Shown here in pieces: positions 1 through 64,000 of a stretch of 64,000 bases of DNA (within the stretch, counting starts at the first letter, position 1; each line of letters begins with the position of its first letter). The translations under genes and the position numbers were made by a program. The DNA is from Rubripirellula sp. GTDB taxonomy: Bacteria > Planctomycetota > Planctomycetia > Pirellulales > Pirellulaceae. The notes under the pieces were generated by a model. The model was not told where the DNA came from and did no database searches. It saw nothing but the letters and a program-made list of their open reading frames with translations. The stretch covers positions 4,128,001 through 4,192,000 of the forward strand of contig OZ244207.1 of the NCBI GenBank assembly GCA_965216875.1, written 5' to 3'.

Positions 1-1098
1 TTCGCTGTAGGCGAACGATTCGTCTCGAGTCTCAAAAAACCGCCAGTAGATACGAAGTCGCTTTTCGCTCCAAGGTCCGTCGGTCCCAAACAGCAGACGA
101 TCGGAATAGCGAATCAAAAACTTGCGTGCGGTGAAAGGTTGCCGTCCAAGCTCCGCGATCCGCGATGCGGGCTCGATCCACAGGTTCGGGTACGCATCCA
201 ACCACTGGCCAACTTGCTTGAGATCTTCAGCGTTGTTCGCAACGTGGGCGCCAATGAATTGTGTTTTCGGATGCCGTGCAATCACCCGGTTGCGAGCGTC
301 AAGCAATTCGGCTCGCGAGGGAAAATCTTCGCCATAAAAACTCCAATCAGGGTGCCGACTCAATTCTTCCCATCGCTCGTTGGTTTCGTCGATGGGATCA
401 AAAAAGGCAGCCGGATCCGCCGTGTGAATGATCACGGGAATGCCGAGTTCGCCACAGGCTTTCCAAATGCCATCCCATCGCCGGTCATCCACTTCGATCA
501 ACGATCCGTCGGGATTGCGATAGCCGAGTCCGAACTGCTTGAACACTTTCAATCCACAAACACCCTCGGCAACCGCTTCGGCAAGCTGCTTGGCGGTACG
601 ATCAGCAAACCCCGGACGATGGCAGGCCCAGGACGATGGATCGTTTTTGTTTCCGTCGCCAATCCAATCGACATTGGCAAAGATCGCAAATCGATCTTTG
701 TACTTTGGCCACAAGAACTTCATATGGCGTTCTAACTGGCCACCCAATCGCCCATCAAGCGAAACGCAGGTGGCGATGTTGTTGCGATCCATCAACTTGA
801 CGAAATCATCAAGTGCTTGACTGCTGCCGCGCATCTTGAAATGAAAATGCGTGTGGACGTCAACCGACGGAAACGCCGCTTCGGTACGCGGATGCTCCTC
901 GACTCGCAACTGACTCTTGGGCCGAAAATTCCGCAGCAGCAACTCCCGTCCCTCGCGGCCATCGAGCGCAGCTTCGCTCTCGGCACCCGGGGGCGTATTT
1001 TGCGCCCGCGCGGTGAGCGTTGCGCCTTGTAAGGCCGCTAACGTAGTAGTCAGGGCAATCGTCACAGCGATCGACCGAAAGTTGGTTACAATACGCAT
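1..1098 (-). CDS. Secreted amidohydrolase-family protein (Amidohydro_2-like), runs off the window edge
   Basis: Absent from the ORF track because it has no stop in the window. Manual translation from ATG 1098 gives MRIVTNFRSIAVTIALTTTLAAL (signal-like), then VDVHTH (HxH), IHTADP, IGAHVA and LLFGTD; the frame stays open to position 1. Confidence 0.85.
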   Translation of the reverse strand, partial: MRIVTNFRSIAVTIALTTTLAALQGATLTARAQNTPPGAESEAALDGREGRELLLRNFRPKSQLRVEEHPRTEAAFPSVDVHTHFHFKMRGSSQALDDFVKLMDRNNIATCVSLDGRLGGQLERHMKFLWPKYKDRFAIFANVDWIGDGNKNDPSSWACHRPGFADRTAKQLAEAVAEGVCGLKVFKQFGLGYRNPDGSLIEVDDRRWDGIWKACGELGIPVIIHTADPAAFFDPIDETNERWEELSRHPDWSFYGEDFPSRAELLDARNRVIARHPKTQFIGAHVANNAEDLKQVGQWLDAYPNLWIEPASRIAELGRQPFTARKFLIRYSDRLLFGTDGPWSEKRLRIYWRFFETRDESFAYSE

Positions 1099-1175
1099 GA
1101 GTTGTGATGCATGTTGAAGCTCAAAAAACGCCGCGACTTCGCAGCGAAGAGGAATCGTAAGCAAAATAACGGACC

Positions 1176-3386
1176 GTGAGCGAAGAACACACGCAGTACC
1201 AGACCGCAGGTGGAGAATCGACCAGCCAACAGCTGTCGATGCAAGCCACCACGCCTCCAGCCGAGGTCCCAGGCTATCGTCTTCAGCGATTTTTGGGAGC
1301 GGGCGCGTTTGGGCAAGTCTGGGTCGGGCGAGACCTGAACACCGGTCGTGGCGTTGCCGTCAAGTTCTACCTTCATCGTGGCGGCGTCAATTGGTCGTTG
1401 CTTTCGCGAGAAGTGAAAAACCTCGTGCAACTCTCTGCCGACCGACACGTGGTCCAGGTCCTGGAAGTCGGTTGGGATGCCGACCCACCCTACTATGTGA
1501 TGGAGTTGGTCACCGGCGGGTCGCTCGAAGAGATGCTACAGGAGCGTTCCAAGCTGCCGGTCGCCGAAGCGGTCGAAATGTTTCGCAAGATTTGCATTGG
1601 CCTGAACCATTGCCACGGCAAGGGTGTGCTGCACTGCGACCTGAAACCGGCGAACATTCTGTTAGGCCAAGACAACGAACCACGTTTGGCCGACTTCGGA
1701 CAAAGTCGGATGTCGGACGACCAAACGCCGACACTGGGAACGCTCTTCTATATGGCGCCCGAACAGGCCGACCTGCAATCGACGCCCGATGCTTCGTGGG
1801 ATGTGTATGCCGTTGGTGCAATCTTCTATCGCATGCTGACCGGCCATCCGCCCTATCGCAACGACACGATTGTCGAACAAATCGACACCGCTGGCTCACT
1901 GCCGAAACGGCTCGAACGCTATCGTGATGCGATTCAGCATAGCGCGCCGCCGGACGCACACATGCAACGCGATGACGTTGACCGCGCGCTTGCCAGGATC
2001 ATCAGTCGCTGTCTCGCACCGGACCCGATCGACCGATACGCCAACGTCCAGCAAATCCTTCAAGATTTGAATCGCCGCGATCAGGCCCGAGCGCGGCGTC
2101 CATTGATGCTGCTCGGAATCGTTGGCCCCTTGCTAATCCTGATCGCCACCTGCGTTTACGGCGTGCGCAGCATTCGTCACGCAAGTGAAAGCACCAAGTC
2201 CGCACTTCGACGCGAAGCATTCGGAAGCAATCAACTCGCAGCCACGTTTGCCGCCCGCACACTCGAAAGTGAAGTTGAACGTTACTTCCAACTCGGGCAT
2301 CAAGAAGCCGACGATCTTAAACCGGCTCTACAGCAGTCGCTGGTCGACGAAGACTTCGACCAACTGCTTGACGAGATCGCATCGGCCAAGCGTCCCGCCG
2401 CAACGGCAAGCACCGAAGCACGCGATCGACTGCTCGATTCCCCCATTCGACAGCGTCTGGTGGCACACCTACAAGATCGCCTCGGCCGATACACCGACGT
2501 TCCGCCCGAGTCACGTCGGCTAAGACTTGCCACCATGTTCGTTACCGACGCCAAAGGAACGATCGTTGCCATTGCCTACAACGAGCCAGTCACGCGCGAA
2601 GACAACTCCGCTGGTCGGAACTTTTGTTACCGAACCTATTTCCACGGTGGCGGCCAGGAACTGTCGCGCGACGATGAACTGATCGGAACGGTAACCCCGC
2701 TTGAATCGACACACCTTTCAGCAGCGTTCCAAAGTACGGCAACAGGCCTTTGGAAAGTCGCGATCAGCACGCCGATCTATTTTGATGAAGACTCGAGCAA
2801 GAACCAATCGCCCGACGCGTTGTTCGTGATCACCGTCAACTTGGGAGACTTCAAACTGCCGCAAAGCAAAGAAGGCGGCGCCGCTGTTCTTGTTCAAGCC
2901 CGTCAAGGACGCGACCAAGGCACGATCTTGCAGCACCCGTTAATGGACAAACGTCGTGAAAGCGGTCGGTCGCTTGCCCAGGAGAAGTACCAACTTCCGC
3001 CAGAACTCTTCAGCCGGCTATTGGTTGGCGGTGACGTCGACTACCGAGACCCCATGGCCGCGGCTGATGACGGCGAGATTTACGACGGCCCATGGATCGC
3101 CGCCATGCAGACCGTCGCGGTTCCCAATGATGGCGTCTCCGAAGAAACTGAAATCGCCGAGACCGACTTGCTTGTGCTCGTGCAATATCGCCTCGACAAG
3201 GTGATGGAACCGGTCAACAAAATGCGCACCGCACTGCTTTGGGAAGGAGCTGCGGCGCTGGTTTCCATTCTGATCGTCACCCTCACGCTCTGGTACTTTG
3301 TGCGACGCGTCGGCTCGGTTCGCTCGGAACCACGACACCTGGCGCCCGAGTCGAACGAACCCGGCGAGACGATCGCGGTGAACTAG
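1176..3386 (+). CDS. Membrane Ser/Thr protein kinase with an extracytoplasmic dCache-like sensor between two TM helices
   Basis: LGAGAFGQVW, VAVK, HCDLKPAN, DFG and YMAPE motifs. TM LMLLGIVGPLLILIATCVYGV, then Cache-like motifs (NFCYRTYF, SAAFQSTATGLWKVAISTPI, GTILQHP), then a second TM near the C-terminus. Confidence 0.9.
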   Translation: MSEEHTQYQTAGGESTSQQLSMQATTPPAEVPGYRLQRFLGAGAFGQVWVGRDLNTGRGVAVKFYLHRGGVNWSLLSREVKNLVQLSADRHVVQVLEVGWDADPPYYVMELVTGGSLEEMLQERSKLPVAEAVEMFRKICIGLNHCHGKGVLHCDLKPANILLGQDNEPRLADFGQSRMSDDQTPTLGTLFYMAPEQADLQSTPDASWDVYAVGAIFYRMLTGHPPYRNDTIVEQIDTAGSLPKRLERYRDAIQHSAPPDAHMQRDDVDRALARIISRCLAPDPIDRYANVQQILQDLNRRDQARARRPLMLLGIVGPLLILIATCVYGVRSIRHASESTKSALRREAFGSNQLAATFAARTLESEVERYFQLGHQEADDLKPALQQSLVDEDFDQLLDEIASAKRPAATASTEARDRLLDSPIRQRLVAHLQDRLGRYTDVPPESRRLRLATMFVTDAKGTIVAIAYNEPVTREDNSAGRNFCYRTYFHGGGQELSRDDELIGTVTPLESTHLSAAFQSTATGLWKVAISTPIYFDEDSSKNQSPDALFVITVNLGDFKLPQSKEGGAAVLVQARQGRDQGTILQHPLMDKRRESGRSLAQEKYQLPPELFSRLLVGGDVDYRDPMAAADDGEIYDGPWIAAMQTVAVPNDGVSEETEIAETDLLVLVQYRLDKVMEPVNKMRTALLWEGAAALVSILIVTLTLWYFVRRVGSVRSEPRHLAPESNEPGETIAVN

Positions 3387-3400
3387 AAGTTTCCCCTCGA

Positions 3401-3703
3401 GTTTGTAGTACCGAGCTTTAGCCGGAATCTGATCAGGCGTGGCCGCCTAAAGGCGGTACTACGAACGGTGAGCCGTTGATTCGCCGTAGCTACGCTCGCC
3501 AGAGCGTGGAGATGTGAGCGATCCACCTTCTGGTGAAGGCAGCTACGTTTGTAGTACCGAGCTTTAGCCGGAATCTTCTCAGGCGTGGCCGCCTAAAGGC
3601 GGTACTACGAACGGTGAGCCGAACGGGCTAGCGCGTGCGGCTCAGGCTGGGAGGACGCGGAGCGTCCGAAGAGTGCGTTACCACGCGGAGCGTGGTAACG
3701 AGG
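3401..3703. repeat. Composite REP/BIME-like cluster of several palindromic repeat families
   Basis: Two near-identical 66-bp GTAGTACCG...CGGTACTAC units (3401-3466, 3547-3612), a GTAGCTAC...GCAGCTAC unit (3485-3547), a GTGAGCCG...CGGCTCA unit and a CGTTACCACGCGGAGCGTGGTAACG hairpin, between convergent genes. Confidence 0.85.
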
Positions 3704-3738
3704 GGAGAGGTTAGAGGTAACGCGGTGCGAACAACTCC

Positions 3739-5325
3739 CTAGGGCTTTAGCGGCGGGGCGTCGTATTGGGTCCGCAGTTTCGCCAATTGATCCTTCATCT
3801 GTGCAAGCACTTCCGCATACTGCGGGTCGGCCGAAACGTCTTTCATCTCATGGGGATCTTTTTCAAGATCGAACAGATTCAACCCATCGTTGCTGTAGAA
3901 GTTGATGAGTTTGAATCGGTCGGTGCGCACACCTTCATGGCGTGGGACTTGGTGTTCGCCACCATGCTCGTAGTAGTGATAGTAGATACCGTCGCGCCAT
4001 TTGGCTTGCTCTGAACCGAACAGCGGCAACATACTTTCGCCCTGCACATCCTCGGGTATCGGCAGTCCTGCGGCCTCCAGAAAGGTCGGGGCATAGTCGA
4101 TGTTCTGAATCAGCTGCTCATATCGACTGTTTGGGACGATCTTGCCTGGCCAACGAATGACAAAAGGCATCTTCAGCGACTCTTCGAACATCCACCGTTT
4201 GTCGTACCATCCGTGTTCGCCGAGGTAGAAACCCTGGTCCGAGCTGTAGATCACAATCGTGTCGCCAGAGAGCTCGTGGAGGTCGAGGTAGGCAAGCAAT
4301 CGACCGACACTTTCGTCCACCGAATCGATGCAGCGCAAATAGTTCTTGATGTAACGTTGGTATTTCCAACGCACGAGATCCTTGCCCGTCGGAGGATTCT
4401 CGAGGAAGGCATTGTTGCGAGGCACAAACGCAGCATCCCAAGCCTTCTTCTGCTTCGGTGTCATGCGTCGATACTCGCCGTCCTTCAGACGTGTTTCGCG
4501 AGTCGTCGCAAAGGGAACGTCCTGATGCACCTTCAGGTCATAGTGATAATAGAAGTGGCGGTCGATCGACATCGCGTTGCCTGCGAGCGTCTCGCTGCGC
4601 GACGACCAATCATCAAACAAGGTCTCGGGTTCCGGAACATCCTCATCGGTGTAACGATCAAGGTACTTGAGATCGGGAGCCCAGGTCCGGTGAGGCGCTT
4701 TGTGTTGACACATCAACAGGAATGGCTTGTCCTTGTCTCGACCATCGAGCCACTCGATCGCGAGGTCGGTTGTGATCGCAGTGCAATAGCCTTCGATACG
4801 GCGTTTGCCGGCTTTGCTGATGAAGTCAGGATTGTAGTAGCTGCCTTGACCGGGCAAGATTTCCCAGTGGTCAAACCCCGTTGGATCCGAATTCAAGTGC
4901 CACTTGCCAATCATTGCGGTGGTGTAGCCCGCTTTTTGAAGGACTTGTGGGAAGGTGAATTGGGAACCATCAAATGGTCCGCGTCCATTGGAATAGAATC
5001 CATTCTTGTGACTGTGCTTTCCGGTCAACACGCAAGCGCGGCTGGGTCCACAAATGGAATTCGCGCAAAACGAGTTGACAAACACGGCCCCTTCGCGGGC
5101 GATCCGATCAATGTGCGGTGTCTTGTTGATCTTTGAACCATACGCACCAATCGATTGGCACGCATGGTCGTCGGTAAAGATAAACAAGATGTTCGGCGCC
5201 TTTGCATTTCCGCTGGACGCAAAGAACGCGAGGCCAACGAGCACCAAGGCAAAACGAAGAGTGATCCCATTCACGGTAGAAGGTCTCGAAGTAGGCGGGA
5301 GAATCAGGTGGGGCAATGCGTTCAT
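3739..5325 (-). CDS. Cys-type sulfatase (S1 family, GlcNAc-6-sulfatase-like)
   Basis: PNILFIFTDD, ICGPSRA (CxPxR), GKWHL and SDQGFYLGEHG, with an N-terminal signal/TM. Start placed at ATG 5325 by judgement. Confidence 0.9.
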   Translation of the reverse strand: MNALPHLILPPTSRPSTVNGITLRFALVLVGLAFFASSGNAKAPNILFIFTDDHACQSIGAYGSKINKTPHIDRIAREGAVFVNSFCANSICGPSRACVLTGKHSHKNGFYSNGRGPFDGSQFTFPQVLQKAGYTTAMIGKWHLNSDPTGFDHWEILPGQGSYYNPDFISKAGKRRIEGYCTAITTDLAIEWLDGRDKDKPFLLMCQHKAPHRTWAPDLKYLDRYTDEDVPEPETLFDDWSSRSETLAGNAMSIDRHFYYHYDLKVHQDVPFATTRETRLKDGEYRRMTPKQKKAWDAAFVPRNNAFLENPPTGKDLVRWKYQRYIKNYLRCIDSVDESVGRLLAYLDLHELSGDTIVIYSSDQGFYLGEHGWYDKRWMFEESLKMPFVIRWPGKIVPNSRYEQLIQNIDYAPTFLEAAGLPIPEDVQGESMLPLFGSEQAKWRDGIYYHYYEHGGEHQVPRHEGVRTDRFKLINFYSNDGLNLFDLEKDPHEMKDVSADPQYAEVLAQMKDQLAKLRTQYDAPPLKP

Positions 5326-5382
5326 TGTAAACGCACTCGAGACGAGAACCACCGGATCGGCACGCCAATACCGCGTACTGAT

Positions 5383-6294
5383 TTAAGCCATGTCTCGGGT
5401 GACGCAGGCCAGAGTGACCGTGATGTTATCGCGACCGCCAGCACCGAGTGCAGCTTGCACCAATTGCTCACACGCCGCCTCGTTCGATGATGCCGTCATG
5501 ACAATGTCGTGAATCGAATCATCATCAACCATATCGCTTAGACCATCCGAGCAGAGCAAGATTCGATCGCCCGGTTGTAATTCAACGTGAAAAAGATCAA
5601 CCGGCACACGCTCGTTGCGAGTGTTTAGGCAACGCGTGACCATATTTCGATAGGGACGAGTGAATTGTTCGGACAAGCCTTGTTCGATCAATTCTCGCTC
5701 CAACGTGTGGTCCACCGTGATTTGGTGGATGCTTCCGGGCCGCACCAAATAAGAACGCGAGTCCCCAACGTTCACGATCGCCGCTTGGTCGCCGTAGACG
5801 TATGCCGAGGTGATGGTCGTCGCCATCGATTCGAGTGACGGGTTGGACTGAGCTTGGCGATGGAGTTCGTCTTGAATGGCGCCAATGTAAAGATCGACGC
5901 GTTCCTGGACATCCTCACGCAATCCTTCGACCGGTCGCATGATCCAACTGCTAAGCCGGTTGGCAAAATCAAGGATCGTTCGGATGGCGATCGCGCTTGC
6001 TACTTCACCCGACGCGTGTCCGCCGAGTCCATCGGCAACCGCCAACAACCAGCAATGATCGGCTTTCGTGGTTAGATCATCCGGTGGCAAACTGCTTGCC
6101 AGAACATCGCTTGAACGGGTACGACGGACGACGCAGTATTGGTCTTCGTTGGTCGATCGTTTTTTCCCGACGTGGGTTGATGCAGCGATTTCTAAATCGT
6201 TCTCGTCAAATGCCCTGACGACGATGGGGGCGACCGGCCGCTCGAGAATGGATTCTTCGACAGTTGTGTCGTTGTGTTGGCCCGCCACGTTCAA
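5383..6294 (-). CDS. PP2C/PPM-family Ser/Thr protein phosphatase
   Basis: RSTNEDQ, VADGLGGH, NVGDSRSY, LCSDGL and GGRDNITV motifs. Confidence 0.92.
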   Translation of the reverse strand: MNVAGQHNDTTVEESILERPVAPIVVRAFDENDLEIAASTHVGKKRSTNEDQYCVVRRTRSSDVLASSLPPDDLTTKADHCWLLAVADGLGGHASGEVASAIAIRTILDFANRLSSWIMRPVEGLREDVQERVDLYIGAIQDELHRQAQSNPSLESMATTITSAYVYGDQAAIVNVGDSRSYLVRPGSIHQITVDHTLERELIEQGLSEQFTRPYRNMVTRCLNTRNERVPVDLFHVELQPGDRILLCSDGLSDMVDDDSIHDIVMTASSNEAACEQLVQAALGAGGRDNITVTLACVTRDMA

Positions 6295-6332
6295 CCCCTT
6301 CGACTAATCTTCGAATCCCTTACACAATTTCG

Positions 6333-7652
6333 TCATCTCAGTTTAACAGCTTTAAATGGATAAAGCGGGGGCAAGATACTTCGCTTTTCCGTTTCCGCCA
6401 TACGGCTGGCCGCGAGCCAGTGGTCCCGCGCAGCGGAGATTGCCGCGATGAGCTTTTGCGGATCGTATTGTCCGTTGCCGTCGACGGCTTCATAAAGCAG
6501 ATTCAATTGGTTCTTAGCCGCTTTGTCTCCATGAGAGTTTAGAAACAAATCAAGCCTTGGAGCATCGAGCTGAGCATTCGCATGATCCCACCACTGCGTC
6601 AAAAACCTTAATGCGCCCGCTGGGTCATTTGCTCGACACTTGTCCACAAAACGACGATAGAACGCCTGTTCAGATTGGTGGCGCGCATTGCGGCGTGCTT
6701 CCAGTCGGCGATAAACCACCACTCCGACAAAAACGCTCCCAAGGGCAAGAAGGATCGCTTTACCAAGCCGACCCGCTGAGGATGTTTCAAGCGGCTCACT
6801 CTCCGATTCTGACACCGCACTTTGGTCTGGATCAACCGACACCTCTAATGCATCAAGCGTGATGGTTTGCAGTTTGGATGTCGCGTTGTCCCACCACACG
6901 ATCGACACGCTGGGAATCTCGTACTGACCAGCTGCTTCAAACACGTAGGTCACCGAGTCTCTTCGCTTTCCGCTCAGACTTCCGCGGTTGAAGCTATCCT
7001 CGAGTGACGGTTGCTTGCGGTAGAGTTTGGCACCCGACAACTCGGCAAATTCAATTGGAGGCATCAGCATCGCAGGTGCGCCGTCAATCGTTTGCTCGAT
7101 GGTGCGTGTGATTCCATCCCCTACTCGAAGTGGACCGGCTTTTGGGTCCCACGATTGTTTCGCGACGAATTGGTTGGCATTGACGAAGGATGTGCCAGCG
7201 GTAACACCGGGCGGCAAGTTGACTTCGATTGAGATAGCCTCGCTGGTCGCACGTTTGGACTCGACTTCGGCATTCAAACCAAACGCTTTGGCTTCCACCA
7301 AAATGGAAACCTCGGGGATCCGCAGCTCTCCGGTCGATTGCGGGAAGACCCACCATTCATAACGTTGACCCGTTGACGCCCCTTCTGTGAGACGTTGACT
7401 TTGGCCTGGTGGCGTGTAGACGATCGCGTTCTTGACTTCGACATCCGGCAAACGCGGCAAACTTGCCCATCGGTCCTTGGCCAAAACGTCGATGCTGTAA
7501 ACCACTCGCTGTCCGACGACCGCAGTCCCCTCAGGTGTGAGCGACGTTCGAACCGTAATCCCCTCTTCTTGACCAGAGACCGACGGACCATCCGTCAACA
7601 AAACCAGCACAACAAAGATGAACGGCAACCTCGAAGAGTGGAGCTTATTCAT
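6333..7652 (-). CDS. BatD-like protein
   Basis: Signal peptide, two beta-rich Ig-like repeats (YEWWVFPQSTGELRIP; YEIPSVSIVWWD) and a C-terminal TM. Last gene of the MoxR-vWA operon; ATG 7652 overlaps the upstream stop. Confidence 0.75.
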   Translation of the reverse strand: MNKLHSSRLPFIFVVLVLLTDGPSVSGQEEGITVRTSLTPEGTAVVGQRVVYSIDVLAKDRWASLPRLPDVEVKNAIVYTPPGQSQRLTEGASTGQRYEWWVFPQSTGELRIPEVSILVEAKAFGLNAEVESKRATSEAISIEVNLPPGVTAGTSFVNANQFVAKQSWDPKAGPLRVGDGITRTIEQTIDGAPAMLMPPIEFAELSGAKLYRKQPSLEDSFNRGSLSGKRRDSVTYVFEAAGQYEIPSVSIVWWDNATSKLQTITLDALEVSVDPDQSAVSESESEPLETSSAGRLGKAILLALGSVFVGVVVYRRLEARRNARHQSEQAFYRRFVDKCRANDPAGALRFLTQWWDHANAQLDAPRLDLFLNSHGDKAAKNQLNLLYEAVDGNGQYDPQKLIAAISAARDHWLAASRMAETEKRSILPPLYPFKAVKLR

Positions 7653-8301
7653 CACCCTTAGCCTCCTTGTTGCGTGCTGATCGCTGATAGGCAAACTTGG
7701 CCTTCAGAAACTGAGAGGGCGTGGTTTCAACCTGACGCAGCCACACAGCCTGCATTTCCTGGTCGCCGAGCGTTTGCTGCTCGCCTTGATCAACCTCGAC
7801 TTCAGTACCTTCGTTTTCTCCGCCTTCCGTAAAAACGATGTCATCCGCACCAAGCATGCCGTCGGTCGAGTTTCCACCCTCGCGGTGAATTCTCTCGCCA
7901 CGAGCGATCGCGAGTTCTCGGTTTTCGATCGCTTCCTGCCAATCGGGGCGAGACTCGATCGCAATGTCGAATTGTAGCTCCGCCTCTTTGTACTTTCCCA
8001 TCATCACGAGACTATTACCGTGATTGAAAGCAGCCTCGGCACCCGGCAGGGACGCAAACGTTGCTGCGGCTTTCTTGAATTCTCCCGCACGGTAGTAGGC
8101 CGCACCGCGGCGCATTGGATCACCAAATGTTTCTGCGGCTTGAAGCTTTTCACCAGCCTTGAGCAACCGCCAACCTTGCTGGTCCGCAGTCACGAAAAAG
8201 CTCTTGCCACTACGAACCAGACCAACGAACACAGCGATGGCCGCAACCAATGTGAAGGCGACCGCGAACCGGACAAAGACTCTTTGAAAACGCTCATTCA
8301 T
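7645..8301 (-). CDS. TPR protein of MoxR-vWA operon (BatC-like)
   Basis: N-terminal TM, TPR (AAYYRAGEFKKAA; AFNHGNSLVMMGKYKEA) and C-terminal WLRQVETTPSQFLKAKF. ATG 8301 lies just after the upstream stop. Confidence 0.75.
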   Translation of the reverse strand: MNERFQRVFVRFAVAFTLVAAIAVFVGLVRSGKSFFVTADQQGWRLLKAGEKLQAAETFGDPMRRGAAYYRAGEFKKAAATFASLPGAEAAFNHGNSLVMMGKYKEAELQFDIAIESRPDWQEAIENRELAIARGERIHREGGNSTDGMLGADDIVFTEGGENEGTEVEVDQGEQQTLGDQEMQAVWLRQVETTPSQFLKAKFAYQRSARNKEAKGDE

Positions 8302-8305
8302 TTTT

Positions 8306-9244
8306 CTAGTCCGTCTCGACACTCCATCCTCGGCGACTCCAGAAGAGTGACAACGCAACCACAAGCGGAAGCAAGTAATACCCGTCGTCCTGCCATTGCG
8401 TGACCCCATCGCCACCCGCGCCAACGATTGCATTGTCAGCCGAAGCGGCAAGCGACGTGATGTCACGGTCATCCGCTGTCATCACTTGCAGTCGAGCGGA
8501 GAGTGTTTTGGCAGCTTCCTCAAGTCCAGACCTTGCCAGGGTCGCCTTGTCATCAGGCAGCACGGCAAACACCTGCACCACCAAACTTTGTTTGGAAGCC
8601 CATCGCTTGAGTGGAGCGATTTGATTCGGATCGACACCGTCGGCTACCACGATCACCGACGCTGCTTTCCCCTGCTTGTTCACTCGCTGCGCAATCAACT
8701 CGAGTGCTTCGACAAGCGAGTCGCCGTCGCCGGGCATGACATCGGGAGCCAATGCCTGGAGCATGTGCTCGATCACGGCCGCATCTTCGGTCGGTGGCAT
8801 CACCAAGTGTGCCGAACTCGAATAGGCAACCAACCCGGTCGGCGCGCCTTCACGACGCTGAAGAAGATCATGCAGCTTGTTGCGAGCGCGTTCCAAACGC
8901 GATGGCGGTGTGTCGGGCGTCAACATCGATGCTGACAAGTTGACCGCAAGGTAAAGCTCCGCACTATCTTCGGCAAACGGCGACGGTTGGACGCGCCATG
9001 CCGGACCGGCACTGGCAAACACCATCAGGATCCAACATGGCAAAAGCAACGTCACAGGACGCAACCACGAAACCTCCTGGGGTGACTGAACCAAATGATC
9101 AAGCAAATGGGGTGCAATGTCGGCACCGAGCCCGCGTCGAGGATCGCGTCGGCGGCGGACGAGCCACCAGATCGCAACCGCGGGCACAATCAACAACAGC
9201 CAAGTGGGACGCAAAAGGTGAAAATTCGCGAGCGCGTTCATCAT
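8306..9244 (-). CDS. vWA domain protein (BatB-like)
   Basis: FHLLRPTWLLL N-terminus, AGPAW, degenerate MIDAS NLSASM, PSRLERA, and a C-terminal TM. Confidence 0.85.
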   Translation of the reverse strand: MMNALANFHLLRPTWLLLIVPAVAIWWLVRRRRDPRRGLGADIAPHLLDHLVQSPQEVSWLRPVTLLLPCWILMVFASAGPAWRVQPSPFAEDSAELYLAVNLSASMLTPDTPPSRLERARNKLHDLLQRREGAPTGLVAYSSSAHLVMPPTEDAAVIEHMLQALAPDVMPGDGDSLVEALELIAQRVNKQGKAASVIVVADGVDPNQIAPLKRWASKQSLVVQVFAVLPDDKATLARSGLEEAAKTLSARLQVMTADDRDITSLAASADNAIVGAGGDGVTQWQDDGYYLLPLVVALSLFWSRRGWSVETD

Positions 9245-10269
9245 GCCGCTGCCTCCAACGAATCCTCACCATCGTCCGCCGACACAAGTGCCTGGTCGCT
9301 ACGACGGACCAACAGCATCAGAGCCAAGTGGCTCATCGAAAGGAGCAAGCAACCGATCACGAAATAGTGATGCAGGTCTTCTTTTGGCCGATGCGAAATT
9401 GTCTCGACCTCGCGCGTGTCGAGCTGGTCGATTTCGCCGTAGATCTCTCCGAGTGCTTCGCGGTCGGCCGCAAAAAAGTACTTGCCGTCGGTCACTTTGG
9501 CGACCTCGCGAAGCGCATCTTCATCAAGCATTTCTTCGCCAGCGGTTGTTGGATCGCCGACACCAATGGTGTGGATGACAATCCCGTTGTCCGCCGCGAT
9601 CGCAGCGGCTTTGGCTGGTGGGACCTTGCTGCCGGTGTCGTTGCCATCGGTCATCGCAATCAGCACTTTGTCGTCCAGATCGCTACGCGCAAACAGGTTG
9701 ATGCTCAAACCAATCGCATCACCAAACGCCGTCTTCGGGCCAGCCATACGTACGGCGGTCTGGTCAAGCAGTTCGCGACAGACGTCCAAGTCTTGAGTGA
9801 AGGGGATTTGCACAAACGCACCGGTGCCGAAAACGATCATCCCAACTCGGTCGCCCCGGCGTTTGGAAAGAAAATCGTCAAGCACTTCTTTGGCAGCCGT
9901 TAAGCGATCCACTCGATCGCCGTCGGCGTTGGTAAAGTCTTCAGTTTCCATCGACCCCGAAAGGTCGACCGCCAGCAGCAAATCCCGTGTTGCAACTTCT
10001 TTCGTGATGGGTGGACCTAGCCATTGAGGACGTGCCATTGCGAAAACCAACGACACCCAAATGGCAACAAACAAAATCACTTGGACTCGGCTTCGTGACC
10101 GCACGACCGCCCCTTTGGTTGTCGATGCGTCGACCGATTGAATCAACACATCAAAAATGGGAACGCGAACAGCGGGGCGTGACTCTCGGTAGGCTGGCGT
10201 CAACCATCGCACAACCAACGGTAGGGGCAGCAGCACGAACATCCAAAGGTGTTGAAAAACCAACATCAC
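9241..10269 (-). CDS. vWA domain protein (BatA-like)
   Basis: BatA-type N-terminus, ARPQW, MIDAS DLSGSM, TAFGDAIG and MTDGND. Confidence 0.9.
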   Translation of the reverse strand: MMLVFQHLWMFVLLPLPLVVRWLTPAYRESRPAVRVPIFDVLIQSVDASTTKGAVVRSRSRVQVILFVAIWVSLVFAMARPQWLGPPITKEVATRDLLLAVDLSGSMETEDFTNADGDRVDRLTAAKEVLDDFLSKRRGDRVGMIVFGTGAFVQIPFTQDLDVCRELLDQTAVRMAGPKTAFGDAIGLSINLFARSDLDDKVLIAMTDGNDTGSKVPPAKAAAIAADNGIVIHTIGVGDPTTAGEEMLDEDALREVAKVTDGKYFFAADREALGEIYGEIDQLDTREVETISHRPKEDLHHYFVIGCLLLSMSHLALMLLVRRSDQALVSADDGEDSLEAAA

Positions 10270-10757
10270 CGGCGCTCCTGGTGATGGTGTTTGATCCAGG
10301 ACTGGGCCACATCGATCACCACTTTGATCTCGTCACTCGAGCAGTCGATGGTCTGGACCGATGCGGACCCCAGACGACATACCGGCTCGGTTACGAACGA
10401 CGGGGACGTGGATGCCGTCTTGTCAAGAAACTCTAACCACTCCTGGCCCGAAAGCGGTGCGACGCGTTGGCGTGGGTAAGCGACAAGAGCGACTCGTTTG
10501 AGTAGTTGCGAAACGGCAATCATCGTGGCATTCGTTTCGACGGATGCCTGAGTTTGGAGCACTTGCAACTCGGCAAGTGCGAGTCGTCGATAGGCATTCT
10601 TGCGCCATCGCCCCACCAACCGCACCGTCGAATAGGCCACCCAAACCGCCAAGACCGCCAGAACCCAATACCAAAACGGCGCCGGCGGCCACCAACCGAC
10701 CGGCGCAACGTCGGCAATGTCATGAAGTCGATCGAGCGAGTAAGGATCTTGCTGCAC
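10266..10757 (-). CDS. DUF4381-like membrane protein
   Basis: LHDI...WWPPAPFW, TM, YRRLAL, LLKRVAL and LSGQEWLEFLD, in the typical operon position. Confidence 0.8.
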   Translation of the reverse strand: MQQDPYSLDRLHDIADVAPVGWWPPAPFWYWVLAVLAVWVAYSTVRLVGRWRKNAYRRLALAELQVLQTQASVETNATMIAVSQLLKRVALVAYPRQRVAPLSGQEWLEFLDKTASTSPSFVTEPVCRLGSASVQTIDCSSDEIKVVIDVAQSWIKHHHQERR

Positions 10758-10758
10758 C

Positions 10759-11742
10759 CTAGCGTCTCCCAAGGCCGAGCAATCGGTTCAACTGGGTTGC
10801 TGCGTCCTGCCCCGAGTGAATCGGCAAGACGGGCGTTTGCAATTGGGTCTGCAATTCAAGGACTTTTGCAATCCGCCCGGAGCTCGCGTCTTGAATTCGA
10901 CGTCGCGTCTTGCGACCGCTGAATTCGATTTCGACTTGAAGCTCACCGTCGGTGATGACCATGTTCTTGCCGATTTGCAGTTTCGACGCCGACGGGTCGT
11001 GCACAAGAACGCAAATCATGTCGTTGTGAGCTCGTATCGAACGAAGCGTTTTGAACGTGTCGTCGTCGTATCCGTGAAAGTCGCTGATCACGACGACCAG
11101 GTAGTCATGGTGCGCAACGCGAGCTGCTTTATCGAGCACTTCGTTTAAGGCGGCAGGGCGTGGCACCGCGGGTGAATCGGCCGACAATCGCTGGTTCTTA
11201 TCGACAATCGAATTCAAGATTCGCAGCACGGTGTGGCGGCTGCGTCTTGGGTCAATCGCGTCGACGCCATCATCATCAAAGATGATCGCGCCAACTCGAT
11301 CCCCCGCATCAAGAGCGCGCCATGCAGCGAGGGCCGCCGATTCGGCAGCAATCACCGATTTCATGTAGAGCTTCGAACCAAAGAACATTCCGATGCGTTG
11401 ATCGACGACCAACAACACCGGTCGATCACGTTCTTCGGTGTAAACACGAGTGTGCGCACTTCGCAGACGCGCCGTCACTTTCCAATCGATCGTTCGAACA
11501 TCATCGCCGGCGTGGTACTGCCGAATCTCCTCGAAGTTCAGCCCACGTCCGCGAACGCGTGATGCGTGTCGACCGGCAAGGAGACTCTGAACGGGCTGGC
11601 GAGGCAAGAACGAGAGCCCACGCGACTTGTGCTGCAACTGAGCCAATCGGTGCAGGGAAGTGTAGACGCGATGATCCATCGAGGCGTCCGACGAACGAGC
11701 CGCCTGAGACGCATCAAGTTGCCGAATGAGCTTCGAAGTCAT
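10759..11742 (-). CDS. DUF58 domain protein
   Basis: GRGLNFEEIRQYHAGDDVRTIDWKVTAR and VISDF. Confidence 0.9.
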   Translation of the reverse strand: MTSKLIRQLDASQAARSSDASMDHRVYTSLHRLAQLQHKSRGLSFLPRQPVQSLLAGRHASRVRGRGLNFEEIRQYHAGDDVRTIDWKVTARLRSAHTRVYTEERDRPVLLVVDQRIGMFFGSKLYMKSVIAAESAALAAWRALDAGDRVGAIIFDDDGVDAIDPRRSRHTVLRILNSIVDKNQRLSADSPAVPRPAALNEVLDKAARVAHHDYLVVVISDFHGYDDDTFKTLRSIRAHNDMICVLVHDPSASKLQIGKNMVITDGELQVEIEFSGRKTRRRIQDASSGRIAKVLELQTQLQTPVLPIHSGQDAATQLNRLLGLGRR

Positions 11743-12704
11743 GCGACTGGAACTACTTTGAGGATGCGACTGATGACTTCGTCCGTAGTGACACCATCCG
11801 CCCCCGCCTCGTAGCTAAGCATCAACCGGTGACGAAGGCAATCGTGAGCGATCGCGCGCAAATCGTCCGGCGTGACATGGTCTCGATCATTCCACCAGGC
11901 GTGAGCCCGCGCCGCTTTGTCAAGCGCGAGCGATCCTCGCGGGCTTGCGCCAACATGAATCAAGCCTTCCAAGTCGGCATCAAACTCTCCGGGACGTCGT
12001 GTCGCTGCGATCAACGCCACGAGGTAGTCTTCCATTGCGTCCGAAATCGAAACCTGTTGGATTTCTTTACGAGCTTCGAAGACCGCCTCCTGCGGAATGA
12101 TGTCGCCCTGCTCCTCTTTCGCGCCCGATGCTTCGCCGCGAACCAGGCGAATGATCTGCTTTTCAGATGCGTCATCGGGATGCGTCATGGTGATGTGCAT
12201 CAAGAACCGGTCCATCTGGGCTTCGGGAAGTGGATAGGTCCCCTCCTGTTCCACCGGATTCTGTGTCGCCAACACCATGAACAACCCGGGCATCTTGTGA
12301 GTCGTGCCTGCGACCGTGACCTGGCGTTCTTCCATCGCTTCCAGCAAAGCGGCTTGCACTTTGGCCGGCGAACGATTGATTTCGTCGGCGAGAACGAGGT
12401 TGGCAAAAATCGGGCCGGGCTGGAAAACGAACCGCTCGGTCGATTGTTCCCCCAAATAGATCTCCGCCCCGGTCACGTCCGAAGGCAGCAAGTCGGGTGT
12501 GAACTGAATCCGGCTAAAGTCGGACTTCAGATTGCTCGCCAGCGTCTTAATGGCGCGCGTCTTGGCCAATCCCGGCAATCCCTCAAGCAATGCGTTGCCG
12601 TTGCAAAGAAGCGTCAAGAGCAGCCGGTCCACCACGTGGTCCTGGCCGATGATCGACGCCGCCATCCGGCGTCGAAGGTCGAAGATCTGTTGGCGTGGGG
12701 TCAT
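11739..12704 (-). CDS. moxR: MoxR-family AAA+ ATPase
   Basis: LEGLPGLAKT, RIQFTPDLLPSD, LADEINR, ATQNPVEQEGTYPLPEAQMDRF and GASPR. Confidence 0.92.
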   Translation of the reverse strand: MTPRQQIFDLRRRMAASIIGQDHVVDRLLLTLLCNGNALLEGLPGLAKTRAIKTLASNLKSDFSRIQFTPDLLPSDVTGAEIYLGEQSTERFVFQPGPIFANLVLADEINRSPAKVQAALLEAMEERQVTVAGTTHKMPGLFMVLATQNPVEQEGTYPLPEAQMDRFLMHITMTHPDDASEKQIIRLVRGEASGAKEEQGDIIPQEAVFEARKEIQQVSISDAMEDYLVALIAATRRPGEFDADLEGLIHVGASPRGSLALDKAARAHAWWNDRDHVTPDDLRAIAHDCLRHRLMLSYEAGADGVTTDEVISRILKVVPVA

Positions 12705-12887
12705 AGTGTCTCTTGCAAGATTCGGGAAACCGAAGTCATCAAGATACCGCGCCGACCGCCCCCTGGCATGCTCTGAACTGCACCGACATGCCCGCGACAA
12801 TTCATCCGTCTACCAGCCACCGCCAACTTGTACTAGAACATGGAGAGAACCATCAATTAGCCCTGAACATGTGCGGGTAGATTCATC

Positions 12888-13331
12888 ATGTCAGAAGCAA
12901 CCGACCCCATTAATGAAATCCTCGTGCCAATGGATTTCAGTGACACTGCGATCCACGCATTGGACTATGCCAAGCGGCTACTGAAACCCATCGGGGCCCG
13001 ACTGCATCTGCTGTTTGTCGACGACGACCCGATGCTGATGCAGGAATCGACCGATCAAGCGTTTCGTGACGAGCACGAAAACAAGATGTCGATGAAGTTC
13101 GTCGCGTTGCTTACACCGGAAGAGCGCGAACAGTTTCGAACCGTCATGGCAGTTCGCTCGGGAACGGCGTACCACGAAATCGAAATGTACGCCAAAGAAA
13201 AGAACATCGACCTGATCGTGATGGGCAACATCGGACGCTCCGCACTGGCTGACGTCGTGCTAGGCAGCGTCTCGAACCACATCATCCGACACGCACCCTG
13301 TGCGGTGCTGTCGGTCAAGAAGCTCGACTAG
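12888..13331 (+). CDS. Universal stress protein
   Basis: ILVPMDFS, DLIVMG and LGSVSNHIIRHAPCAVL. Confidence 0.92.
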   Translation: MSEATDPINEILVPMDFSDTAIHALDYAKRLLKPIGARLHLLFVDDDPMLMQESTDQAFRDEHENKMSMKFVALLTPEEREQFRTVMAVRSGTAYHEIEMYAKEKNIDLIVMGNIGRSALADVVLGSVSNHIIRHAPCAVLSVKKLD

Positions 13332-13402
13332 CGAGGGCGTGCACCCAGCGAGCGAGCTCGCAAGAAATGCGAGTCGCTGGCGTTGGGCGTCGACTGGGCC
13401 GC

Positions 13403-13463
13403 TTCGTAGTACCGCCTTCAAGCGGAGGTTTCAAGCGAGTCCGCCTGAAGGCGGTACTACGAA
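13403..13463. repeat. GTAG-type REP doublet
   Basis: TTCGTAGTACCGCCTTCAAGCGG...CCGCCTGAAGGCGGTACTACGAA inverted pair between convergent genes. Confidence 0.85.
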
Positions 13464-13485
13464 CAAATCCTGCACATCTGGCATC

Positions 13486-14115
13486 TCAGTTTGGTGGTGC
13501 AAATGGCAAACGCTTGTCGGCGCCGGTCGTCACATAGGGCGTCAACTCTTTCTTGAGCCGAGCGCGGGCGCGTGACAGTCGGCTTCGCACCGTTCCTTTA
13601 CCGACCTGCAGAATGTCCGCGATGGTCTGGTAATCGAACCCTTCGAATTCGCGAAGAATCAAAATGGTTCGATGATGCGAATCGAGACGCGTCAGCGCCG
13701 CGCGTACTTGGCCTCGCTCTTCTTGACGTTGGCTGCAACGATCCGGGGACTCTCGAGCCTCGGTCGTCATTTCGTACGGTTCTCGCACCGTATCGAGCGA
13801 CATGGCTCGATTGTTGCGTCGAATATGGTTACGCCGCGAATTGAGCGCGATTCGATACAGCCAGGTGTAAAAGTTGCTCTGGTTCTTGAACGATCCGAGA
13901 TAGCGAAAAGCGCGAACAAACGCATCTTGGACCACGTCCTCGGCGACCATCGAGCAGCCGACATCGTTGCGAATCGAAACAAACAATCGATTCTGATATC
14001 GCTGCATCAATTCGTCGTATCCGTGTTGTTCACCTTCAAGCGCCATCTGGATCAACTCTTGATCCGATTTGGCAGGGAGCAGTTTTTCGGGGGCTAGGCA
14101 GGTGTTAGATTGCAC
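13486..14115 (-). CDS. ECF sigma factor
   Basis: AEDVVQDAF, FYTWLYRIA and region 4 YQTIADILQVGKGTVRSRLSRAR. Confidence 0.92.
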   Translation of the reverse strand: MQSNTCLAPEKLLPAKSDQELIQMALEGEQHGYDELMQRYQNRLFVSIRNDVGCSMVAEDVVQDAFVRAFRYLGSFKNQSNFYTWLYRIALNSRRNHIRRNNRAMSLDTVREPYEMTTEARESPDRCSQRQEERGQVRAALTRLDSHHRTILILREFEGFDYQTIADILQVGKGTVRSRLSRARARLKKELTPYVTTGADKRLPFAPPN

Positions 14116-14418
14116 GGGACTACCTCATTGAACTAAATTCCAGGGTCGGTCATCGGCCTCACCCGCTATGCGGCGCGGTCGCACGGGCTCCGCAGAACTT
14201 TTCCCGAAAATCGAGACAACTTCGCGATTTATCGGGAACCGACGCAGACGCCAGCGTGCTTTCGCCTCGCCATCAGCGGCCAAATCGACGACCGAGGGCA
14301 GCCCCGAAAAGAGCGTCGCCGCGCATGCAACCGGCGACCGAACGAACGCAGGATTTGAAGAACGAGATTTTTTGGTGCGTGGTCCTGCCACGAATTGCGC
14401 CGAATTGAGCAGGGAAAG

Positions 14419-15018
14419 ATGAGCGAAGACTCCAGCACCAATAGCGAACACGAAGATGGTGACGTGACCGTCTTGCTGGCCGAATCAGCCGACGGCGATC
14501 AAGACGCTGCAGAGAAACTCATGCCGCTGGTTTACGATCGACTCCGAGCGTTGGCGAGAAAACTGTTGACGCAAGAGTCGCCTGCGCACACGTTGCAACC
14601 AACCGCATTGGTCAACGAAGCTTTTATGCGGATGGTGGGCTCGACGGACGTTGACTTTCAAAGCCGGACCCATTTCTTTGCGATCGGCGCGAAGGTCATG
14701 AGGCGAATCCTTGTTGACCACGCGCGAACTAAGAAACGCCAGAAGCGTGGTGGCGGGATGCCACGCGTCGAGCTGCACGAGGACATGTGCGTGTCGAATC
14801 GCAACGACGAGGATATCCTTGCCATCGAGGAAGCGCTCGAAAAGCTCGCGACCCTTGATCAACGCCAAGCCGACATGGTTGAACTGCGGTTCTTTGGTGG
14901 CCTGACGGTCGCCGAAGTTGCCGAAGTGCTAGGCGTTTCGAAACGAACCGTTGAATCCGATTGGACGATGGTTCGAGCATGGTTGCGCCGCGAACTTTCC
15001 GGCGAGACAACAGCGTGA
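14419..15018 (+). CDS. ECF sigma factor of the kinase-associated (ECF43-like) type
   Basis: LVYDRLRALA, HTLQPTALVNEAF, MRRILVDHAR and VELRFFGGLT. The stop overlaps the kinase start (GTGA). Confidence 0.9.
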   Translation: MSEDSSTNSEHEDGDVTVLLAESADGDQDAAEKLMPLVYDRLRALARKLLTQESPAHTLQPTALVNEAFMRMVGSTDVDFQSRTHFFAIGAKVMRRILVDHARTKKRQKRGGGMPRVELHEDMCVSNRNDEDILAIEEALEKLATLDQRQADMVELRFFGGLTVAEVAEVLGVSKRTVESDWTMVRAWLRRELSGETTA

Positions 15019-16811
15019 CGCCGCAGCAACATGCTCGTGTCAAAGCGATCTTTGTCGAAGCAGCCAGACGAGATGCTTCCGAGCGAAAAGCCTACGTCCA
15101 AGAGGTTTGTGGCGACGACCAAGTCGTTCTCGGCGAAGTCCTTTCGCTCTTAGAGTTCCACCAAGACGAAACGTTGCTTGAGCCGGCCGACGCGACATTG
15201 ACGGCCGACCTGGATGTGACCGGCGTCGATGCGACCGAAGTGGGACACGACCAAAGCATTGCGGTCGAAACACCCCGCTTTGGCGACACCTACTTAGTGC
15301 AAAAGGATGTGTGGGAGGCCAACCGCCAAATCCTGCGCCGCCGCTTGATGGTGATCGCCTCGGTGATGGCCGTCTTTGTCACCTATTCGATCATCCGACT
15401 TCCCTTCAGCCCCTACCATCCCATTGGGGCTTACCTGGTACGGTGCGGCGCACTGCTGACCACTCTCTTTTGCGCGCTCATCCTTAAGCGAAAGCATGAC
15501 CTCTCGCTCGGCCAAATTCGTCTGATCGAATTCATCGTGATGGCCAATGCCGGCCTGCTAACCATCGTCATCGACGTGCGATTGATGCTACGTTGCGCCG
15601 CCGGTCATAACGAAGAGACACTCATCAGTGTCAACAATTGGAACTACTTTGCCTGGACCTTGATCATCATGGTTTACGGCGTCTTTATGCCCAATCGTTG
15701 GCAACGCGCCGCATTGGTGCTGATTCCGTGCGCAATCATCCCAAGCTTGGTCACCCTGCTAACAAGCTGGTACGAACCGCGCGTGGCCGAACTCCTTGCG
15801 ATGGACGAATTCGGGCGGCCACTGCCAACGCCATTCATCATGGCAGGGATCGCAATCTATGCAGCTCACCTGATCCACGGCGCGCGGCTGTCGGCATTCA
15901 AAGCCAAACGACTTGCCCAGTACCGCATCCTGAGCTTGATCGGCAGTGGGGGAATGGGCCAAGTCTACAAAGCAGAGCACCTACTGCTGAAGCGACACTG
16001 CGCGATCAAGGTCATCCGGCCGGAACATTGCGAAGACGACAAAGCACTGCGGCGTTTCGAACGAGAAGTGCAAGCCACCGCACACCTGACCCATCCGAAC
16101 ACCATCGAGGTGTACGACTACGGCCAAACCAAGGAAGGTGTCTTTTATTTTGCGATGGAGTTTCTGCCGGGGATGAACCTGCGGGAGTTGGTCCGCCTCA
16201 CTGGCCCCGTTCCAGCAAGTCGCGCCGTCCATTTCTTGACGCAGGTCGCCGAAGCCCTTCAAGAAGCACACCATGCCAAGCTGATCCACCGCGACATCAA
16301 GCCGGCAAATATCTTTGCAACCGAACGTGGTGGCATCTACGACTTTGCGAAGCTGCTCGACTTCGGCGTTGTTCGCCAAATCGCTGTCGACCCCAAGGCA
16401 ACTGCCTCTGGCGGGCTCGTTGCTGGCACGCCCGCGTACATGTCACCCGAACAGATCACCTCGCCAGGAAGCGTCAGCGAAGCGAGCGATATCTACGCCC
16501 TGGGCGCCGTCGGCTATTTTTTGGTCACAGGCCATGCGCCGCTCGGTGGCGCAACCCCCATGGACACCATGCTTGCTCAAGTCAACCAAATGCCCGAGCC
16601 GCCTTCGCGCCGAAACGCAGACATCCCCGCTGACGTCGAAGCGCTGATCATGGGCTGTTTGGCGAAATCGCCCGGCGAGCGAATCGCATCGGCCGCAACC
16701 TTGCAGGAGCGTCTGCAGCGGTGCCAATGCTACGGTGATTGGTCCCGTGATGACGCAAAAAAATGGTGGACCCGACTAGCCGAGTCCACCATTTCAGAAA
16801 ACCAATCGTGA
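15015..16811 (+). CDS. Membrane Ser/Thr protein kinase coupled to the ECF gene
   Basis: N-terminal helical segment (VKAIFVEA...CGDD...EVLSLL), about 5-6 TM helices, then IGSGGMGQVY, HRDIKPAN, DFG and GTPAYMSPE. Confidence 0.92.
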   Translation: MTPQQHARVKAIFVEAARRDASERKAYVQEVCGDDQVVLGEVLSLLEFHQDETLLEPADATLTADLDVTGVDATEVGHDQSIAVETPRFGDTYLVQKDVWEANRQILRRRLMVIASVMAVFVTYSIIRLPFSPYHPIGAYLVRCGALLTTLFCALILKRKHDLSLGQIRLIEFIVMANAGLLTIVIDVRLMLRCAAGHNEETLISVNNWNYFAWTLIIMVYGVFMPNRWQRAALVLIPCAIIPSLVTLLTSWYEPRVAELLAMDEFGRPLPTPFIMAGIAIYAAHLIHGARLSAFKAKRLAQYRILSLIGSGGMGQVYKAEHLLLKRHCAIKVIRPEHCEDDKALRRFEREVQATAHLTHPNTIEVYDYGQTKEGVFYFAMEFLPGMNLRELVRLTGPVPASRAVHFLTQVAEALQEAHHAKLIHRDIKPANIFATERGGIYDFAKLLDFGVVRQIAVDPKATASGGLVAGTPAYMSPEQITSPGSVSEASDIYALGAVGYFLVTGHAPLGGATPMDTMLAQVNQMPEPPSRRNADIPADVEALIMGCLAKSPGERIASAATLQERLQRCQCYGDWSRDDAKKWWTRLAESTISENQS

Positions 16812-16821
16812 GCGTCAATCT

Positions 16822-18360
16822 CTAGAATTCGGCGCTGTACTTTTCGGTCATTTGACGACGCATTTGCGATTGTGCATCGTCCATCTGGCGCCAGATTTCC
16901 TGGACCGTCGCGGCACCTGCCGAACGCTCTTGAGTACGAATGATCGCGTTGGTGCGACCTTGCTCTTGCAAGGCCGCTTGTCCAGGCATCATGCTGACGT
17001 TGTAGCCACTGGCGCCATACAGGCCACCGTGGTAACCCATGCCGGCTCGGTAGCCACCAAACGTGCCAGAGTAGTAACCGCCCGAACGCTGGGTGTTGGA
17101 CATCGTTCGGTTCGAAACCCGCATGCCTACGCCTTTCATCGACATTTCAGCGTTTCGCAAACTTGCGGCAATTGTGGAACCGTAGTCGAGCATCTCGCTA
17201 TCGACGTTCATGATCGGCAAGCGATCGATTTTGCGAGCGTACTTGTCGTACCACATCGCGGCTTGGCCAAAGGTCTTGACCTTGTCTCGCTTGGGCTTGA
17301 TACGCAAGTCGTCAAGCAACGTGTTGACGGAGTTCCAGTATTGCTGGGTTGCCAAGAGCTTGTTCTTGCCCTCTTGGTCGACTCCGGGCGAGGTCGCTTC
17401 GTGCATAGAATCCGAAAGCGTTCGCGGCAACTCAAGGACGCTGAGCAAACGGCGTGTGCCGTCAATCTTGAGCGGACCATTGAGCATCAAGGTATTGCCT
17501 TGGATCGAAAGCTTCCAATCGTAGAAGTCGTCGACCATCGCACCTTGTCGTTCGAGAACACGCAACAACAGATCCTTGCCAACCTCACGCAGTGCTTCGG
17601 GCGACTCACTAAAGTCGACGCGAATCGCACCCGCGGCTCGATCGAGCGTGGTCACACCAAGGGTGATTCCCTGGATACCGCTGAGCAGCTTCGCAGCCTG
17701 TTCGGTGTCAACACCCGCGTTCGTGACGAACTCCATTCGATCCAAGTGCGACTTGGCTTCCGTCGCTGAAATGGCACCATTGAGGTCGAGCGCCATCACG
17801 ATTGGAGTACGAACTTTGTTGGCATAGTCAAACGCGGTGCTCAAGTACGGAGGCAGGTTGTCGCCGCTACCAACATCGGTGATGCGAAGCCAACGACTCA
17901 CGTCTTGGCGGTTCGCCGGAACGTGCGAAGCAAGCAGGTCGCCCTTGAGTTGTACCACGTAGTGGTCGTTTGGCAGACGAGCGGCCGATCGACCTTCGAT
18001 CTCGTCCATCGATCCACCGTAACGGGCTGCAACCGTGGTGACGTTTCGCTCGGCATTGAGCTTGATCATCGCGAGCTCCCAAATGGTGTCACCAAGCTCG
18101 GTGTCCATTCGGCCTGCGATCAAGACTTCCTTGCCGTCCGGGGGAAGCGCGAGCAAGCCGGAGTTGTACGCCTCTCTGCGTTTTTCATTCCACTGTTCGA
18201 TGTCGGCAACGGTCGAACCGAACATCTTGTCAGCGTTGATCAGAATCAGTGTATTGGCATCGCGTGGGATGCGGTATTTCATGCCCGAGAAAGGGGCTTG
18301 TGCCACTACATGTGCAACCGAAGTGACAGCTAGCAGTGAAAACAGGACAAGACGGTTCAT
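16822..18360 (-). CDS. Secreted hypothetical protein
   Basis: 512-aa ORF with a signal peptide (MNRLVLFSLLAVTSVAHVVA) and a Gly/Tyr-rich segment near the C-terminus; no family recognised. Confidence 0.75.
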   Translation of the reverse strand: MNRLVLFSLLAVTSVAHVVAQAPFSGMKYRIPRDANTLILINADKMFGSTVADIEQWNEKRREAYNSGLLALPPDGKEVLIAGRMDTELGDTIWELAMIKLNAERNVTTVAARYGGSMDEIEGRSAARLPNDHYVVQLKGDLLASHVPANRQDVSRWLRITDVGSGDNLPPYLSTAFDYANKVRTPIVMALDLNGAISATEAKSHLDRMEFVTNAGVDTEQAAKLLSGIQGITLGVTTLDRAAGAIRVDFSESPEALREVGKDLLLRVLERQGAMVDDFYDWKLSIQGNTLMLNGPLKIDGTRRLLSVLELPRTLSDSMHEATSPGVDQEGKNKLLATQQYWNSVNTLLDDLRIKPKRDKVKTFGQAAMWYDKYARKIDRLPIMNVDSEMLDYGSTIAASLRNAEMSMKGVGMRVSNRTMSNTQRSGGYYSGTFGGYRAGMGYHGGLYGASGYNVSMMPGQAALQEQGRTNAIIRTQERSAGAATVQEIWRQMDDAQSQMRRQMTEKYSAEF

Positions 18361-18650
18361 TGGTGAAAGGCTCGTACAATCTGGATTTTTGTCGACGTCG
18401 CGACCCCGCGCGACGCTCGAGTCGAATCGCGATTATAGACACTGAGAATCAAAATGTCGTTCTGGCGAGTCCCCCAAGGATGCCGAAATTGCGAATCCGG
18501 ACAGAGAAATCGGCCCAAATCCAGCCGATTGTGCTCCGGATTGGCCAATCCGCCTCCCCGACGCCAGTTGGGCGGGTAGCTCTCCCGCCAAGTTTCGTGG
18601 TCAACGCCAGCACACCTGTGCCCGCAGAATGCGAGAAGGGGAGTGAGAGA

Positions 18651-18909
18651 AACCACGAATCGAACGAATCACACGAATGATCACTTCGGGAGCGCGAGGC
18701 TCCCGCCGAGCTTCCACGATTCAATTCCTGCCCAGTTGATCGGCCACAAAAAACACAACAAGGCACGAAAAGAAAAACGACGACGTTCATGCTCTGAAAT
18801 TCTTGTGACTTTTCGTGCTTCTCGTGGCCATGCTCTTCCGACCACGAATCGAACGAACCACACGAACCACACGAATGATCACCTCGGGAGGGCGAGGCTC
18901 CCGCCGAGA
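18651..18909. repeat. Cluster of CCACGAA-type and GGGAG..GAGGCTCCCGCCGAG repeats with a central imperfect hairpin
   Basis: Direct repeat ACCACGAATCGAACGAA..CACACGAATGATCAC.TCGGGAG.GCGAGGCTCCCGCCGAG at about 18652 and 18841. GGCCACAAAA...TCGTGGCC inverted repeat at 18742-18829. Confidence 0.75.
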
Positions 18910-18926
18910 TTCCTTGATCCGGTTCT

Positions 18927-19358
18927 CTAGAACCGCTCGAGCACTGATTGCACGAGCCGGCACATATCGTCACCTGAGTATGGCTTTTCCAAACAGGCCA
19001 CCGCGCCTTCTTGTTGCAAACGTGCGAAACACTTCGCGTCCGTATTGCCGCTGATAAAGATGGTGGGCACATCCATCTCCTTCTTGAGCATCAAGCCTCT
19101 CAGCTCAATCCCGCTCATTCCGGGCAAATGAACGTCAAGAATTAGGCAACCTTGGACATCGCCATCAAACGAATCAAAGAAGTCCTCTGCGGTATGAAAC
19201 ACCTTAGGCTTGATGCCGATCACTGATAGTAACGCGACCAACGAAGCGGCCGCAGCGTGGTCGTCGTCGACCACGTAAACCGGGGCTTGATTCTTCATCC
19301 CGACGGATTGGTTTTGAGGTTGGTGTAGCTCAGCACCACCACCAGCAACTCCGCTCAT
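18927..19358 (-). CDS. Single-domain response regulator receiver (FixJ-like receiver without HTH)
   Basis: VYVVDDD, CLILDVHLPGMSG, IFISG and LEKP; ends after the receiver domain. Confidence 0.88.
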   Translation of the reverse strand: MSGVAGGGAELHQPQNQSVGMKNQAPVYVVDDDHAAAASLVALLSVIGIKPKVFHTAEDFFDSFDGDVQGCLILDVHLPGMSGIELRGLMLKKEMDVPTIFISGNTDAKCFARLQQEGAVACLEKPYSGDDMCRLVQSVLERF

Positions 19359-19399
19359 GCCCCCTCCGCTGATGTTGATTCATTTCAACGCTTGCAGGA

Positions 19400-21007
19400 T
19401 CACTCGACCCTGTTGTCTTGTTCTGCGTCGGACGGAGCTTTGGGGAGTTTGATATGGAAACAAGAACCGACACCACGATCCACATCACGCCACAATCGGC
19501 CTTGATGATGTTGAATGATCGATCGACTGATGGCCAATCCCATTCCCATTCCGCTCTGCTTCGTCGAGAAGAACGGATCAAACATATGGGCCGCTGATTC
19601 TGCGTCAATGCCTGAACCGTTGTCCTCGACCGTCACATGCACATCGTCCTGCTGAATGCTCGCTTTGATCAAGACGACGGGATGTTCCACTCCCGATTCG
19701 GCCAACGCGTCACATGCGTTGCGTATCAGATTCACGAACACTTGCTGTAATTCGGTCGCGTTTCCAATAACGTATGGAATCGGCTTCGGCACTTCCACAT
19801 CAAAGTCGATGTGTTGTTCGGCAATTGTCCATTCAAGCAGCTTTTTTGAATCGCCAATCACCTCATCAAGACCAACCAGGGTTCGCTCAGATTCGTCTTT
19901 GCGAACAAAGTTTCGCAAACGGCGAATGATATCGCCGCACCTGATCGCTTGCTCGCCCATATGAGCGATCCATCGCGACACGTCGTCTTCGGGCGATACT
20001 CCACGTTCGGCCATCACGCATTGTGCCGCATCGGCGTAGTTCGCGATTGCCGAAAGTGGTTGGTTCACTTCATGCGCGATGGCGGCAACCATTTCGCCCA
20101 TGATCGAGAGGCGAGAAACATGGGCCAATTCGCGCTCACGTGCGCGCAGTGTTTCGACGGCGTGAATCCTTTCGGTGATGTCGCGATCAGCACCACGGTA
20201 ACCGACGAAATGCCCCTCTTCGTCAAAGATGGGCGTCGCGTTACTTTCGAGCAAACGAAGTGTGCCATCGCGACGCTGCCATCGAATCACCCAACCGTTC
20301 CAGCCCTTGGCCTCGGCCATCATTTCGGAGACATCCGCGGCCAGTTTTGTGCGATCCTCTTCGCACAAGAAGTCGAGTCCCGACCGCCCAACCATCTCCT
20401 CGGGCTCGTAATCGAGGATCGCTTTGACTGCTGGGTTTGAGTACGTAAACACGCCGTTCACATCGCACTGCCAAATCCATTCACTCGTGGCATCAACGAT
20501 GGTGCGGTACTTTTCTTCGCTGCGACGAAGATCACGCGTCGCGACCGCCAAATGCTCCGATTGCTTTTCAAAATTCGCCTGCAGCAGCGACTCCGTGCGG
20601 CGCAGTTCTGCCTCGATTCGACGGCGTTTTGTGACATCTCGCACGGCGACCACGCCGAGCACTTTCGGTTTGGTGTGCAAACGACTCACGGTCAAATTCA
20701 CTTCGACGGCGTCGCGATCACCAATCGCTAACCGGTAAGCTTCTCGCGAATGAAAAAGCCGCGTCTCCTGACAAGACGCGAACAACTCACTGAGTAGCTC
20801 GGGATGCTCAGCAGCAAAAAGCTCGGCAACACCGAGCGAGAGCAACTCGCGACGAGAGAGCCCCGTTAACCTTTGGGCAGCCGGATTGGCTGCGATGATC
20901 GAAAGGTCGTCGGGATCAAAAACGAAGAGGCTGTCGCTTGATTCTTCAAACAAGCATCGTGAAAACTCGGCAGGGTCGATTGCAGCAAGGTCGGGATCCT
21001 GCAGCAT
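19400..21007 (-). CDS. Cytoplasmic PAS-PAS histidine kinase (FixL/NtrB-like)
   Basis: Two PAS domains, AHEVNQPL H-box, QVFVNLIRNA, DNGSG and FFSTKQSGMGMGL. Confidence 0.92.
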   Translation of the reverse strand: MLQDPDLAAIDPAEFSRCLFEESSDSLFVFDPDDLSIIAANPAAQRLTGLSRRELLSLGVAELFAAEHPELLSELFASCQETRLFHSREAYRLAIGDRDAVEVNLTVSRLHTKPKVLGVVAVRDVTKRRRIEAELRRTESLLQANFEKQSEHLAVATRDLRRSEEKYRTIVDATSEWIWQCDVNGVFTYSNPAVKAILDYEPEEMVGRSGLDFLCEEDRTKLAADVSEMMAEAKGWNGWVIRWQRRDGTLRLLESNATPIFDEEGHFVGYRGADRDITERIHAVETLRARERELAHVSRLSIMGEMVAAIAHEVNQPLSAIANYADAAQCVMAERGVSPEDDVSRWIAHMGEQAIRCGDIIRRLRNFVRKDESERTLVGLDEVIGDSKKLLEWTIAEQHIDFDVEVPKPIPYVIGNATELQQVFVNLIRNACDALAESGVEHPVVLIKASIQQDDVHVTVEDNGSGIDAESAAHMFDPFFSTKQSGMGMGLAISRSIIQHHQGRLWRDVDRGVGSCFHIKLPKAPSDAEQDNRVE

Positions 21008-21197
21008 GATTGCCTTCTCCGTTTTGCCTTCCTAACGTTCCGCGACGCATTACTCCAACCACAAACAATCATTCGCCGTTAGTTGTCCCGCCGGACGAGT
21101 CCCACAGCACCTCCATTGTGGGGGATGGGACATCGCGTGCCAATACCAGCGTGCCACATCCCTGGCTTTACGAGATTCTGGCTATCAGATCTTCGCC

Positions 21198-22130
21198 CTA
21201 TCGATCGAGCAAAGTCTCAAGATGAATTTGCACGCTCTCCGCCAGCGCGTCGGGGTTGTAGCCTCCTTCGAGCATGCTCACCAGTCGCCCTTCGCAATGA
21301 ACGTCCGCGATCGATTGAACGATCTGCGTCAGGGTTTGAAAGTCTTCGCTTTCCAATTGGAGCGAACCGATGGGATCGAGCGCGTGGGAATCAAACCCGG
21401 CGCTGACAAGCACGAGTTCTGGCTTGACCCGCTCGGCCAACGCTTCCACCCCCTTACGAAAGCGACTCAGTTGCGCTTTCGGTGAAGTGCCATAGGTAAT
21501 CGGTAGGTTAACGGTGTAGCCGAGTCCAGCTCCTTCACCCGTCTCGTCTTCGCCGCCCGATCCGGGATAGAAGGGATAGCGGTGCATCGAAAGAAAGCCA
21601 ACGCGATCATCGCGCCAGAAGGACGCCTGTGTTCCGTTTCCATGGTGGACGTCCCAATCGATCACCAGCACGCGTTGCAAACCGCACCGGTCGATCGCAT
21701 GCATCGCGGCGACCGCAACGTTGTTGAACAGACAAAAGCCCATCGGATGCTTTTGCATCGCGTGGTGGCCAGGAGGTCGCACCAAACAAAACGCTTGTTG
21801 ATCTTGGCCACCGGTGACGCGTTCAACGGCATCGCAGACGGCCCCCGACGCAAGTTCGGCGGCAACCATCGATCGGTCACTCACGACGGTATCGGCTTCG
21901 ATCTGCCCGCCGCCACCGGCAACAAAACTGCGGATCGCTTCGATGTTGTCTTGCGAATGCACGCGTTCCAATTCGTCATCGGTCGCCACGTCCCAGCTTG
22001 GCGAGGTGCATCGCTCAATCACCTTCGCTTCGCGCAAACGCGCCATGACGCTTCGCAGACGCTGGGCGTTTTCGGGATGACCACCCGTATCATGTTCCAA
22101 GAAACGATCGTCGTAGTAAAAAAGTGTCAT
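21198..22130 (-). CDS. Histone deacetylase-family amidohydrolase
   Basis: HPE, RPPGHHA, GFCLFNNVA, DWDVHHGNGTQ, SAGFD and LEGGY. Confidence 0.93.
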   Translation of the reverse strand: MTLFYYDDRFLEHDTGGHPENAQRLRSVMARLREAKVIERCTSPSWDVATDDELERVHSQDNIEAIRSFVAGGGGQIEADTVVSDRSMVAAELASGAVCDAVERVTGGQDQQAFCLVRPPGHHAMQKHPMGFCLFNNVAVAAMHAIDRCGLQRVLVIDWDVHHGNGTQASFWRDDRVGFLSMHRYPFYPGSGGEDETGEGAGLGYTVNLPITYGTSPKAQLSRFRKGVEALAERVKPELVLVSAGFDSHALDPIGSLQLESEDFQTLTQIVQSIADVHCEGRLVSMLEGGYNPDALAESVQIHLETLLDR

Positions 22131-22200
22131 GACGAAAGTGTAACGCGATTGAGAAATGTGGGCGCCACGAGGAGGAGTGGTGATCGTTTGCCGGCTGCCG

Positions 22201-22321
22201 GTTCGTAGTACCGAGCTTCCGCCGGAATCTTCGCGCTCTTCCGCCTGAAGGCGGGACTACAAACGCGTGTGATAGTAGGCCGCGAACCGTCAATTCCCAC
22301 CTTCTGGCGAAGGTAGCTACG
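22201..22321. repeat. REP doublet plus a single GTAGCTAC-family REP
   Basis: GTTCGTAGTACCG...GCGGGACTACAAAC (22201-22264) and CCACCTTCTGGCGAAGGTAGCTACG. Confidence 0.8.
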
Positions 22322-22347
22322 GGAGTCAGTGAGGACTCGGAGCGTGG

Positions 22348-23199
22348 CTAATCGCGGGCAAGGTAGATCGCGTCACCGGTGAAACGACGACGAAAGTCCT
22401 TATCCGACCAAACGACACGTCCAATTGCCGGGTCACCGATGATCCAATGCCCGTCGCGATGTTCAATCACCACGACCGCATGCCCTTCGCCGCGCGGGCC
22501 AAGAAAGGTCGAAATCCCACGTTGGCTACGAACGCCCGCGAATTCCACCAAGGCAACATTGGGAAGCTGGCCAGCCCCATCCCACGCCGACGGGTCACGC
22601 TCGGCGACTCGAGGTTGAACGGGATTTGAGTTGGTCGCGAGTTTCAATCCTCGATAGAGTCCAAGTGGCTCGGTCCCATGTTCGCTGGTCAGGCAATCGC
22701 GAATCATTCCCTTTTCAGTTGCAACGATTCCATTCATGCGCAACAACGTTGCCGCCGCTGCAGGCGCACACGTTGCCTCATGACTCTGCAAGCAAACGCC
22801 CTCTCGCCAGTCCATCGATTCTTCAACCATGGTCGGCGCGAGAATCGGACGAGCGATCGGCATTGCTAAATAGAAAACGGCGAGTGTCCAAAGCGCCGTC
22901 GCCGTGACGGGACGGCTCCAGCCCTGAAGTCCCTTGGCCGTTCCCACCAAGCCGGCGGTGAACCCGAGCGTGATCGGCATCAGGTTGGACCAGTACACCA
23001 CTCCGCTGCCTGTCAGGGCGTTGGCCCAAAGGAGACGACCTGCGAAGAACCAAGCAAAGGTCAACGAAAAAAGAAGCGACTCGACAAACAGAAGTGACTT
23101 TCCCGTTTGCAGCTTGGGGCCGACCCAAGCGCCCGCACGGTAAGCCAGCACCGATAGCACAGAGATTGCAGCAATCGCGGTGATCAGGTCCCAGCTCAT
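22348..23199 (-). CDS. Membrane-anchored C39-like cysteine peptidase
   Basis: About 4 N-terminal TM helices, then LQSHEATCAPAAAATLL (Q-x5-C), GHAVVV and IGDP. Confidence 0.8.
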   Translation of the reverse strand: MSWDLITAIAAISVLSVLAYRAGAWVGPKLQTGKSLLFVESLLFSLTFAWFFAGRLLWANALTGSGVVYWSNLMPITLGFTAGLVGTAKGLQGWSRPVTATALWTLAVFYLAMPIARPILAPTMVEESMDWREGVCLQSHEATCAPAAAATLLRMNGIVATEKGMIRDCLTSEHGTEPLGLYRGLKLATNSNPVQPRVAERDPSAWDGAGQLPNVALVEFAGVRSQRGISTFLGPRGEGHAVVVIEHRDGHWIIGDPAIGRVVWSDKDFRRRFTGDAIYLARD

Positions 23200-23487
23200 C
23201 TAGGGGGCCTCCAGCGCAGGCTAAGGAGCGACGAAAACACTCTGTTAAGAATAGGTTATCACATTGTTATCAAATGGCGTCCCGCCGGGCAATACTATCG
23301 TTATCGGCCCCCAAGGGTGCGATCTCCTCCCAAAACGCTTTTCATCGCTATTCAATCGGTAGTCCCAATCCGAGCCCCCTGTCCCCGAAGAGCCGGGGAT
23401 TCCGGCCTAAGCCCCATCAGCGCAAGAAAAAACGGCAAACGATGGTCCGTTTGCCGTCTTCACGGTTTGTCAGATTGAAAAACGCGG

Positions 23488-24012
23488 TTACTTCACGCCG
23501 AAGAGTTCGACCACAAAGTGGAGGGTGGCGTTGGGTGGAATCGTGCCGGGAACGCCACGAGGTCCGTAGCCAAGCGCACTGGGAATCTCCAATTCGATCA
23601 TGCCGCCGTTTCCAATTAGCTGCATGCCTTCGGTCCACCCAGGAATCACACCGCCAAGGGGGAAGGTCGCTCGATTGCCTCGGCGATAAGAGCTGTCGAA
23701 GATTTTGCCGTCATCCGTCCAACCTTTGTAATGCACAGTGACCACGCTGCGACGTGTGGGTCGCGGCTTTTTGCTGGCTCGCAAAATGCGGTACTTCAGC
23801 CCCGAGTCGGTGGTCTTGAACTCGGCCGAAGCATCCTTGTCGATCTTGCCGGGCTTAGCGACTTCGCGTGGGTCGTCCGGCCCTGCCTTGAGCTTCTCGG
23901 CTTTTTCATCGGCCTTTTCCACTTTCTCAGCGGCCTCATCGTCCGCGACCAACGTCACGGCGGAGAAGCAAACCAACGGCAGGACCAGCAGGAAATGTTT
24001 GATCATGATCAT
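23488..24012 (-). CDS. FKBP-type peptidyl-prolyl isomerase, secreted
   Basis: SGLKYRIL, VHYKGW, FDSS, VIPGWTEG, IPSALGYG and IPPNATLHFVVEL, with a signal peptide. Confidence 0.93.
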   Translation of the reverse strand: MIMIKHFLLVLPLVCFSAVTLVADDEAAEKVEKADEKAEKLKAGPDDPREVAKPGKIDKDASAEFKTTDSGLKYRILRASKKPRPTRRSVVTVHYKGWTDDGKIFDSSYRRGNRATFPLGGVIPGWTEGMQLIGNGGMIELEIPSALGYGPRGVPGTIPPNATLHFVVELFGVK

Positions 24013-24092
24013 CGCAAAGGGTTCGTGAAATTTCGGAGGAATTCGGTGTTTGTGATTCGGAGTGAGGCCCACCGTGAGGCTCGGGTGACACC

Positions 24093-24437
24093 CTAAGACT
24101 TGGGGGAGGCGACCAGCATTCGCTCGACAGCCTCCCGGCCCGTGATGCCAATTTCAATGCCAAATGACTTAGCCTTGGGAGTGCAATCAACGATTTTGGC
24201 ATCAAGAAGGTCTTCTGGATACGTCAAAGGTTGCGTTGGGGTTCCCTTGGCAATGGCGATTGCTTGACCAAATTCGGTCGGAGTTTCGATGGCGTAGATC
24301 CCACAGCCAACGATTCCGTTGTGAGTCAGGATCGAACAATACTGGCCACCGTTCCAACGATGGCTCATCCCCAAAGCTTCGCCGTTTTCGAATTGAAGCG
24401 TCTTGGTTGTGCTTGATGGCAGTTTGTCTTCAGACAT
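24093..24437 (-). CDS. YunC/DUF1805-like protein
   Basis: GIVGCG, AIAIAKG, EDLLDAKIV and GIEIGITGREA. Confidence 0.75.
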   Translation of the reverse strand: MSEDKLPSSTTKTLQFENGEALGMSHRWNGGQYCSILTHNGIVGCGIYAIETPTEFGQAIAIAKGTPTQPLTYPEDLLDAKIVDCTPKAKSFGIEIGITGREAVERMLVASPKS

Positions 24438-24445
24438 CGTTCCAC

Positions 24446-25270
24446 TCAATCGCCATAGCCTGGAATTTCGGTCGGCACGCTTTCGGAAATCCCCAGCTCG
24501 CGTCGCATCAGGTTGCCCGTCTCTCGATACCAGTCAAAGAGCGTGCGAACATCAATGCCAACGTTGAAGTGTTTCACCCCCATCTCGAGATACGGCTCGA
24601 AGCCAGCAGGACGATTCAGCTCAACACGCGGATGCACTCCCTTTTTCATTGCCGTTTGGATCACGGTTCGCTCAGCTTCTTTGACCCGTGGATGATCGAA
24701 TTGCCCCGTCACACCAATACTGTTGGCAAAGTCGGCTGGACCAAACTGGACCATGTCGACGCCTGGGTAATCAAGCATTGCCTCGAGGTTATCGAGGGCA
24801 CTCTCTTTTTCGATCATCAACGCGATGACAACCTGATCCATCGCCCCGGCCCATGCTTCGCTGCCCGCTTCAGTGATCGCCGCGCGGTGCAGGTTCACTC
24901 CCTGCAATCCGCCCGACTTCGGACGTTCCGACCGGACAGCCCGCAGGCACTGAGCAACCTCATCAACATCCCGTGGGTCGGCGAAGAGAACACTTTGGAA
25001 GCCTGCACCGATGGCGCGGACGGCGGTCGCCGCGCGTGACTCCTGCTCGATCTTGATCATGCCGCTCAAGTGGTCAAACAACTCGATCGCACGCCCCATC
25101 TCTTCCAATGTCCGATGATCGTACGGTGCGTACTCGGCGCAAAACTCGACGTAGTCGAACCCGCCCGCATGTCCAACGAGCTCGATTAGGGTTGGCCAAT
25201 TGCCCATCAATCGCGTCCCCAATGTGGGCTGCCCCGCATCAAGGAGCTGTCGCAGACGGTTTGGACGCAT
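24446..25270 (-). CDS. HpcH/HpaI-family class II aldolase
   Basis: FDYVEFCAEY, LMIEKESALDNLEAM and FGPADFANSIG. Confidence 0.85.
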   Translation of the reverse strand: MRPNRLRQLLDAGQPTLGTRLMGNWPTLIELVGHAGGFDYVEFCAEYAPYDHRTLEEMGRAIELFDHLSGMIKIEQESRAATAVRAIGAGFQSVLFADPRDVDEVAQCLRAVRSERPKSGGLQGVNLHRAAITEAGSEAWAGAMDQVVIALMIEKESALDNLEAMLDYPGVDMVQFGPADFANSIGVTGQFDHPRVKEAERTVIQTAMKKGVHPRVELNRPAGFEPYLEMGVKHFNVGIDVRTLFDWYRETGNLMRRELGISESVPTEIPGYGD

Positions 25271-25556
25271 CGGTTGGGAACCTGAGAGGGGAGCGAGTCG
25301 TGGACAGAGGCGACATTGTAGCCCCGATCACAGCGTGCAAATTGTCTCGTTACGAGACCCTGTGTGATCAAGTTGACCCGGTTTCGCCTGAGTAGGGGAT
25401 CCGCGCGAAACGGCGTTTTTTGCAATCTTTCAGGGTCGAAATGCAGGCCGCGGCACTTTTCCGAAAAAAACTCGGCCGCCCTGTAATCTGCGAGCCGGCG
25501 GATGCCATTCCCTAGTGTCAACACGAAGCAAACACAACAAAACAAGGGACGACACG

Positions 25557-25841
25557 ATGACAACCGCAGCCGCACTCCTGAGCCTGACCGCAGCAATGAC
25601 TCCCCTGGCCATCATGGCTTGCTACGCAATCGACCGTCACATCCGCCGCAAAGGCCAACTGGCTTACCTTCGCGGCCCCCTTCGCGATCAAGTCATGTAT
25701 ATGATGAATTCGCCCGCTTTGGCACACGCACCCGCTTTGGCACACACCATGCACAGCAATCAACCACGGTTGGCCGAAGTCGAAAGCTCTTCACAAGCCA
25801 TCCCCGCCGGATTGTTGACTCACAAACAACTCAGTGCTTAG
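25557..25841 (+). CDS. Small hypothetical protein with a hydrophobic N-terminus
   Basis: ATG preceded by AAGGGA, with a hydrophobic first 25 aa. Confidence 0.45.
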   Translation: MTTAAALLSLTAAMTPLAIMACYAIDRHIRRKGQLAYLRGPLRDQVMYMMNSPALAHAPALAHTMHSNQPRLAEVESSSQAIPAGLLTHKQLSA

Positions 25842-25937
25842 TCCTGAGCCCCAAACAGAACCCGCATCCGACTCAAGCTTTGATCCAACAAACACCTCGA
25901 CGCCAAGGACGTCTTTAGCAACCCATCAGGTGATGTC

Positions 25938-26264
25938 ATGAAGAAACTACTCGCCATCGCGTTCGTGTTGACCTTCGCCGTCACAGCCTCCGCACAAAAC
26001 CAACGGCCTGGATCCAAGTACCCGCTGTATCGGTCACCCGATCAGAAACAAGCCGACTTTCAAGCAGCCCAACAGCGTCAGCGCTATGTGGCTCCGACGA
26101 TCACGATTCCCCAGCGATACTACTGGGATCCCTATTACGGCTACGGCTATCCCTACGGACGATACCCGTACTACCGCCCAAACTACTATCCAGGCACGTA
26201 CTCCTATTACCCATCCCCAGGAATGCAGCCTTGGATCCGGCCCTTCACGTTGCCCGTACGTTGA
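25938..26264 (+). CDS. Small secreted Tyr/Pro/Gly-rich protein
   Basis: AGGTG SD, clear signal peptide MKKLLAIAFVLTFAVTASA, and YYWDPYYGYGYPYGRYPYY tract. Confidence 0.75.
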   Translation: MKKLLAIAFVLTFAVTASAQNQRPGSKYPLYRSPDQKQADFQAAQQRQRYVAPTITIPQRYYWDPYYGYGYPYGRYPYYRPNYYPGTYSYYPSPGMQPWIRPFTLPVR

Positions 26265-26299
26265 ACCAAGCGCACGACGAAGCACCCGCGTGACACGTG

Positions 26300-26617
26300 A
26301 TGGATCCGCTGAACCCTTACCGCCCGGCATCGGAAACGGAAGACGCGTCCCCGTTGCCCTCCCGTGCCACGGGCAACCGCGTTGATGAGGGAACGCGTGC
26401 CGGTGCCTGCTTGGCACTTGCCGTCGGTGGGACGGTGCAGTTGATGGTGATTCGCAGTTGGGCCGATTGGACTGCCGCTTTGGTCGGCCTGACACTCTTG
26501 TCGATCGCATGGGCTTGTTACCCCTGGCGACACACCGTCCACCGGCTCACGCCGACGCGACGCGACAACACGCCGATCGTCCCTGCCAGGCACTCCCAAG
26601 ACGATTCGCAACCGTGA
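26300..26617 (+). CDS. Small two-TM hypothetical protein
   Basis: N-terminal NPY motif and two hydrophobic helices. Confidence 0.55.
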   Translation: MDPLNPYRPASETEDASPLPSRATGNRVDEGTRAGACLALAVGGTVQLMVIRSWADWTAALVGLTLLSIAWACYPWRHTVHRLTPTRRDNTPIVPARHSQDDSQP

Positions 26618-26992
26618 CGCCCATCTCGCGTGGCTCTCGCATCACCGAGTTCGTCCTCCAATCGTCGAGCCCGCTTTCCTCTCGTCGAGTCCGTTTTTCT
26701 CTCACCGAGTCCATTCTCCTCGCATCGGGCGCGTCCGCCATCCAGCGGGGCATCGACCCTCACAACGAGCAGAATCGTCATGACGAGCGCGCTGATGGCA
26801 TCCGTGTGCCCATCGAGAAACGTCATCCCCTCGGTGAGCGACCTATAGAAATAGGAATGGGGCAGATGATCGGGTTGGACCTGTGATTCTCAGAGGGCAG
26901 GGCGATTAGGCTGTCACAGCTCCCATCTTCTTGGCAAACAAGATCACGACTTCACCTTCCAATCAATCATTTGTGACCGCGGGGCGCCCCAC

Positions 26993-27196
26993 ATGTCCGA
27001 CGATGACCAACCGGTTCCGTACACCAACCCGGTCACGGTCATTGCCGCTGGCACCGCGATCGTCTTGATCATTGCCTGCCTGTTCGCGTCGCTTCCGAGC
27101 TGGCGAAAACCCAAGATGGATTCAGGCATCGACATCGACATCGAGTCGACTCGAATGATCCGCCACGACGCGCCCCGAGAGTCGGATCCTCGTTGA
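26993..27196 (+). CDS. Small single-TM hypothetical protein
   Basis: 67 aa with one TM (VTVIAAGTAIVLIIACLFASL). Confidence 0.55.
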   Translation: MSDDDQPVPYTNPVTVIAAGTAIVLIIACLFASLPSWRKPKMDSGIDIDIESTRMIRHDAPRESDPR

Positions 27197-27232
27197 TCCA
27201 TCGCGCAGCCCAAGATCCATCGCGCAGCCCAA
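27195..27232. repeat. 19-bp perfect tandem duplication
   Basis: GATCCATCGCGCAGCCCAA occurs twice in tandem. Confidence 0.85.
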
Positions 27233-27331
27233 AAACAATTGCCTGCCGCCTTGCGTTACAGTGAACCTTATCGACCGTTGGTTCGATAGAACTGCATCAA
27301 GTGCGACATCACTCGACCAAGGTAGGCAAGA

Positions 27332-28816
27332 ATGAGTCAGGCGGCGCGAAGTACGGTTTGGGTTTGTTTGATTGTCAGCGGCGTTATCGCCGTTTTGCTC
27401 TCGTTCGTCCTCACCTCCGAAGCGATGACGGTATTGGTTGCCGCTGGCGTCGGCGTGATCTGGACTGCGTGGGCCATTCTCTCGGCCTGGTTGTTTGGAC
27501 TACGGCGCCACGTCCTCGGACACATGGCCTGTCAACTCGAAGAGTTGACCTTCGTCAGCAAGAACGTGGGTGCCAGCCGCATTGTTGATTACATCAACAC
27601 GCTCGAGCATCTGTACGAATCGACTGACTGCCAGCGTTTTGGAGCCAAACGCGACCGGATGCTCACCTCGATCCAACATACGAACATCCCCACCGAGAAC
27701 GTCGAATGGAACACGATTGAAAGTGTTGCCGAAGAGTTGATCAGCGTTCCAGTCAACCCGGTCTACTTGATGCATCATGAGGGCGAAGCCTTCGCCGTTC
27801 GATTGTCGAGCCAGTTATTTGTCGACCACTTTGGCCAGGAAGATGCTTGGTCGACGGCCAGTGGATTTGCATCACTTGAAATCGTCGCCCACTCGCTCGA
27901 AAAAGCGAACGTGATCCTTCGTTGGCTGTCCGGGCAAACGGCCGAGCGTTCGATGTATCGCGGCAAAATGCTTCATATCTCAACGCCCCAAGATGGCACT
28001 GCGGGTCAGAACATTCGCGTGTCGGCTCCGCCCGAAGCCAGCCGCGACGATATCGTGTTACCACAATCACTCGTCGATCTTGTCGAACGTCTCGTCCATG
28101 GTCGACGCAAACACCACGCGCGACTGAGAGAGTTTGGCCACAAGACCAAACTCGGCCTCTTGCTTCACGGAGCGCCGGGCACCGGCAAGACATTGCTGAC
28201 GAAGTATCTGATCACAAGTTGCGACGACCACACCGTGGTCGTGCCGAGTGACCTGTCGGTCGAAACACTTCGTGAATCGTTTCGCATGGCGAAGTACTTG
28301 CAACCTTCGATTCTCGTGATTGAGGACGTCGACCTGCTGGCCCCGCGTCGCGAAACCAATTTGTACGTCGATCGGTTACAGGAACTGATGAACGAACTCG
28401 ATGGGTTAGGGGAGGGCAGTGACACGATCGTCATCATGTCCACCAATCGCCCGGAAGTGCTCGAGCCTGCACTTGCTTCGCGACCAGGACGCGTTTCGCA
28501 AACCATCGAGTTTCCTTTGCCCGATGAACCACTTCGACGTGATCTCCTCAAGCTCTACCTCGGCGACACCTGCGGCGGCGAGCGACTGCTTGACCAATGG
28601 GCCAACAGGACGGACAAAGCGAGCCCGGCCTTCTTGGAAGAACTGTGCAAACGAGCGATCCTGATCGCATGTGAGCGTACGGAAACGGCAGGGTCGGAAA
28701 CCAAAGACATCGACGTGCAATTCAACGATCTCGATGCCGCCATCCATGAGTTGGTCATCATGGGTGGTGACCTAACGACAAAAGTCCTCGGCTTTGCAAA
28801 CTCCGATCAGGAATAG
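27332..28816 (+). CDS. Membrane-anchored classic-clade AAA ATPase
   Basis: Two N-terminal TMs, Walker A GAPGTGKT, Walker B LVIEDVD and SRH STNRPEVLEPALASRPGRV; no protease domain. Confidence 0.88.
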   Translation: MSQAARSTVWVCLIVSGVIAVLLSFVLTSEAMTVLVAAGVGVIWTAWAILSAWLFGLRRHVLGHMACQLEELTFVSKNVGASRIVDYINTLEHLYESTDCQRFGAKRDRMLTSIQHTNIPTENVEWNTIESVAEELISVPVNPVYLMHHEGEAFAVRLSSQLFVDHFGQEDAWSTASGFASLEIVAHSLEKANVILRWLSGQTAERSMYRGKMLHISTPQDGTAGQNIRVSAPPEASRDDIVLPQSLVDLVERLVHGRRKHHARLREFGHKTKLGLLLHGAPGTGKTLLTKYLITSCDDHTVVVPSDLSVETLRESFRMAKYLQPSILVIEDVDLLAPRRETNLYVDRLQELMNELDGLGEGSDTIVIMSTNRPEVLEPALASRPGRVSQTIEFPLPDEPLRRDLLKLYLGDTCGGERLLDQWANRTDKASPAFLEELCKRAILIACERTETAGSETKDIDVQFNDLDAAIHELVIMGGDLTTKVLGFANSDQE

Positions 28817-28937
28817 CGGCGAGACGGGGCGGCTTTTCTTTTTCTGGAAAAAAGCCGCTTGCGTTGAACCAATCGCCATGTCGCGTCGGCTTAAGGGCGT
28901 TCCAAGAGTGAATTGACTCCTCGCCGGCGGCAAGAAA

Positions 28938-29501
28938 ATGGCTGAAAACACTGACGAAACTCAGATCAGCGAAGCCGTTCTTGTCGTGATGGCTCAAACC
29001 CGCGACGCCACCGCGTTTCGAAAACTGATGGATCTGTATCAGGGCCGGCTCTCCTATTACATCCGTCGCCAAATCGGCCCAACCGACGAAAGCGACGATG
29101 TTCTCCAAGAAACCTGGCTGCGAGTGCACCGGCGGATCCACACCCTGCGAGCCCCTGAGGCGTTCCGCGTTTGGCTCTACAAGATCGCCCACGACTTGTC
29201 GGTCGGACACATCCGCAAGTCAACACGAACGGCCCAAACCGCCTCTGACGAGAGCTTTGACCAGAACGTTATCGACACATGGGACGAGTACGAAGCGATG
29301 GAACACGCTGACCTTGTTCATCAGACGCTCGAGTCGCTCTCACCCGAACATCGCGAAGTGTTGACGCTTCGCTTCTTAGAACAAATGGACATCGAAGAAA
29401 TGGCAGTCGTTGTCGACTGTGCAACCGGGACCGTCAAATCCCGATTGCACTACGCGAAGGCTGCACTGCGCAAACAAATCGAGGAGCAACTCAATGGTTG
29501 A
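28938..29501 (+). CDS. ECF sigma factor
   Basis: DDVLQETW, FRVWLYKIA and GTVKSRLHYAK. Confidence 0.92.
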   Translation: MAENTDETQISEAVLVVMAQTRDATAFRKLMDLYQGRLSYYIRRQIGPTDESDDVLQETWLRVHRRIHTLRAPEAFRVWLYKIAHDLSVGHIRKSTRTAQTASDESFDQNVIDTWDEYEAMEHADLVHQTLESLSPEHREVLTLRFLEQMDIEEMAVVVDCATGTVKSRLHYAKAALRKQIEEQLNG

Positions 29502-29913
29502 TCACGATTCCAAACGAACGTTTTCCGAGCAATTGATCCAACAGGACGAAGGCATTTCACCCACTTCACTTCAGGAGAAAAGCATGAAACTTCAGCAAAC
29601 CCTTGATTCGCTTGACGCCAAAGCAAGATCCAGCCAGCGTTTCACCGTCATCTCGATCGCCGCCTTTGCCGTTTGTTACGTCGCGGGCGTTGTCTTCAAT
29701 GTCATCGTGCACCTGCTCGGCGACTTCGGCACAGTGGTCGCTGGGGTTTGGATGCTTTGCAGTTGGGTGACCATGATCACCGCTGCGGTCGCCCTCACGC
29801 GGCACCTGACCGTTCACCGTCCGCGACTCGAAAAGGGACGGACCGATCTGCAGATCGCAATGTTCCAGGACCTACAACGTCAACTCACGCAGTTGAGTCA
29901 GCACAAGGACTGA
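29494..29913 (+). CDS. Two-TM protein, candidate anti-sigma factor
   Basis: ATG overlaps the end of the ECF gene; cytoplasmic N-terminus followed by two TMs. Confidence 0.6.
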   Translation: MVDHDSKRTFSEQLIQQDEGISPTSLQEKSMKLQQTLDSLDAKARSSQRFTVISIAAFAVCYVAGVVFNVIVHLLGDFGTVVAGVWMLCSWVTMITAAVALTRHLTVHRPRLEKGRTDLQIAMFQDLQRQLTQLSQHKD

Positions 29914-29930
29914 ACCACATCCTCTCGTAC

Positions 29931-30010
29931 TGTAGCTACGCTCGCCAGAGCGTGGAGGCAAAGGAGACCGGTCTCCCAACACCGTCTGCCATCTGGCGAA
30001 GGTAGCTACA
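29931..30010. repeat. GTAGCTAC-family REP doublet
   Basis: TGTAGCTACGCTCGCCAGAGCGTGG...CCATCTGGCGAAGGTAGCTACA. Confidence 0.85.
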
Positions 30011-30130
30011 CTCACCCGCTCAACGTTCAGGGTCCGATTCGGCAAGCACGCGTCGCCGCATTCAACTAGAATGCGATTCCCGCCTGCCTCCCGCCTCGTT
30101 CTCTCCCCCGCCTGAACTTGAGAGTTTGTC

Positions 30131-31696
30131 ATGGATCATCGTGATCTTTGCAATCGATTCGTTTCTGTTTTTGCACGCACCATCATCCTGGTGGTTGGAA
30201 CGCTTGTTCCGGTCGTTTGCAGCGCCTACGACGATCGCCCCAACATCCTGCTGATCTTGGCCGACGATCTTGGGTATGGCGATCTCGGTTGTTACAACCC
30301 CGACTCGCAAATCCCTACGCCCCATCTCGATCGTTTGGCGAAGCAGGGCTTGAGGATGACCGATGCACACAGCCCGTGCACGGTCTGCACGCCGACACGC
30401 TATAGCTTGATGACGGGGCAAATGGCCTTTCGTGTCCCACGTGGTGGAACGGTCTTCACAGGCGCGGGCGGTCCCTCGCTGATCGCCCCCGAACGATTGA
30501 CGCTGCCGGAAATGCTTAAGACTCGCGGATATTCAACAGCGTGCTTCGGCAAGTGGCACGTGGGGATGAGCTTCTTTGATGCAAAGGGCGAGGCCATCCA
30601 CAAAGGTGGCCTCGACGCGGTTCGGCGCATCGACTACTCGCACCCAATCGTTGGCGGTCCCGTGGATCACGGCTTCGATCAGTTCTTTGGAACGGCATGC
30701 TGCCCAACCACCGATTGGCTTTACGCCTTCATCGATGGAGACCGAATCCCGACTCCACCCAAAGAAAAGCTTGATCGCCAAACCTTGCCCGATCATCCGT
30801 ATTCAAAAGACAACCGGCCAGGAATGGTTGCCGATGACTTTGATCTCGAAGAAGTCGATATGAAATTCCTCGAAAAGAGCGTTCAGTTTCTCGAAGATCA
30901 TGTCCGTCGATCTCCCAACAAACCCTTCTTCCTTTTTCATTCGACCCAAGCCGTTCACTTGCCGTCGTTTCCCGGCGATGCGTTTCAAGGCAAAACAAAG
31001 TCGGGCCCTCACGGCGATTTCATCTTTCAACTCGACCATATCGTCGGCCAATTGATGCAGACGCTCGATCGATTGGGCGTTGCCGAAGAAACACTTGTCA
31101 TCTTCACGAGCGACAACGGCCCTGAGGTTGGCACGATCTATCACATGCGACGCGATCACAAGCATGACGGCGCGCGACCGTGGCGTGGCATTAAGCGAGA
31201 CAATTGGGAAGGCGGCCATCGCGTGCCCTTCATCGCTCGATGGCCGGGGCAAATCCCACCCGGAAGCGAGTCGGCCCAGATCACGTCGCTGACCGATGTC
31301 ATGGCAACGATCGCCGAGATCGTTGACTATCCACTGCCGGAGAATTGTGCGGAAGATAGTTTCAGCATGCTCACGGCGTTTCGAGGCCGCGATGGCGGCA
31401 TGCCGATTCGGCCCTACATTCTGCAGCAAGGCTTCGGTGGTTCACGGTACCTTGCCATTCGCCGAGGCAATTGGAAGTTACTGGCTCACAAAGGCTCGGG
31501 AGGCAATCGCTACGAAAACCATCGAATGCTCAAAGAGTACTTCATCGCCGATAGCGAACCCGATGCCCCGGCCCAGCTCTACAACCTCAAAGACGATCCT
31601 GGCGAAACCCAAAACCTCTACTTCACCCACCCGGGTGTCGCCATGGAACTCGAAAAACTACTTCAGAAGACGATCAAAGCCGGACGCAGCCGATAG
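30131..31696 (+). CDS. Arylsulfatase-family Cys-type sulfatase
   Basis: PNILLILADDLGYGD, VCTPTRYS (CxPxR), GKWHVG, SDNG and EGGHRVP. Confidence 0.92.
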   Translation: MDHRDLCNRFVSVFARTIILVVGTLVPVVCSAYDDRPNILLILADDLGYGDLGCYNPDSQIPTPHLDRLAKQGLRMTDAHSPCTVCTPTRYSLMTGQMAFRVPRGGTVFTGAGGPSLIAPERLTLPEMLKTRGYSTACFGKWHVGMSFFDAKGEAIHKGGLDAVRRIDYSHPIVGGPVDHGFDQFFGTACCPTTDWLYAFIDGDRIPTPPKEKLDRQTLPDHPYSKDNRPGMVADDFDLEEVDMKFLEKSVQFLEDHVRRSPNKPFFLFHSTQAVHLPSFPGDAFQGKTKSGPHGDFIFQLDHIVGQLMQTLDRLGVAEETLVIFTSDNGPEVGTIYHMRRDHKHDGARPWRGIKRDNWEGGHRVPFIARWPGQIPPGSESAQITSLTDVMATIAEIVDYPLPENCAEDSFSMLTAFRGRDGGMPIRPYILQQGFGGSRYLAIRRGNWKLLAHKGSGGNRYENHRMLKEYFIADSEPDAPAQLYNLKDDPGETQNLYFTHPGVAMELEKLLQKTIKAGRSR

Positions 31697-31703
31697 AGCC
31701 GCC

Positions 31704-31801
31704 GTTTGTAGTACCGCCTTCAGGCGGCGCACTAAAGATTCCGGCTAAAGCTCGGTACTACAAACACGTGAAGATTTCGGCAAAACCTCGGTACTACAAA
31801 C
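31704..31801. repeat. GTAG-type REP doublet plus an extra half unit
   Basis: GTTTGTAGTACCGCC...CTCGGTACTACAAAC, then a second CTCGGTACTACAAAC abutting the stop of the next gene. Confidence 0.85.
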
Positions 31802-33705
31802 TATTGCGATGCCGCCGGCGCCGCCTCTTCAGTCTGCTCCGGCTCTTCCAAGCGGATCATGTTCCAGACTTGTGGTTCTTTTTCATCAAAGTGAATCAGA
31901 GCACTCGCCTCGTTTTCAGACAGGTTGTAGATACCTGTCTCCATGATCGGCCATTCTTTGCCAACCGGTCCCCAAGCGGCACGCTGGCTCTCTTTGTCGA
32001 TCGTTCCTTCGACCTCGAACGTTTCGTCCGTTGAGGTGTTCTGGAACGTCCCGGCGATGATGCCATCTTTCGTAATCGCCAATTGCAAGAAGAGCGTCGC
32101 GTTCTCGGCCGATTCATCTTGCGAAAGTGCGAAAACGCCAAGCGGCAACCATTCCACTTCTTCCGGAACGTCTTCGGGAACTTGCGACGCAATCTCCTGG
32201 GCCTGCAGAGCATACTCTTCGGCCGTTGCAATCACTTCGTTGTTGTAGACCACATTGTCGCCTTCGTAGTAACAGTTGTCGCCGTAGCTGATGTACGTCG
32301 GACTACTGTCCCACGCTAACCAACCGGTGATCGCGACGGGCGTTGCCCAGATCCACCAATTGCGACGATAGCGTCCCCATCCCCAACGCCACGGACGATT
32401 GTGCCAACCGTAGTGGGGCAAGTGGACCGGCGGGCGGTATCCAGGTGGACGCCAGCCTGGCGGACGTGTTCCGGGTGGACGCCAGCCCGGAGGACGTGTT
32501 CCGGGTGGACGAAGGCCGGGGTAATGTCCCGGTGGTCGAGTGCCCGGTGGGCGAGTGCCGGGAGGTCGCGTTCCAGGTGGGCGAGTGCCGGGAGGTCGTG
32601 TTCCTGGCGGCCTCGTTCCGGGTCGATCACCAGGACCGGTTCCGGGTGGGCGATTGCCAGGACGATCACCTGGGAGAGTACCAGGTCGATCGCCGGGCCC
32701 TGTGCCAGGACGGTCGCCAGGTCCTGTGCCGGGACGGTCCCCAGGTCCTGTGCCGGGTGGGCGAGTACCGGGTCGGTCGCCAGGTCCTTGGCCGGGTCGT
32801 TCGGGCAATGTGCCGGGTCGATCGCCGATGCCAGGCCGATCCCCAGGACCCGTGCCAGGTGGACGTGTACCCGGCCGATCACCAATACCGGGCCGATCAC
32901 CAATTCCGGGCCGAGTGCCTGGGCCGCTTGGCAACGTTGAAGGCCGGTCACCGATACCGGGAGCCGGTGCGGGACGAGTCGAGGGTCGGTTCTGCAAAAA
33001 GTCTCCAGCGGCTCCACCGCCAGGTCGAACACCGGTCGAAGGACGGTCGAGACCGAGGAAGTCGTTGAGCTGACCTTGCGAAGGCCCCTTGAATCCACCC
33101 GAAGGCAAGTTGGCGCCGCCACCTGGGCGTTGTCCCAATCCACCACCGGGTCGCTGGCCGAGTCCAGGCGAACCACCTGGGCGTCCAATGCTCGGGTTAC
33201 TCGGGCGACTGCCTAATCCTGGATTGCTCGGTCGCGAGATTCCTGGGTTACTTGGTCGCGAAAGGCCGGGGTTACTCGGGCGACTGATTCCGGGGCTGCC
33301 GGGTCGCGAGAGACCTGGATTGCTGGGACGTGAAATGCCAGGGTTGCTCGGACGCGAGAGACCGGGGTTACTCGGCCGCGAAATGCCTGGCTGCGATGGA
33401 CGACTGAAGCTCGGTTGCGATGGACGCGAAAAACTCGGCTGCGACGGACGGCTAAAGCTCGGCTGTGACGGTCGACTGTAGCTTGGCCGGCTCACCGAAG
33501 GACGACTCATCGACGGTGAACGCCCCATCGAAGGACGACTCATCCCACCACCGCGACTCATGCCGCCGCCACCTCGGCTGATCCCGCCGCCGCGACCGCC
33601 ACCACCACGACCGCGGGCAAAGGTTGGCTCGCAAATCCAAAGTGTGGTTGCCAAAACGCAAGCCACACCCAAACACCATTTTGTGAACATCTTCATTTCA
33701 TACAC
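31801..33705 (-). CDS. Secreted protein with a long Arg/Pro/Gly low-complexity repeat region and a C-terminal globular domain
   Basis: Signal peptide, RGG tract, SRPSQP/SRPSNPG, PGDRPG and RPPGT repeats, a Trp-rich segment, and an acidic C-terminal domain (WLPLGVFAL, FLQLAITKDG). Confidence 0.8.
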   Translation of the reverse strand: MYEMKMFTKWCLGVACVLATTLWICEPTFARGRGGGGRGGGISRGGGGMSRGGGMSRPSMGRSPSMSRPSVSRPSYSRPSQPSFSRPSQPSFSRPSQPSFSRPSQPGISRPSNPGLSRPSNPGISRPSNPGLSRPGSPGISRPSNPGLSRPSNPGISRPSNPGLGSRPSNPSIGRPGGSPGLGQRPGGGLGQRPGGGANLPSGGFKGPSQGQLNDFLGLDRPSTGVRPGGGAAGDFLQNRPSTRPAPAPGIGDRPSTLPSGPGTRPGIGDRPGIGDRPGTRPPGTGPGDRPGIGDRPGTLPERPGQGPGDRPGTRPPGTGPGDRPGTGPGDRPGTGPGDRPGTLPGDRPGNRPPGTGPGDRPGTRPPGTRPPGTRPPGTRPPGTRPPGTRPPGHYPGLRPPGTRPPGWRPPGTRPPGWRPPGYRPPVHLPHYGWHNRPWRWGWGRYRRNWWIWATPVAITGWLAWDSSPTYISYGDNCYYEGDNVVYNNEVIATAEEYALQAQEIASQVPEDVPEEVEWLPLGVFALSQDESAENATLFLQLAITKDGIIAGTFQNTSTDETFEVEGTIDKESQRAAWGPVGKEWPIMETGIYNLSENEASALIHFDEKEPQVWNMIRLEEPEQTEEAAPAASQ

Positions 33706-33728
33706 TCGTTGGCAGAGGGCGACTTCGT

Positions 33729-34667
33729 TTACTGGCGAACCACAACCACTTCGTCGAGATTGGGCAACAGGTTGCCGTCCAAGACGCGATTGATCTTTTT
33801 CCAGGTGTAGTTGCCGTCATCTTGGGGGCTAAAGATGCTCGTGAACGAACCACTCGCACCATCCGCAAGCGTCACCACCGACTGCACCACCCAATCATCA
33901 CCGTTTTGATTCCAAGTGCCTTGGACCACACCACCATTGGAATCAAACAGCCAAGAGCGAACCGTCTTTTCCTTGGCATCCCATCCGATGATTTGCAAAC
34001 CCGACGAATCGATCCCGTCTGGCGTGGACACCGAATAAGTCCGGCTCAAAAAATTCTCGTTCTCGGTGTAGCGACAAGTGATTTCGATTCGCACCCCTTC
34101 GGTGTCATCCACCCAACTTCCGACAAGCCAATCGAGGCCCTGCAAGTGATTCTGCTTGCTCTGTTCAACGACGATGTCGTCTTCGGTCACGCGATCGACC
34201 AACCACTTGCCGTCCTGTTTGACGTAGACGGCGCTATAGTTTGATTGGCTCGCGCTATCACCGCGAACCACAGTCGCCGTTCCGCGTTCAAGTGCGACAC
34301 TTGGTGAAATCAATTCGACCGATTCGGTCGCAACACTCAACTTTGGCGGGTTGTCGCCAGCAAGGATTTCGCCAAAGTCCTTTTCCATCGCCTGGCGACC
34401 GACGATGCGTTGGCCGCTGGTGCGACTGGTGTATACACCGCCTGGCGACCAAAGAGCGGCGACCGCCTTGGCGTCGGCCTTGTTAAACGCCGCGACATAG
34501 GCCTCAACGGCCGACTCGACCTCGCCAACCGCTTTCGCGATCGCAGCCGCCGTGGGATCGGCATCCGAGGCATCCGTGGTCGCCTTGGCGGCGTCTTGTG
34601 CGTACGAAATTGACGCCACGGCCATCGCCATCAGGGTCAACGAGAGGACAAGGTAGCGGTACATCAT
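33729..34667 (-). CDS. Secreted SnoaL/NTF2-like (SgcJ/EcaC, DUF4440-type) protein
   Basis: Signal peptide, YVAAFNKADAKAVAALW, YVKQDGKWLV and a second domain starting LDWLVGSW. Confidence 0.8.
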   Translation of the reverse strand: MMYRYLVLSLTLMAMAVASISYAQDAAKATTDASDADPTAAAIAKAVGEVESAVEAYVAAFNKADAKAVAALWSPGGVYTSRTSGQRIVGRQAMEKDFGEILAGDNPPKLSVATESVELISPSVALERGTATVVRGDSASQSNYSAVYVKQDGKWLVDRVTEDDIVVEQSKQNHLQGLDWLVGSWVDDTEGVRIEITCRYTENENFLSRTYSVSTPDGIDSSGLQIIGWDAKEKTVRSWLFDSNGGVVQGTWNQNGDDWVVQSVVTLADGASGSFTSIFSPQDDGNYTWKKINRVLDGNLLPNLDEVVVVRQ

Positions 34668-35007
34668 CAGGGAGGCTCCGGCTCTGAAAATTCGCTTGGA
34701 CGTTGAAAGCATGCTTCGGCGATTGACGATCGTTCCGGTGACACGTTTACGCACCGGCGTTTTGGTCGAGAAGTTCCTGGATTATAGAACCGCTCCGTTA
34801 CGAAAACACCGTCCAAGCATGCTCTTTTTTCATGGGTCGCTCTGAGAACCCGTCGCTACGCTCGCAAAAAGGAGATTGGACGACGAACCCAAAGTCCGTC
34901 GCGTCATTTTGCGAAAGAGCCCGCAGAATTCGGCGAAGTTTTCAGCGATTGAGATCAATGCCGGATTCGCGTCGGTGGCGTTTCTTGATCCGGCCTACGT
35001 ACAGATC

Positions 35008-35751
35008 TTAGAGTCCTGCCAACTCTTCGTCGCGGTGGCGCAGTGCCTCAAAGGCCTCGTCAAAATCGGTGGTGTCACAGACCACCAGCCCGTCCCGCAG
35101 AACGATTTGACGGTTAGCCACTCGAGCGACATCGGGATCATGCGTCACCAGAATCACCGTGATCTGATCCCGTTGGTTTAGCTCCATGAACAATTGGATC
35201 ATTTCGCGACTCGTACGTGAGTCGAGATTCCCCGTCGGCTCATCCCCCATCAAGATATTCGGGCAATTGACCAGCGCACGCGCCACTGCAACGCGTTGTT
35301 GCTGGCCACCACTGAGTTGCCCGGGATGATGGTCGAGCCGATCGCCGAGCCCAACGCGCTGAAGCATCTCGACCGCCCGTTGATGCCGTTTCGATGCGCT
35401 GATTCCTGACCGATACAAAAGAGGCAGCTCAACGTTTTCGATCGCCGACGTCCTGTTGAGCAGATTGAAGTTCTGGAAGACGAACCCAATCTGTTCGTTG
35501 CGAATCCGAGCCCGCTGATCGCGATTCATTTTCACGATCTCGTGCCCGTCCAATTGATACGAACCTGACGTCGGCCGATCGAGACAGCCGAGGGTGTTCA
35601 TCAAAGTCGACTTGCCGCTCCCCGATTGGCCGACCAACGCAACGAACTCTCCGCGTTGTATCGACAACGACACGCCGCGCAGCGCATCGACGCGGACTTC
35701 CTCGAGCTGGTAGGACTTGCAAACTTCGCGAACTTCGATCAGCGGCATCAA
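35008..35751 (-). CDS. ABC transporter ATP-binding protein (LolD/MacB-type)
   Basis: GQSGSGKS, GFVFQNFNLL, LSGGQQQRVAVARAL, DEPTGNLD and VTHD. Confidence 0.93.
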   Translation of the reverse strand: MMPLIEVREVCKSYQLEEVRVDALRGVSLSIQRGEFVALVGQSGSGKSTLMNTLGCLDRPTSGSYQLDGHEIVKMNRDQRARIRNEQIGFVFQNFNLLNRTSAIENVELPLLYRSGISASKRHQRAVEMLQRVGLGDRLDHHPGQLSGGQQQRVAVARALVNCPNILMGDEPTGNLDSRTSREMIQLFMELNQRDQITVILVTHDPDVARVANRQIVLRDGLVVCDTTDFDEAFEALRHRDEELAGL

Positions 35752-35757
35752 TTCTCT

Positions 35758-37134
35758 TTACAGGTACTCGCGTTTCTTGATCAATCCAGGCATCGGCACG
35801 CTGTAGGTACCGTCCTTTTTCGCTTTCAGCGGTGCTTCCGAATCGAGCGCAAGGTTCTCGATGTCCGGCGCGAACTCATGCCCGTTGTTGAGGAACTTAT
35901 CGAGCGTCCACTCTTGCCCGGTGTGAGCCGCCATGCGTCCCATCGAGGTCACGGCACTGGCCATCACACCACGTTCAACTTCATTGTACGGCAGATCCTC
36001 GCGCACAGCAGCGACGAGGTCATTCCATTCCACCTGATAGGGATTAGGTTCCTTTTCGCCAAAGGCCCAAATCAGATTCTTTTTGTCGATGTTGTGTCCG
36101 CGGTAGGTTCGACAGCGTGCCGGCGTATGCGTTGCAGTCGAGATGACCCCGATTCCCTTTGTGCCGTGAGCATAGCTGGCAAACTCTCGCTTGCAGCCCG
36201 GAATGGTGCGTCCTTCGACAAACAGCTTCGCACCATCGGCGAACGTGTATTCGATCGAGTAGGTGTCAAAGTTTTGATCAACGCAATCATCACGATAATG
36301 TCGTCCGCCACTGGCAATCGCTTTGACCGGCCAATCGTTTTTCATCCAACACGATTCATCGATGTTGTGGATGAGAAAATCGGAAACGGCACCACCGCTG
36401 AGCCACAAGAACCCATGAAAGTTCTTGATCTGAAACTGCAGCTCGCTCATGTCGGTGGTGTTCGGTTGCGTCGCCGCCGAACCGGTTGGCCCGGTCATTC
36501 GATACGCTCGCAACATGTTGATCTCGCCAATCTCTCCGCTCTGAATGCGATCGAAAAGCTCTTTTCGCGCGTGACAATGGCGACACATCAAGCCGACACC
36601 GACTTTCAAGTCCTTTTCGAGTGCGAGCTTATTTAGCTCGAGCATCCGCAACGATGTCGGGCCATCCACCGTCACTGGCTTTTCCATGAAGACGTTCAAA
36701 CCACGCTCGATCGCATACTTGTAATGCACCCAGCGAAACGCGGGCGGCGTTGCCAAGATCACGATGTCGCCTGGGCGAAGCGTGTCCATCGCGCTCTTGT
36801 AGGCATCAAAACCAATGAACTTGTGATCTTCCGAGACTTCGACCCGCGAGCCAACACCCTCGTCTTCTGACAGTGATGTGTAAGTGCCTTTCAGGTTGTT
36901 TTCGAAAACATCACCCAGCGCAACCAACTTGATCGGGCCACCGGAGACCGACAGGGCCTGCCGAGCCGCACCCGTACCACGGCCGCCACACCCCACAAGC
37001 GCTACGCGCAACGTGTTGTCTTCGGCCGCATGCACACTGGGCATCGCACTGACAAGCGTCGAGGCAGCCGCCACCGCTCCGGTACTCTTCAAAAACTGGC
37101 GTCGAGGATTCGATCGATTTGCACCGTCGGACAT
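35758..37134 (-). CDS. Tat-exported Gfo/Idh/MocA oxidoreductase
   Basis: RRQFLK Tat motif, LVGCGGRGTGA, FMEKP and IHNID. Confidence 0.9.
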   Translation of the reverse strand: MSDGANRSNPRRQFLKSTGAVAAASTLVSAMPSVHAAEDNTLRVALVGCGGRGTGAARQALSVSGGPIKLVALGDVFENNLKGTYTSLSEDEGVGSRVEVSEDHKFIGFDAYKSAMDTLRPGDIVILATPPAFRWVHYKYAIERGLNVFMEKPVTVDGPTSLRMLELNKLALEKDLKVGVGLMCRHCHARKELFDRIQSGEIGEINMLRAYRMTGPTGSAATQPNTTDMSELQFQIKNFHGFLWLSGGAVSDFLIHNIDESCWMKNDWPVKAIASGGRHYRDDCVDQNFDTYSIEYTFADGAKLFVEGRTIPGCKREFASYAHGTKGIGVISTATHTPARCRTYRGHNIDKKNLIWAFGEKEPNPYQVEWNDLVAAVREDLPYNEVERGVMASAVTSMGRMAAHTGQEWTLDKFLNNGHEFAPDIENLALDSEAPLKAKKDGTYSVPMPGLIKKREYL

Positions 37135-37247
37135 GAGTAGAAACTCCAGGGGTGGGATGATTCGGAGAGCGGGTGGGAGGTGTGCAGTTTAGTTCGCCGA
37201 GAAAGGACGTGCGCGGCAGTCCATTGCGCGACGATACTTCCGGGGCT

Positions 37248-38294
<1,047 letters not shown>

Positions 38295-38570
38295 GCGGTT
38301 TCCTAGGCAGGTTCGAGAGGCGGGAGGGAGGGCCTATTGTAATCGACATTCTTTGCTCTTGGCGTGAGCAGCGATGGCGTTAGCTGCCGATCGTAAACAG
38401 TCAATGAAAAGAGCACTGGCTCGAAAAAGGAACCACGGATAACACTGATTGCACGGATAAGAAACGTTTCAGATTGAGCGGCTTTGGCGCTGGCCGCCGG
38501 TCCTTTGAATCAGCAACGAAAGAAACGCGGAGCGAGGAAGAACGAACCAGGGGTCGGCCCCTACATCCGA

Positions 38571-38954
38571 TCAAGAACGATGAAAATGGACGTGTTGCCA
38601 TTTACCGTCCACACGATGCCAAACGCGCGTCTCTTCGGTGCACGACGTGCGACTTTGACCATCATCGCCGACACGCTGCGACAGCCGAACATAGGCAATC
38701 AGTGCTGCGTCGCCCATGATTCGCACGTGCGGGCTACTGATCGTTGTTGTCACGTTTGCGTAAGGCGACCCTTTGCCCATTTCGAAATAGTGCTTATGAA
38801 ACTCCATCCCTTGGACCAAGTGCCCCTCCGCTTCAGGTTCGATCGCGGTGAGATCGTTGGCACAGAGTTCGGTGTACGTTTCCCAATCGGCGTTTGTAAT
38901 CGCGTCGACCAGCCGCTTGGTCAACTCAACAATCTCGATTTGTTCCGCATTCAT
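38571..38954 (-). CDS. Stand-alone CaMKII association (hub) domain protein
   Basis: TAIEPEAEGHLVQG, FHKHYFE, IAYVRL and EETRVWHRVDGKWQHVHFHRS match the CaMKII hub signature. Confidence 0.9.
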   Translation of the reverse strand: MNAEQIEIVELTKRLVDAITNADWETYTELCANDLTAIEPEAEGHLVQGMEFHKHYFEMGKGSPYANVTTTISSPHVRIMGDAALIAYVRLSQRVGDDGQSRTSCTEETRVWHRVDGKWQHVHFHRS

Positions 38955-38969
38955 TTTTTTGCGTTGCCG

Positions 38970-39908
38970 TTATTTGTGGACATAACCTTGCGGCGAAAGG
39001 CGTTCGAGTTTGCCTTTCTGACGCTTCCAGAGTCCCGTTCGTCCGACGACATTTCCGATTTGAGTCAAGTAAACGCCGGGGGTTTGAGCACAGATTCGAT
39101 CTGCGTCCTCCTGACTCATTGTCATGATCAACTCAAAGTCTTCTCCGTCGCTCCACGCATGCTCCATCGGCGTGCGTCCCGAATCGGCCGACATCTGAAT
39201 CGCATCGTCGTGAATGGGGATGTCCATCATGTCCAACTCAGCCCCCACGCCGCTTGAGGCGCACAACCGATCCAGATCGAGGGACAACCCATCGCTTATA
39301 TCAATCGCGGCGTGCACGTCGACCATCGTGCGCAGGTAAAGGGCAAGGGCGACGCGCGGTTCGGGCCGAAGATGACGCCCCAGCAGACTGCCGCCAACGG
39401 CGCCCGAGACGACGATCGCATCGCCTTCCTGTGCTTCACTGCGCAGCCACGGACGACACGGCGTCCCATCAGATGCTTCAGGCACGCTGCCCAACAGCGT
39501 CACGGAAATTGCGAGAGGCCCGTCATAAGTTGTGATGTCGCCACCGGCAATCGCAATCTCGAATTCTTCGGCAGCTTCCAAAATCCCGTCGTAGACTTCG
39601 CCAGCGATGCGAGTCGCACTTTGCTTTGGCAGCGTAAGGGTCACGAGCGCCGAGGAGGGGCGACATCCCATCGCCGCAACATCGCTCAAGTTGATCGCCA
39701 TCGCTTTGTAACCAACATCGGCAAGCGAATGGGTATCGCTGTCAAAGTCCACTTTGTCAACGATTTGGTCGGTGCATGCGATGGTTTGCGCCGGTGTGCC
39801 ATTGATCACATTGGCATCGATCACTGCCGCATCGTCGCCAATTCCGAGTGCAACCTGGGGCAACTTGCGACAACGACCGCGCAGGTAGGCTAGAAAAGAT
39901 TGTTCCAC
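38970..39908 (-). CDS. thiL: Thiamine-monophosphate kinase
   Basis: GIGDDAA, GYKAMAINLSDVAAMG, GGD, DISDGL and GEDFEL. Confidence 0.92.
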   Translation of the reverse strand: MEQSFLAYLRGRCRKLPQVALGIGDDAAVIDANVINGTPAQTIACTDQIVDKVDFDSDTHSLADVGYKAMAINLSDVAAMGCRPSSALVTLTLPKQSATRIAGEVYDGILEAAEEFEIAIAGGDITTYDGPLAISVTLLGSVPEASDGTPCRPWLRSEAQEGDAIVVSGAVGGSLLGRHLRPEPRVALALYLRTMVDVHAAIDISDGLSLDLDRLCASSGVGAELDMMDIPIHDDAIQMSADSGRTPMEHAWSDGEDFELIMTMSQEDADRICAQTPGVYLTQIGNVVGRTGLWKRQKGKLERLSPQGYVHK

Positions 39909-40194
39909 GTCAGCGTTCGTTCAAAAAAGTGATTGAATTCAAGCGAGAATCGTATCGAATCTCCGCCCGATCGAAAACGGTCGACCTGATTGAATTCACC
40001 TCGGCAAAGGCCGTTGTCGGCCACACCGCCGGTGCTTTCAACTCGCTACAATGAGGATCGATGTTGCCGGGGCATCTCTGCTGCTCAATCACGCAGTACG
40101 CAGCCCCAGCAAAATTCTGCGGTCCACACGACTGCCGCGTTCATGGTCGGCAGCTCGAAACCGCGCCACCCCCCGCATTTGTTGAGGCTGAAAA

Positions 40195-41664
40195 ATGTCT
40201 GCCACAATCTCATCGCCCCCCGACATTGAAATCCGCGAAACCGAATGCTTCATCGATGGCAAATGGGTGCCAGCGGCGAGCGGAAAAACCTTCGCAACGA
40301 TCAATCCGGCGACCGAACAAGAAATCGCACAAGTCGCCGAAGGCGATGCCGCCGATGTGGATGCCGCTGCCAAAGCAGCCCGTCACGCTTTCGAAGAAGG
40401 CGAATGGTCTCGGATGGACGCCCGTGACCGCGGTCGCCTGATGTACAAACTTGCCGACGCAATGGAAGCCGAGATCGATGAACTCGCGCGACTCGAAACG
40501 CTCGACAACGGCAAACCGTTCAACGACAGTCGCAACGGCGACCTTCCGCTTTCGATCGATTGCCTGAGGTACTACGCCGGGTACGCCGACAAGATTCATG
40601 GCAGCACGATTCCGATTCGCGGCAACCACCTCTGCTACACACGCCGAGAACCGATTGGCGTTGCCGGCCAAATCATTCCGTGGAATTTTCCAATTCTGAT
40701 GACCGCCTGGAAGTGGGGTCCCGCACTCGCTGCCGGCTGCACGATCGTGATGAAGCCGGCCGAACAGACACCACTGACCTGTTTGCGTTTGGCGCAAATG
40801 GCACAAGACGTTGGCATCCCTGACGGTGTCATCAATGTCGTGCCCGGGTTTGGCCCCACCGCTGGCTCAGCCGTTGTCAAACACCCGCTCATCGACAAGA
40901 TCGCATTCACCGGCGAACACCGCACCGCTCAAACCATCACGCGTGAATCGGCCGACACGCTCAAACGCCTTACGTTTGAACTTGGTGGCAAGAGTCCGAA
41001 CGTGATTTTCGCCGATGCCGACTTGGACGCCGCCGCAATGGGCGCCTACATCGGCTTGTTCCTTAACCAAGGACAATGCTGCTGTGCCGGCAGCCGCGTG
41101 TTTGTCGAATCAAGCAAGCACGATGCGTTCCTTGAAAAACTGCAAGCCTTGACCGTAAAACGAAAAGTGGGCGACCCGTTTGCCGCCGACACCGAACAGG
41201 GCCCGCAAGTCGACAAGGCTCAGTTCGACAAGATCATGTCGTACATCGACAAAGGAAAGAATGAAGGTGCCAACTGCGTTGCCGGTGGCAATCGCGTCGG
41301 TGACCAAGGTTACTTCATCGAACCAACCATCTTTGACGGCGTAAACGACAGCATGTCGATCGCGACCGATGAGATCTTTGGCCCGGTGCTGAGCGTGCTG
41401 ACGTTCGACGACAAAGAAGACATGATCCGGCGCGCCAACAACACGTTTTACGGATTGGCGGCTGCCGTCTGGACTCGCGATATCTCGACCGCTCACGAGT
41501 TTGCCAAACGCGTTCGAGCGGGAACAGTTTGGGTCAATTGCTATGACGTGTTCGACGCAGCGGCACCGTTCGGCGGCTTCAAGATGAGTGGCTACGGACG
41601 TGAGCTGGGCGAAGAAGGCCTCAAGGCCTACACCGAAAGCAAGACGGTCACCATCGCGCTGTAA
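40195..41664 (+). CDS. Aldehyde dehydrogenase (ALDH1/2-like)
   Basis: [29 protein letters not shown] and EIFGPV. Confidence 0.95.
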
Positions 41665-41673
41665 GCGAGATTT

Positions 41674-43104
41674 ATGAACGAAACGATCACGCAAGTCGCG
41701 GAACAACAATTCCAGTTCATGACAGCCCTGCCGTGGCTGTTGTTGGTGACGCTGACCCTGCCATTGTTGGTCGCGGCAAAGATGAAGATCTTTCCGACGC
41801 TGATTTGGTGCGGGTTGTTGGGGCTGTCGATGTTCGCCAGCTTCATCACCATCTTCCAACCTGTTGGCCTGGTCTTTGTCCTCTCTCTCGACTTGCTGAT
41901 CGTGACGGTGGTTGCGATCGATTTCTTGCTCGTCTTCTTGACGACCAACCGAGGGATCGAAGTCCATCGCGAGATGCCACGAACCTGTTCGCTCGGCGTT
42001 CCGCTCGAAAGTGAACTCACAGTCGAAAACCGGACGCCGCTGACGCTGCGTGGTTCGGTTCGTGATGACTTACCGCAAAACTTTAGAACATCGCCCGAGG
42101 AGCACCGCCTTTCGCTTCCACCAATGGGGCGAATGACAGCTGTTCGAAAGTTGACCCCCGGTCGCCGCGGCGCGTTTCAACTCGAGCATGTCTACTTGCA
42201 GTTCTACAGTCCGTTGCGACTGTGGACGCGTCACCGACGGCTCGACTTGCCACACAAGTTGAACGTCTATCCCGACATGAAGCAGCTTTCCGACTACGCG
42301 TTGCTTGCACGCACGAATCGACTCAGTCTGATCGGTGTGCGTCGGACACGACGCGTTGGCCAGGACAGTGAATTCGAACGCTTGCGTGACTACACGCGAG
42401 ATGACAACTACCGGCACATCGATTGGCGAAGCACCGCGCGGCGCCGAAAGCTGACCGTCCGCCAATTCCAAAACGACCAAAGCCAGCGCGTCATCTTTCT
42501 GCTTGATTGCGGTCGCATGATGACCAACGAAGCGGGTGGTTATTCGCTGCTTGATCACGCACTCAATTCAACGCTGATGATGGCGTACGTTGCGTTATCG
42601 CAGGGTGACTCGGTCGGAATGCTCTGTTTTTCGGACACGATCCATTCGTACATCCCGCCGCGCGGTGGTGCGAGCCAAATGAATCGGTTGATCCAAGCGG
42701 GCTTTGACCAATTCCCACGCTTGGTTGAATCACGCTATGACCAAGCGTTCCTTTATCTGTCATCCAATTGTAAACGACGTTCACTCGTCGTCCTGGCAAC
42801 CAACGTGATCGACGAAGTCAACGCGGCGTCGGTGGTTGACTACCTTGGCAACATCAACGGACAACATTTGCCACTTGGCGTGCTGCTTCGCGACCGAGTG
42901 ATGTTCGAGGCGGCCGATTCACCCGATGGCGATCCCTTTCAGATGTACCGCGCCGCCGCCGCGGCTGACATTCTGTTGTGGCGTGACCAGATCGTCAAAG
43001 ACCTGCAACACCGCGGCGTTCTCGTCGTCGACGCTTTCCCCGACGAATTGACAGCGCCCCTGGTCAACCAATATCTCGAAGTCAAAGCCAAACACCTGCT
43101 TTGA
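41674..43104 (+). CDS. Membrane-anchored DUF58 domain protein
   Basis: N-terminal TMs, EFERLRDYTRDDNYRHIDWRSTAR and LDCGRMM. Confidence 0.88.
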   Translation: MNETITQVAEQQFQFMTALPWLLLVTLTLPLLVAAKMKIFPTLIWCGLLGLSMFASFITIFQPVGLVFVLSLDLLIVTVVAIDFLLVFLTTNRGIEVHREMPRTCSLGVPLESELTVENRTPLTLRGSVRDDLPQNFRTSPEEHRLSLPPMGRMTAVRKLTPGRRGAFQLEHVYLQFYSPLRLWTRHRRLDLPHKLNVYPDMKQLSDYALLARTNRLSLIGVRRTRRVGQDSEFERLRDYTRDDNYRHIDWRSTARRRKLTVRQFQNDQSQRVIFLLDCGRMMTNEAGGYSLLDHALNSTLMMAYVALSQGDSVGMLCFSDTIHSYIPPRGGASQMNRLIQAGFDQFPRLVESRYDQAFLYLSSNCKRRSLVVLATNVIDEVNAASVVDYLGNINGQHLPLGVLLRDRVMFEAADSPDGDPFQMYRAAAAADILLWRDQIVKDLQHRGVLVVDAFPDELTAPLVNQYLEVKAKHLL

Positions 43105-43116
43105 GCATCCACGCCA

Positions 43117-43283
43117 CGTGAGCCGAAGGCGCTAGCCTCGGGCCACAGATACAAAGACGAAAGGCCCCTGACAAGCACGGCCACGCAAGGCCCGACGCTA
43201 GCGCGTTCGGCTCACGATTCGTTCGTAGTACCGCCTTTAGGCGGAAGAGCATGCAGATTCCGGCAAAAGCCGGTACGACGAAC
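43117..43283. repeat. REP cluster (CGTGAGCCG doublet and GTAG doublet)
   Basis: CGTGAGCCGAA...TTCGGCTCACG (43117-43216) and GTTCGTAGTACCG...CGGTACGACGAAC (43221-43283), between convergent genes. Confidence 0.85.
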
Positions 43284-43285
43284 GG

Positions 43286-43990
43286 TTAATTGGAATTCGG
43301 TCTCAATCCGGCCGTGGTGGCTCGGCGGACGGGTTGGCGGTTGAGGTAGCCGCGGACCACTTCGTCATGACGAATCCCGAGCTGCGATCGCGAAGACTCC
43401 GTTTTCCCCTCGGGCGCGACCACCAGCACTGCGTTCTGTTGCCAAGTTTGCTGGAAATGCGATGCCGAAATCCGCAGGTTTCCTCGCAGCGGGTCCGCAA
43501 GGAAGACGCATCCCGCCGCAACACCTCGATAGACGACAAAATGGTTCGTCCCGCCGATATCGACAACGACAATCAAAGGCACTTTGCTGCCGGTAAGATC
43601 CGCAAACGAAACCTCGCCGACGCTTGCCAAGAACCCCATCTCCTTTGCCGCATCCGAAACATCAGCCATCGTCAGGCCTTCGCGTTCGCGGTCACGTAGC
43701 TGTGCGCTACTCAACATGTTTTCGACAACGCCAAGCACCATCGGCTCGTTGACATCGTACCCCCAGTAGTACCTTAACAGCGTTGCCAGCGCCGCTGCGC
43801 CACACGAGTAGTCGCGTTGCTGCATCACAATGTTGCGGTTTTTGATTTCGCGCCAACTAAAGACCGGCTTGGCCGCTTGAAAGGCTGAATCACGAACCAC
43901 AGCTCGCGAGCTGACTTGCGCGTGGGCCGAAGTCGATGTGACAAAACCTGCAACGCAAAACGCGATCACCGCAACGGTGGTTTGCCGCAT
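43286..43990 (-). CDS. Stand-alone periplasmic C39 peptidase, FapD-like
   Basis: Sec signal (MRQTTVAVIAFCVAGFVTSTSAHA), SWREIKNRNIVMQQRDYSCGAAALATLL, NHFVV and LADPLRGN; no ABC domain. Alternative start at 44023. Confidence 0.88.
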   Translation of the reverse strand: MRQTTVAVIAFCVAGFVTSTSAHAQVSSRAVVRDSAFQAAKPVFSWREIKNRNIVMQQRDYSCGAAALATLLRYYWGYDVNEPMVLGVVENMLSSAQLRDREREGLTMADVSDAAKEMGFLASVGEVSFADLTGSKVPLIVVVDIGGTNHFVVYRGVAAGCVFLADPLRGNLRISASHFQQTWQQNAVLVVAPEGKTESSRSQLGIRHDEVVRGYLNRQPVRRATTAGLRPNSN

Positions 43991-44010
43991 GCGTTTACTC
44001 GACGGGCTAC

Positions 44011-45270
44011 TCAGTAGGTCCATATCACTCCAGCCTCCATTCCAGGTGCTGAATCAGTCACGCCGAAGTTGACAAACGGCTCCACCAAGCGGCAGTTGTG
44101 TGCAATCGTCGCCGCTAATCGAATTCGTGACGGCTCGATGTCCGATCCAGGCAGATAGACTCCATCGACCTTGGTTTCGGTGACATAGGACCCAAGAAAC
44201 GCCGTGCTCAGCGTGATACGCTCATTGGCCGCAAAACCGACTCCGAGGTTGTAAAAGACCTGGTGCCCGAGATCGACGTTTCGATTCGCAAAACGTTCTC
44301 CGAAGTTGTACGTGTATCCAGCGCCGTAAAAGAGAACCAGCGGGTCCCAAGATCGGATCACCAACAAATCGGCACCCACGTTCCAAACTCCATTTCCCAA
44401 TCCGCTGCTGTTGATCACCAGCGGATTGACGTTGGTGTTTGTTGGTGCCGCGCCTCGCAGCGTCAAAACCGTCGACTTGCTGCGGCAGGAGTCCTGGCAC
44501 AGCAGAAACGTGCCGCCGAAAGTGATGTCGCCAAAACCAAAGTCGCCACCACTGATGTCATCGAACGAATCCGAAATCTCGGTATCTGAAAACCCAACCG
44601 GTGCGTTGATGAACAACTGAGCCCGATCGGTCAGTCCATACCGCACGGCCAAGGGCACGAACCAGTTTCGCTGACGAATTTCCAATCGATCAAGCACCGG
44701 ACCTGGACCACCGAGTGTTGGCCCGTGGTTTTCTTGCAGGCCATAAACCAGTCCCATGTCAAATTGCCATTGGCCCTGACGCAACAGCGGAGAAACACTG
44801 CGCAAAAATTGCGGCGTTCGATCGACTGGGGCTTCCCCATAGTTTTGGATCTGCCGTGCCGTCCGTTGGGCTGCGACGGTGTCGACGGGAACCGCGTTCT
44901 GTACTCCACCTTCCACACTTGCCGGCAATTCGCCAGCTGTTTCGACCGATTCGGAAACACCCTGCGTCAGAACCACGGACGCAACCTGCGCGGCCACGAA
45001 CGTGTCCGTTTGTGGCGAGTTGTTTGCGTCAGACGGAGTGGTTGCTAGAAGTGTCGCTCGAGCTTCGAGTGTCTCGAGCTGAGTCGTTTCCAACTGCGCG
45101 ACACGACCATACGTCAGTCCTAACGTGTGATCGAGTTCTTCAACGTTGTCCGCCTCGGTTGGTAGATGCTCTACCAATTGGGCTTTCGCAGTCACTGGAA
45201 CGGACGAGCAAATCCCGCCCGCCAGCACCACCAATGCGGTCCTCAACCGCCTAACCATTCGACCATCCAT
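44011..45270 (-). CDS. FapF-like (COG4313/SphA-type) outer-membrane beta-barrel transporter
   Basis: Signal peptide and long N-terminal periplasmic segment, then RYGLTDR, GFGDI, GNGVW, DPLVLF, GVGFAANERITLS and GVTDSAP, ending in an aromatic residue. Confidence 0.8.
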   Translation of the reverse strand: MDGRMVRRLRTALVVLAGGICSSVPVTAKAQLVEHLPTEADNVEELDHTLGLTYGRVAQLETTQLETLEARATLLATTPSDANNSPQTDTFVAAQVASVVLTQGVSESVETAGELPASVEGGVQNAVPVDTVAAQRTARQIQNYGEAPVDRTPQFLRSVSPLLRQGQWQFDMGLVYGLQENHGPTLGGPGPVLDRLEIRQRNWFVPLAVRYGLTDRAQLFINAPVGFSDTEISDSFDDISGGDFGFGDITFGGTFLLCQDSCRSKSTVLTLRGAAPTNTNVNPLVINSSGLGNGVWNVGADLLVIRSWDPLVLFYGAGYTYNFGERFANRNVDLGHQVFYNLGVGFAANERITLSTAFLGSYVTETKVDGVYLPGSDIEPSRIRLAATIAHNCRLVEPFVNFGVTDSAPGMEAGVIWTY

Positions 45271-45415
45271 GATCCACCGGCCTGCTTGTGAGAATGTTTA
45301 ATGTGGGAACAGTTCTCGCCCGGGGTGACGAGAGCGACCATCGGAACATCGCATCCGTGTAAGTTCCGAAAACAGTCTGCCGACGCAATGGTCGGCAGTG
45401 AAACCACGGGATGGC

Positions 45416-46456
45416 TTACCAGGCGAAACCGGTCGCCAACGTCAATCCGACCAGATGGCTATTCTGTTCGCCACCAACCGCACTTGCCGTTGCAAGACTG
45501 AAACCGGGGCTACCTGAGGCCGAAACGGCAATGGCATTGCCGTCGCTACCGCCCCAATACTGGTACTCGCCACCGATGCGGGCAAACATGCGGCCGTTGA
45601 AGCTGCGAACGTAGCGCGACCACTGCAAACCGAGTCCAACTTCGCCGATGAACATGGTGGTGTCATCCTCATCGACCGCGCCATTGGTGCTTCCCGCTGC
45701 ACCACCTGGTCCAGAAAAGGACGAGTGCGTGATTGCACTGGTGTTTGCTTCGCCAAAGACGGTTGATCCGCGTCCGTTGACGTAAAGCGACAAACAACGA
45801 CAACGATTGATCGTCTTGAGACCTGACAGACTAAAGGTCAAACCGGTCCCGCTGAAGTGCTCGCGTTGGTACGACGCCAAATTGAATACGTCACCGTTGA
45901 TCGCACCATACATGTTGTTGACGCGGTTGCGGCTTGTCTTTGCATGACGAACGCCAAACGTTCCGACCATCGACCAATTGCGGCGGCAAAAGTCTTTGGT
46001 CAATTCCAAGTCGATCGTGTAGGCGTTGAATCGATCGTCACCGCCGAGCGCTTGGACCTGGTTGCCAAGAATCGGAGCAGGAATGCCATTGACCGATTCC
46101 TGTGCGGTCAGTTCCCAGTAGCGAGCTTGCCAGCCCAGTCCGCTTTGGCCGACGTAGCCCAAGTTGATTCGAGGAGCGCCCTCAAGACGTTCCGATGCGG
46201 AACCAAAGGTTGAGTTGAGCGTGATGGTTGCTGGACCGAGTGGGTCAGTAAACGTGAACGCTGCCGCGCCCGAGTCGTAGATCGGGGCGAGGTAGGTTGC
46301 TTCGACGCCAGCGTAAAGCGTGCCACAGTCATCCGGACAACATGCCGATGCAAGCGCATCGCATTGATCTTCATCGCAGCACTGGTCGGCATTGAGATGT
46401 GGGGTGACACATACAAAGGCGACTGACAGCGCCCATTTGCAGAACCGTTTCATCAT
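45416..46456 (-). CDS. Outer-membrane beta-barrel (Lpg1974/BBP7-like) with a Cys-rich leader
   Basis: Signal peptide, CCDEDQC...CCPDDC, YAGVEATYLAP, PRINLGY, amphipathic strands and C-terminal GLTLATGFAW. Confidence 0.75.
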   Translation of the reverse strand: MMKRFCKWALSVAFVCVTPHLNADQCCDEDQCDALASACCPDDCGTLYAGVEATYLAPIYDSGAAAFTFTDPLGPATITLNSTFGSASERLEGAPRINLGYVGQSGLGWQARYWELTAQESVNGIPAPILGNQVQALGGDDRFNAYTIDLELTKDFCRRNWSMVGTFGVRHAKTSRNRVNNMYGAINGDVFNLASYQREHFSGTGLTFSLSGLKTINRCRCLSLYVNGRGSTVFGEANTSAITHSSFSGPGGAAGSTNGAVDEDDTTMFIGEVGLGLQWSRYVRSFNGRMFARIGGEYQYWGGSDGNAIAVSASGSPGFSLATASAVGGEQNSHLVGLTLATGFAW

Positions 46457-46881
46457 GTTTCTCGTCCGTGAGTAAGAGATCAAATTCGCCAGGCGGTCGT
46501 TCCTTCGACCAACCTCTTTCTTAGCTACGGCGGGGACTGCTGCCGCAATCCGGGGGTAGCGAGAACTGTTCGTCGGTGTTGATCGGGTTACTCCGCCTAC
46601 CCTGGCCAAGGATTGACAACACCCCCGAGTAACCCTGCCAGCGATCAAGAGAGGTAGAACGAGCAGCAACGACACAGACCGCACCACCCGAACGGTTGCC
46701 ACGACGCAACCCACAACAAGTCGCGGTTCGGCAAAACGCAACCTTCTGAATCGAAAGTCAAAGACCTCAAAACCCGAACCAATCCGTCGGGCGCAATCGT
46801 TGCGAACAGGCAAGTTTGCCAGTCAGAGAGGCTTCAGAATTCAGCTGCGGGTGCCCGGTGCAAATCCGTTCAGGCACGAAC

Positions 46882-46915
46882 AAAAAAAACGGGCCGAGTC
46901 GTATGACTCAGCCCG
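46882..46915 (-). terminator. Intrinsic terminator downstream of the small secreted-protein gene
   Basis: Minus strand reads CGGGCTGAGTC-ATAC-GACTCGGCCCG followed by T8. Confidence 0.85.
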
Positions 46916-46976
46916 CTTTGCGTAAACGAGGGTGATTTATGGATGCTCGCCCAAAGCATGAAATGCCTGAGATGGG

Positions 46977-47339
46977 CTAGAAGCCACCAGCAATGGAGAA
47001 ACCACCAGCTGCCGAAACGTTGAACCCGGATCGGGCACGCGAGAAGTTTGCTCCCGCTGCAAAGCTGCGTCCGCGGAAACGGTAGCCATTGGCCGACTCG
47101 GAGTAACCATTGCGACTGGTCGCGTAGGCGTAGGAACGTCCCCAAACCACGCCACCTTGTCCTCGGATCTGCGAGCTTTCATTGCGGTCCATCGAACGCA
47201 TACCGCTCAATCCCATCGCGCTCAGGGCGTTACTACTGATTCCCGAGTCGCTCGTTGTACGGAACGGATCGGCAGCATCTGCCTGGGTAGTAATCGTCAA
47301 CGCCAAAGCAACCGCCAAAACACCTAACAGTCGATTCAT
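46977..47339 (-). CDS. Small secreted precursor protein: signal peptide, leader ending in IRG, then a Gly/Ser/Ala/aromatic core
   Basis: GAGG SD before ATG 47339; MNRLLGVLAVALALTITTQADA | ...AMGLSGMRSMDRNESSQIRG | QGGVVWGRSYAYA...GGFSIAGGF. Confidence 0.85.
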   Translation of the reverse strand: MNRLLGVLAVALALTITTQADAADPFRTTSDSGISSNALSAMGLSGMRSMDRNESSQIRGQGGVVWGRSYAYATSRNGYSESANGYRFRGRSFAAGANFSRARSGFNVSAAGGFSIAGGF

Positions 47340-47434
47340 CAAAGCACCTCGTCTTGTCTCAAGCAGGGTCTCCCGATGGTTGTCACCACCAAGGTGAGCA
47401 ACTCCTCAGAGAGGGGGAGCCGAATACCTGCCCC

Positions 47435-47463
47435 ATTAAAAGCACCGCCCCAATCATCGTCAA
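47435..47463 (-). promoter_or_regulatory. Candidate sigma70 promoter for the small precursor gene
   Basis: Minus strand TTGACG-N17-TTTAAT, a 5/6 match at both boxes, about 95 bp upstream of the ATG. Confidence 0.55.
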
Positions 47464-47641
47464 TCATTTATTCTCAATAACCGTCAAAAACCACGCCGTC
47501 CCTAAATGCTTTTCAATCGATCTAAATGTACATCTGTCGGCTGGCCGTAAGTGGGCAACAAAGAACGGCTTGCTGTACGGCATTTGATTAGGGGATTCAC
47601 GGAGATCGTTTGCAGCCCACAACGGTTCCTGACCGGTCACT

Positions 47642-49924
47642 TCATTGAGGCTCGGCTGGGATTCCGAGACTTTCAAGCTCTTCGTTGCCACGGGCAAACA
47701 GCCGCAAGAAGGTCGTGCGATGATGACGAAATTCGTCGGCAAACATCTCACGATCGGACGCGTACTTGCTCTCCTGGATATCGACGATGATTTTGCGCAG
47801 GCAATCGACCAGCAGCTCTTTTGCTTCTTTCTGTTGTCCGCGCTGGCACCAGATCTCCGCAAGGATGCTCATCTCCTCACATCGGTGCGCACTATCAAGT
47901 CCGTCACGAAGCTTGAGACAAAAACGTTCTGCATCATCGCTCAAGCCAACCTTGTAAGCGGCCGTCCCGAGCTTGCCGTAGCCAAGGTTGTGATCCCAAT
48001 GAGGCGAGAATGTTTCAATCAGTTCGGTGACATGCGCTGTCGACTTGCCCGATCGCTCACCCGCAGCATCGATCGCAACCAGCGCGTCGACGTATTCATC
48101 AAATCGATGTCCGACAACGCTAAAACTATCGAGCGTCGCTTCTCGGACCGACTCATCTGCATCGCCAACAAGCTCAAGGAAACGTTGATAGACACGGACG
48201 ATCGTTTCTTCCTTATTCGTGCCGTTGACTTCGACGCAAGCATCGACGTAACGATCAAAATGTCGTGCCAACAAACTATGACTGCCAAGTAGCTCTTCTT
48301 GTCGCTGAGGGTTTGCATCGCCCGCTTCGGACATAAACCGTTCGTAGGCTTCGATGATCGCCGCCGACGTGGGAACCGACTCTTGCAACTCGAGATGCTT
48401 CCGTCGGTCGAGCTCATTCTCGAATCCCAACAGCTGGCGTCCAATGTGGATCATGAGAAGCGCCCGTGCGTGCGTGCCTTCCGGCTGCTCAGTCGCCGGA
48501 TACCATCGACTGCGAGGCCCATCGAGCACGACCCAACCCTCTTCCCCGCCGCATTGAGCCGTTGCCAAGGCAACGAAATGGGAGGCGATGCCCAACTTTG
48601 GTGAGACTTCGGCGACGGTCGTCAGGTTTGCCGCTTCAAGCGTTTCGCCCTGCCACTGACTGAGCATTCCCGCGTATTCGTCGGCATCGTCCACATCGTT
48701 TTCATCGATCAGCGAAGCGTATTGCATCTCCCAGTAACAGTGGATTGCGTACACGTCTTCAGGAGGCCGCTGATGCATCTTGTAAGTGAAGAAACACCAA
48801 GTGGCACTTCCCACCAACCCTGCATCGACATCATCAGCCTCGAGTCCCGTTTGGTCTCGCATTCGATATCGAATCACCCAGAACGGTCGCAACTCGCGGT
48901 CTGGGGGCCAAGCGAGTTGCCGGTGGTCAACAATTTCCAACTCATCGGGTGCTTGCCCCAATTCATTCGGGTGCGCCAACCATTGCGAAAAGGCGGCCTT
49001 GGCCCGAAACGTGTCGTCTTGTGAATCGTTCGGAATCAAATCCTCGCGATCCAGTTCGGCCAGATAACGCGTCGCGACATCGCTATGGTTCACATCAAGA
49101 CAGTATCTCGCGAGGACCTTCAATCCTGATTCGCGTCCAAGTTTTCCCGCCGCCCAAGCCGCTTCCAATTGCACCGACGTATCGGCATGATCCATCGCCA
49201 GTGCCAGCAACTGGTCACGCGCAGGATTACTGATGAAGGGCAGTGCTGCGGTGGCACTGTGCGCGTAACTTGACTCACTCTCGTCAGGATTCTCCAACCA
49301 CTCGCGCAGCATCTGCCACCCCGCGGGCGAATCAAACGGATGGTCATCAAGTTCGCCTGCGATGGCTGGACCGTTGGCCGCATCAAGCAACGCGATCGCG
49401 AGGAAACCCTCGGGCAGCGGGTCACTCAGTGCCTGAAAAAGGTCATCACGATGCGGATGGCCGTCTGAGTAGATGCCTAAGATGACGTGCCAAAGGTATC
49501 CATCGGGCGCAAGCGGCAACTTTGCGGATGCGATGACTTTCTCGGTACCCGCGGGCGCACCGTACATCGCCAAAATCTTCAACACGTAAAGTAAGTCGCT
49601 CGGGTCGTCTTGATCAACCGTTTGCATCAGTTCATCAAACATGCGAACAAGTTCTGGCAGTCCCTCGAGGTAGAGCACTTCATACGCGGGAACGTCCGTA
49701 CCGTCGACATCCTGAAACAAGCCCGCAAGCGCATAGAGTGGTGACTGGAGAACACTCTTGCTCGAGCAGTCGGCAATCGAGAGGCTTTGCAGCGCTTCGC
49801 AGATTGCCTTGGCGTCTTTTTTTGAACTGATCGCGTAGTCATCCAAACCCTGCAACTCTTTGACCAAGTCACCGCCTGGTTTCATGCCGCGCGCGATCGC
49901 TCGGCGAAGAGGACTGCTAAACAC
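47642..49924 (-). CDS. Large acidic alpha-helical (HEAT/TPR-like) hypothetical protein
   Basis: 760-aa ORF with HEAT-like LAMDHADTSVQLEAAWAAGKLG and a TPR-like C-terminus. Confidence 0.7.
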   Translation of the reverse strand: MFSSPLRRAIARGMKPGGDLVKELQGLDDYAISSKKDAKAICEALQSLSIADCSSKSVLQSPLYALAGLFQDVDGTDVPAYEVLYLEGLPELVRMFDELMQTVDQDDPSDLLYVLKILAMYGAPAGTEKVIASAKLPLAPDGYLWHVILGIYSDGHPHRDDLFQALSDPLPEGFLAIALLDAANGPAIAGELDDHPFDSPAGWQMLREWLENPDESESSYAHSATAALPFISNPARDQLLALAMDHADTSVQLEAAWAAGKLGRESGLKVLARYCLDVNHSDVATRYLAELDREDLIPNDSQDDTFRAKAAFSQWLAHPNELGQAPDELEIVDHRQLAWPPDRELRPFWVIRYRMRDQTGLEADDVDAGLVGSATWCFFTYKMHQRPPEDVYAIHCYWEMQYASLIDENDVDDADEYAGMLSQWQGETLEAANLTTVAEVSPKLGIASHFVALATAQCGGEEGWVVLDGPRSRWYPATEQPEGTHARALLMIHIGRQLLGFENELDRRKHLELQESVPTSAAIIEAYERFMSEAGDANPQRQEELLGSHSLLARHFDRYVDACVEVNGTNKEETIVRVYQRFLELVGDADESVREATLDSFSVVGHRFDEYVDALVAIDAAGERSGKSTAHVTELIETFSPHWDHNLGYGKLGTAAYKVGLSDDAERFCLKLRDGLDSAHRCEEMSILAEIWCQRGQQKEAKELLVDCLRKIIVDIQESKYASDREMFADEFRHHRTTFLRLFARGNEELESLGIPAEPQ

Positions 49925-50073
49925 GCCATTCTCCTATCGAACTCCCAAATCCCGAGTTCCCATTGACGACCAACAACCCGGTAGCTGAAACCATATCAGA
50001 TACTGCACGCCAAGTGAGCGGCGAGCCACGCTGCATTCGCAGAGCGAAACGCGGCTTTCTTGAGAGCGCGTCC

Positions 50074-50139
50074 GTAGTGGATGAGGCCACGAATCCCTCA
50101 AACGCACCCAGCCCAAGGACTCGTTGCCTCGTCCACTAC
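50074..50139. repeat. GTAGTGGA-family REP doublet overlapping the monooxygenase stop codon
   Basis: GTAGTGGATGAGGCCACGAATCC...GGACTCGTTGCCTCGTCCACTAC. Confidence 0.75.
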
Positions 50140-51359
50140 TTTTTTAGCGCCGCGACATCAGCCAAATTCTTTAGGTTGCTGAGAACATGATCGGTATCAG
50201 GACCAAAATCGAGCAAACAGGCGATCTCGGTCACTCCGATCGCCTGCAGTTCTCGGCATGTCGCGGCGCATGATTGCACCGTCCCCATCAACGACCGGCC
50301 ACCAATGAACTTGTTCAACATCCACTCGAGCATTTGATCGAGTTCTGCTTTTGGCAAAGTTTCCAAATCCATTGTCTGCCCTTGGCTCACCGCCAATTGC
50401 TTGAGCAGTCCCAGGTTGTCGCGCAGGTATTCGCAGTAGGCTGCACCGGCTTCTTCCCGAACTTGGTCAAACGTTTCGCCCACAAACGTGTGCAGTGTGA
50501 CTGCGATTTCGCCCGGTCCTTGGTGCCCGGCACGGCCTCGTGCTTGCCGGTAGATGTCAACCTTGACCTTCAGTTCACCGATGTCCTGATTGAAAAGGTG
50601 CGTCAGAACGCCAACACCCATTTCGCCGGCGCGGCGAAAGGTCTCGGGATTGCCCGCGGCAGTCAACCAAACTGGCAATTCGGGTTGCACCGGCGTTGGG
50701 TAGGTTCGGACTGAAATCGAATCACCCGTCCCACTTGCGCGTTGCACCTCTTCGCCTCGCCAAAGCCGGCGCACCTGATCGATTCCGTCGTACATGTTGT
50801 CCGATCGATCTTGATACGCCTCAGGAGCGAGCACGAAGTCATCGGGATGCCAACCAGAAGCAAAGGCAAGCTCCACTCGCCCACCTGACAAATTGTCGAC
50901 CACGGCCCATTGCTCAGCGACGCGAAGTGGATCGTTCAGCGGCATCACAACACTGCCCGCTTTGAGTTTCAAGCTCTTGGTTCGACTTGCAATCGCTGCA
51001 TGTAAAACCGCGGGACTGGGATAAAGGCAACCAAACTTTGTGAAATGGCGCTCAGGCAACCAAATCCCATCGAAGCCGTGGCGGTCGGCAAACAAGGCCG
51101 CTTCGGTCAGCAATCGATACTTGTCCCCCTTGGCGTCCGTTTCCTGGTCTCCAAAAAACATCAACGACATTCTTAGGTCGGACGCATCACCATCAGCAAC
51201 CACGTCGGCTTTCGAAGCGTCGCGGATCGCCTGCAAACACTCCTGCTTGGTTCCCGCGATCGTTGTACGCGTCCATCCGCTGGGCACATCGCGATCGATG
51301 GGCCAACACGACGAACGGCCTGTTCCATTTTGAACGACGATGTAACGTTCCGTCTTCAC
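50136..51359 (-). CDS. MbtH-like domain fused to a MupA/Atu3671-type luciferase-like monooxygenase
   Basis: N-terminal YIVVQN...SCWP...VPSGW...KQECLQAI, then SLMFF, WLPERHF, LRVAEQWAVVDNLSGGRV, ASGWHPDDFV and EIACLLDFG. The GTG start overlaps the megasynthase stop. Confidence 0.88.
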   Translation of the reverse strand: MKTERYIVVQNGTGRSSCWPIDRDVPSGWTRTTIAGTKQECLQAIRDASKADVVADGDASDLRMSLMFFGDQETDAKGDKYRLLTEAALFADRHGFDGIWLPERHFTKFGCLYPSPAVLHAAIASRTKSLKLKAGSVVMPLNDPLRVAEQWAVVDNLSGGRVELAFASGWHPDDFVLAPEAYQDRSDNMYDGIDQVRRLWRGEEVQRASGTGDSISVRTYPTPVQPELPVWLTAAGNPETFRRAGEMGVGVLTHLFNQDIGELKVKVDIYRQARGRAGHQGPGEIAVTLHTFVGETFDQVREEAGAAYCEYLRDNLGLLKQLAVSQGQTMDLETLPKAELDQMLEWMLNKFIGGRSLMGTVQSCAATCRELQAIGVTEIACLLDFGPDTDHVLSNLKNLADVAALKK

Positions 51360-54300
51360 GATTCACCCCTCGCGGACTTTGGCAAAGCCTTGGGGTCATG
51401 AAGATGCCCGTACGCCACACAACCGACTTCGATTCCGGCGCCGACCGAGACGAGCAGCCACGTTTCGGATTTCGTTGTCTTGAGAGTCTTACCCAACGCG
51501 ATCGCAATCGTTGACGTAAAGGCATCGCTACCCTGCGAATCGGCTGCGACCACGGCATCAACATCAATGCCAAGGGCTTGCGCAACCACAATCGGGGCAA
51601 TGCGAGTTGGGGTCGTCACCAAGACGCGATTGAATTGTGCAATCGACGTTCCTTCGCGCCCTAGGAAGTCATCAACGGCGTCGATCAAACAAGCGACAAC
51701 GGTCTCCTCGAGATCATCCGACCGTTCGATCTCCAACCTCGCCACGCGCTGGACCAGACGCGTTCGCGTTACGAGTTTGCCTGCGTGCTCTGGATAGGAT
51801 TTAAAGAAGAACTCACCGAAACCCTCGCTCGCGTTGTCGGTCCGTTCAATTGCAATTGCTGACCCACCAATCACAAGCCCGTACTGAGCAAACGACCGAT
51901 CATTGTTCTCAGTTTCCGAGGCGGTGATCAAAGCACGCTTGCCCGCTCCTGTTCTCAGCGACCCGGCAACCAGACTGCACGCAACAAGTGGCCCGCGAGA
52001 GCTGTCGGTCAAGTCGTAGGCAAGCCCTCGGCTATCGCCCTCGGCAACCTCGGCCATCCCCAGCTCTCCCGACACGATCGCCGCAACGGCTGGCTCACTA
52101 AGAAACTCGTCCCGATACACGCCTGCATGAATCAACATGTCTACATCACTGGCTTGCCAGTCGACAGAAGCCAACGACTTGGAAGCCGCGGCGAGGCTGG
52201 TTCGGACAACGGACATTTCAACCGCACTCTCGATGCTGCCATTAAGATTCGGTTCCTGCGTTTCCTTGACCCAAGAGGTCGCCACAATACGAGTCCCGAA
52301 CAATTGATTCGGTAGGGTGATCGGGGCAACCGAACTCGACTTGGTTCCATCAGCAATACGCTCGGGGAGCGAATCGAAGGTATAGAGTGCTGTCCCGATC
52401 GTTTGCCCCGAACCACTGATGGCGAAAACAGCGCGATCCTCTTTCTGTATTCGTCCGCCAAGAATCATGTCCATCACCGCGACCCAGTGGGTCGTGCTGG
52501 CGGTGTTGCCACGATGCGTCAAGTTGTTGACGGTATTCTTGTGATCACACACGGTTGCATCGAAGTGTCGATTGAGTTCCTCAATCGCTCCATCGAGCGT
52601 TGTCGTCGACGTTTGATGCATGATGACGTGTTGAATCTCGTCGGGCCGCCACTTTCGTTGAACCAACGATCGATGCGCGTGGTTGACCGAAAGGTCGAGT
52701 GTCACGGCCGACGCTTTCACAGCATCGGTGTACATGATCGCGCCACCGTGCGGGCGGTCCGTCACTTTCGCAACGCACAAATCATGGTGCCGTCCATCGG
52801 TGTAGAGATCGAGGGACTCAAATCCATAGCCACTGTCGGTCAGTTCTACGATCACCGCCGCACCGGCATCGCCGAGCGTCAAACAAGCCAGACGAGGATC
52901 AAGAAACCCTTCGATTTCCTTTTGGGCCGTTTTGGTTAGGTGCGTGATGTACTCGCCACTGACAATCATCACGCGCGCCGCCTGACCACTGCGCAATTGG
53001 TCTTCTGCAATGGAAAGGGCTGTAAAGAACCCAGCGCAGGCGTTGCATACATCAAACGCCAATGCCGAAGTCGCACCAAGTCGCTGCTTCAGTTTGGAAG
53101 CCGTTGAGGGTTCATAGGAAACTTCGAAGTCCGGCCCGTCGTAGCGAGAGATATTGCATGCGATAAGCGAATCAATCTCGCCCGCTTCGAATCGTGAGTT
53201 TTCGAGACAGCTGATCGCGGCCTTGAATGCGAGATCGATCGCGAACTCCGTTTCCCCGGCAACGTGTCGACTTTGGATTCCCGTCATTCGCTCAAGCGGG
53301 AACTCAAGTTTTTTCTGGCAACCTTCGATGACCTCATCGGTCGTCTCGGTCGCAGGGGGCAGATAAGTGCCTAAACTTTCGACCGTCATCTTCAACGAAG
53401 TCGATCGCGACGGTTCCTGCGCAACAGAATCGATCGTTTGTTGCCCGATCGGCTGGCCCAAGACATCTGGCTCGGCCGCAGCCTGCGTTTCAGCTGCGGG
53501 CCCGTCGGCATCGATCGCGGCAGCCAGCTCGGCGACGGTCTGGAACTGAAACATGCGTTCGGCCGACACTGAAAAGCCTTCACGCATCGCCAGCTCGGCG
53601 GCTTGAAGTGCCTGCAGTGATGCGCCACCCAACTCGAAAAAGTTGTCGTGAATGCCTACCGAAGGGACATTCAAGACCTTGCACCAAATCGCTGCGATCA
53701 CCTTTTCCGTTGGTGTCGATGGCGGAACGGCCTCGGTGGCTTCAACTGCATCACTGGGATCTGGCAAGCGGGTTGCATCCAGTTTGCCGCTCACGGTCAA
53801 CGGAAATGCGTCCACACCGACAAACGCTTTGGGGACCATGTAGCAAGGCAAATGACTTGCGACATGCTTGCGAAGATCGGCTTGGAAGGAAGCGTCATCG
53901 GCATCGCTGCTGCGAGGCCGATCGGCGAGGTAGTAACCGACTAAGCCGATTCCCGAGTGATACAACACGTGAGCGTCTTTGATTGACTTGCCCGCGCGCA
54001 TCACGGCCGCGATCTCACCCGGCTCGATTCGATTTCCGTCCACCTTGACTTGGTCATCGATGCGGCCGAGGAATTCAACCTCACCCGTTGTCGTCCAACG
54101 CGCGCGATCGCCCGATCGATACATCGAGGCATCAAAAGCATCGCTAAAGGGGTTGGGCACAAAGACGTCCGCGGTCAACTCGGGTCGCCCGAAGTATTCA
54201 AGCGCCAATCCGGGACCTGAAATACAAAGTTCACCTGGAACGCCGATGGGCATCGGTTCAAGATGCCCGTCCACAATCTCGATTCGTACGTTGGACACCG

Positions 54301-57300
54301 GTTGTCCCAACGAAGGCTCTGTTCCGTCACCCGAGCATTGGTGAGTCGACGCCCAGACGGTCGTTTCAGTTGGGCCGTAGGCGTTGAACATTCGCCGAGG
54401 GTTTCCGGCACGTTCGATCCATTTGTCGACCAGCTGCGCCGAACAGGCTTCGCCCGCAGAAATGACGGTATGCAAAGCGGGCAAGTCGTCACTCGAAAGC
54501 GCCGACAAAACCGACGGAGGCAACGTCGCGACGTTGACATTTGAACGGCGCAATTGGTCTGTGATTTCACCAGTTGACGACCGAACGACCCCCGGGTCGA
54601 TCACATAAAGCGTCGCTCCGGCATGAAGTGCCAGAATGATTTCGAAAACGGACGCGTCAAAGTGCAACGAACTGAACTGCAGACATTTGTCGCTCGCCTG
54701 AATACCAAATGTCTTGCGTTGGGCCACGGCCATGTTGGCGATTCCGCGGTGCGTCAGGACGGTTCCCTTGGGTTTCCCAGTCGATCCAGAGGTGTAGATC
54801 AGGTAGGCCAAGTCATCGTGCGTGACCTTCGGCAAAGCAACGCGTTCGGAGTTCCCGAAACGAGCTTCGTCACCACCAATCGACACCACGACGCGATACC
54901 CACCGAGCGCAAGTTCATCGATCTTGTTTTGATCTTGGTCGGTCAAAACCACGTCAGGCGAAGCGTCGGCAAAGATCGCCTGCAATCGCGATCGAGGGTG
55001 TGCCGGGTCAAGCGGAACGTATGCAGCGCCCGCTCGCCAAGCAGCCATGATTCCGATGATCGATTCAACGCCTCGACCAGCCAACAACCCGACGATGTCC
55101 CCCTTGCGGGTTCCGGCCGAGAGAAGCCGAGCCGCAACGCTGTCGACACGTTGATCGAGTTGGCGATAAGAGATTGCCGCCGATTCCGATTCGAGTGCGA
55201 TTGCATCTGGCGTTTGCTTTGCCCATTGCCGAAGCAATGCGTCACCCGCATGATCGGGATCAAAATCGACGTGCGTATCGTTCCACCGCGTGATGCACTC
55301 CTGCTGTTCCAACGAAAGCAGCGGCGCGGTGCGAATCGGAACATCGGGATTGATGGCGATCGCATCAATCAACGTATTGAAGCTCTGCGAAAGACTCTCG
55401 ATCGCTTCGTCGCTAAACAAATCGGTGTTGTAGCGAAATGTCAGCTTCAATTCGTCTTCGAGTTCGAATACGATCAAGGTCAAATCAAAGGGAGCGCCGC
55501 GCTGTTCCATCAACAACGGCTTGAGCCTCAAACGGTCGCTCGACTTACCCGGCGCGAAGTGCGATTCTTTGAGGTGCCGCGGCTTGTCCCAAATGAACAT
55601 CGTCTGGATCAGCGGCGATCGACTCGTATCGCGGAGCGGCCGGACCTTCTCGACCAGTTTGGCAAACGGCAACGCTTGGTGCTGCAACGCGTCGAGTACT
55701 TCGCGTTGACTGTCACGAAGCACATCACGGAACGTCGGCGAACCGTTGATCCGGGTTCGCAAAACAAGCTGGTTCAGGAAATAGCCGACGATCCCTTCCC
55801 ATTCCGAACGTCCGCGACTCGCCGAAACCGTTCCAACGAGCAGATCATCCTGGCCACAGATGCGTGACAAAAACGTTTGGTACGCGGCAAGCACAATCGT
55901 GAACAGTGTCGTTCGTTCTTCAACCGCAACATCGCGAAGCGATTCGACAACCTCCGTCGGGACCGTCCACTCCAACGATTTTCCGTTGAACGTCTGCTCG
56001 GCAGGACGCTGGTAGGTCGTCGGCAACTCCAATACATGCGGTGCACCTTCGAGTTTGCGTTGCCAAAACCGCCAAAGCTGCTCGCCCTCTTCACTAGTGT
56101 CGAGCCCGCGCTCCCAATCGACGTAGGCGTCGTAGGTCGTTGGCAGTGTCCCCAAATCGATCGTCCCGCCACCAACGATCATTGCGTAAAGGTCAAGCAA
56201 CTCCTGGATCAACACGTCCATCGACCACAGGTCGGCCGCAATATGGTGCATCGCGATCGACAAGACGTCTCCCTTGCGACATCGCAAGAGCGTGAAACGA
56301 ATGACCGGACCGTCCTGGAGATCAAAGGGGGCGTCGGCTTGATCGCGAATCCAATCGACCATGCGGCTCCGCTTCCAATCCTGGCAGTCCTTTTCGGCAA
56401 TCTCGACATCGATCGAATCGGACAAAACGCGAACCGCGGCATCACCATCGAGTCGATAGCGAGTTCGCAAGACGGGATGGCGTTTGACGAGCGAGCGACA
56501 TGCCTTGGTCATCGCGTCGCGGTCGATCGTGCGCGACGTTTGTGCTGCAAAGGCAAAGTTGTACGCGGGGCCCTCAGGAGCACGCTGGTGAATCAACCAC
56601 AAAGCTGTCTGACCGACCGACATCGGACCAAGCACACGCTCGCCCGTCGACGGTGACCGGCGAGTGGCGATGTCGGTGGTTTGCGGTTGCCGTTGCGACG
56701 AGGGGTCGGTTGCCAAATCCGACGCTACCCGGTCGGCAACACTCACTTCCTGACGGTCTCCGCGAGGAACAATCGAGCGAGGGTCGACTTCTTGGGAATC
56801 GAGCGCAATGCTCATCAATTGCGTGAGCGACTTGCCCTCAAGGAACGCGACCATCGGCACCGACAACTCAAGCTCCGACGAAAGTCGGTTCTTCAATTGA
56901 ATCGCCATCAACGAATCGATACCGAGATTGGACACCGGCTGGTCGATGTCGATCTCAGCCGGATCATGCTCAAGCACTGCGGCAACGGCGTGACGAAAGT
57001 AGTCTTCGAGCGCTGCTCGGCGACCGTCAACGTTGCTGCTTTGTTGAAACGCTTCAACCCACTTGGACAGGTCGACTCGCGTTTTCCCGGCTCTCTGAGC
57101 TGAACGGTTCCCCAATGATCGTGATGCGGATTGCGAACTCGTTGCTTTCTGAGGCCTCGAATCATCGCCTACACCGGTCGCAACCAAGACCGCTTGGCCT
57201 TGTTGGACGCGCGCCAACGAAGCATCAGGAGCGAGGATGGCGGGGTCGCGATACCCGCATCCATTCAACAGTTGCAGCCAAGCTTTTGAATCAATCAGAG

Positions 57301-60300
57301 GATAGTTCGGCCTCAACTCCGAATCTTCGAATCGCCACCACCCTTCGGTCAGTCCAAAGATCAAATCGAGCATCGGCTCGGGGCGGACGCCTTCGAGTGC
57401 CACCAACAAACCGCCCGACCTGAGCAATCGATTTGCGTTGGACAAGGTCCGTTTCAAGTCACTCGTCGCGTGAAAAACGTTTGCGGCGATCACGATGTCA
57501 AAAGCGTCTTCTTCGAATCCTTGCGACTCGATGGTCGATTCGATATCGAGCACTTGAAACTCGAGCGAGCCCGAGGCTTCTTGAGAAGATTCGAAGCGTC
57601 CCGACGCTTCCGCCACGAGCAGCGGCGAGACATCGGTGAACACATAGGATTCAACCTTATCTTTGATCGCGGGCCAAACGAAACTTGTCGTTCCGCCCGT
57701 GCCGCCTCCGATTTCAAGCACGCGTATTGGGCGCGATGGATCGTGCGCCAATTGCGTGTCGATCGCCGCGACCACCGCGTCGGCAACCGTCTGATTGCAA
57801 ACCTGGGCGACCGGTGAGGCGCGGTAAAGCGATTCCAAATCGGACGCATCTCCGCCAGGGAAAAGGACCTCCAGAGGATCGGTCTGGCCAGCGAGAACGG
57901 ATGCAAGTTTGCTGCCGCAACGAGCCACCAGTTTGAGTTCCCGAGTCACGGAGGGATGCTTTTGCCTCAGTGGTGCAACTGCGCCACACAACTGGGACGC
58001 CTCAATTCGCTGGTGCCCCACAACGCGCCAAGACCTTGTGGATTGATGCTCGATGGGCTCCAGCCATCGTTGGTCAGCCAAAATCTCGCATATGCGCTCG
58101 GCCAAACGCAAATGTTTCGCAGCGATTCGTCCCACTGCCACTTCGTTTGCAAGATCCACAACTTGGCCGTCGCGATCCGCAAGTCCGAGCGTCTCGAACG
58201 CCTTGTACATGTAACGCGCAACCAATTGATCGACTTCTGGCTTTGCAGCAGCGTAAGACTCGAGTTCCTCGGCCAAACCGTGACAGTCTCGATCGCGTTG
58301 CCTATCGGTCACCGACGAGGCAATGGTGTCGGTATCGATGCTCGGCGCGGCATCGTTCTTCGCGTCATCCAACCAGTAGCTTCGCGGTTGGAAGGGGTAC
58401 CCTGGAAGCCGGAAATTCGAAGGTTCCGACCGGTCGCGACTTCCGTTGACTTCATCCCAATCGAGTTCGACACCTCGGCAGAAAAGCTCTCCAACCGCAG
58501 TCAACACACAACGCAAATCGTCTTGACCGCGAACGAGTGTTTGTAAGTAGTCGATAGGGATGTTGCTATTGAGTTGCCCCAAGGTGCAAAGTGTCGGATG
58601 CGGTCCGATCTCGATGGCAACATCACACTTTGACTTGGCCAATGACTCGAGGGCGCGGACATATTGAACTGGCTCGCGACTGTGGCGTGTCCAGTAATTC
58701 GGCGAACAGACTTCCGAAGTCACCTGCTGGCCGGTGAGTGACGAGATATACGTCTTCTCTGGCAACGACAACTTGGCTGACTCGATCACACCTTTGATAG
58801 GCTCGAGCACCGGGTCCATCAGCGAGGAATGAAACGCTTGATTGATTCGCAAAGGCCGTGTTGTGGTTCCCGCTGCCGCCAACGTGTCTTGCAACATGGC
58901 GATTCCCGACGAGGCACCCGAAACCACGATGTGCTCGGGAGCATCGATCGCTGCGATCGACAGGTCCTGTCCAAGTTCATTGATTCGATGCTGCACCGAC
59001 TCGGCCGAATCAAAGACAACGGTCATCGCACCTGCTTGGCTAAGCAGCGAGACGTGACGGGCACGCACTGCCGTCAATCGCAATGCATCCTCCCAGGTCA
59101 TCACACCCGAGATCGCCGCCGCCGCGAACTCGCCCATGCTATGGCCCAGCACGGTCGTCGCACCAGCGCCGAATTGCTCGAACGTCTTGGCGAGCGCAAG
59201 TTGCAACGAAAACAAACTCGTTTGTGCAGCCGGTCCGTTTAGCAATTCGGCCACGGCCCCATTGGTCTCGGGCGACGAAGCGATCAGATCGGTGATCGAA
59301 TGATCGAACTCGTCCCTCAGAAGTTCATCACAGCAATCGATCCACTTCCGAAACGTTGGGAGATGGCGATACAGCATCTGTCCCATGCCGACGTGCTGTC
59401 CACCTTGACCGGTAAACAGCATCGCGATCGAAACCGCTCGGTCAGAGAGGGCCGTTGCGGCGCAAACATGTTCGCTTGCCTTGCCCTCGGCAAACTGCGT
59501 CAACCGCTCCGCAACGGTTTCTTTCGAACTTCCGACAACGGCGACACGATGACGTAGACTCGACCGTTGATATTGGGTCGCCTGTGCGATCACGTCGAGC
59601 TCGCCCGCACTTTGCCGCAATACGTCACCATGCTGGCGAGCCAAATCTGCTAGGCCCTCGACGTGGCCCGACGACAACGTGATTAGACTTGGAAGTGTGC
59701 CGGTTGGACTCGCTTTCGGTGCTCGCTTTGGTCTTTCGCCTTGGCCAACAATCACATGAGCGTTGGTGCCTCCGAATCCAAACGAACTCACTGCCGCCCG
59801 GCGACGCGTTGAGTCGTCCCATCTCGCATTGGTTGTCGAAATCGACAGACGCGATTCATCGAGATCGATGTGTGGATTCAATACGGCAAGGTTCGGCTGC
59901 GAAACCACCTCGCCATGTTCCAGCTCCAACACAACTTTCAAAAGACTGGCCAATCCTGCCGCCGACTCGAGATGACCGAGGTTTGCTTTGACTGCACCTA
60001 AGAAACAGTCGTTGGCCTGCTGTCCGCGTCGGCCATAGACTTGGTTCAGGCTGCGAAATTCGATCGGATCGCCAAGGATCGTTCCCGTGCCGTGCGCTTC
60101 GATTCTGGAAACGGCAGACGGTTCTAGCGCGGCATCAGCAAGTGCGTTTCGATACAGCTGCTGCTGAGCATCACCACTCGGGGCGGTGATACCATTGGTC
60201 AAGCCATCCTGATTAATCGCCGTTCCTTCGATGACGGCACGAATGAGGTCGCCGTCACGCCGTGCCGCCTCAAGCGGCTTCAACACAACCGCAATGCACC

Positions 60301-63118
60301 CTTCGCCGCGACCATATCCGTTGGCACTCGCATCAAAGGTCTTACACAAACCATCGGGCGAGAGCATTTCGCCATCGGTCAGCGTTTCCGAAACTTCGGG
60401 GCTCAGGATTAAGTTGACGCCGGCCACAACGGCCGACTCGCAATCGCCGGACTGAATGGCACGAACGGCTTGATGCAGCGCAACCAACGACGAGGAACAA
60501 GCGGTGTCGATCGACAAACTTGGCCCGCGCAGATCGAAGTGATACGAAAGACGGTGCGCCGCCATGCTTGCCGCGTTGCCGGTCATCGAATAGGTCGTGT
60601 GCCGAGCACCCGAGGCGAGGATCAGCCGCTCGTAGTCGCGATTGGCAATGCCAACGAACACTCCCATGTTGCGGCCACCAACCGAGTTGGGGTCGAGCGT
60701 CGCATCCTCCAGCGATCGCCAACAAGTTTCCAACAGCAATCGATGCTGTGGGTCCATTTGTTTGGCTTCACGAGGCGAGATCGAAAAGAGCGCTGCGTCA
60801 AACGTTGAGACGTCTTCCATCCAACCGGCACGTTGGATGTTGGATTGGCCATTGATCGCCTCGCGACGAGCCGCGGGAGGATCCGCAATGACGTTGCGCC
60901 CTTGCACAAGCAGCTGCCAAAAGTCGTCGAGCGATTCGCATCGGGGCAAGCGACACGCCGCGCCAACAATTGCGATGGCTCCGCTTCGTCGCTGTGCATC
61001 CGCGTTAGACGCCCCAACCACTTCAGGCTGACGTTCGCCATGATCGATTTGTTGATCGCTTGCTTCGGCACTGAGCATCTGCGCGACGGCCGTGATCGTT
61101 GGCGCTTCGTACATCAACGTCGCAGGTATGGGACGCCCGAGATGACTCTCAAGTTCAGCGACCATCTGCACGGCACTGACCGAATCGATTCCGTAACCGG
61201 TGAACGGGCGCGTGACATCGATCTCGTCAGTCGAAAGCCCAAGATGTTTGGCGATCCGCTCGACCAACCACGCTGAGACGTCGGCGGCGGCGACCTTGCG
61301 GGGAGCGTCCAGAGCCGGCCCAAAAGTCAGCGCGTCCTCTTCCTTCTCAGCAGGCCCACGGGATGCAACGCCGTCAAAGGTTTTCGCGAGGTACAAATCG
61401 CGTGTTGCGAGTCGTTTGACCTTTCCGCTTGATGTCTTGGGAAGGGCTCGTTTCGCAATGAGTACCACCCGGTAGGGCTGAACGTCAAACGCCTCGACGA
61501 CTCTCTCGCGGATCGCCGTGATGATTTGCTCGCGTTCCTTCTGGGAACACCGTTCGATCTCCTGCACGATCACTAACTGCGAAGCGTCTTCAACTTCGAT
61601 CTCGAACGCGACGGAAGCGTTGGGGACAAGTTTCGGATGCACGTCGGCGAAACTGGCTTCCACGTCCGACGGCTGAAGGTTGCGCCCGCGAACAATGATC
61701 AATTCTTTCAATCGCCCCGTCACATACAGCTGACCATCGCGCAGGTAGCCGAGGTCGCCCGTTCGCAAGAAACGCTCCCTGCGTCCTTGGATCTCGACTG
61801 CAAAGGTTTCTTCTGAATCGGCTCGTTGCCAGTAACCTTGGCTCACGTGCGCGCCGCTAACGCAAACTTCCCCGACTTCGCCATCAGGTAGCTCACGAAG
61901 CGTTTCGGGATCGGCGCAGACCACCACCTGGTCGCCCGCAGGAGCGCCGCAACTGACCACTTCACCCGTCGCCACAACTCCCGAGGGTGCCGTCGAGTCG
62001 GTGCGATGTTCCCCGCGCGGTCCGCCGGTCACCAACAACGTTGCTTCAGCAAGTCCGTAGCAGGGAAAGAACGCTGAGGACTGAAAACCTATCGACGAAA
62101 ACCGATCCGCAAACCGCTGCAACGAATTCTCACGAACCGGTTCGGCGCCCGTGAACGCAAGCGTCCAATGACTCAGATCCAAACCTTCAAGGTCGGCATC
62201 CCGGATTCGATCCACACAGGTATCGAATGCAAAGTTAGGACCACCACTAACGCTCGCCTTGTACTTGCTGATCGCTTGCAACCAGCGAACCGGCTTCTGA
62301 ATGAAGGATGCAGGCGGCATCACGTGTGTACAGCGTCCCGCGTACAGCACTTGCAACAAGCCACCAATCAATCCCATGTCATGATAAGGTGGCAACCAAG
62401 TCACACTCCAATGATCACGATAGCGTTCGATTTCAAACGCCTCGTAGATCATTTGCAAGTTGGCAAGAAGATTGCCATGCGATAGACAAACGCCCTTGGG
62501 ATCGCTGGTGGAACCGGACGTGTACTGCAACACCGCCAACGAGTCGGGTGACAGGTTGGGTGGCGTCCAATTGGCGGTGTTGCCCGCAAGCGTGTTGCTG
62601 CCTCTCGCCTGGTCAACGGTCGGTGCGTTGGCGAGATCGTCAACGTTGAACCACTTCAATCGGCCAAGCTGTGGTGATGTCTTCAGTATCTGATCGCGAC
62701 GCTCAAAGATCGATTGATCGACCAGAGCCACCGTCGCCCCGGAGTCGCTGACGATGTGATCAAGGCGTTCGTCAGCGCGGCGTGGACGAGGCGGGTAGGC
62801 GGTCACCACTGTCATACCGCTGTAGAGCGTGCCGAACAGCGCTCGCAGGTAGGCTTCGCCAGGCGGGCATAGAATGACGGCGCGCGGCAGCAGGTCGTCG
62901 TCGAGATTCAGCGGATTCGTTCGCAGCTGTTTCGAGATGTTGACCGCCGCGCGATCAAGGTCGCCATACCGCAACCATTTGTCTTCGACCCCATCGCCCT
63001 GAAAGAACGTGTATCCTTTTTCGGCGCAGGACCCTCGGCCGCGATCGATCAGCAGATCGACCACCGTCGAAACGGCGGCAATCGATGGGGGGGGACGGTC
63101 GTTCACAGACTTCGACAT
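51356..63118 (-). CDS. Hybrid FAAL-PKS-NRPS megasynthase: FAAL-ACP-KS-AT-MT-ACP-C-A-PCP-KASIII-KASIII'
   Basis: FAAL: YTSGSTSDPKG, WLPPYHDMGL, PCYGLAEAT. ACP: GIDS. KS: DTACSSS, HGTGT, GHLE. AT: GHSMG, QAFH. MT: LEIGGGTGG. ACP: GIDSL. C: HHIAAD. A: YTSGSTGKPKG, YGPTE. PCP: GGASL. KAS-III: EPSTA, NAC, HQ, GN. A second, Cys-less thiolase-fold domain follows. Confidence 0.92.
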   Translation of the reverse strand: MSKSVNDRPPPSIAAVSTVVDLLIDRGRGSCAEKGYTFFQGDGVEDKWLRYGDLDRAAVNISKQLRTNPLNLDDDLLPRAVILCPPGEAYLRALFGTLYSGMTVVTAYPPRPRRADERLDHIVSDSGATVALVDQSIFERRDQILKTSPQLGRLKWFNVDDLANAPTVDQARGSNTLAGNTANWTPPNLSPDSLAVLQYTSGSTSDPKGVCLSHGNLLANLQMIYEAFEIERYRDHWSVTWLPPYHDMGLIGGLLQVLYAGRCTHVMPPASFIQKPVRWLQAISKYKASVSGGPNFAFDTCVDRIRDADLEGLDLSHWTLAFTGAEPVRENSLQRFADRFSSIGFQSSAFFPCYGLAEATLLVTGGPRGEHRTDSTAPSGVVATGEVVSCGAPAGDQVVVCADPETLRELPDGEVGEVCVSGAHVSQGYWQRADSEETFAVEIQGRRERFLRTGDLGYLRDGQLYVTGRLKELIIVRGRNLQPSDVEASFADVHPKLVPNASVAFEIEVEDASQLVIVQEIERCSQKEREQIITAIRERVVEAFDVQPYRVVLIAKRALPKTSSGKVKRLATRDLYLAKTFDGVASRGPAEKEEDALTFGPALDAPRKVAAADVSAWLVERIAKHLGLSTDEIDVTRPFTGYGIDSVSAVQMVAELESHLGRPIPATLMYEAPTITAVAQMLSAEASDQQIDHGERQPEVVGASNADAQRRSGAIAIVGAACRLPRCESLDDFWQLLVQGRNVIADPPAARREAINGQSNIQRAGWMEDVSTFDAALFSISPREAKQMDPQHRLLLETCWRSLEDATLDPNSVGGRNMGVFVGIANRDYERLILASGARHTTYSMTGNAASMAAHRLSYHFDLRGPSLSIDTACSSSLVALHQAVRAIQSGDCESAVVAGVNLILSPEVSETLTDGEMLSPDGLCKTFDASANGYGRGEGCIAVVLKPLEAARRDGDLIRAVIEGTAINQDGLTNGITAPSGDAQQQLYRNALADAALEPSAVSRIEAHGTGTILGDPIEFRSLNQVYGRRGQQANDCFLGAVKANLGHLESAAGLASLLKVVLELEHGEVVSQPNLAVLNPHIDLDESRLSISTTNARWDDSTRRRAAVSSFGFGGTNAHVIVGQGERPKRAPKASPTGTLPSLITLSSGHVEGLADLARQHGDVLRQSAGELDVIAQATQYQRSSLRHRVAVVGSSKETVAERLTQFAEGKASEHVCAATALSDRAVSIAMLFTGQGGQHVGMGQMLYRHLPTFRKWIDCCDELLRDEFDHSITDLIASSPETNGAVAELLNGPAAQTSLFSLQLALAKTFEQFGAGATTVLGHSMGEFAAAAISGVMTWEDALRLTAVRARHVSLLSQAGAMTVVFDSAESVQHRINELGQDLSIAAIDAPEHIVVSGASSGIAMLQDTLAAAGTTTRPLRINQAFHSSLMDPVLEPIKGVIESAKLSLPEKTYISSLTGQQVTSEVCSPNYWTRHSREPVQYVRALESLAKSKCDVAIEIGPHPTLCTLGQLNSNIPIDYLQTLVRGQDDLRCVLTAVGELFCRGVELDWDEVNGSRDRSEPSNFRLPGYPFQPRSYWLDDAKNDAAPSIDTDTIASSVTDRQRDRDCHGLAEELESYAAAKPEVDQLVARYMYKAFETLGLADRDGQVVDLANEVAVGRIAAKHLRLAERICEILADQRWLEPIEHQSTRSWRVVGHQRIEASQLCGAVAPLRQKHPSVTRELKLVARCGSKLASVLAGQTDPLEVLFPGGDASDLESLYRASPVAQVCNQTVADAVVAAIDTQLAHDPSRPIRVLEIGGGTGGTTSFVWPAIKDKVESYVFTDVSPLLVAEASGRFESSQEASGSLEFQVLDIESTIESQGFEEDAFDIVIAANVFHATSDLKRTLSNANRLLRSGGLLVALEGVRPEPMLDLIFGLTEGWWRFEDSELRPNYPLIDSKAWLQLLNGCGYRDPAILAPDASLARVQQGQAVLVATGVGDDSRPQKATSSQSASRSLGNRSAQRAGKTRVDLSKWVEAFQQSSNVDGRRAALEDYFRHAVAAVLEHDPAEIDIDQPVSNLGIDSLMAIQLKNRLSSELELSVPMVAFLEGKSLTQLMSIALDSQEVDPRSIVPRGDRQEVSVADRVASDLATDPSSQRQPQTTDIATRRSPSTGERVLGPMSVGQTALWLIHQRAPEGPAYNFAFAAQTSRTIDRDAMTKACRSLVKRHPVLRTRYRLDGDAAVRVLSDSIDVEIAEKDCQDWKRSRMVDWIRDQADAPFDLQDGPVIRFTLLRCRKGDVLSIAMHHIAADLWSMDVLIQELLDLYAMIVGGGTIDLGTLPTTYDAYVDWERGLDTSEEGEQLWRFWQRKLEGAPHVLELPTTYQRPAEQTFNGKSLEWTVPTEVVESLRDVAVEERTTLFTIVLAAYQTFLSRICGQDDLLVGTVSASRGRSEWEGIVGYFLNQLVLRTRINGSPTFRDVLRDSQREVLDALQHQALPFAKLVEKVRPLRDTSRSPLIQTMFIWDKPRHLKESHFAPGKSSDRLRLKPLLMEQRGAPFDLTLIVFELEDELKLTFRYNTDLFSDEAIESLSQSFNTLIDAIAINPDVPIRTAPLLSLEQQECITRWNDTHVDFDPDHAGDALLRQWAKQTPDAIALESESAAISYRQLDQRVDSVAARLLSAGTRKGDIVGLLAGRGVESIIGIMAAWRAGAAYVPLDPAHPRSRLQAIFADASPDVVLTDQDQNKIDELALGGYRVVVSIGGDEARFGNSERVALPKVTHDDLAYLIYTSGSTGKPKGTVLTHRGIANMAVAQRKTFGIQASDKCLQFSSLHFDASVFEIILALHAGATLYVIDPGVVRSSTGEITDQLRRSNVNVATLPPSVLSALSSDDLPALHTVISAGEACSAQLVDKWIERAGNPRRMFNAYGPTETTVWASTHQCSGDGTEPSLGQPVSNVRIEIVDGHLEPMPIGVPGELCISGPGLALEYFGRPELTADVFVPNPFSDAFDASMYRSGDRARWTTTGEVEFLGRIDDQVKVDGNRIEPGEIAAVMRAGKSIKDAHVLYHSGIGLVGYYLADRPRSSDADDASFQADLRKHVASHLPCYMVPKAFVGVDAFPLTVSGKLDATRLPDPSDAVEATEAVPPSTPTEKVIAAIWCKVLNVPSVGIHDNFFELGGASLQALQAAELAMREGFSVSAERMFQFQTVAELAAAIDADGPAAETQAAAEPDVLGQPIGQQTIDSVAQEPSRSTSLKMTVESLGTYLPPATETTDEVIEGCQKKLEFPLERMTGIQSRHVAGETEFAIDLAFKAAISCLENSRFEAGEIDSLIACNISRYDGPDFEVSYEPSTASKLKQRLGATSALAFDVCNACAGFFTALSIAEDQLRSGQAARVMIVSGEYITHLTKTAQKEIEGFLDPRLACLTLGDAGAAVIVELTDSGYGFESLDLYTDGRHHDLCVAKVTDRPHGGAIMYTDAVKASAVTLDLSVNHAHRSLVQRKWRPDEIQHVIMHQTSTTTLDGAIEELNRHFDATVCDHKNTVNNLTHRGNTASTTHWVAVMDMILGGRIQKEDRAVFAISGSGQTIGTALYTFDSLPERIADGTKSSSVAPITLPNQLFGTRIVATSWVKETQEPNLNGSIESAVEMSVVRTSLAAASKSLASVDWQASDVDMLIHAGVYRDEFLSEPAVAAIVSGELGMAEVAEGDSRGLAYDLTDSSRGPLVACSLVAGSLRTGAGKRALITASETENNDRSFAQYGLVIGGSAIAIERTDNASEGFGEFFFKSYPEHAGKLVTRTRLVQRVARLEIERSDDLEETVVACLIDAVDDFLGREGTSIAQFNRVLVTTPTRIAPIVVAQALGIDVDAVVAADSQGSDAFTSTIAIALGKTLKTTKSETWLLVSVGAGIEVGCVAYGHLHDPKALPKSARGES

Positions 63119-63216
63119 CGTCCCATTTTGGGGGACGCAATTTTCGGGCAAGAACCAGTTGAACCGACAAGAATAATTCAATTCTTGAGGCTTTTCCAAA
63201 GAAGGTAAATCGCCGC

Positions 63217-64000
63217 ATGCCGCCGACACCAAAGCCACGCTTCGCAGTCACCGGTGCAGCGGGGTTTATTGGCCGTCAACTCGTCCAATCCCTCGTCGCC
63301 GACAACCACGAAGTGACCGCTATCGTGCGCTCAGAGAAACCGTCAAGCAAGGCTTGGGGGGAACAAGTGCGCGTTGTCGAAGCCGACGTTGAAAACCCCG
63401 GTTCGCTGCGAGGTCTTTTCGACGACGCCGAGGTGGTCGTACACCTTGCCGGCCGTACGCTGGCAAAAAACCGCAAACAATTTGACCGGGTGAACGTCGA
63501 GGGCACGCGGAACGTCGCTGAAAGTTGTGCTCGATCCGATTCGCCTCCGCGACTTGTGTTGGTTTCTTCCCTCGCCGCAGGCGGCCCCAAAAAACTCACC
63601 GCAGGCGGTCCCAAAGAGCTCGCCCCGGCAGGTCGGAAGGCTGCGTCGGGCGGTCGGAAGGCTGCGTCGGGCGGTCGGAAGGCTGCGCTGGGCGGTCGGA
63701 AGGCTGCGCCGGGCGGTCGGAAGGCTACGCCGGGCGAACCCGTCTCACACTACGGCAGCAGCAAACGATTGGCCGAGGAGACGCTCGAACGATTCTCCGG
63801 GAAACTACCGATGCGAATCCTGAGACCGCCGACCGTTTTCGGAGAAAACGATCCCTACATGTTGGGCTTGTACAAAACGGCCAAACGCGGCTTTGTCGTT
63901 TTACCCGGCCGCCATGACTTTCGCTATTCGTTGATTCACGTCGACGATTTGGCCGACGCAATCATTCACCTGTCGAACTTCGAGGGTGCCGCCACAAAAG
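63217..64000 (+). CDS. Extended SDR (NAD-dependent epimerase/3-beta-HSD, OleD/LstD-like), runs off the window edge
   Basis: Absent from the ORF track. Manual translation from ATG 63217 gives VTGAAGFIG, VVHLAG, NVEGT, VSS, YGSSK, RPPTVFG and IHVDDLA; open to the end of the window. Confidence 0.88.
   Translation, partial: MPPTPKPRFAVTGAAGFIGRQLVQSLVADNHEVTAIVRSEKPSSKAWGEQVRVVEADVENPGSLRGLFDDAEVVVHLAGRTLAKNRKQFDRVNVEGTRNVAESCARSDSPPRLVLVSSLAAGGPKKLTAGGPKELAPAGRKAASGGRKAASGGRKAALGGRKAAPGGRKATPGEPVSHYGSSKRLAEETLERFSGKLPMRILRPPTVFGENDPYMLGLYKTAKRGFVVLPGRHDFRYSLIHVDDLADAIIHLSNFEGAATK
63571..63735 (+). repeat. In-frame coding tandem repeats (2 x 24 bp and 5 x 21 bp)
   Basis: CTC.CCGCAGGCGG.CCCAAA.A. 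twice (63571-63618); GGTCGGAAGGCT.CG..GGGC five times (63631-63735). Confidence 0.92.

Follow-up and report, generated by a model that had tools for sequence, protein, structure and literature searches.

The locus described here, from a genome of Rubripirellula sp., is best read as a new planctomycete form of FapD/FapF-type secretion and is not a member of the Fap, Fil, or Nap systems. It lies in a window of 64,000 nucleotides of contig OZ244207.1, where four ORFs, all on the minus strand, encode a small cargo precursor, a beta-barrel protein, a FapF-like channel, and a C39 peptidase (Table 1). This is the co-oriented set that the first-pass annotation of the DNA had recognized, down to the length of the precursor. 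Its assignment of Sec signals to all four products also agrees with what can be read by eye, namely, a basic start followed by a hydrophobic stretch and an AxA-type site at each N-terminus. Each gene is present in a single copy in the 8.26-Mb genome.

Table 1. Features of the locus, numbered from the first nucleotide of the window
Feature	Positions	Strand	Basis or remark
Cargo precursor, 120 aa	46977..47339	-	Only leader-bearing ORF in the genome
Extra outer-membrane barrel, 346 aa	45416..46456	-	AlphaFold2; Legionella MOMP/BBP7-like
FapF-like outer-membrane channel, 419 aa	44011..45270	-	Profile homology to FapF
Stand-alone FapD-like C39 peptidase	43286..43990 (ORF to 44023)	-	PF03412
Conserved leader motif, residues L39-Q61	47157..47225	-	Alignments of relatives
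Mature core, 59 aa, four predicted antiparallel strands	46980..47156	-	AlphaFold2 and period-2 test
Intrinsic-terminator-like hairpin 3' of the cargo gene	46886..46919	-	15-pair stem and T run

The secretion machinery and its linkage to the cargo

By profile homology, the 419-aa channel is a full-length FapF homologue with the whole barrel covered. A profile of its family matches the FapF crystal chains (E = 9.9e-38), with positions 9-279 of its 283 aligned, and the single sequence matches FapF both in the PDB (E = 3.5e-15) and in NCBIfam (E = 7.5e-18; 64.5 bits against a cut-off of 700). The family consensus retains a PTG motif, and the RYGLTDR, GNGVW, DPLVLF, and GVTDSAP motifs noted earlier are all found in this protein, which begins with a variable, low-complexity region. 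The peptidase matches PF03412 above the cut-off (E = 1.1e-20), with the catalytic residues Q68-x5-C74, H161, and D177 (245-aa numbering) intact, as had been reported; across 48 homologues, the His and Asp are invariant and the Gln and Cys at least 90% conserved. It matches the FapD model (E = 1.4e-29; 103 bits against a cut-off of 330) and the FilB model (E = 3.5e-24, also below cut-off), and its profile recovers LahT (E = 1.3e-15). In a quick tree, the planctomycete C39 peptidases form a branch separate from those of Fap and Fil (SH-aLRT 94). The proposed HMM comparison thus returned homology to both FapF and FapD, in each case below the family cut-off, and bears out the earlier view of a FapDF-type machine that would export a different and smaller cargo.

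The other outer-membrane protein, correctly singled out in the first-pass annotation as a separate beta-barrel, is modeled with 10 predicted strands (AlphaFold2; pLDDT 92.2) and long Ala/Ser-rich hairpins. The 10-stranded fold and the long hairpins are shared with the Legionella MOMP-type porin (PF05150; 9nh1) and BBP7, but the match to 9nh1 (Z = 23.6, rmsd 3.3, 244 aligned) is only 16% identical, and the planctomycete barrel is tied to the cargo locus. PF05150 matches 9 of 29 barrel homologues at E<=0.1, and the TM-score is 0.56 against the Legionella porin versus 0.24-0.30 against FadL. The FadL-type model PF03349 matched none of 29 barrels of planctomycete loci, while the FadL-type ORF of a Fil locus was matched; moreover, no barrel of the 10-strand type was found among the 60 non-planctomycete C39 loci examined. 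The extra barrel had been offered as a novel trait; its fold is unrelated to FilD, but the Fil locus also has an extra barrel, of the FadL type. A resemblance of the barrel hairpins to the cargo core, seen by eye, was not supported: four core HMMs placed no barrel among their best 18 matches.

The genes of the locus cluster more than expected by chance. Of 49 FapD-type loci, 47 have a FapF-like gene alongside the C39 gene and 40 have the barrel; the latter is absent from the remaining nine within the stretch examined, which was ended by contig ends in several. Searches of 301 related genomes of the family detected the cargo in 40, all within the 43 that are C39 positive, as against 0 of 258 C39-negative ones, although there is some circularity in the positives, as these loci had supplied the profile. 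Cultured carriers include Novipirellula galeiformis (Pla52o_32810) and Bremerella cremea (L088). The linkage of precursor homologues to the peptidase that the first-pass annotation called for is thus seen in the genomes searched. Among 401 genomes searched across the class, the cargo was found in only 23, with 0/98 and 0/88 in two large families and 3/97 in a third; a single C39 query found the peptidase in 3 of 401 genomes searched across the phylum. The locus is therefore too patchy in distribution to account for a fibre common to the whole phylum, and the idea of a universal crateriform fibre is unsupported.

Terminator-like hairpins lie 3' of 31 of 77 cargo genes, compared with 5/39, 7/48, and 8/50 for the machinery genes, and this frequent bounding of the cargo gene fits an abundant subunit. 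Searches of positions 43000-47800 for structured RNA gave no hit beyond a single match at E = 0.52, and no sigma-70-like promoter was matched at the locus. No RNA run was listed among the holders of this sequence. A 262-base contig from a run of guessed RNA type lies over the 5' end of the cargo gene; the run was chosen for that share, and the overlap is not evidence.

The cargo family and its leader

The precursor consists of a signal peptide (approximately residues 1-23, by eye), a leader (24-61), and a mature core (62-120). It belongs to an unannotated family of 927 clusters at 50% identity, with 1-13 cargo genes per carrier genome. No Pfam or NCBIfam family matched the precursor at cut-off or convincingly, a PDB sequence search yielded no convincing named family, and among the Atlas matches listed (3 clusters out of 30 hits), all are unnamed and mostly from Planctomycetota. 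None of 77 precursors matched the FapA, FapB, FapC, or FapE models at E<=0.1, in agreement with the earlier remark that FapA/B/C-type repeats are missing. A search of 8000 candidates between 322 and 2000 aa long gave no longer fused form at E<=0.001, in itself weak evidence. The window's cargo has no match to CsgA-type repeats; a single relative of the 77 is matched by the CsgA model (E = 5.8e-7, below cut-off), and here about six curlin-like repeats stand in place of the usual core behind the same leader.

The leader, which is probably cleavable, had been overlooked in the first-pass annotation, and it ties the cargo to FapE and FilA. Located directly after the signal peptide, it is near invariant and ends in [V/I]-R-G-x: in 77 precursors, V/I is found in 77, R in 74, and G in 76, and in the best 150 database matches, the respective counts are 150, 148, and 148. 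An HMM of the leader, from which the window's sequence was left out, finds only the cargo ORF (E = 1e-6; next ORF, E = 2) among the 48,339 ORFs of the genome. Five positions of the double-Gly leader, for which we used PMC6363468 as the reference, are matched, namely, hydrophobic at -12, S/T at -11, E/Q at -8, V/I at -4, and G at -2, and a helix is predicted immediately ahead of the RG in the AlphaFold2 model. In the window's cargo, where the leader ends I58-R59-G60-Q61, the C39 cut is predicted after Q61 or after G60; this register is uncertain because position -7 (G in 39/77, A in 32/77) lacks the canonical Leu and position -1 (Q, L, E, K, T, M, and others) does not keep the canonical G/A/S. 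The C39 fold and the leader spacing are thus common to the PCAT/AMS double-glycine systems (LahT, PCAT1), whereas the planctomycete peptidase is not ABC-fused and its leader comes after a Sec signal.

Outside the planctomycetes, 28 of the 60 C39 loci examined contain a generic form of this tag, at 36 ORFs per 0.80 Mb of those loci versus 3 per 8.26 Mb in the Rubripirellula genome, a pattern that was composed after viewing such loci and that the window's own cargo escapes. The tag-bearing ORFs include a FapE (locus L154) and two FilA proteins (L083 and L164), all above their cut-offs, and both proteins are fibre components (PMC5557850, PMC11784438). Its occurrence in bona fide FapE and FilA suggests that the tag likely marks the FapD-type cut site. 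FapD catalysis is required for secretion, and FapE peptides are detected only from residue 72 onward. In its accessible part, the structural paper on Fap secretion leaves the FapD target open, though its Supplementary Fig. 18, on FapE GG/GA motifs, may already mark the site (PMC5557850). No prior description of an R-G-x leader in FapE or FilA was found in Creative Commons PMC papers and bioRxiv. With hundreds of cargos carrying a near-invariant leader and found with the peptidase, a precise site for mutation is available here, in FapE, and in FilA.

The mature core and its possible fates

AlphaFold2 models the core as a flat, single-layer sheet of four strands (model residues 40-49, 56-66, 70-81, and 84-95) with alternating Gly/Ala/Ser; the mean pLDDT is 77.6 and the pTM 0.44, with the other four models at pLDDT 61-68. 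The period-2 spacing of small residues, averaged over 227 cores, was reached by 0 of 500 shuffles, a modest signal to which 142 of the 227 contribute positively. The small face is 92% G/A/S, a figure that is descriptive only, its columns having been chosen after viewing the alignment. The cores are 44-155 aa long, predicted to be beta, rich in Gly/Ser/Ala, and hypervariable.

The reading that best accommodates the genes and models, and that we hold with somewhat better than even confidence, is that the cargo is exported by Sec, cleaved in the periplasm, released through the FapF-type channel, and assembled into a surface fibre. In favour of a fibre are the leader that the cargo shares with FapE and FilA, the flat sheet with its period-2 small residues, and the relative with curlin-like repeats. 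The precursor would likely pass the inner membrane via Sec, upon which the periplasmic C39 peptidase would very probably cleave it at the [V/I]-R-G-x leader; passage of the cleaved cargo through the FapF-like channel is likewise highly probable. The four-stranded core would then likely polymerise into a fibre at the surface; subunits would probably pair along their edge strands, packing their Gly/Ala/Ser faces against one another and leaving the variable face exposed. Genomes with many paralogues would make mixed or alternative fibres. A role for the 10-strand barrel as an anchor or assembly base is tentative. Equally speculative is the proposal of a new class of surface fibre: four-strand beta-meanders, silk-like on their Gly/Ala/Ser face, would be matured by the periplasmic C39, would leave through a FapF-type channel, and would be anchored by the 10-strand barrel, and a genome could draw on as many as 13 subunits that can replace one another.

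Alternatively, the same machine might export the core as a diffusible, Nap- or bacteriocin-like bioactive peptide, perhaps one that forms a minimal beta-barrel pore once the leader is removed. The Neisseria nap island, in which C39 and a FapF homologue accompany GG peptides, provides a precedent, and this relative exports bioactive peptides and not fibres, which counts against the fibre reading (PMC11798529). The hypervariability of the cores, the multiplicity of paralogues, and the Arg-rich core in the window are in line with such a role, as are the structures closest to the model, which are four-strand segments from gasdermin and complement pores (Z = 8.5, rmsd 1.6, 60 aligned, 2% identity). 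However, a Z near 8 is commonplace for a flat sheet, this being a common arrangement; the median net charge of the cores is -2, and 109 of the 227 carry -3 or less, as against 23 with +3 or more; hydrophobic residues do not cover either face uniformly (V/I/L/F/Y/W/M make up 39% of the variable one in a 28-member subfamily); and no conserved immunity-like gene was found near the cargo among clusters that span at least three loci. We hence regard a diffusible peptide as rather unlikely.

It is improbable that, instead of forming a fibre, the core remains within or at the outer membrane in a small homo-oligomeric barrel or lattice that resembles a trimeric autotransporter anchor and is perhaps paired with the 10-strand barrel. 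A four-strand element with one face of small residues would fit a narrow lumen, and the anchors of Hia and AtaA are the top Foldseek rows for the cargo model (Z 6.2-6.3), but at E 0.3-0.5 these matches are not significant, nothing having been found at E<=0.001. Many cores place K/R/E on the outward face, and the C-terminal residue (R in 28, P in 18, and F in 11 of 77) offers no constant aromatic signal; furthermore, insertion by BAM would need no dedicated FapF-type channel. Least expected, and very unlikely in our estimate, is that the channel is an importer or that the core is periplasmic, the cleaved peptide serving the barrels as a plug, a partner, or a signal. The channel does weakly match the MetA-pathway/COG4313 family (PF13557, E = 7e-4), which includes an importer (PMC5557850), and its N-terminal region, P/S/T/E-rich in 14 ORFs, has no evident coiled coil by eye. 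Nevertheless, FapF chains are the sole PDB matches of the family profile at E<=1, the leader is common to the secreted FapE and FilA, and a cargo with curlin repeats exists.

Fibre assembly being the preferred reading, the locus offers a candidate subunit for some lineages of planctomycetes, a group whose fibres are well imaged with no subunit named in the accessible part of the source (PMC5394234). With one cargo, a protease, a channel, and a barrel, it lends itself to simpler tests than the fap operon with its six genes, and its leader, if portable, could be used to tag designed beta-sheet materials for export.

Comparison with Fap, Fil, and Nap

No prior description of the planctomycete locus was found in Creative Commons PMC papers and bioRxiv. 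The suggestion that it is an undescribed export system stands to this extent, but FapD/FapF pairs with non-Fap cargo are already known from Fil and nap. With Fap of Pseudomonas (fapABCDEF), it shares a stand-alone C39 peptidase with a signal peptide beside a FapF-type channel and Sec-dependent cargo, and the FapE of L154 bears the same leader after its signal peptide. This leader is all that the cargo has in common with it: neither the window's proteins nor the 77 precursors include a FapA/B/C/E homologue, the Asn/Gln repeats of FapB and FapC are lacking (median N+Q of 8% in the cores), the gene order is fapF-C39, and a 10-strand barrel is added. The Fil locus of Acinetobacter, a putative pilus system, comes close in combining a leader-bearing subunit, C39, a FapF-like channel, and a second barrel, and the FilA leader, ending T-G-Q, is of the same type. 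Yet FilA is a DUF6160-type protein of about 290 aa that 0 of 77 planctomycete cargos match at E<=0.1, with true FilA scoring above cut-off in the same model libraries, and a sequence search found no solved FilA structure. Further, FilD is FadL-type (PF03349, E = 4e-32) as against the Legionella-porin-like planctomycete barrel, and FilB is homologous to the planctomycete C39 but on a different branch of the tree. The nap island (NapP, NapF, NapA-C) likewise couples C39 and a FapF homologue to small, leader-bearing, non-Fap cargo; the Naps, however, are cationic helical peptides of 16-36 residues with a putative immunity gene (PMC11798529), whereas the planctomycete cores are longer, predicted to be beta, and for the most part neutral or acidic, and their locus has a barrel but no gene resembling an immunity gene. 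Should the new fibre class prove real, Fap, Fil, and Nap would represent a single modular pathway addressed by a common R/T-G-x leader, and the cut site of FapD would be named as well.

The four-gene module and its distribution

The four-gene module is real and conserved. Its genes lie where the first-pass annotation had placed them, all on one strand, and each occurs once in the 8.26-Mb genome; the Sec signals claimed for the four proteins were recognized by eye as a signal-peptide-like N-terminal stretch in each. The channel matches the FapF crystal chains (E 3.5e-15), and a 40-sequence profile of its family matches the PDB at E 9.9e-38 over nearly its full length, with four FapF sequences as the sole PDB matches at E<=1, thereby upholding the proposed FapF homology. 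The C39 peptidase scores above the PF03412 cut-off and keeps the catalytic residues reported as intact (Q68, C74, H161, and D177); its description as FapD-like holds insofar as FapD and FilB are its nearest models, but its scores lie under both cut-offs. The additional barrel is likewise present. It had no family match in a Pfam/NCBIfam search, and 9 of 29 homologues match PF05150. Its confident AlphaFold2 model (pLDDT 92.2) reads as ten predicted membrane strands, with the Legionella porin 9nh1 as the best structural match (Z 23.6, rmsd 3.3, 244 aligned).

Features of the locus and its surroundings (window positions)
Feature	Position	Strand	Length
Precursor	46977-47339	minus	120 aa
Barrel	45416-46456	minus	346 aa
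FapF-like channel	44011-45270	minus	419 aa
C39 peptidase	43286-43990/44023	minus	
REP-like repeat	43186-43285		
Gap, barrel start to terminator	46457-46885		~430 bases
HEAT-repeat protein	47642-49924	minus	760 aa
Presumed PKS/NRPS-like ORF	51356-63238		3960 aa

Just past the C39 gene lies a short, multicopy palindromic repeat (summed contig depth 13,743 versus ~126 in the surroundings). The gap before the barrel contains an open frame and gave neither an Rfam nor a promoter match. The HEAT-repeat protein upstream is probably not part of the system, because a homologue occurs near C39 (~10 kb away) in just one other locus, L041. The 3960-aa ORF is what we take to be a hybrid PKS/NRPS-like protein; it would include a luciferase-like monooxygenase and, downstream, an MbtH-like N-terminus.

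C39 was found in 43 of 301 family genomes. After two of the 50 stretches fetched around it were left out for want of a FapF-like gene (L005, L080), 49 loci including the window remained, with a FapF-like gene in 47, a barrel of the window type in 40, and a precursor in 38; several of the missing genes reflect truncation by a contig end. The set stays together while order and orientation vary. Genome-wide, a precursor profile matched 40 of the 301 genomes, all C39-positive, and none of the 258 C39-negative ones (<=15 candidates scored per genome), a co-occurrence that is partly circular for the positives and not for the negatives; the linkage of precursor homologues to C39/FapF genes is thus borne out. 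Among the three C39-positive, cargo-free genomes, one C39 match, in a 791-aa frame, is probably an ABC-fused C39. One locus (L036, genome G619) has a shortened FapF-like ORF and no barrel, with no cargo found in the genome, and in another (L079, genome G552) C39 is split; both are possibly decaying copies. Cargo copies range from 1 to 13 per genome, and the class-wide distribution is patchy (23/401 genomes, mostly in the taxonomic order of the window's organism). The cargo profile retrieves 927 clusters (50% identity) at E<=0.001; the Novipirellula galeiformis precursor is 44% identical to that of the window. Within five multi-cargo loci (L055, L056, L059, L064, L066), a MamK-like actin lies close upstream of the FapF-like gene (L055:6418-7503 matches NF040964 at E 7e-77 and 259 bits, below the 400 cut-off) and might position export sites.

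Leader and predicted cleavage site

All 77 locus precursors have a signal peptide, then the leader L-x2-[MLF]-G-L-x-G-[LM]-x2-[VMIL]-S-D-x-[EQ]-[GA]-x2-[VI]-R-G-x, and then a core of variable sequence and length (44-155 aa). At the leader end, V/I, R, and G are kept in 77, 74, and 76 of these; among the top 150 database matches the corresponding counts are 150, 148, and 148. Relative to the LahT double-Gly leader, our spacing reference as given in the available text of PMC6363468, the cargo leader agrees at -12, -11, -8, -4, and -2 and deviates at -7 (G/A) and -1 (variable). This register places the predicted C39 cut behind R-G-x, with cleavage one residue earlier, after R-G, as a possible alternative.

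A leader HMM made without the window sequence matched a single ORF in the genome, the window precursor. A generic leader pattern, composed after viewing such loci and missing the window's own cargo, was searched for in 60 non-planctomycete C39 loci (0.80 Mb), where 28 loci yielded 36 ORFs, and in the window's own 8.26-Mb genome, which yielded 3; its matches include one FapE and two FilA (above NCBIfam cut-offs) and several DUF6160 proteins. In other lineages (L111, L112, L113, L114, L116, L136), small ORFs with a signal and a leader also adjoin FapF-like and C39 genes; their cores are quite unlike those of the cargo family, being Gly/Lys-rich, made of Tyr/Gly/Asn repeats, or short hydrophobic peptides. 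In the Fap system, FapD catalysis is required, and the accessible part of PMC5557850 terms its target unclear. FapE peptides, evidence doubted by that paper's reviewers, were detected from residue 72 onward only (PMC5557850, supplementary file 6), a start that would fit cleavage around residue 40 without locating it.

The cargo core

In the AlphaFold2 precursor model (98 sequences; pLDDT 77.6, pTM 0.44; remaining models 61-68), the leader forms two short helices and the core four antiparallel strands. Such a single-layer sheet requires partners. Along the cores, small residues alternate with a period of 2: none of 500 shuffles equalled the mean over 227 cores, of which 142 are positive when taken singly. 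G/A/S make up 41% of the cores; most cores lack Cys, and the median net charge is -2. Fold searches with the core model returned generic flat sheets only, among them pore strands (Z 8.5, 2% identity) and autotransporter anchors (E 0.3).

We lean slightly towards the core being an extracellular polymer, that is, a surface fibre. A membrane oligomer is less favoured, as the non-small face accommodates K, R, and E and is thus less likely to touch lipid. A toxin is also less favoured, since no conserved immunity-like gene was found around the C39 loci examined. Closer to the polymer is a cargo at L057:3817-4335, where the same leader precedes about six 23-residue curlin-like repeats in place of the core (E 5.8e-7 against a CsgA model); we label it a putative curli-like subunit on a FapF-type exporter. 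Terminator-like hairpins lie 3' of 31/77 cargo genes, the window's own included, versus 5/39, 7/48, and 8/50 machinery genes. Core fold and period-2 pattern, the K/R/E face, the curlin-like relative, the hairpins, and the absent immunity-like gene, each an indirect indication, jointly favour a polymer over a toxin or membrane oligomer.

Relation to Fap, Fil, and Nap

The kind of machine is already known, and the module is a variant of a known secretion route. What is new is a large unannotated cargo family, a beta-meander by its model; the family's apparent strict dependence on C39, from co-occurrence across genomes; and a dedicated barrel of ten modelled strands. The 2013 Fap survey, in its available text, places fap operons in Proteobacteria only, with many FapD and FapF matches outside (PMC3792158); the accessible part of a 2026 FapB preprint describes FapD only as a precursor-processing protease, and the portions available of reviews and imaging work on planctomycete fibres name no subunit. 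With the module, both the FapD cut site and a candidate fibre subunit of planctomycetes become open to direct test. A quick, provisional C39 tree comprised 126 rows, after removal of split or non-FapD rows and six probable duplicates. In it, one unstarred branch (SH-aLRT 94) has 65/66 planctomycete rows to the same side, and the window's family relatives lie among named Bremerella and Rubripirellula records. This placement, taken with the Novipirellula galeiformis precursor, suggests that the window probably comes from a member of the Pirellulaceae.

Like Fap, Fil, and Nap, the module joins a stand-alone C39 to a FapF-type channel and has a Sec cargo that bears a second leader; as in those systems, the exported cargo would be handled by the peptidase and the channel. 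Its cargo differs from that of Fap, as first suggested: FapB/C/E were looked for in the module and not found. Nor were FilA/DUF6160 and the FadL-type barrel of Fil, whose FilA is termed a pilus subunit in the available text of PMC11784438; and its cargo is unlike the Naps, which are cationic and helical as far as the accessible part of PMC11798529 describes them. Judged by its genes, the module would work like Fap, Fil, and Nap, yet it belongs to none of them.

Follow-up and report, generated by a model that had tools for sequence, protein, structure and literature searches.

The 64,000-nucleotide stretch of DNA analysed here, referred to as the window, carries on one strand a gene for a small precursor protein (P0001), followed downstream on the same strand by a terminator-like hairpin and by genes for a 10-stranded barrel, a FapF-like pore and a C39 peptidase, in that order (Table 1). 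The precursor consists of a Sec signal, a leader of 39 amino acids and a core of 59 amino acids. Its gene is a real feature of the window, and the plus-strand frame at the same position is closed. The translation agrees letter for letter with the leader, core and IRG motif reported by a first-pass annotation of this DNA, the motif being residues 58-60 (47168-47160), and the core of P0001 is, as was also reported there, cationic and free of Cys, Pro and Lys, with 7 Arg and 1 Glu giving a net charge of +6. The final residue of the signal peptide, A22, is invariant in 7/7 close homologues and at least 90% conserved across 62 family rows. The precursor gene is present once in the 8.26-Mb genome, as is each of its three neighbour genes, and the leader-motif profile search that had been suggested, run against all 94,282 six-frame ORFs of this genome, finds only P0001 with a score of at least 15 bits (36.7 bits, with a runner-up at 11.2). 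To judge from its nearest named relatives, the host is a Pirellulaceae-like planctomycete. A 269-base contig from one run, presumed to be RNA, covers 47152-47413, leaves the three neighbour genes unmatched, and is not counted as evidence.

Table 1. Features of the locus, in positions of the window
Feature	Position	Strand	Basis
P0001 precursor gene, 120 aa	46977..47339	(-), 47339->46977	ORF and family comparison
Sec signal peptide, residues 1-22, ending ADA	47274..47339	(-)	read from sequence; A22 conservation
Leader, residues 23-61; motif L39...I58-R59-G60-Q61; predicted C39 cut after Q61	47157..47273	(-)	
Core, residues 62-120; four predicted 11-residue strands (63-73, 78-88, 94-104, 109-119)	46980..47156	(-)	one face small, conserved
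Intrinsic-terminator-like hairpin and T run, directly after the precursor gene	46886..46919	(-)	
Outer-membrane 10-stranded barrel, long extracellular strands, Legionella_OMP/OpcA-like fold; proposed anchor or nucleator	45416..46456	(-)	
FapF-like outer-membrane barrel, proposed secretion pore	44011..45270	(-)	NF058560 and PDB FapF matches
Sec-exported stand-alone C39 cysteine peptidase, FapD/FilB-like, catalytic residues intact	43286..44023	(-)	PF03412

The peptidase (245 aa, with a signal peptide) matches PF03412 above the cut-off (E 1.1e-20) and is a homologue rather than an equivalog of NF058616 (E 1.4e-29, 103 bits against a cut-off of 330), while its match to NF050078 (FilB) is likewise below the cut-off (E 3.5e-24). 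The catalytic set Q68/C74/H161/D177 is invariant in 25/25 homologues, and a quick tree places 52 of 54 planctomycete C39s in one branch apart from FapD (SH-aLRT 98). The FapF-like protein matches NF058560 below the cut-off (E 7.5e-18, 64.5 bits against 700) and FapF in the PDB (5o67) with E 3.5e-15 over residues 157-412. The model of the other barrel protein (346 aa, pLDDT 85) is a 10-stranded outer-membrane barrel with strands of up to 32 residues; among its structural matches, a Legionella porin (9nh1, Z 22.8, 251 residues aligned at rmsd 3.6) and OpcA (Z 19.0) rank best; Pfam Legionella_OMP is matched by 8 of 20 barrel homologues.

Two further elements lie near these genes. A 3,960-aa PKS/NRPS-like ORF, followed by an MbtH plus luciferase-like monooxygenase gene, occupies 50136-63238 on the minus strand, 3 kb from the precursor, and does not recur among 90 related loci. 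A short element at 43186-43285, common to many contigs of one DNA run, is probably an intergenic repeat.

The precursor family and its genomic linkage

The precursor belongs to a family of 1,273 clusters at 50% identity, as collected with a 62-row profile. Forty regions were fetched: 39 surround C39 homologues, out of 49 such places, and one surrounds a second precursor match. Small Sec proteins with the same leader lie beside most of them. The family leader carries the strongly conserved motif L..LGL.GM..[MVL]SD.EG..VRG, and across the 62 rows, which are mostly 15-40% identical, G43 and G60 are invariant and R59 is at least 90% conserved; lack of conservation in homologues had been named beforehand as an outcome that would count against the first interpretation. 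Among the best 150 rows, 148 were anchored at an RG-type motif (two of these wrongly), with VRG in 115 and IRG in 31. Counted back from the motif Gly in these rows, the conserved positions are L-22 (96%), G-18 (97%), L-17 (95%), S-10 (81%), D-9 (79%), G/A-6 (95%) and V/I-3 (98%), percentages which are upper estimates, since the leader dominates the profile used to select the rows.

Downstream of the leader the family is far more diverse. The share of the top residue falls from 55% in the leader to 29% in the core, and the cores, of median length 87, vary widely. Of 153 family cores, 24 carry a net charge of +3 or more and 87 a negative one, with a median of -1; Pro occurs in 139, Lys in 70 and Cys in 25; and 36 end in F, W or Y, the subfamily of P0001 often ending in F or W. 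The cationic, Pro/Cys/Lys-free character described by the first-pass annotation thus holds for P0001 and does not extend to the family. Individual members illustrate the range of cores. One of the 62 rows (L060:4830-5435) fuses the family leader to a 145-aa core of curlin-like repeats and matches the CsgA model below the cut-off (E 7.7e-7), while P0001 is without curlin repeats. Two short-core members (L073:980-1303 and L074:6274-6711) show strict V/L alternation, and no second barrel was found in their loci.

Up to 13 precursor paralogues occur per genome. A terminator-like site lies 3' of 60 of the 103 precursors; shuffled sequences show one in 44 of 515 cases, and each of the other three genes in 10-16 of 72-83. 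Ten of 90 loci (L069, L058, L059, L062, L067, L116, L123, L125, L126 and L127), namely those rich in precursor paralogues and with long barrels, contain a gene for a MamK-like actin (NF040964 E 3e-80, below the cut-off; L069:3988-5085); its product may serve to position an appendage.

Neither the precursor nor its 62-row alignment has a family in Pfam or NCBIfam, the NCBIfam and Pfam models for FapA/B/C/E and FilA (NF050077) match none of the 62 precursors at E 0.1, and a sequence search of the PDB with the precursor gave no match. In the ESM Atlas the precursor falls in unnamed clusters alone, for which the commonest phylum is Planctomycetota. No paper on the precursor family or the locus was found in the open literature, subscription journals being outside the coverage, and a search for a link to morphology through one named close homologue returned nothing relevant. 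The family is large and apparently undescribed in the libraries and open literature searched.

The precursor and the peptidase are tightly linked across genomes. In an order-level sample of 215 genomes, all outside the family of the window and none supplying rows to the model, the precursor was detected in 28/28 genomes with the C39 and in 1/187 without it, and in 25 of the 28 it lies on the same contig within 8 kb of the C39; related genomes among the positives are not independent of one another, although the positives come from six families. Records named Bremerella cremea (L087), Bythopirellula polymerisocia (L121) and Novipirellula galeiformis are among the carriers of the system. Among 301 genomes of the family of the window, the C39 is present in 42, the precursor in 41 and both in 40, of which 29 had supplied training rows; in the untrained subset the precursor is found in 11 of 13 genomes with the C39, against 1 marginal match in 259 without it. 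In a phylum-level sample of 351 genomes, both genes occur in 2 only, each from the family of the window. The exceptions to the linkage are one genome in 1,190 contigs (G128), which has a C39 without a detected precursor; one (G158) with a marginal precursor match that the leader model does not confirm; and one (G707) in which the precursor is located at a contig end.

The pore and the barrel share in this linkage to different extents. Among 51 named planctomycete loci, many of which are cut by contig ends, the FapF-like gene is present in 50, the barrel in 42 and the precursor in 38, and among 29 loci from other phyla the FapF-like gene is present in 24 and the barrel in none. In a set of 116 genomes, each of the 16 best barrel matches has a C39 of this system no more than 8 kb away; another 27 genomes, genomes without the system among them, hold weaker relatives, and one genome (G015) has no barrel at E 1e-25. 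One locus (L038:7227-8623, in genome G245) retains an intact C39 and a 207-aa FapF fragment, with neither barrel nor precursor detected, and is an apparent remnant of the system. In 90 loci, some of them present twice, a single ABC-like ORF was found and no further neighbour family occurs in more than 11; nor was there a conserved immunity family among the ORFs of at least 70 aa in 90 loci, and shorter or divergent immunity genes may be present. The earlier proposal that the neighbouring periplasmic C39 is the partner of the precursor is very likely correct, given the intact catalytic set and the tight co-occurrence, and export of the precursor in connection with this C39 can be regarded as highly probable.

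Leader register and predicted cut

The C39 domains of PCATs recognise L-12, E-8, L-7 and V/L/I-4 and cut after G-G/A/S, according to the accessible part of PMC6363468. If Q61 is set as -1, then M50, E54, I58 and G60 fall on -12, -8, -4 and -2, and four of the six canonical anchors fit; if G60 is set as -1, only one fits, which is that Gly itself. In the C39 register G60 is thus -2 and Q61 is -1, so that the expected mature N-terminus is GGVVW. The cut is accordingly predicted, from this register, at Q61/G62 (IRGQ/GGVVW), rather than at IRG/QG with QGGVVW or its pyroGlu form as product, as had been supposed. In the family as a whole (n=153) the -1 residue is M in 49 rows, Q in 37, L in 18, K in 18, R in 8, S or A in 8 and G in none, and the residue after it is G, S or A in 136, so a cut one residue further along is possible. 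Of the PCAT anchors, a hydrophobic residue at -12, E/Q/D at -8 and V/I at -4 fit the family; position -7 is G or A in 95%, and in place of the double-glycine ending G-2 is conserved and -1 is mostly non-small.

Leaders of this type are also found behind Sec signals in other systems. FapE, above its cut-off, carries LSDQELSQLRG-R after the signal peptide, and FilA, above its cut-off, carries MDDAALSAATG-Q (L148:7745-8491 and L079:4693-5532, with endings LRG-R and ATG-Q). The annotation had treated the combination of a Sec signal with a C39-type leader as setting the precursor apart from ordinary PCAT-exported bacteriocins; that distinction stands, while FapE and FilA, which carry both, show that the combination has precedents. 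Fourteen Sec proteins picked by hand next to FapD-like C39s carry R (7 proteins), G (5), Q (1, FilA) or E (1) at -1. The C39-type leader pattern is matched by 11 of the 1,175 ORFs in FapD-like loci of other phyla, against 59 of 94,282 ORFs of the genome. Two gammaproteobacterial Sec peptides of 95-97 aa (L139:4624-4917 and L157:6570-6857) have a VRG-E leader and sit beside a C39 and a FapF-like gene; the former has a Cys pair in its core. The planctomycete leader profile scores 0.9 bits on FapE and -0.6 bits on FilA, which is not significant, so the likeness lies in motif and register only, in proteins picked by pattern; from these features we infer that the planctomycete leaders and those of FapE and FilA may share a common descent.

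A 2017 paper showed that Fap secretion requires the catalytic Cys of FapD, a periplasmic protein; its accessible part calls the FapD target 'unclear', reports no peptides from approximately the first 70 residues of FapE, and suggests that FapF is also processed by FapD (PMC5557850). In the part of a 2025 review that is accessible, FapE is only 'thought' to be the target (PMC12822426). The shared register predicts that periplasmic C39 peptidases cut after RG-X with a relaxed P1, and thereby names the bond in FapE and FilA; if it is true, the shared leader fixes the FapD cut site in FapE, after LRG-R.

Core, barrel and the proposed fibre

In the AlphaFold2 model of the precursor (24 rows, pTM 0.42) the leader is poorly ordered, and the core has four 11-residue strands with pLDDT 80-85. 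The fold matches given below point to an antiparallel arrangement, so that the core is predicted to form a four-stranded antiparallel beta-meander; the annotation had called it beta-prone. When the core is read by alternate residues, one face is 72% G/A/S and 2% charged and is conserved (1.37 bits), with G67, Y86, G96 and G113 above 90%, and the opposite face is variable (2.92 bits), a contrast which is descriptive in that the faces were assigned partly from conservation. A charged residue stands mid-strand on the outer, would-be lipid face in 25 of 59 close cores; the comparison of this face with the barrel is void because the barrel control positions mixed both faces. The even number of strands would permit head-to-tail addition of subunits into one continuous sheet, and the geometry of the meander fits a fibre, a tube or a pore. 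Foldseek returned nothing for the precursor model at E 0.001. The best fold matches of the core are the pore-forming sheets of C8 (Z 8.8), RCD-1 (Z 8.4) and gasdermin B (Z 8.2), and the four-strand units of the trimeric autotransporter anchors of Hia, AtaA and YadA match with Z 5-6. Homology of the core to pore formers is not accepted. These Z-scores lie in the range that VIA calls common.

The barrel is considered as a possible anchor for the core. Its outer hairpins show, by eye, an alternation of small residues like that of the core. A search of the barrel with the core profile gave no significant match, and cognate barrel-core alignments score z 0.68 against 0.18 for non-cognate ones (0.31 against 0.28 in the membrane part), a small signal whose permutation p of 0.004 is overstated because the loci are kin; homology between the barrel loops and the core is therefore not accepted and remains a lead only. 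Complex prediction for barrel residues 43-346 with core residues 62-120 scored 0.60, against 0.00 for the best of 3 controls, as a 1:1 association in which contacts agree between runs in at least 94% and partner pLDDT is at least 77. In the benchmark for this procedure 116 of 157 solved complexes reached the mark, as did 2 of 215 mismatched pairs, but those reaching it with a score of 0.60 or less were only 18 of the 157 solved complexes and both mismatches; the controls contained no beta-meanders, and generic edge pairing could score likewise. The prediction lends weak support to the barrel as an anchor and moves that role from a guess to a lead.

The reading favoured here, which is probable although well short of certain, is that the four genes form a planctomycete secretion system that is ABC-free and Fap/Fil-like, in which matured peptides polymerise into surface fibres anchored by the barrel and the precursor is the abundant structural subunit. 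The precursor would be exported by Sec and, as its sequence indicates, lose residues 1-22 to signal peptidase; the periplasmic C39 would then bind the leader and cut after RG-X, here at Q61/G62, a step suggested by register and co-occurrence. Until that cut the leader probably holds the core in an assembly-incompetent state. By homology, the core would leave through the FapF-like pore, after which the four-stranded meanders would pair along their edges to build an unbroken antiparallel beta-sheet fibre, a ribbon pair or a tube, with the conserved small-residue face buried and the variable face outside. The 10-stranded barrel, with its long extracellular strands, would seed this fibre and hold it at the cell surface. 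A structural subunit is favoured by the separate termination of the precursor gene, the presence of up to 13 paralogues and the curlin-like member behind the same leader. Several features count against a fibre: the leader lacks the canonical L-7 and G/A/S-1; the FapA/B/C/E and FilA models show no homology to the precursor; the best core folds are pore-forming sheets, and strands of 11 residues would fit a bilayer; the barrel is missing at some loci and has its weaker relatives in genomes without the system; and in Neisseria the peptides handled by a related C39/FapF pair are cytotoxic, according to the accessible part of PMC11798529. A more specific version, which is tentative, makes the barrel the first ring of the structure, whose strands would be extended by C39-activated meanders as a beta-sheet tube; the assignment of the paralogues as major and minor subunits of such a tube is equally tentative.

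The main rival to a fibre is that the same export and processing deliver a diffusible membrane-active peptide, such as a beta-pore former, a bacteriocin or an autolysis peptide, which is perhaps also amyloid. This is unlikely, with observations on both sides. The core of P0001 has a net charge of +6, but charge is unconserved in the family, and since the cationic, Pro/Cys/Lys-free character is limited to P0001, the membrane-active branch of the first-pass annotation is weakened. The core matches the two-hairpin sheets of gasdermin/MACPF proteins, but with Z-scores that are common for the tool, with a conserved face of G/A/S rather than a polar lumen, and, in 25 of 59 close cores, with mid-strand charges on the face that would have to meet lipid. 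A conserved leader, a hypervariable core and many paralogues are also typical of bacteriocin sets, and toxic cargo is made a live alternative by analogy with the Nap peptides, flanked by a C39 and a FapF homologue (PMC11798529), and with the microcins of A. baumannii, which are both antibacterial and amyloid (PMC13188072), as far as the accessible parts of these papers describe them; against this, no immunity candidate recurs within the scope given above, and a toxin leaves the dedicated second barrel without explanation. The unconserved charge, the mid-strand charges on the outer face and the lack of a recurrent immunity candidate together argue against a pore or a cationic toxin.

Slightly less likely again is a small cell-bound oligomer, in which the core completes or extends the barrel, or forms a 12-stranded barrel like that of a trimeric autotransporter, and serves as an adhesin tip or a channel accessory. 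The four-strand match to the Hia, AtaA and YadA anchors, the F- or W-terminated subfamily of P0001 and a complex prediction that gives 1:1 association alone are in accord with it, but the low frequency of terminal F/W/Y in the family indicates no conserved barrel-insertion signal, and the separate terminator and paralogue expansion point to a product made in excess over the machinery. It is improbable that the leader is a tag for recognition by, or targeting to, the C39 and pore that is uncut or cut elsewhere (G60/Q61 or G62/G63), the real C39 substrate being the pore: the large -1 residues do misfit the narrow C39 site of PCATs (PMC6363468, accessible part), the small residue after -1 could be P1, and FapF processing by FapD has been suggested, but the invariant catalytic residues, the better fit of the anchors with Q61 than with G60 at -1, the range of -1 residues in the 14 hand-picked Sec proteins and the absence of FapE N-terminal peptides in MS, as the accessible text of PMC5557850 has it, count against this.

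If the core does polymerise, the system is a candidate for surface fibres of planctomycetes, a group in which the players in fibre-linked uptake are called unknown in the accessible part of a 2025 review (PMC12673574). The tube built on the barrel would, if true, be a new class of surface fibre and might account for some of the fibres observed on planctomycete cells. A leader-plus-pore route which tolerates very different cores, one of them curlin-like, could also serve for peptide display.

Comparison with known systems

PCAT bacteriocins and class II microcins share with the planctomycete family the leader register -12/-8/-4/-2 and the combination of a conserved leader with a variable core (accessible parts of PMC6363468 and PMC13188072), but the planctomycete precursor has a Sec signal, its protease is periplasmic and stands alone, there is no ABC transporter or C39-ABC fusion, and its leader is non-small at -1, has G/A at -7 and includes the extra upstream element L..LGL.GM. 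The trimeric autotransporter anchors share the four strands, but the model of the precursor contains no coiled coil and a terminal F/W/Y is found in only the 36 of 153 cores noted above. Curli are distinguished by curlin repeats, which P0001 does not have.

The nap island of Neisseria (NapP C39, NapF) places genes for small GG-leader peptides between a C39 and a FapF homologue, with periplasmic cleavage proposed, and the Naps are helical, cationic and 16-36 aa long, with candidate immunity and holin genes, according to the accessible part of PMC11798529. The planctomycete cores are, in contrast, predicted to be beta and are variable in charge, and their system has a Sec signal and a second barrel.

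The closest resemblances are to Fap and Fil. The Fap system of Pseudomonas (FapABCDEF) is alike in its Sec-exported FapD-like C39, its FapF-like pore and the absence of an ABC exporter, as described in the accessible parts of PMC5557850 and PMC6173800, and FapE likewise combines Sec export with an internal C39-type leader that has RG-X at its end. The planctomycete system has the C39 peptidase and the FapF-type pore, both scoring far below the FapD and FapF cut-offs, but lacks homologues of FapA/B/C/E and N/Q repeats; its subunit, with a 59-aa core, carries the leader itself, and it adds the 10-stranded barrel. The accessible part of PMC6173800 notes fapD-fapF pairs in five further phyla, among which the pair of the planctomycetes may already have been counted. 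The putative Fil pilus of Acinetobacter (FilA NF050077, FilB NF050078, FilC NF050079), for which a literature search found no paper naming four of five Fil terms, is alike in having a Sec subunit with a leader ending in TG-Q, a C39 (the FilB match given above), the FapF-related FilC and the subunit gene in first place; it differs in that FilA has 279 aa and a core unrelated to that of the planctomycetes, and no counterparts of FilE and FilF were seen in 90 loci. Neither the peptide family nor its four-gene export system is described in the family libraries or the open literature searched. The locus would work like Fap or Fil and is a member of neither, their subunits being absent or unrelated and the barrel being an addition.

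Follow-up and report, generated by a model that had tools for sequence, protein, structure and literature searches.

A fused KAS-III didomain with one predicted active site occupies the off-loading position of a PKS-NRPS assembly line

The assembly line encoded in this DNA ends in two fused KAS-III domains that occupy its off-loading position: they come last in the protein, directly after the final carrier protein, and the protein has no other release domain. Based on residues and gene neighbors, we propose, tentatively and with slightly more doubt than belief, that the didomain is a fused pseudo-heterodimer with a single active site, which would off-load the chain by a Claisen condensation without decarboxylation, of the kind performed by LstAB, OleA and NocG. 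The shape in which a nonribosomal peptide or polyketide finally emerges is set by the release step, whose known repertoire is small, comprising TE, R and terminal C domains and a few special cyclases. If the proposal is true, a KAS-III pair with one active site that joins a second carbon chain to the first and so releases it would represent a further release logic.

Positions are those of the window, that is, the whole stretch of 64,000 nucleotides that was analysed. The megasynthase and its parts are as follows.

51356..63238, minus strand: megasynthase ORF, 3960 aa, FAAL-ACP-KS-AT-cMT-ACP-C-A-PCP-KASIII-KASIII (the last predicted to be dead)
61376..63118, minus strand: FAAL domain (PF00501, PF23024 and PF00550, for FAAL plus ACP1)
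61073-61270, minus strand: ACP1, after the FAAL domain (Pfam)
56795..60979, minus strand: PKS module (Pfam; active-site motifs read in the translation)
59888-60979, minus strand: KS of the PKS module
58574-59419, minus strand: AT of the PKS module
57377-57751, minus strand: C-methyltransferase of the PKS module
56795-57019, minus strand: ACP2 of the PKS module
53519..56626, minus strand: NRPS module (Pfam)
55292-56626, minus strand: C domain of the NRPS module
53783-55234, minus strand: A domain of the NRPS module
53519-53725, minus strand: PCP of the NRPS module, with Ser3207
52346..53389, minus strand: KAS-III domain 1, active half, residues 3284-3631, Cys-His-Asn kept
51359..52345, minus strand: KAS-III domain 2, predicted dead half, residues 3632-3960, Glu3715-Pro3716 kept

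Translation probably begins at residue 41, an ATG (window position 63118). Pfam models match the megasynthase in the order AMP-binding (FAAL type), PP-binding, KS, AT, methyltransferase, PP-binding, Condensation, AMP-binding and PP-binding. After the final PP-binding match come ACP_syn_III (residues 3395-3482, 1.7e-19) and ACP_syn_III_C (residues 3527-3620, 4e-11). Pfam found no thioesterase or reductase (NAD_binding_4) domain in the 3960 residues. The original prediction, that the line ends in two fused KAS-III halves and has no thioesterase, is thus borne out; the motifs that it quoted are all present in the translation, and it placed the codons of Cys3401 and Glu3715 correctly. A look-up in a protein atlas returned generic names only. 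The PKS module has no KR, and the beta-keto group should therefore stay. The signature of the A domain is one that we take to be Phe-like; the best single-module PDB matches of this domain are TycA and GrsA, and such whole-domain matches do not settle substrate specificity.

The final 329 residues, which make up domain 2, are unmatched by Pfam in this protein, yet they have a full KAS-III fold. They match the NCBIfam FabH-type models NF006720 (3.7e-10) and NF006829 (1.1e-8, over residues 45-310 of 329), and a comparison of the domain 1 profile with the domain 2 profile gave a probability of 99.9% and an E-value of 2e-32 over 269 columns. In relatives, PF08541 matches twice. An AlphaFold2 model of the 677-aa didomain forms one confident body (pLDDT 92.8, pTM 0.94), and a Foldseek search with this model returned KAS-III chains.

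Domain 1 carries Cys3401 (codon 53036-53038), His3541 (52616-52618) and Asn3578 (52505-52507), as well as a Glu of its own, Glu3376 (53111-53113). In domain 2, Ser, Thr and Asp stand where Cys, His and Asn would be, and Glu3715 (codon 52094-52096) is retained. The Glu-Pro pair of domain 2 is at the position of OleA Glu117, and in the alignment Glu3715 stands opposite the motif Glu of OleA; here the consensus for OleA in this phylum reads Phe-Glu-Pro, and FabH lacks a Glu. In the PDB, domain 2 is matched best by X. campestris OleA chains, aligned via the Glu-Pro stretch with weak E-values of about 0.1.

This division of residues is strictly maintained. In 214 aligned didomains, the Cys, His and Asn of domain 1 and the Glu and Pro of domain 2 are each invariant (214/214), and the equivalent of Glu3376 is kept in 211. 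At the Cys-equivalent position of domain 2 there is Ala in 94 sequences, Ser in 54, Gly in 47 and another residue in 19, with Cys in none (0/214); the His equivalent is Pro in 195/214 and His in 0/214, and the Asn equivalent is Asp in 193/214. Such a conservation pattern far exceeds chance. Judged by these residues, domain 2 is catalytically dead throughout the family, so that the earlier claim of a second domain lacking the catalytic Cys and His but keeping its Glu extends to all the relatives aligned. Because an invariant Glu lies within a domain whose own active site appears dead, we argue that Glu3715 would act in trans, and that a single active site would be assembled from Cys3401, His3541 and Asn3578 of domain 1 together with Glu3715 of domain 2.

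The didomain family comprises 270 representatives (50% identity, E≤1e-30), which come from several phyla and from soil and marine samples. Within this phylum, the didomain is present in 3/401 genomes searched, versus 70/201 for OleA; a scan of genome contigs with a single protein as query gave 2 loci. A search for the PCP-KASIII-KASIII architecture, suggested with the original prediction, found the didomain behind many carrier-protein lines. It is always C-terminal, and in relatives no more than a few residues follow it. It can stand by itself (about 670 aa) or behind PCP, A-PCP, C-A-PCP, FAAL-ACP, reducing PKS modules and full PKS-NRPS lines, and in most relatives C-A-PCP directly precedes it. 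Clusters of FAAL, PKS and stand-alone didomain also occur. In one metagenome locus (L052) the halves are adjacent ORFs, which may reflect a frameshift. A search with domain 2 only, for split, LstB-like forms, returned 2 short proteins and was uninformative on kinship to LstB.

The original prediction also likened the didomain to OleA and LstAB. The likeness stands for the split pattern of Cys, His and Asn plus Glu, but does not extend to membership in the OleA family: with NF006720, the OleA-type model (cut-off 285), domain 1 reaches 113.9 bits and domain 2 reaches 39.6 bits. Identification of the didomain as OleA on the basis of PRK09258 matches was likewise rejected, because that model is the OleA family and both halves are far under its cut-off. 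FabH is a slightly closer match to domain 1 than OleA is, in profile scores (315.7 for FabH versus 286.3 for OleA), in phmmer searches (1e-20 versus 2.5e-8) and in Foldseek, in which the first OleA appears at rank 42. In a tree, OleA (16 rows) forms a clade with support of 100 and both didomain halves outside it, and FabH forms a separate clade with support of 99; the two halves, OleA and FabH are four separate clades whose deep order shifts with sampling and model. In a topology test with fast constrained trees of 36 rows, sisterhood of domain 1 and OleA was the best of three topologies, by a difference that is not significant. By these sequence comparisons, each half is a clade in its own right and neither is OleA or FabH; the expectation that they would not group with FabH held, and a place within OleA did not. 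The genome encodes a true OleA of its own elsewhere (C1:2748139-2749173, 451 bits).

This kinship bears on a FabH-like decarboxylative extension, in which the chain would pass from the PCP to Cys3401 and be condensed with malonyl-ACP or malonyl-CoA, either to supply fatty acid synthesis with a gamma-amino-beta-ketoacyl unit or to yield a free beta-keto acid or tetramate. Domain 1 has the full FabH triad and is marginally closer to FabH by all three of the above measures, but its scores are far below the FabH cut-offs (143.8 bits versus 249 for NF006829, and 125 bits versus 292 for TIGR00747). Moreover, a decarboxylative condensation can proceed without a general base, and the Glu found in both halves is replaced by Phe in FabH; the phmmer alignment places the FabH Phe opposite the Glu of domain 1, and the Glu of the dead half never varies. 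We consider such an extension quite improbable. Nevertheless, our Claisen proposal is weakened by the fact that domain 1 is not OleA and is slightly nearer to FabH, and by a Cys-His-Asn triad that fits decarboxylative FabH chemistry equally well. It is also weakened by the nearly invariant Glu of domain 1 itself, which points at the dead site.

In the chemistry that we propose, the FAAL domain would activate a fatty acid, which would undergo one malonyl extension, be C-methylated but left unreduced, and be joined by an amide bond to a Phe-like amino acid. The last PCP would then carry an N-(2-methyl-3-oxoacyl)-aminoacyl thioester. If the didomain worked as OleA, LstAB, NltAB, NocG and PpyS do, one acyl chain would reside on Cys3401 and Glu3715 would take its alpha-proton; His and Asn would stabilize the enolate, and the carbanion would attack a second thioester head to head, without decarboxylation. 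The PCP-bound pantetheine chain would take the place of acyl-CoA in OleA, and therefore C-C bond formation would itself free the carrier. The predicted product is an alpha-branched beta-keto acid, or a ketone once decarboxylated.

Several observations favor this Claisen reading. The PCP-KASIII-KASIII end has no TE or R domain and bears an invariant, split set of residues, the didomain is modeled as a single body, and SDRs, some of them OleD-like, are among its neighbors. Also, the didomain follows varied lines; among them are FAAL-ACP with nothing else and PKS modules of the reducing type, on which a Dieckmann cyclization is impossible.

The substrate of this particular line, by contrast, is a beta-ketoamide suited to intramolecular Dieckmann closure, which counts against Claisen release. 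A Dieckmann cyclase would hold an N-(beta-ketoacyl)-aminoacyl chain on Cys3401 or on the PCP, Glu would deprotonate C2, and a tetramic acid ring would close with no second substrate. The same E/C/H/N chemistry would serve, and a PKS module without KR ahead of an NRPS module, as found here, is the set-up of tetramate-forming PKS-NRPS hybrids. Ser, Gly and aromatic signatures dominate the modules that precede the didomain, and these amino acids are common in tetramates; of 77 A-domain signatures, we take 32 to be of serine type and 14 of glycine type by their Stachelhaus codes. However, no beta-ketoamide is carried by P0135, which is FAAL-ACP-didomain, or by L001, L072 and L101, in which the last PKS module has DH and KR. 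In addition, the C-methyltransferase would leave at most one proton on C2, so that closure would create an unusual quaternary C3, and the OleD-like reductases near some relatives better fit a beta-keto acid product. On balance, a Dieckmann cyclase is unlikely.

The megasynthase gene is flanked by two genes that recur in relatives.

50136..51359, minus strand: fusion of an MbtH-like domain with a luciferase-like monooxygenase (MupA/Atu3671 family; TIGR04020 1.9e-139, 465 bits, cut-off 244)
63217..64000, continuing past the window end to C1:4192338, plus strand: extended SDR, 373 aa, divergent from the megasynthase

The start of the MbtH-monooxygenase gene overlaps the stop of the megasynthase gene, and homologues of it lie beside or within the clusters of relatives. 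In L058 and L062, SDR homologues are encoded directly downstream of didomain genes. In the Claisen reading, the SDR could reduce the released product and the monooxygenase could oxidize it.

A release enzyme encoded beyond the window had been named as a finding that would speak against the original prediction. The SDR, whose gene runs just past the window end, has weak thioester-reductase similarity; the megasynthase has no TE or R domain of its own. If the SDR were a stand-alone thioester reductase, it would release the chain as an aldehyde, and the didomain would serve some other function or have no function. The SDR does match NAD_binding_4 (2.8e-19, residues 11-223) and TIGR01746 (6.3e-15, residues 11-284), and it shares a promoter region with the megasynthase. 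Yet it reaches only 55 bits against a TIGR01746 cut-off of 213, its scores with other extended-SDR models are equal or higher (HpnA 67.5 bits, OleD-type 65.4 bits), and the strict conservation of catalytic residues in the didomain ill fits a vestige. We regard reductive release by the SDR as highly improbable; the enzyme is a candidate ketoreductase of the released product, and a thioester reductase is less likely.

The adjacent SDR was ruled out as OleD itself (65 and 52 bits), and OleD-likeness is limited to a few stand-alone relatives. No alpha/beta-hydrolase or OleC-type (beta-lactone synthetase) ligase was found in the window from 43 to 64 kb or in the next 18 kb. Both the absence of oleB and oleC nearby and the weak OleD-likeness of the SDR weaken the Claisen reading.

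Neighbors were surveyed at 79 metagenome loci, 69 of which have a downstream gene. Reductases, of which some are OleD-like, recur near the didomain, as do luciferase-like monooxygenases, glycosyltransferases and lipid exporters. The neighbors at these loci include adh_short SDRs in 16 loci and extended SDRs in 11; the ones at L076=L077 and L002 reach 437 bits with the OleD model, short of its cut-off of 580. Glycosyltransferases lie near the didomain in 7 + 4 loci, FtsX, ABC and MMPL exporters are frequent, and type II thioesterases are separate neighbors in 8 loci. These neighbors point to exported, possibly glycosylated lipids.

The same genes could suggest acyl transfer or hydrolysis, in which the chain would move from the PCP to Cys3401 and then to an O or N nucleophile (water, a sugar, a lipid or its own hydroxyl) with no C-C bond formed. 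KAS-III folds that have turned into acyltransferases are known, of the CerJ, DpsC and ChlB6 type, and glycosyltransferases and lipid exporters are the frequent neighbors just described. On the other hand, type II thioesterases are separate genes in the 8 loci noted above, and an invariant Glu in trans with an intact Cys/His/Asn set is the mark of the head-to-head condensing group, as that group (OleA, PpyS, NocG) is described in PMC9486936. Acyl transfer or hydrolysis is therefore, in our view, an improbable role.

The family might provide a thiotemplated, PLP-independent route to N-acyl-2-amino-3-keto lipids that are ceramide-like or mycolate-like, an idea that we consider quite unlikely. It draws on the C-A-PCP module that precedes the didomain in most relatives and on the serine-type and glycine-type signatures given above. 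The lipid would be reduced by the neighboring reductases, glycosylated by the glycosyltransferases and carried out by the FtsX/ABC/MMPL exporters, and the lipid pathway would have in this window's protein an aromatic-amino-acid, polyketide-extended offshoot.

The original prediction did not recognize this architecture from characterized systems. Full-text searches of a collection that holds few subscription journals brought up no description of a PCP-KASIII-KASIII ending. The architecture is not peculiar to this genome; the family is widespread. The review PMC12141560 cites Zhang et al. 2019 beside natural fusion chimeras, and fused forms may be noted there. If release by the didomain is truly modular, as its many PCP and ACP lines suggest, it would be useful for engineering branched lipopeptides. 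The didomain would also offer a natural single-chain counterpart of the unstable LstAB and NltAB heterodimers for structural work.

In residue pattern, the didomain can be compared with LstA/LstB (lipstatin) and NltA/NltB (nocardiolactone), which likewise have Cys/His/Asn on one partner and Glu on the other: LstA has C128/H271/N305, and E60 of LstB (PMC12141560) and E57 of NltB (10.1101/856955) are reported to be essential. These pairs are described as performing a non-decarboxylative head-to-head Claisen condensation, with a reductase following in the pathway (PMC12141560, 10.1101/856955). The didomain differs in being one polypeptide behind a PKS-NRPS PCP, in its presumed carrier-bound substrate in place of two acyl-CoAs, and in having no beta-lactone synthetase gene nearby. 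OleA (X. campestris; NF006720) shares the KAS-III fold; its Glu-Pro loop, whose counterpart in domain 2 is proposed to act likewise, enters the Cys/His/Asn site of the partner subunit, where E117 is described as the base and the Cys-bound chain as the nucleophile (PMC8180931). Unlike the didomain, OleA forms homodimers that have two active sites and take acyl-CoA substrates.

NocG (nocuolin A) and PpyS (photopyrones) are E/C/H/N ketosynthases that reportedly join FAAL-loaded, carrier-bound chains without decarboxylation, NocG performing the same reaction as OleA on carrier-protein-tethered chains with E100/C125/H275/N304 (PMC9486936). This pattern, as described, matches the FAAL-ACP-didomain proteins and the FAAL/PKS/stand-alone-didomain clusters; NocG and PpyS differ as homodimeric, single-domain, stand-alone enzymes that are not fused to a line. 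MxnB and CorB are KAS-III-like and both release and join two assembly-line chains, similar to the role proposed for the didomain, but they are stand-alone homodimers that join two beta-ketoacyl chains into a pyrone. PDB entry 4v2p, which we take to be MxnB, matches domain 1 weakly (2.6e-4). TE, R and terminal C release domains occupy the same place after the last carrier protein, but their folds differ from the KAS-III pair. The terminal KS of the fungal tenuazonic acid synthetase TAS1 provides a precedent for the use of a condensing-enzyme fold in release.

The megasynthase is encoded by a single ORF and ends in two consecutive KAS-III folds, here called the didomain. Its domains and flanking genes are as follows.

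50136..51359, minus strand: MbtH fused to a luciferase-like monooxygenase (LLM; TIGR04020, 465 bits), its start overlapping the megasynthase stop
51356-63238, minus strand: megasynthase, single ORF, 3960 aa (ORF and translation)
Residues ~41-621: FAAL-type AMP-binding domain (Pfam)
Residues 657-722: ACP after the FAAL domain (Pfam)
Residues 754-1117: KS (Pfam)
Residues 1274-1555: AT (Pfam)
Residues ~1830-1954: methyltransferase (Pfam)
Residues 2074-2148: ACP after the methyltransferase (Pfam)
Residues 2205-2649: condensation domain (Pfam)
Residues 2669-3152: adenylation domain (Pfam)
Residues ~3172-3240: PCP, with Ser3207
Residues 3284-3631: domain 1, containing ACP_syn_III (3395-3482) and ACP_syn_III_C (3527-3620) (Pfam)
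Residues 3632-3960: domain 2
63217..64000 and on past the window end, plus strand: extended SDR, 373 aa, divergent from the megasynthase 5' end

A linker of about 43 residues separates the PCP from the KAS-III part. In the 3960-aa protein Pfam detected neither a thioesterase nor a reductase, only one condensation domain, and no KR in the PKS module. The motifs that the original prediction quoted from the tandem thiolase-fold region are all present in the translation, and its codon positions are exact (Cys3401, 53036-53038; Glu3715, 52094-52096). The longest ORF starts with a GTG at 63238, overlapping the SDR start (63217) by 22 bases; translation more probably begins at the ATG of residue 41 (63118), in which case the two genes would share a promoter region of about 100 bases.

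Pfam leaves the final 329 residues of this protein unmatched, yet they are a second KAS-III fold. They match NCBIfam FabH-type models (NF006720, 3.7e-10; NF006829, 1.1e-8; residues 45-310 of 329), the domain-1 and domain-2 profiles match each other over 269 columns (99.9% probability, E 2e-32), and PF08541 is found twice per protein in relatives. For the 677-residue didomain, AlphaFold2 modelling with 61 sequences gave pLDDT 92.8 and pTM 0.94, so the arrangement of the halves as a single body is confident, and single KAS-III chains match half of the model at TM-scores of 0.79-0.91 (Foldseek, target-length normalised). The tandem pair described in the original prediction is confirmed.

Conservation was assessed in an alignment of the window didomain with 213 relatives covering it end to end (213 of 264 proteins collected in the two homology searches described below passed the coverage filter). 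The domain-1 Cys, His and Asn are each kept in 214/214 sequences, and the Glu of its Glu-Pro-Ser-Thr-Ala loop in 211/214. The equivalents in domain 2 are Ala (94), Ser (54), Gly (47) or another residue (19) for Cys, Pro in 195 for His, and Asp (193) or Asn (10) for Asn, with Cys and His at zero. The domain-2 Glu and the Pro directly after it are kept in 214/214. The family therefore has exactly one active site per didomain, and the dead half retains Glu as its sole catalytic-type residue; for the window protein, the original prediction had named the lost Cys and His and the retained Glu.

Exhaustive HMMER searching across 1.84 billion representatives yielded 4782 proteins at E<=0.001, of which 1165 reached E<=1e-10 and 270 reached E<=1e-30. 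The didomain ends at the C-terminus in all full matches among the matches listed; 46 of the best 150 matches exceed 1000 aa (manual count). Pfam architectures were read on 19 relatives. Four (P0123-P0126) carry the same FAAL-ACP-KS-AT-MT-ACP-C-A-PCP line as the window, with didomain identity of 46-58%. C-A-PCP-didomain proteins of about 1750-1800 aa are commonest; PCP-didomain and stand-alone forms of ~670 aa are also frequent (of 8000 candidates scored, 937 proteins passed E<=0.001), and the didomain also follows FAAL-ACP-C-A-PCP, C-A-PCP-C-A-PCP, LLM-C-A-PCP (as P0192 opens), FAAL-ACP, C-PCP or A-PCP. For the window protein, where a beta-ketoamide is expected, formation of a tetramic acid by Dieckmann closure is a genuine, though unlikely, alternative role of the didomain; it cannot serve as the family-wide function. 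Source names include Ktedonobacteraceae, Chloroflexi, Flavihumibacter, Roseivirga and Nitrospira, and Planctomycetota is the commonest phylum of one protein-atlas cluster. Distribution is patchy, since only 3/401 genomes searched of the window's phylum, its own included, carry the didomain. At one metagenome locus (L052:1-1032 and L052:1048-2151), the halves are adjoining separate ORFs, 52% and 34% identical to the window's; this could be a true split arrangement of the LstA/LstB kind or the result of a frameshift.

The genome also encodes a true FabH (417 bits on NF006829) and a true OleA (own-genome region L006:1411-2574; 451 bits on NF006720, cut-off 285), the latter matching X. campestris OleA structures over its full length (3e-52). 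This oleA lies at C1:2748139-2749173 (regions L006/L010) with oleBCD not adjoining; an OleD-like gene (C1:1729232-1730224, region L017; 331 bits against a cut-off of 580) is 1 Mb away. NF006720 members occur in 70/201 genomes searched of the phylum. Domain 1 scores 114 bits on the OleA-type and 144 bits on the FabH-type model, both far under the cut-offs. Profile-profile scores were 315.7 for domain 1 with FabH, 286.3 for domain 1 with OleA, 285.1 for OleA with FabH, 253.1 between the halves, and 198.3 and 182.4 for domain 2 with FabH and OleA.

Trees sampled the didomain halves, OleA and FabH, with LstA/B, NltA/B, NocG and PpyS outside the sample. A 78-row tree (23 rows per half, with 16 OleA and 16 FabH picked at random from larger sets of the window's phylum) gave four clean clades (support 99-100), the halves being joined against OleA plus FabH at only 82; domain 2 is a long branch. 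With 36 rows and fast constrained trees, the best of three arrangements was (domain 1, OleA)(domain 2, FabH); (domain 1, FabH)(domain 2, OleA) was not rejected (p-AU 0.30-0.35), and (domain 1, domain 2) gave p-AU 0.04 or 0.084, depending on the model. Both halves are thus separate old KAS-III lineages belonging to neither family, with a branching order not settled by the trees. Neither grouping with ordinary FabH (given the separate clades) nor OleA membership (114 bits vs 285) is upheld.

Crude ORF calling was used to survey the neighbours of didomain genes at 79 of 80 fetched metagenome loci, a downstream gene being available in 69 and an upstream gene in 55. Recurrent neighbours are upstream PKS/NRPS genes (44 loci), PPTase (18), adh_short SDR (16), ABC ATPase (12), extended SDR of the 3β-HSD/epimerase type (11), P450 (10), type II TE (8), FtsX permease (8), MGDG-synthase-like glycosyltransferase (7) and GT28 (4). 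A beta-keto product would suit the reductases that directly follow the didomain. Beside stand-alone didomains in L076 (identical to L077) and L002, the extended SDR reaches 437 bits along the whole OleD model (cut-off 580), and the other seven are just 26-35% identical to it. The window SDR has weak likeness to OleD (65 and 52 bits) and to thioester reductases (55 bits vs a cut-off of 213); release by this enzyme is very improbable. A search of window positions 43-64 kb and of the 18 kb past the window end found no TE, OleB or OleC homologues.

Close homologues of the window LLM (48-56% identity) occur at eight loci: in L026 it directly follows the gene for a 3993-aa protein with the window architecture, and at seven it lies inside an upstream PKS. 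In these seven (L001:2499-6506, L039, L050, L051, L073, L075, L094), the LLM domain, 48-50% identical to the window's, sits between two DH-region parts, an unusual insertion site, followed by KR-ACP; the gene lies directly upstream of a C-A-PCP-didomain gene. Three more distant homologues are within stand-alone clusters. Exporters adjoining didomain genes (MMPL, FtsX-type permease, and an RND pump with OEP and HlyD; L046:10271-12808, L055:12028-14559, L087:13324-19231) hint at exported lipids. Downstream of the window cluster (43286-45270, minus strand, with 45416-46813 and 47642-49924) lie a C39 peptidase with FapD likeness (103 bits, cut-off 330), a protein resembling the amyloid transporter FapF (64.5 bits, cut-off 700), a 465-aa protein without family match and a 760-aa HEAT-repeat protein, which together may be a remote relative of functional-amyloid export systems.

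The A domain preceding the didomain was read at nine specificity positions, by anchoring on core motifs, in 77 modules, which include near-identical copies and are not independent. Signatures were one residue off the serine code in 32 and the glycine code in 14; 12 have the window-type signature, differing at 3 of 9 positions from the GrsA Phe code, and 19 have others. The best single-module PDB matches of the window A domain are TycA and GrsA, both Phe-activating. Because Ser/Gly signatures predominate and reductases, glycosyltransferases and lipid exporters adjoin, the family could make N-acyl-2-amino-3-keto (ceramide-like or mycolate-like) lipids, although we regard this as unlikely.

A Glu beside the Cys/His/Asn site marks OleA, LstAB, NltAB, NocG and PpyS off from FabH. 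In OleA it is donated by the other subunit and is the base generating the carbanion (PMC8180931; PMC9486936, Table 1). The phylum's OleA consensus has Glu-Pro at the domain-2 Glu position, where FabH has no Glu, and the domain-2 loop is the stretch matching OleA in the PDB (weak E-values, ~0.1). Where domain 1 carries Glu, FabH carries Phe. FabH-like decarboxylative extension and acyl transfer by the didomain are each quite unlikely; like SDR release, they rate below Dieckmann closure for the window protein. Since the domain-2 Glu is invariant within a domain whose own site is dead, it is best explained as working in the domain-1 site.

LstAB (PMC12141560) and NltAB (10.1101/856955) carry the triad on one subunit and an essential Glu (E60 and E57, respectively) on the other, and the didomain divides them in the same way between domains 1 and 2. 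Because of this split and the Glu of the OleA group, we favour non-decarboxylative head-to-head Claisen condensation as the means of chain release, at a likelihood slightly short of even. Labelling of OleA, as described in PMC8180931, identified the Cys-bound chain as nucleophile and the pantetheine-bound chain as electrophile; if these roles hold, a Cys-bound chain would attack the PCP thioester and release the line. NocG condenses, without decarboxylation, chains tethered to a carrier protein by FAAL (PMC9486936). The FAAL-ACP-didomain proteins share this setting, as do stand-alone clusters such as L072, L098 and L101, in which a didomain-P450-PPTase operon lies opposite genes for a FAAL, an LLM and a PKS of the order ACP-KS-AT-DH-KR-ACP. 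The original prediction did not recognise this termination from characterised systems, and the literature searched by full text yielded no description of a PCP-KASIII-KASIII line ending; a sentence in a review (PMC12141560) hints that natural LstAB fusions were already noted in an earlier paper. We place the didomain with condensing enzymes of the LstAB/OleA/NocG type, as a version that is fused in cis and depends on a carrier protein.
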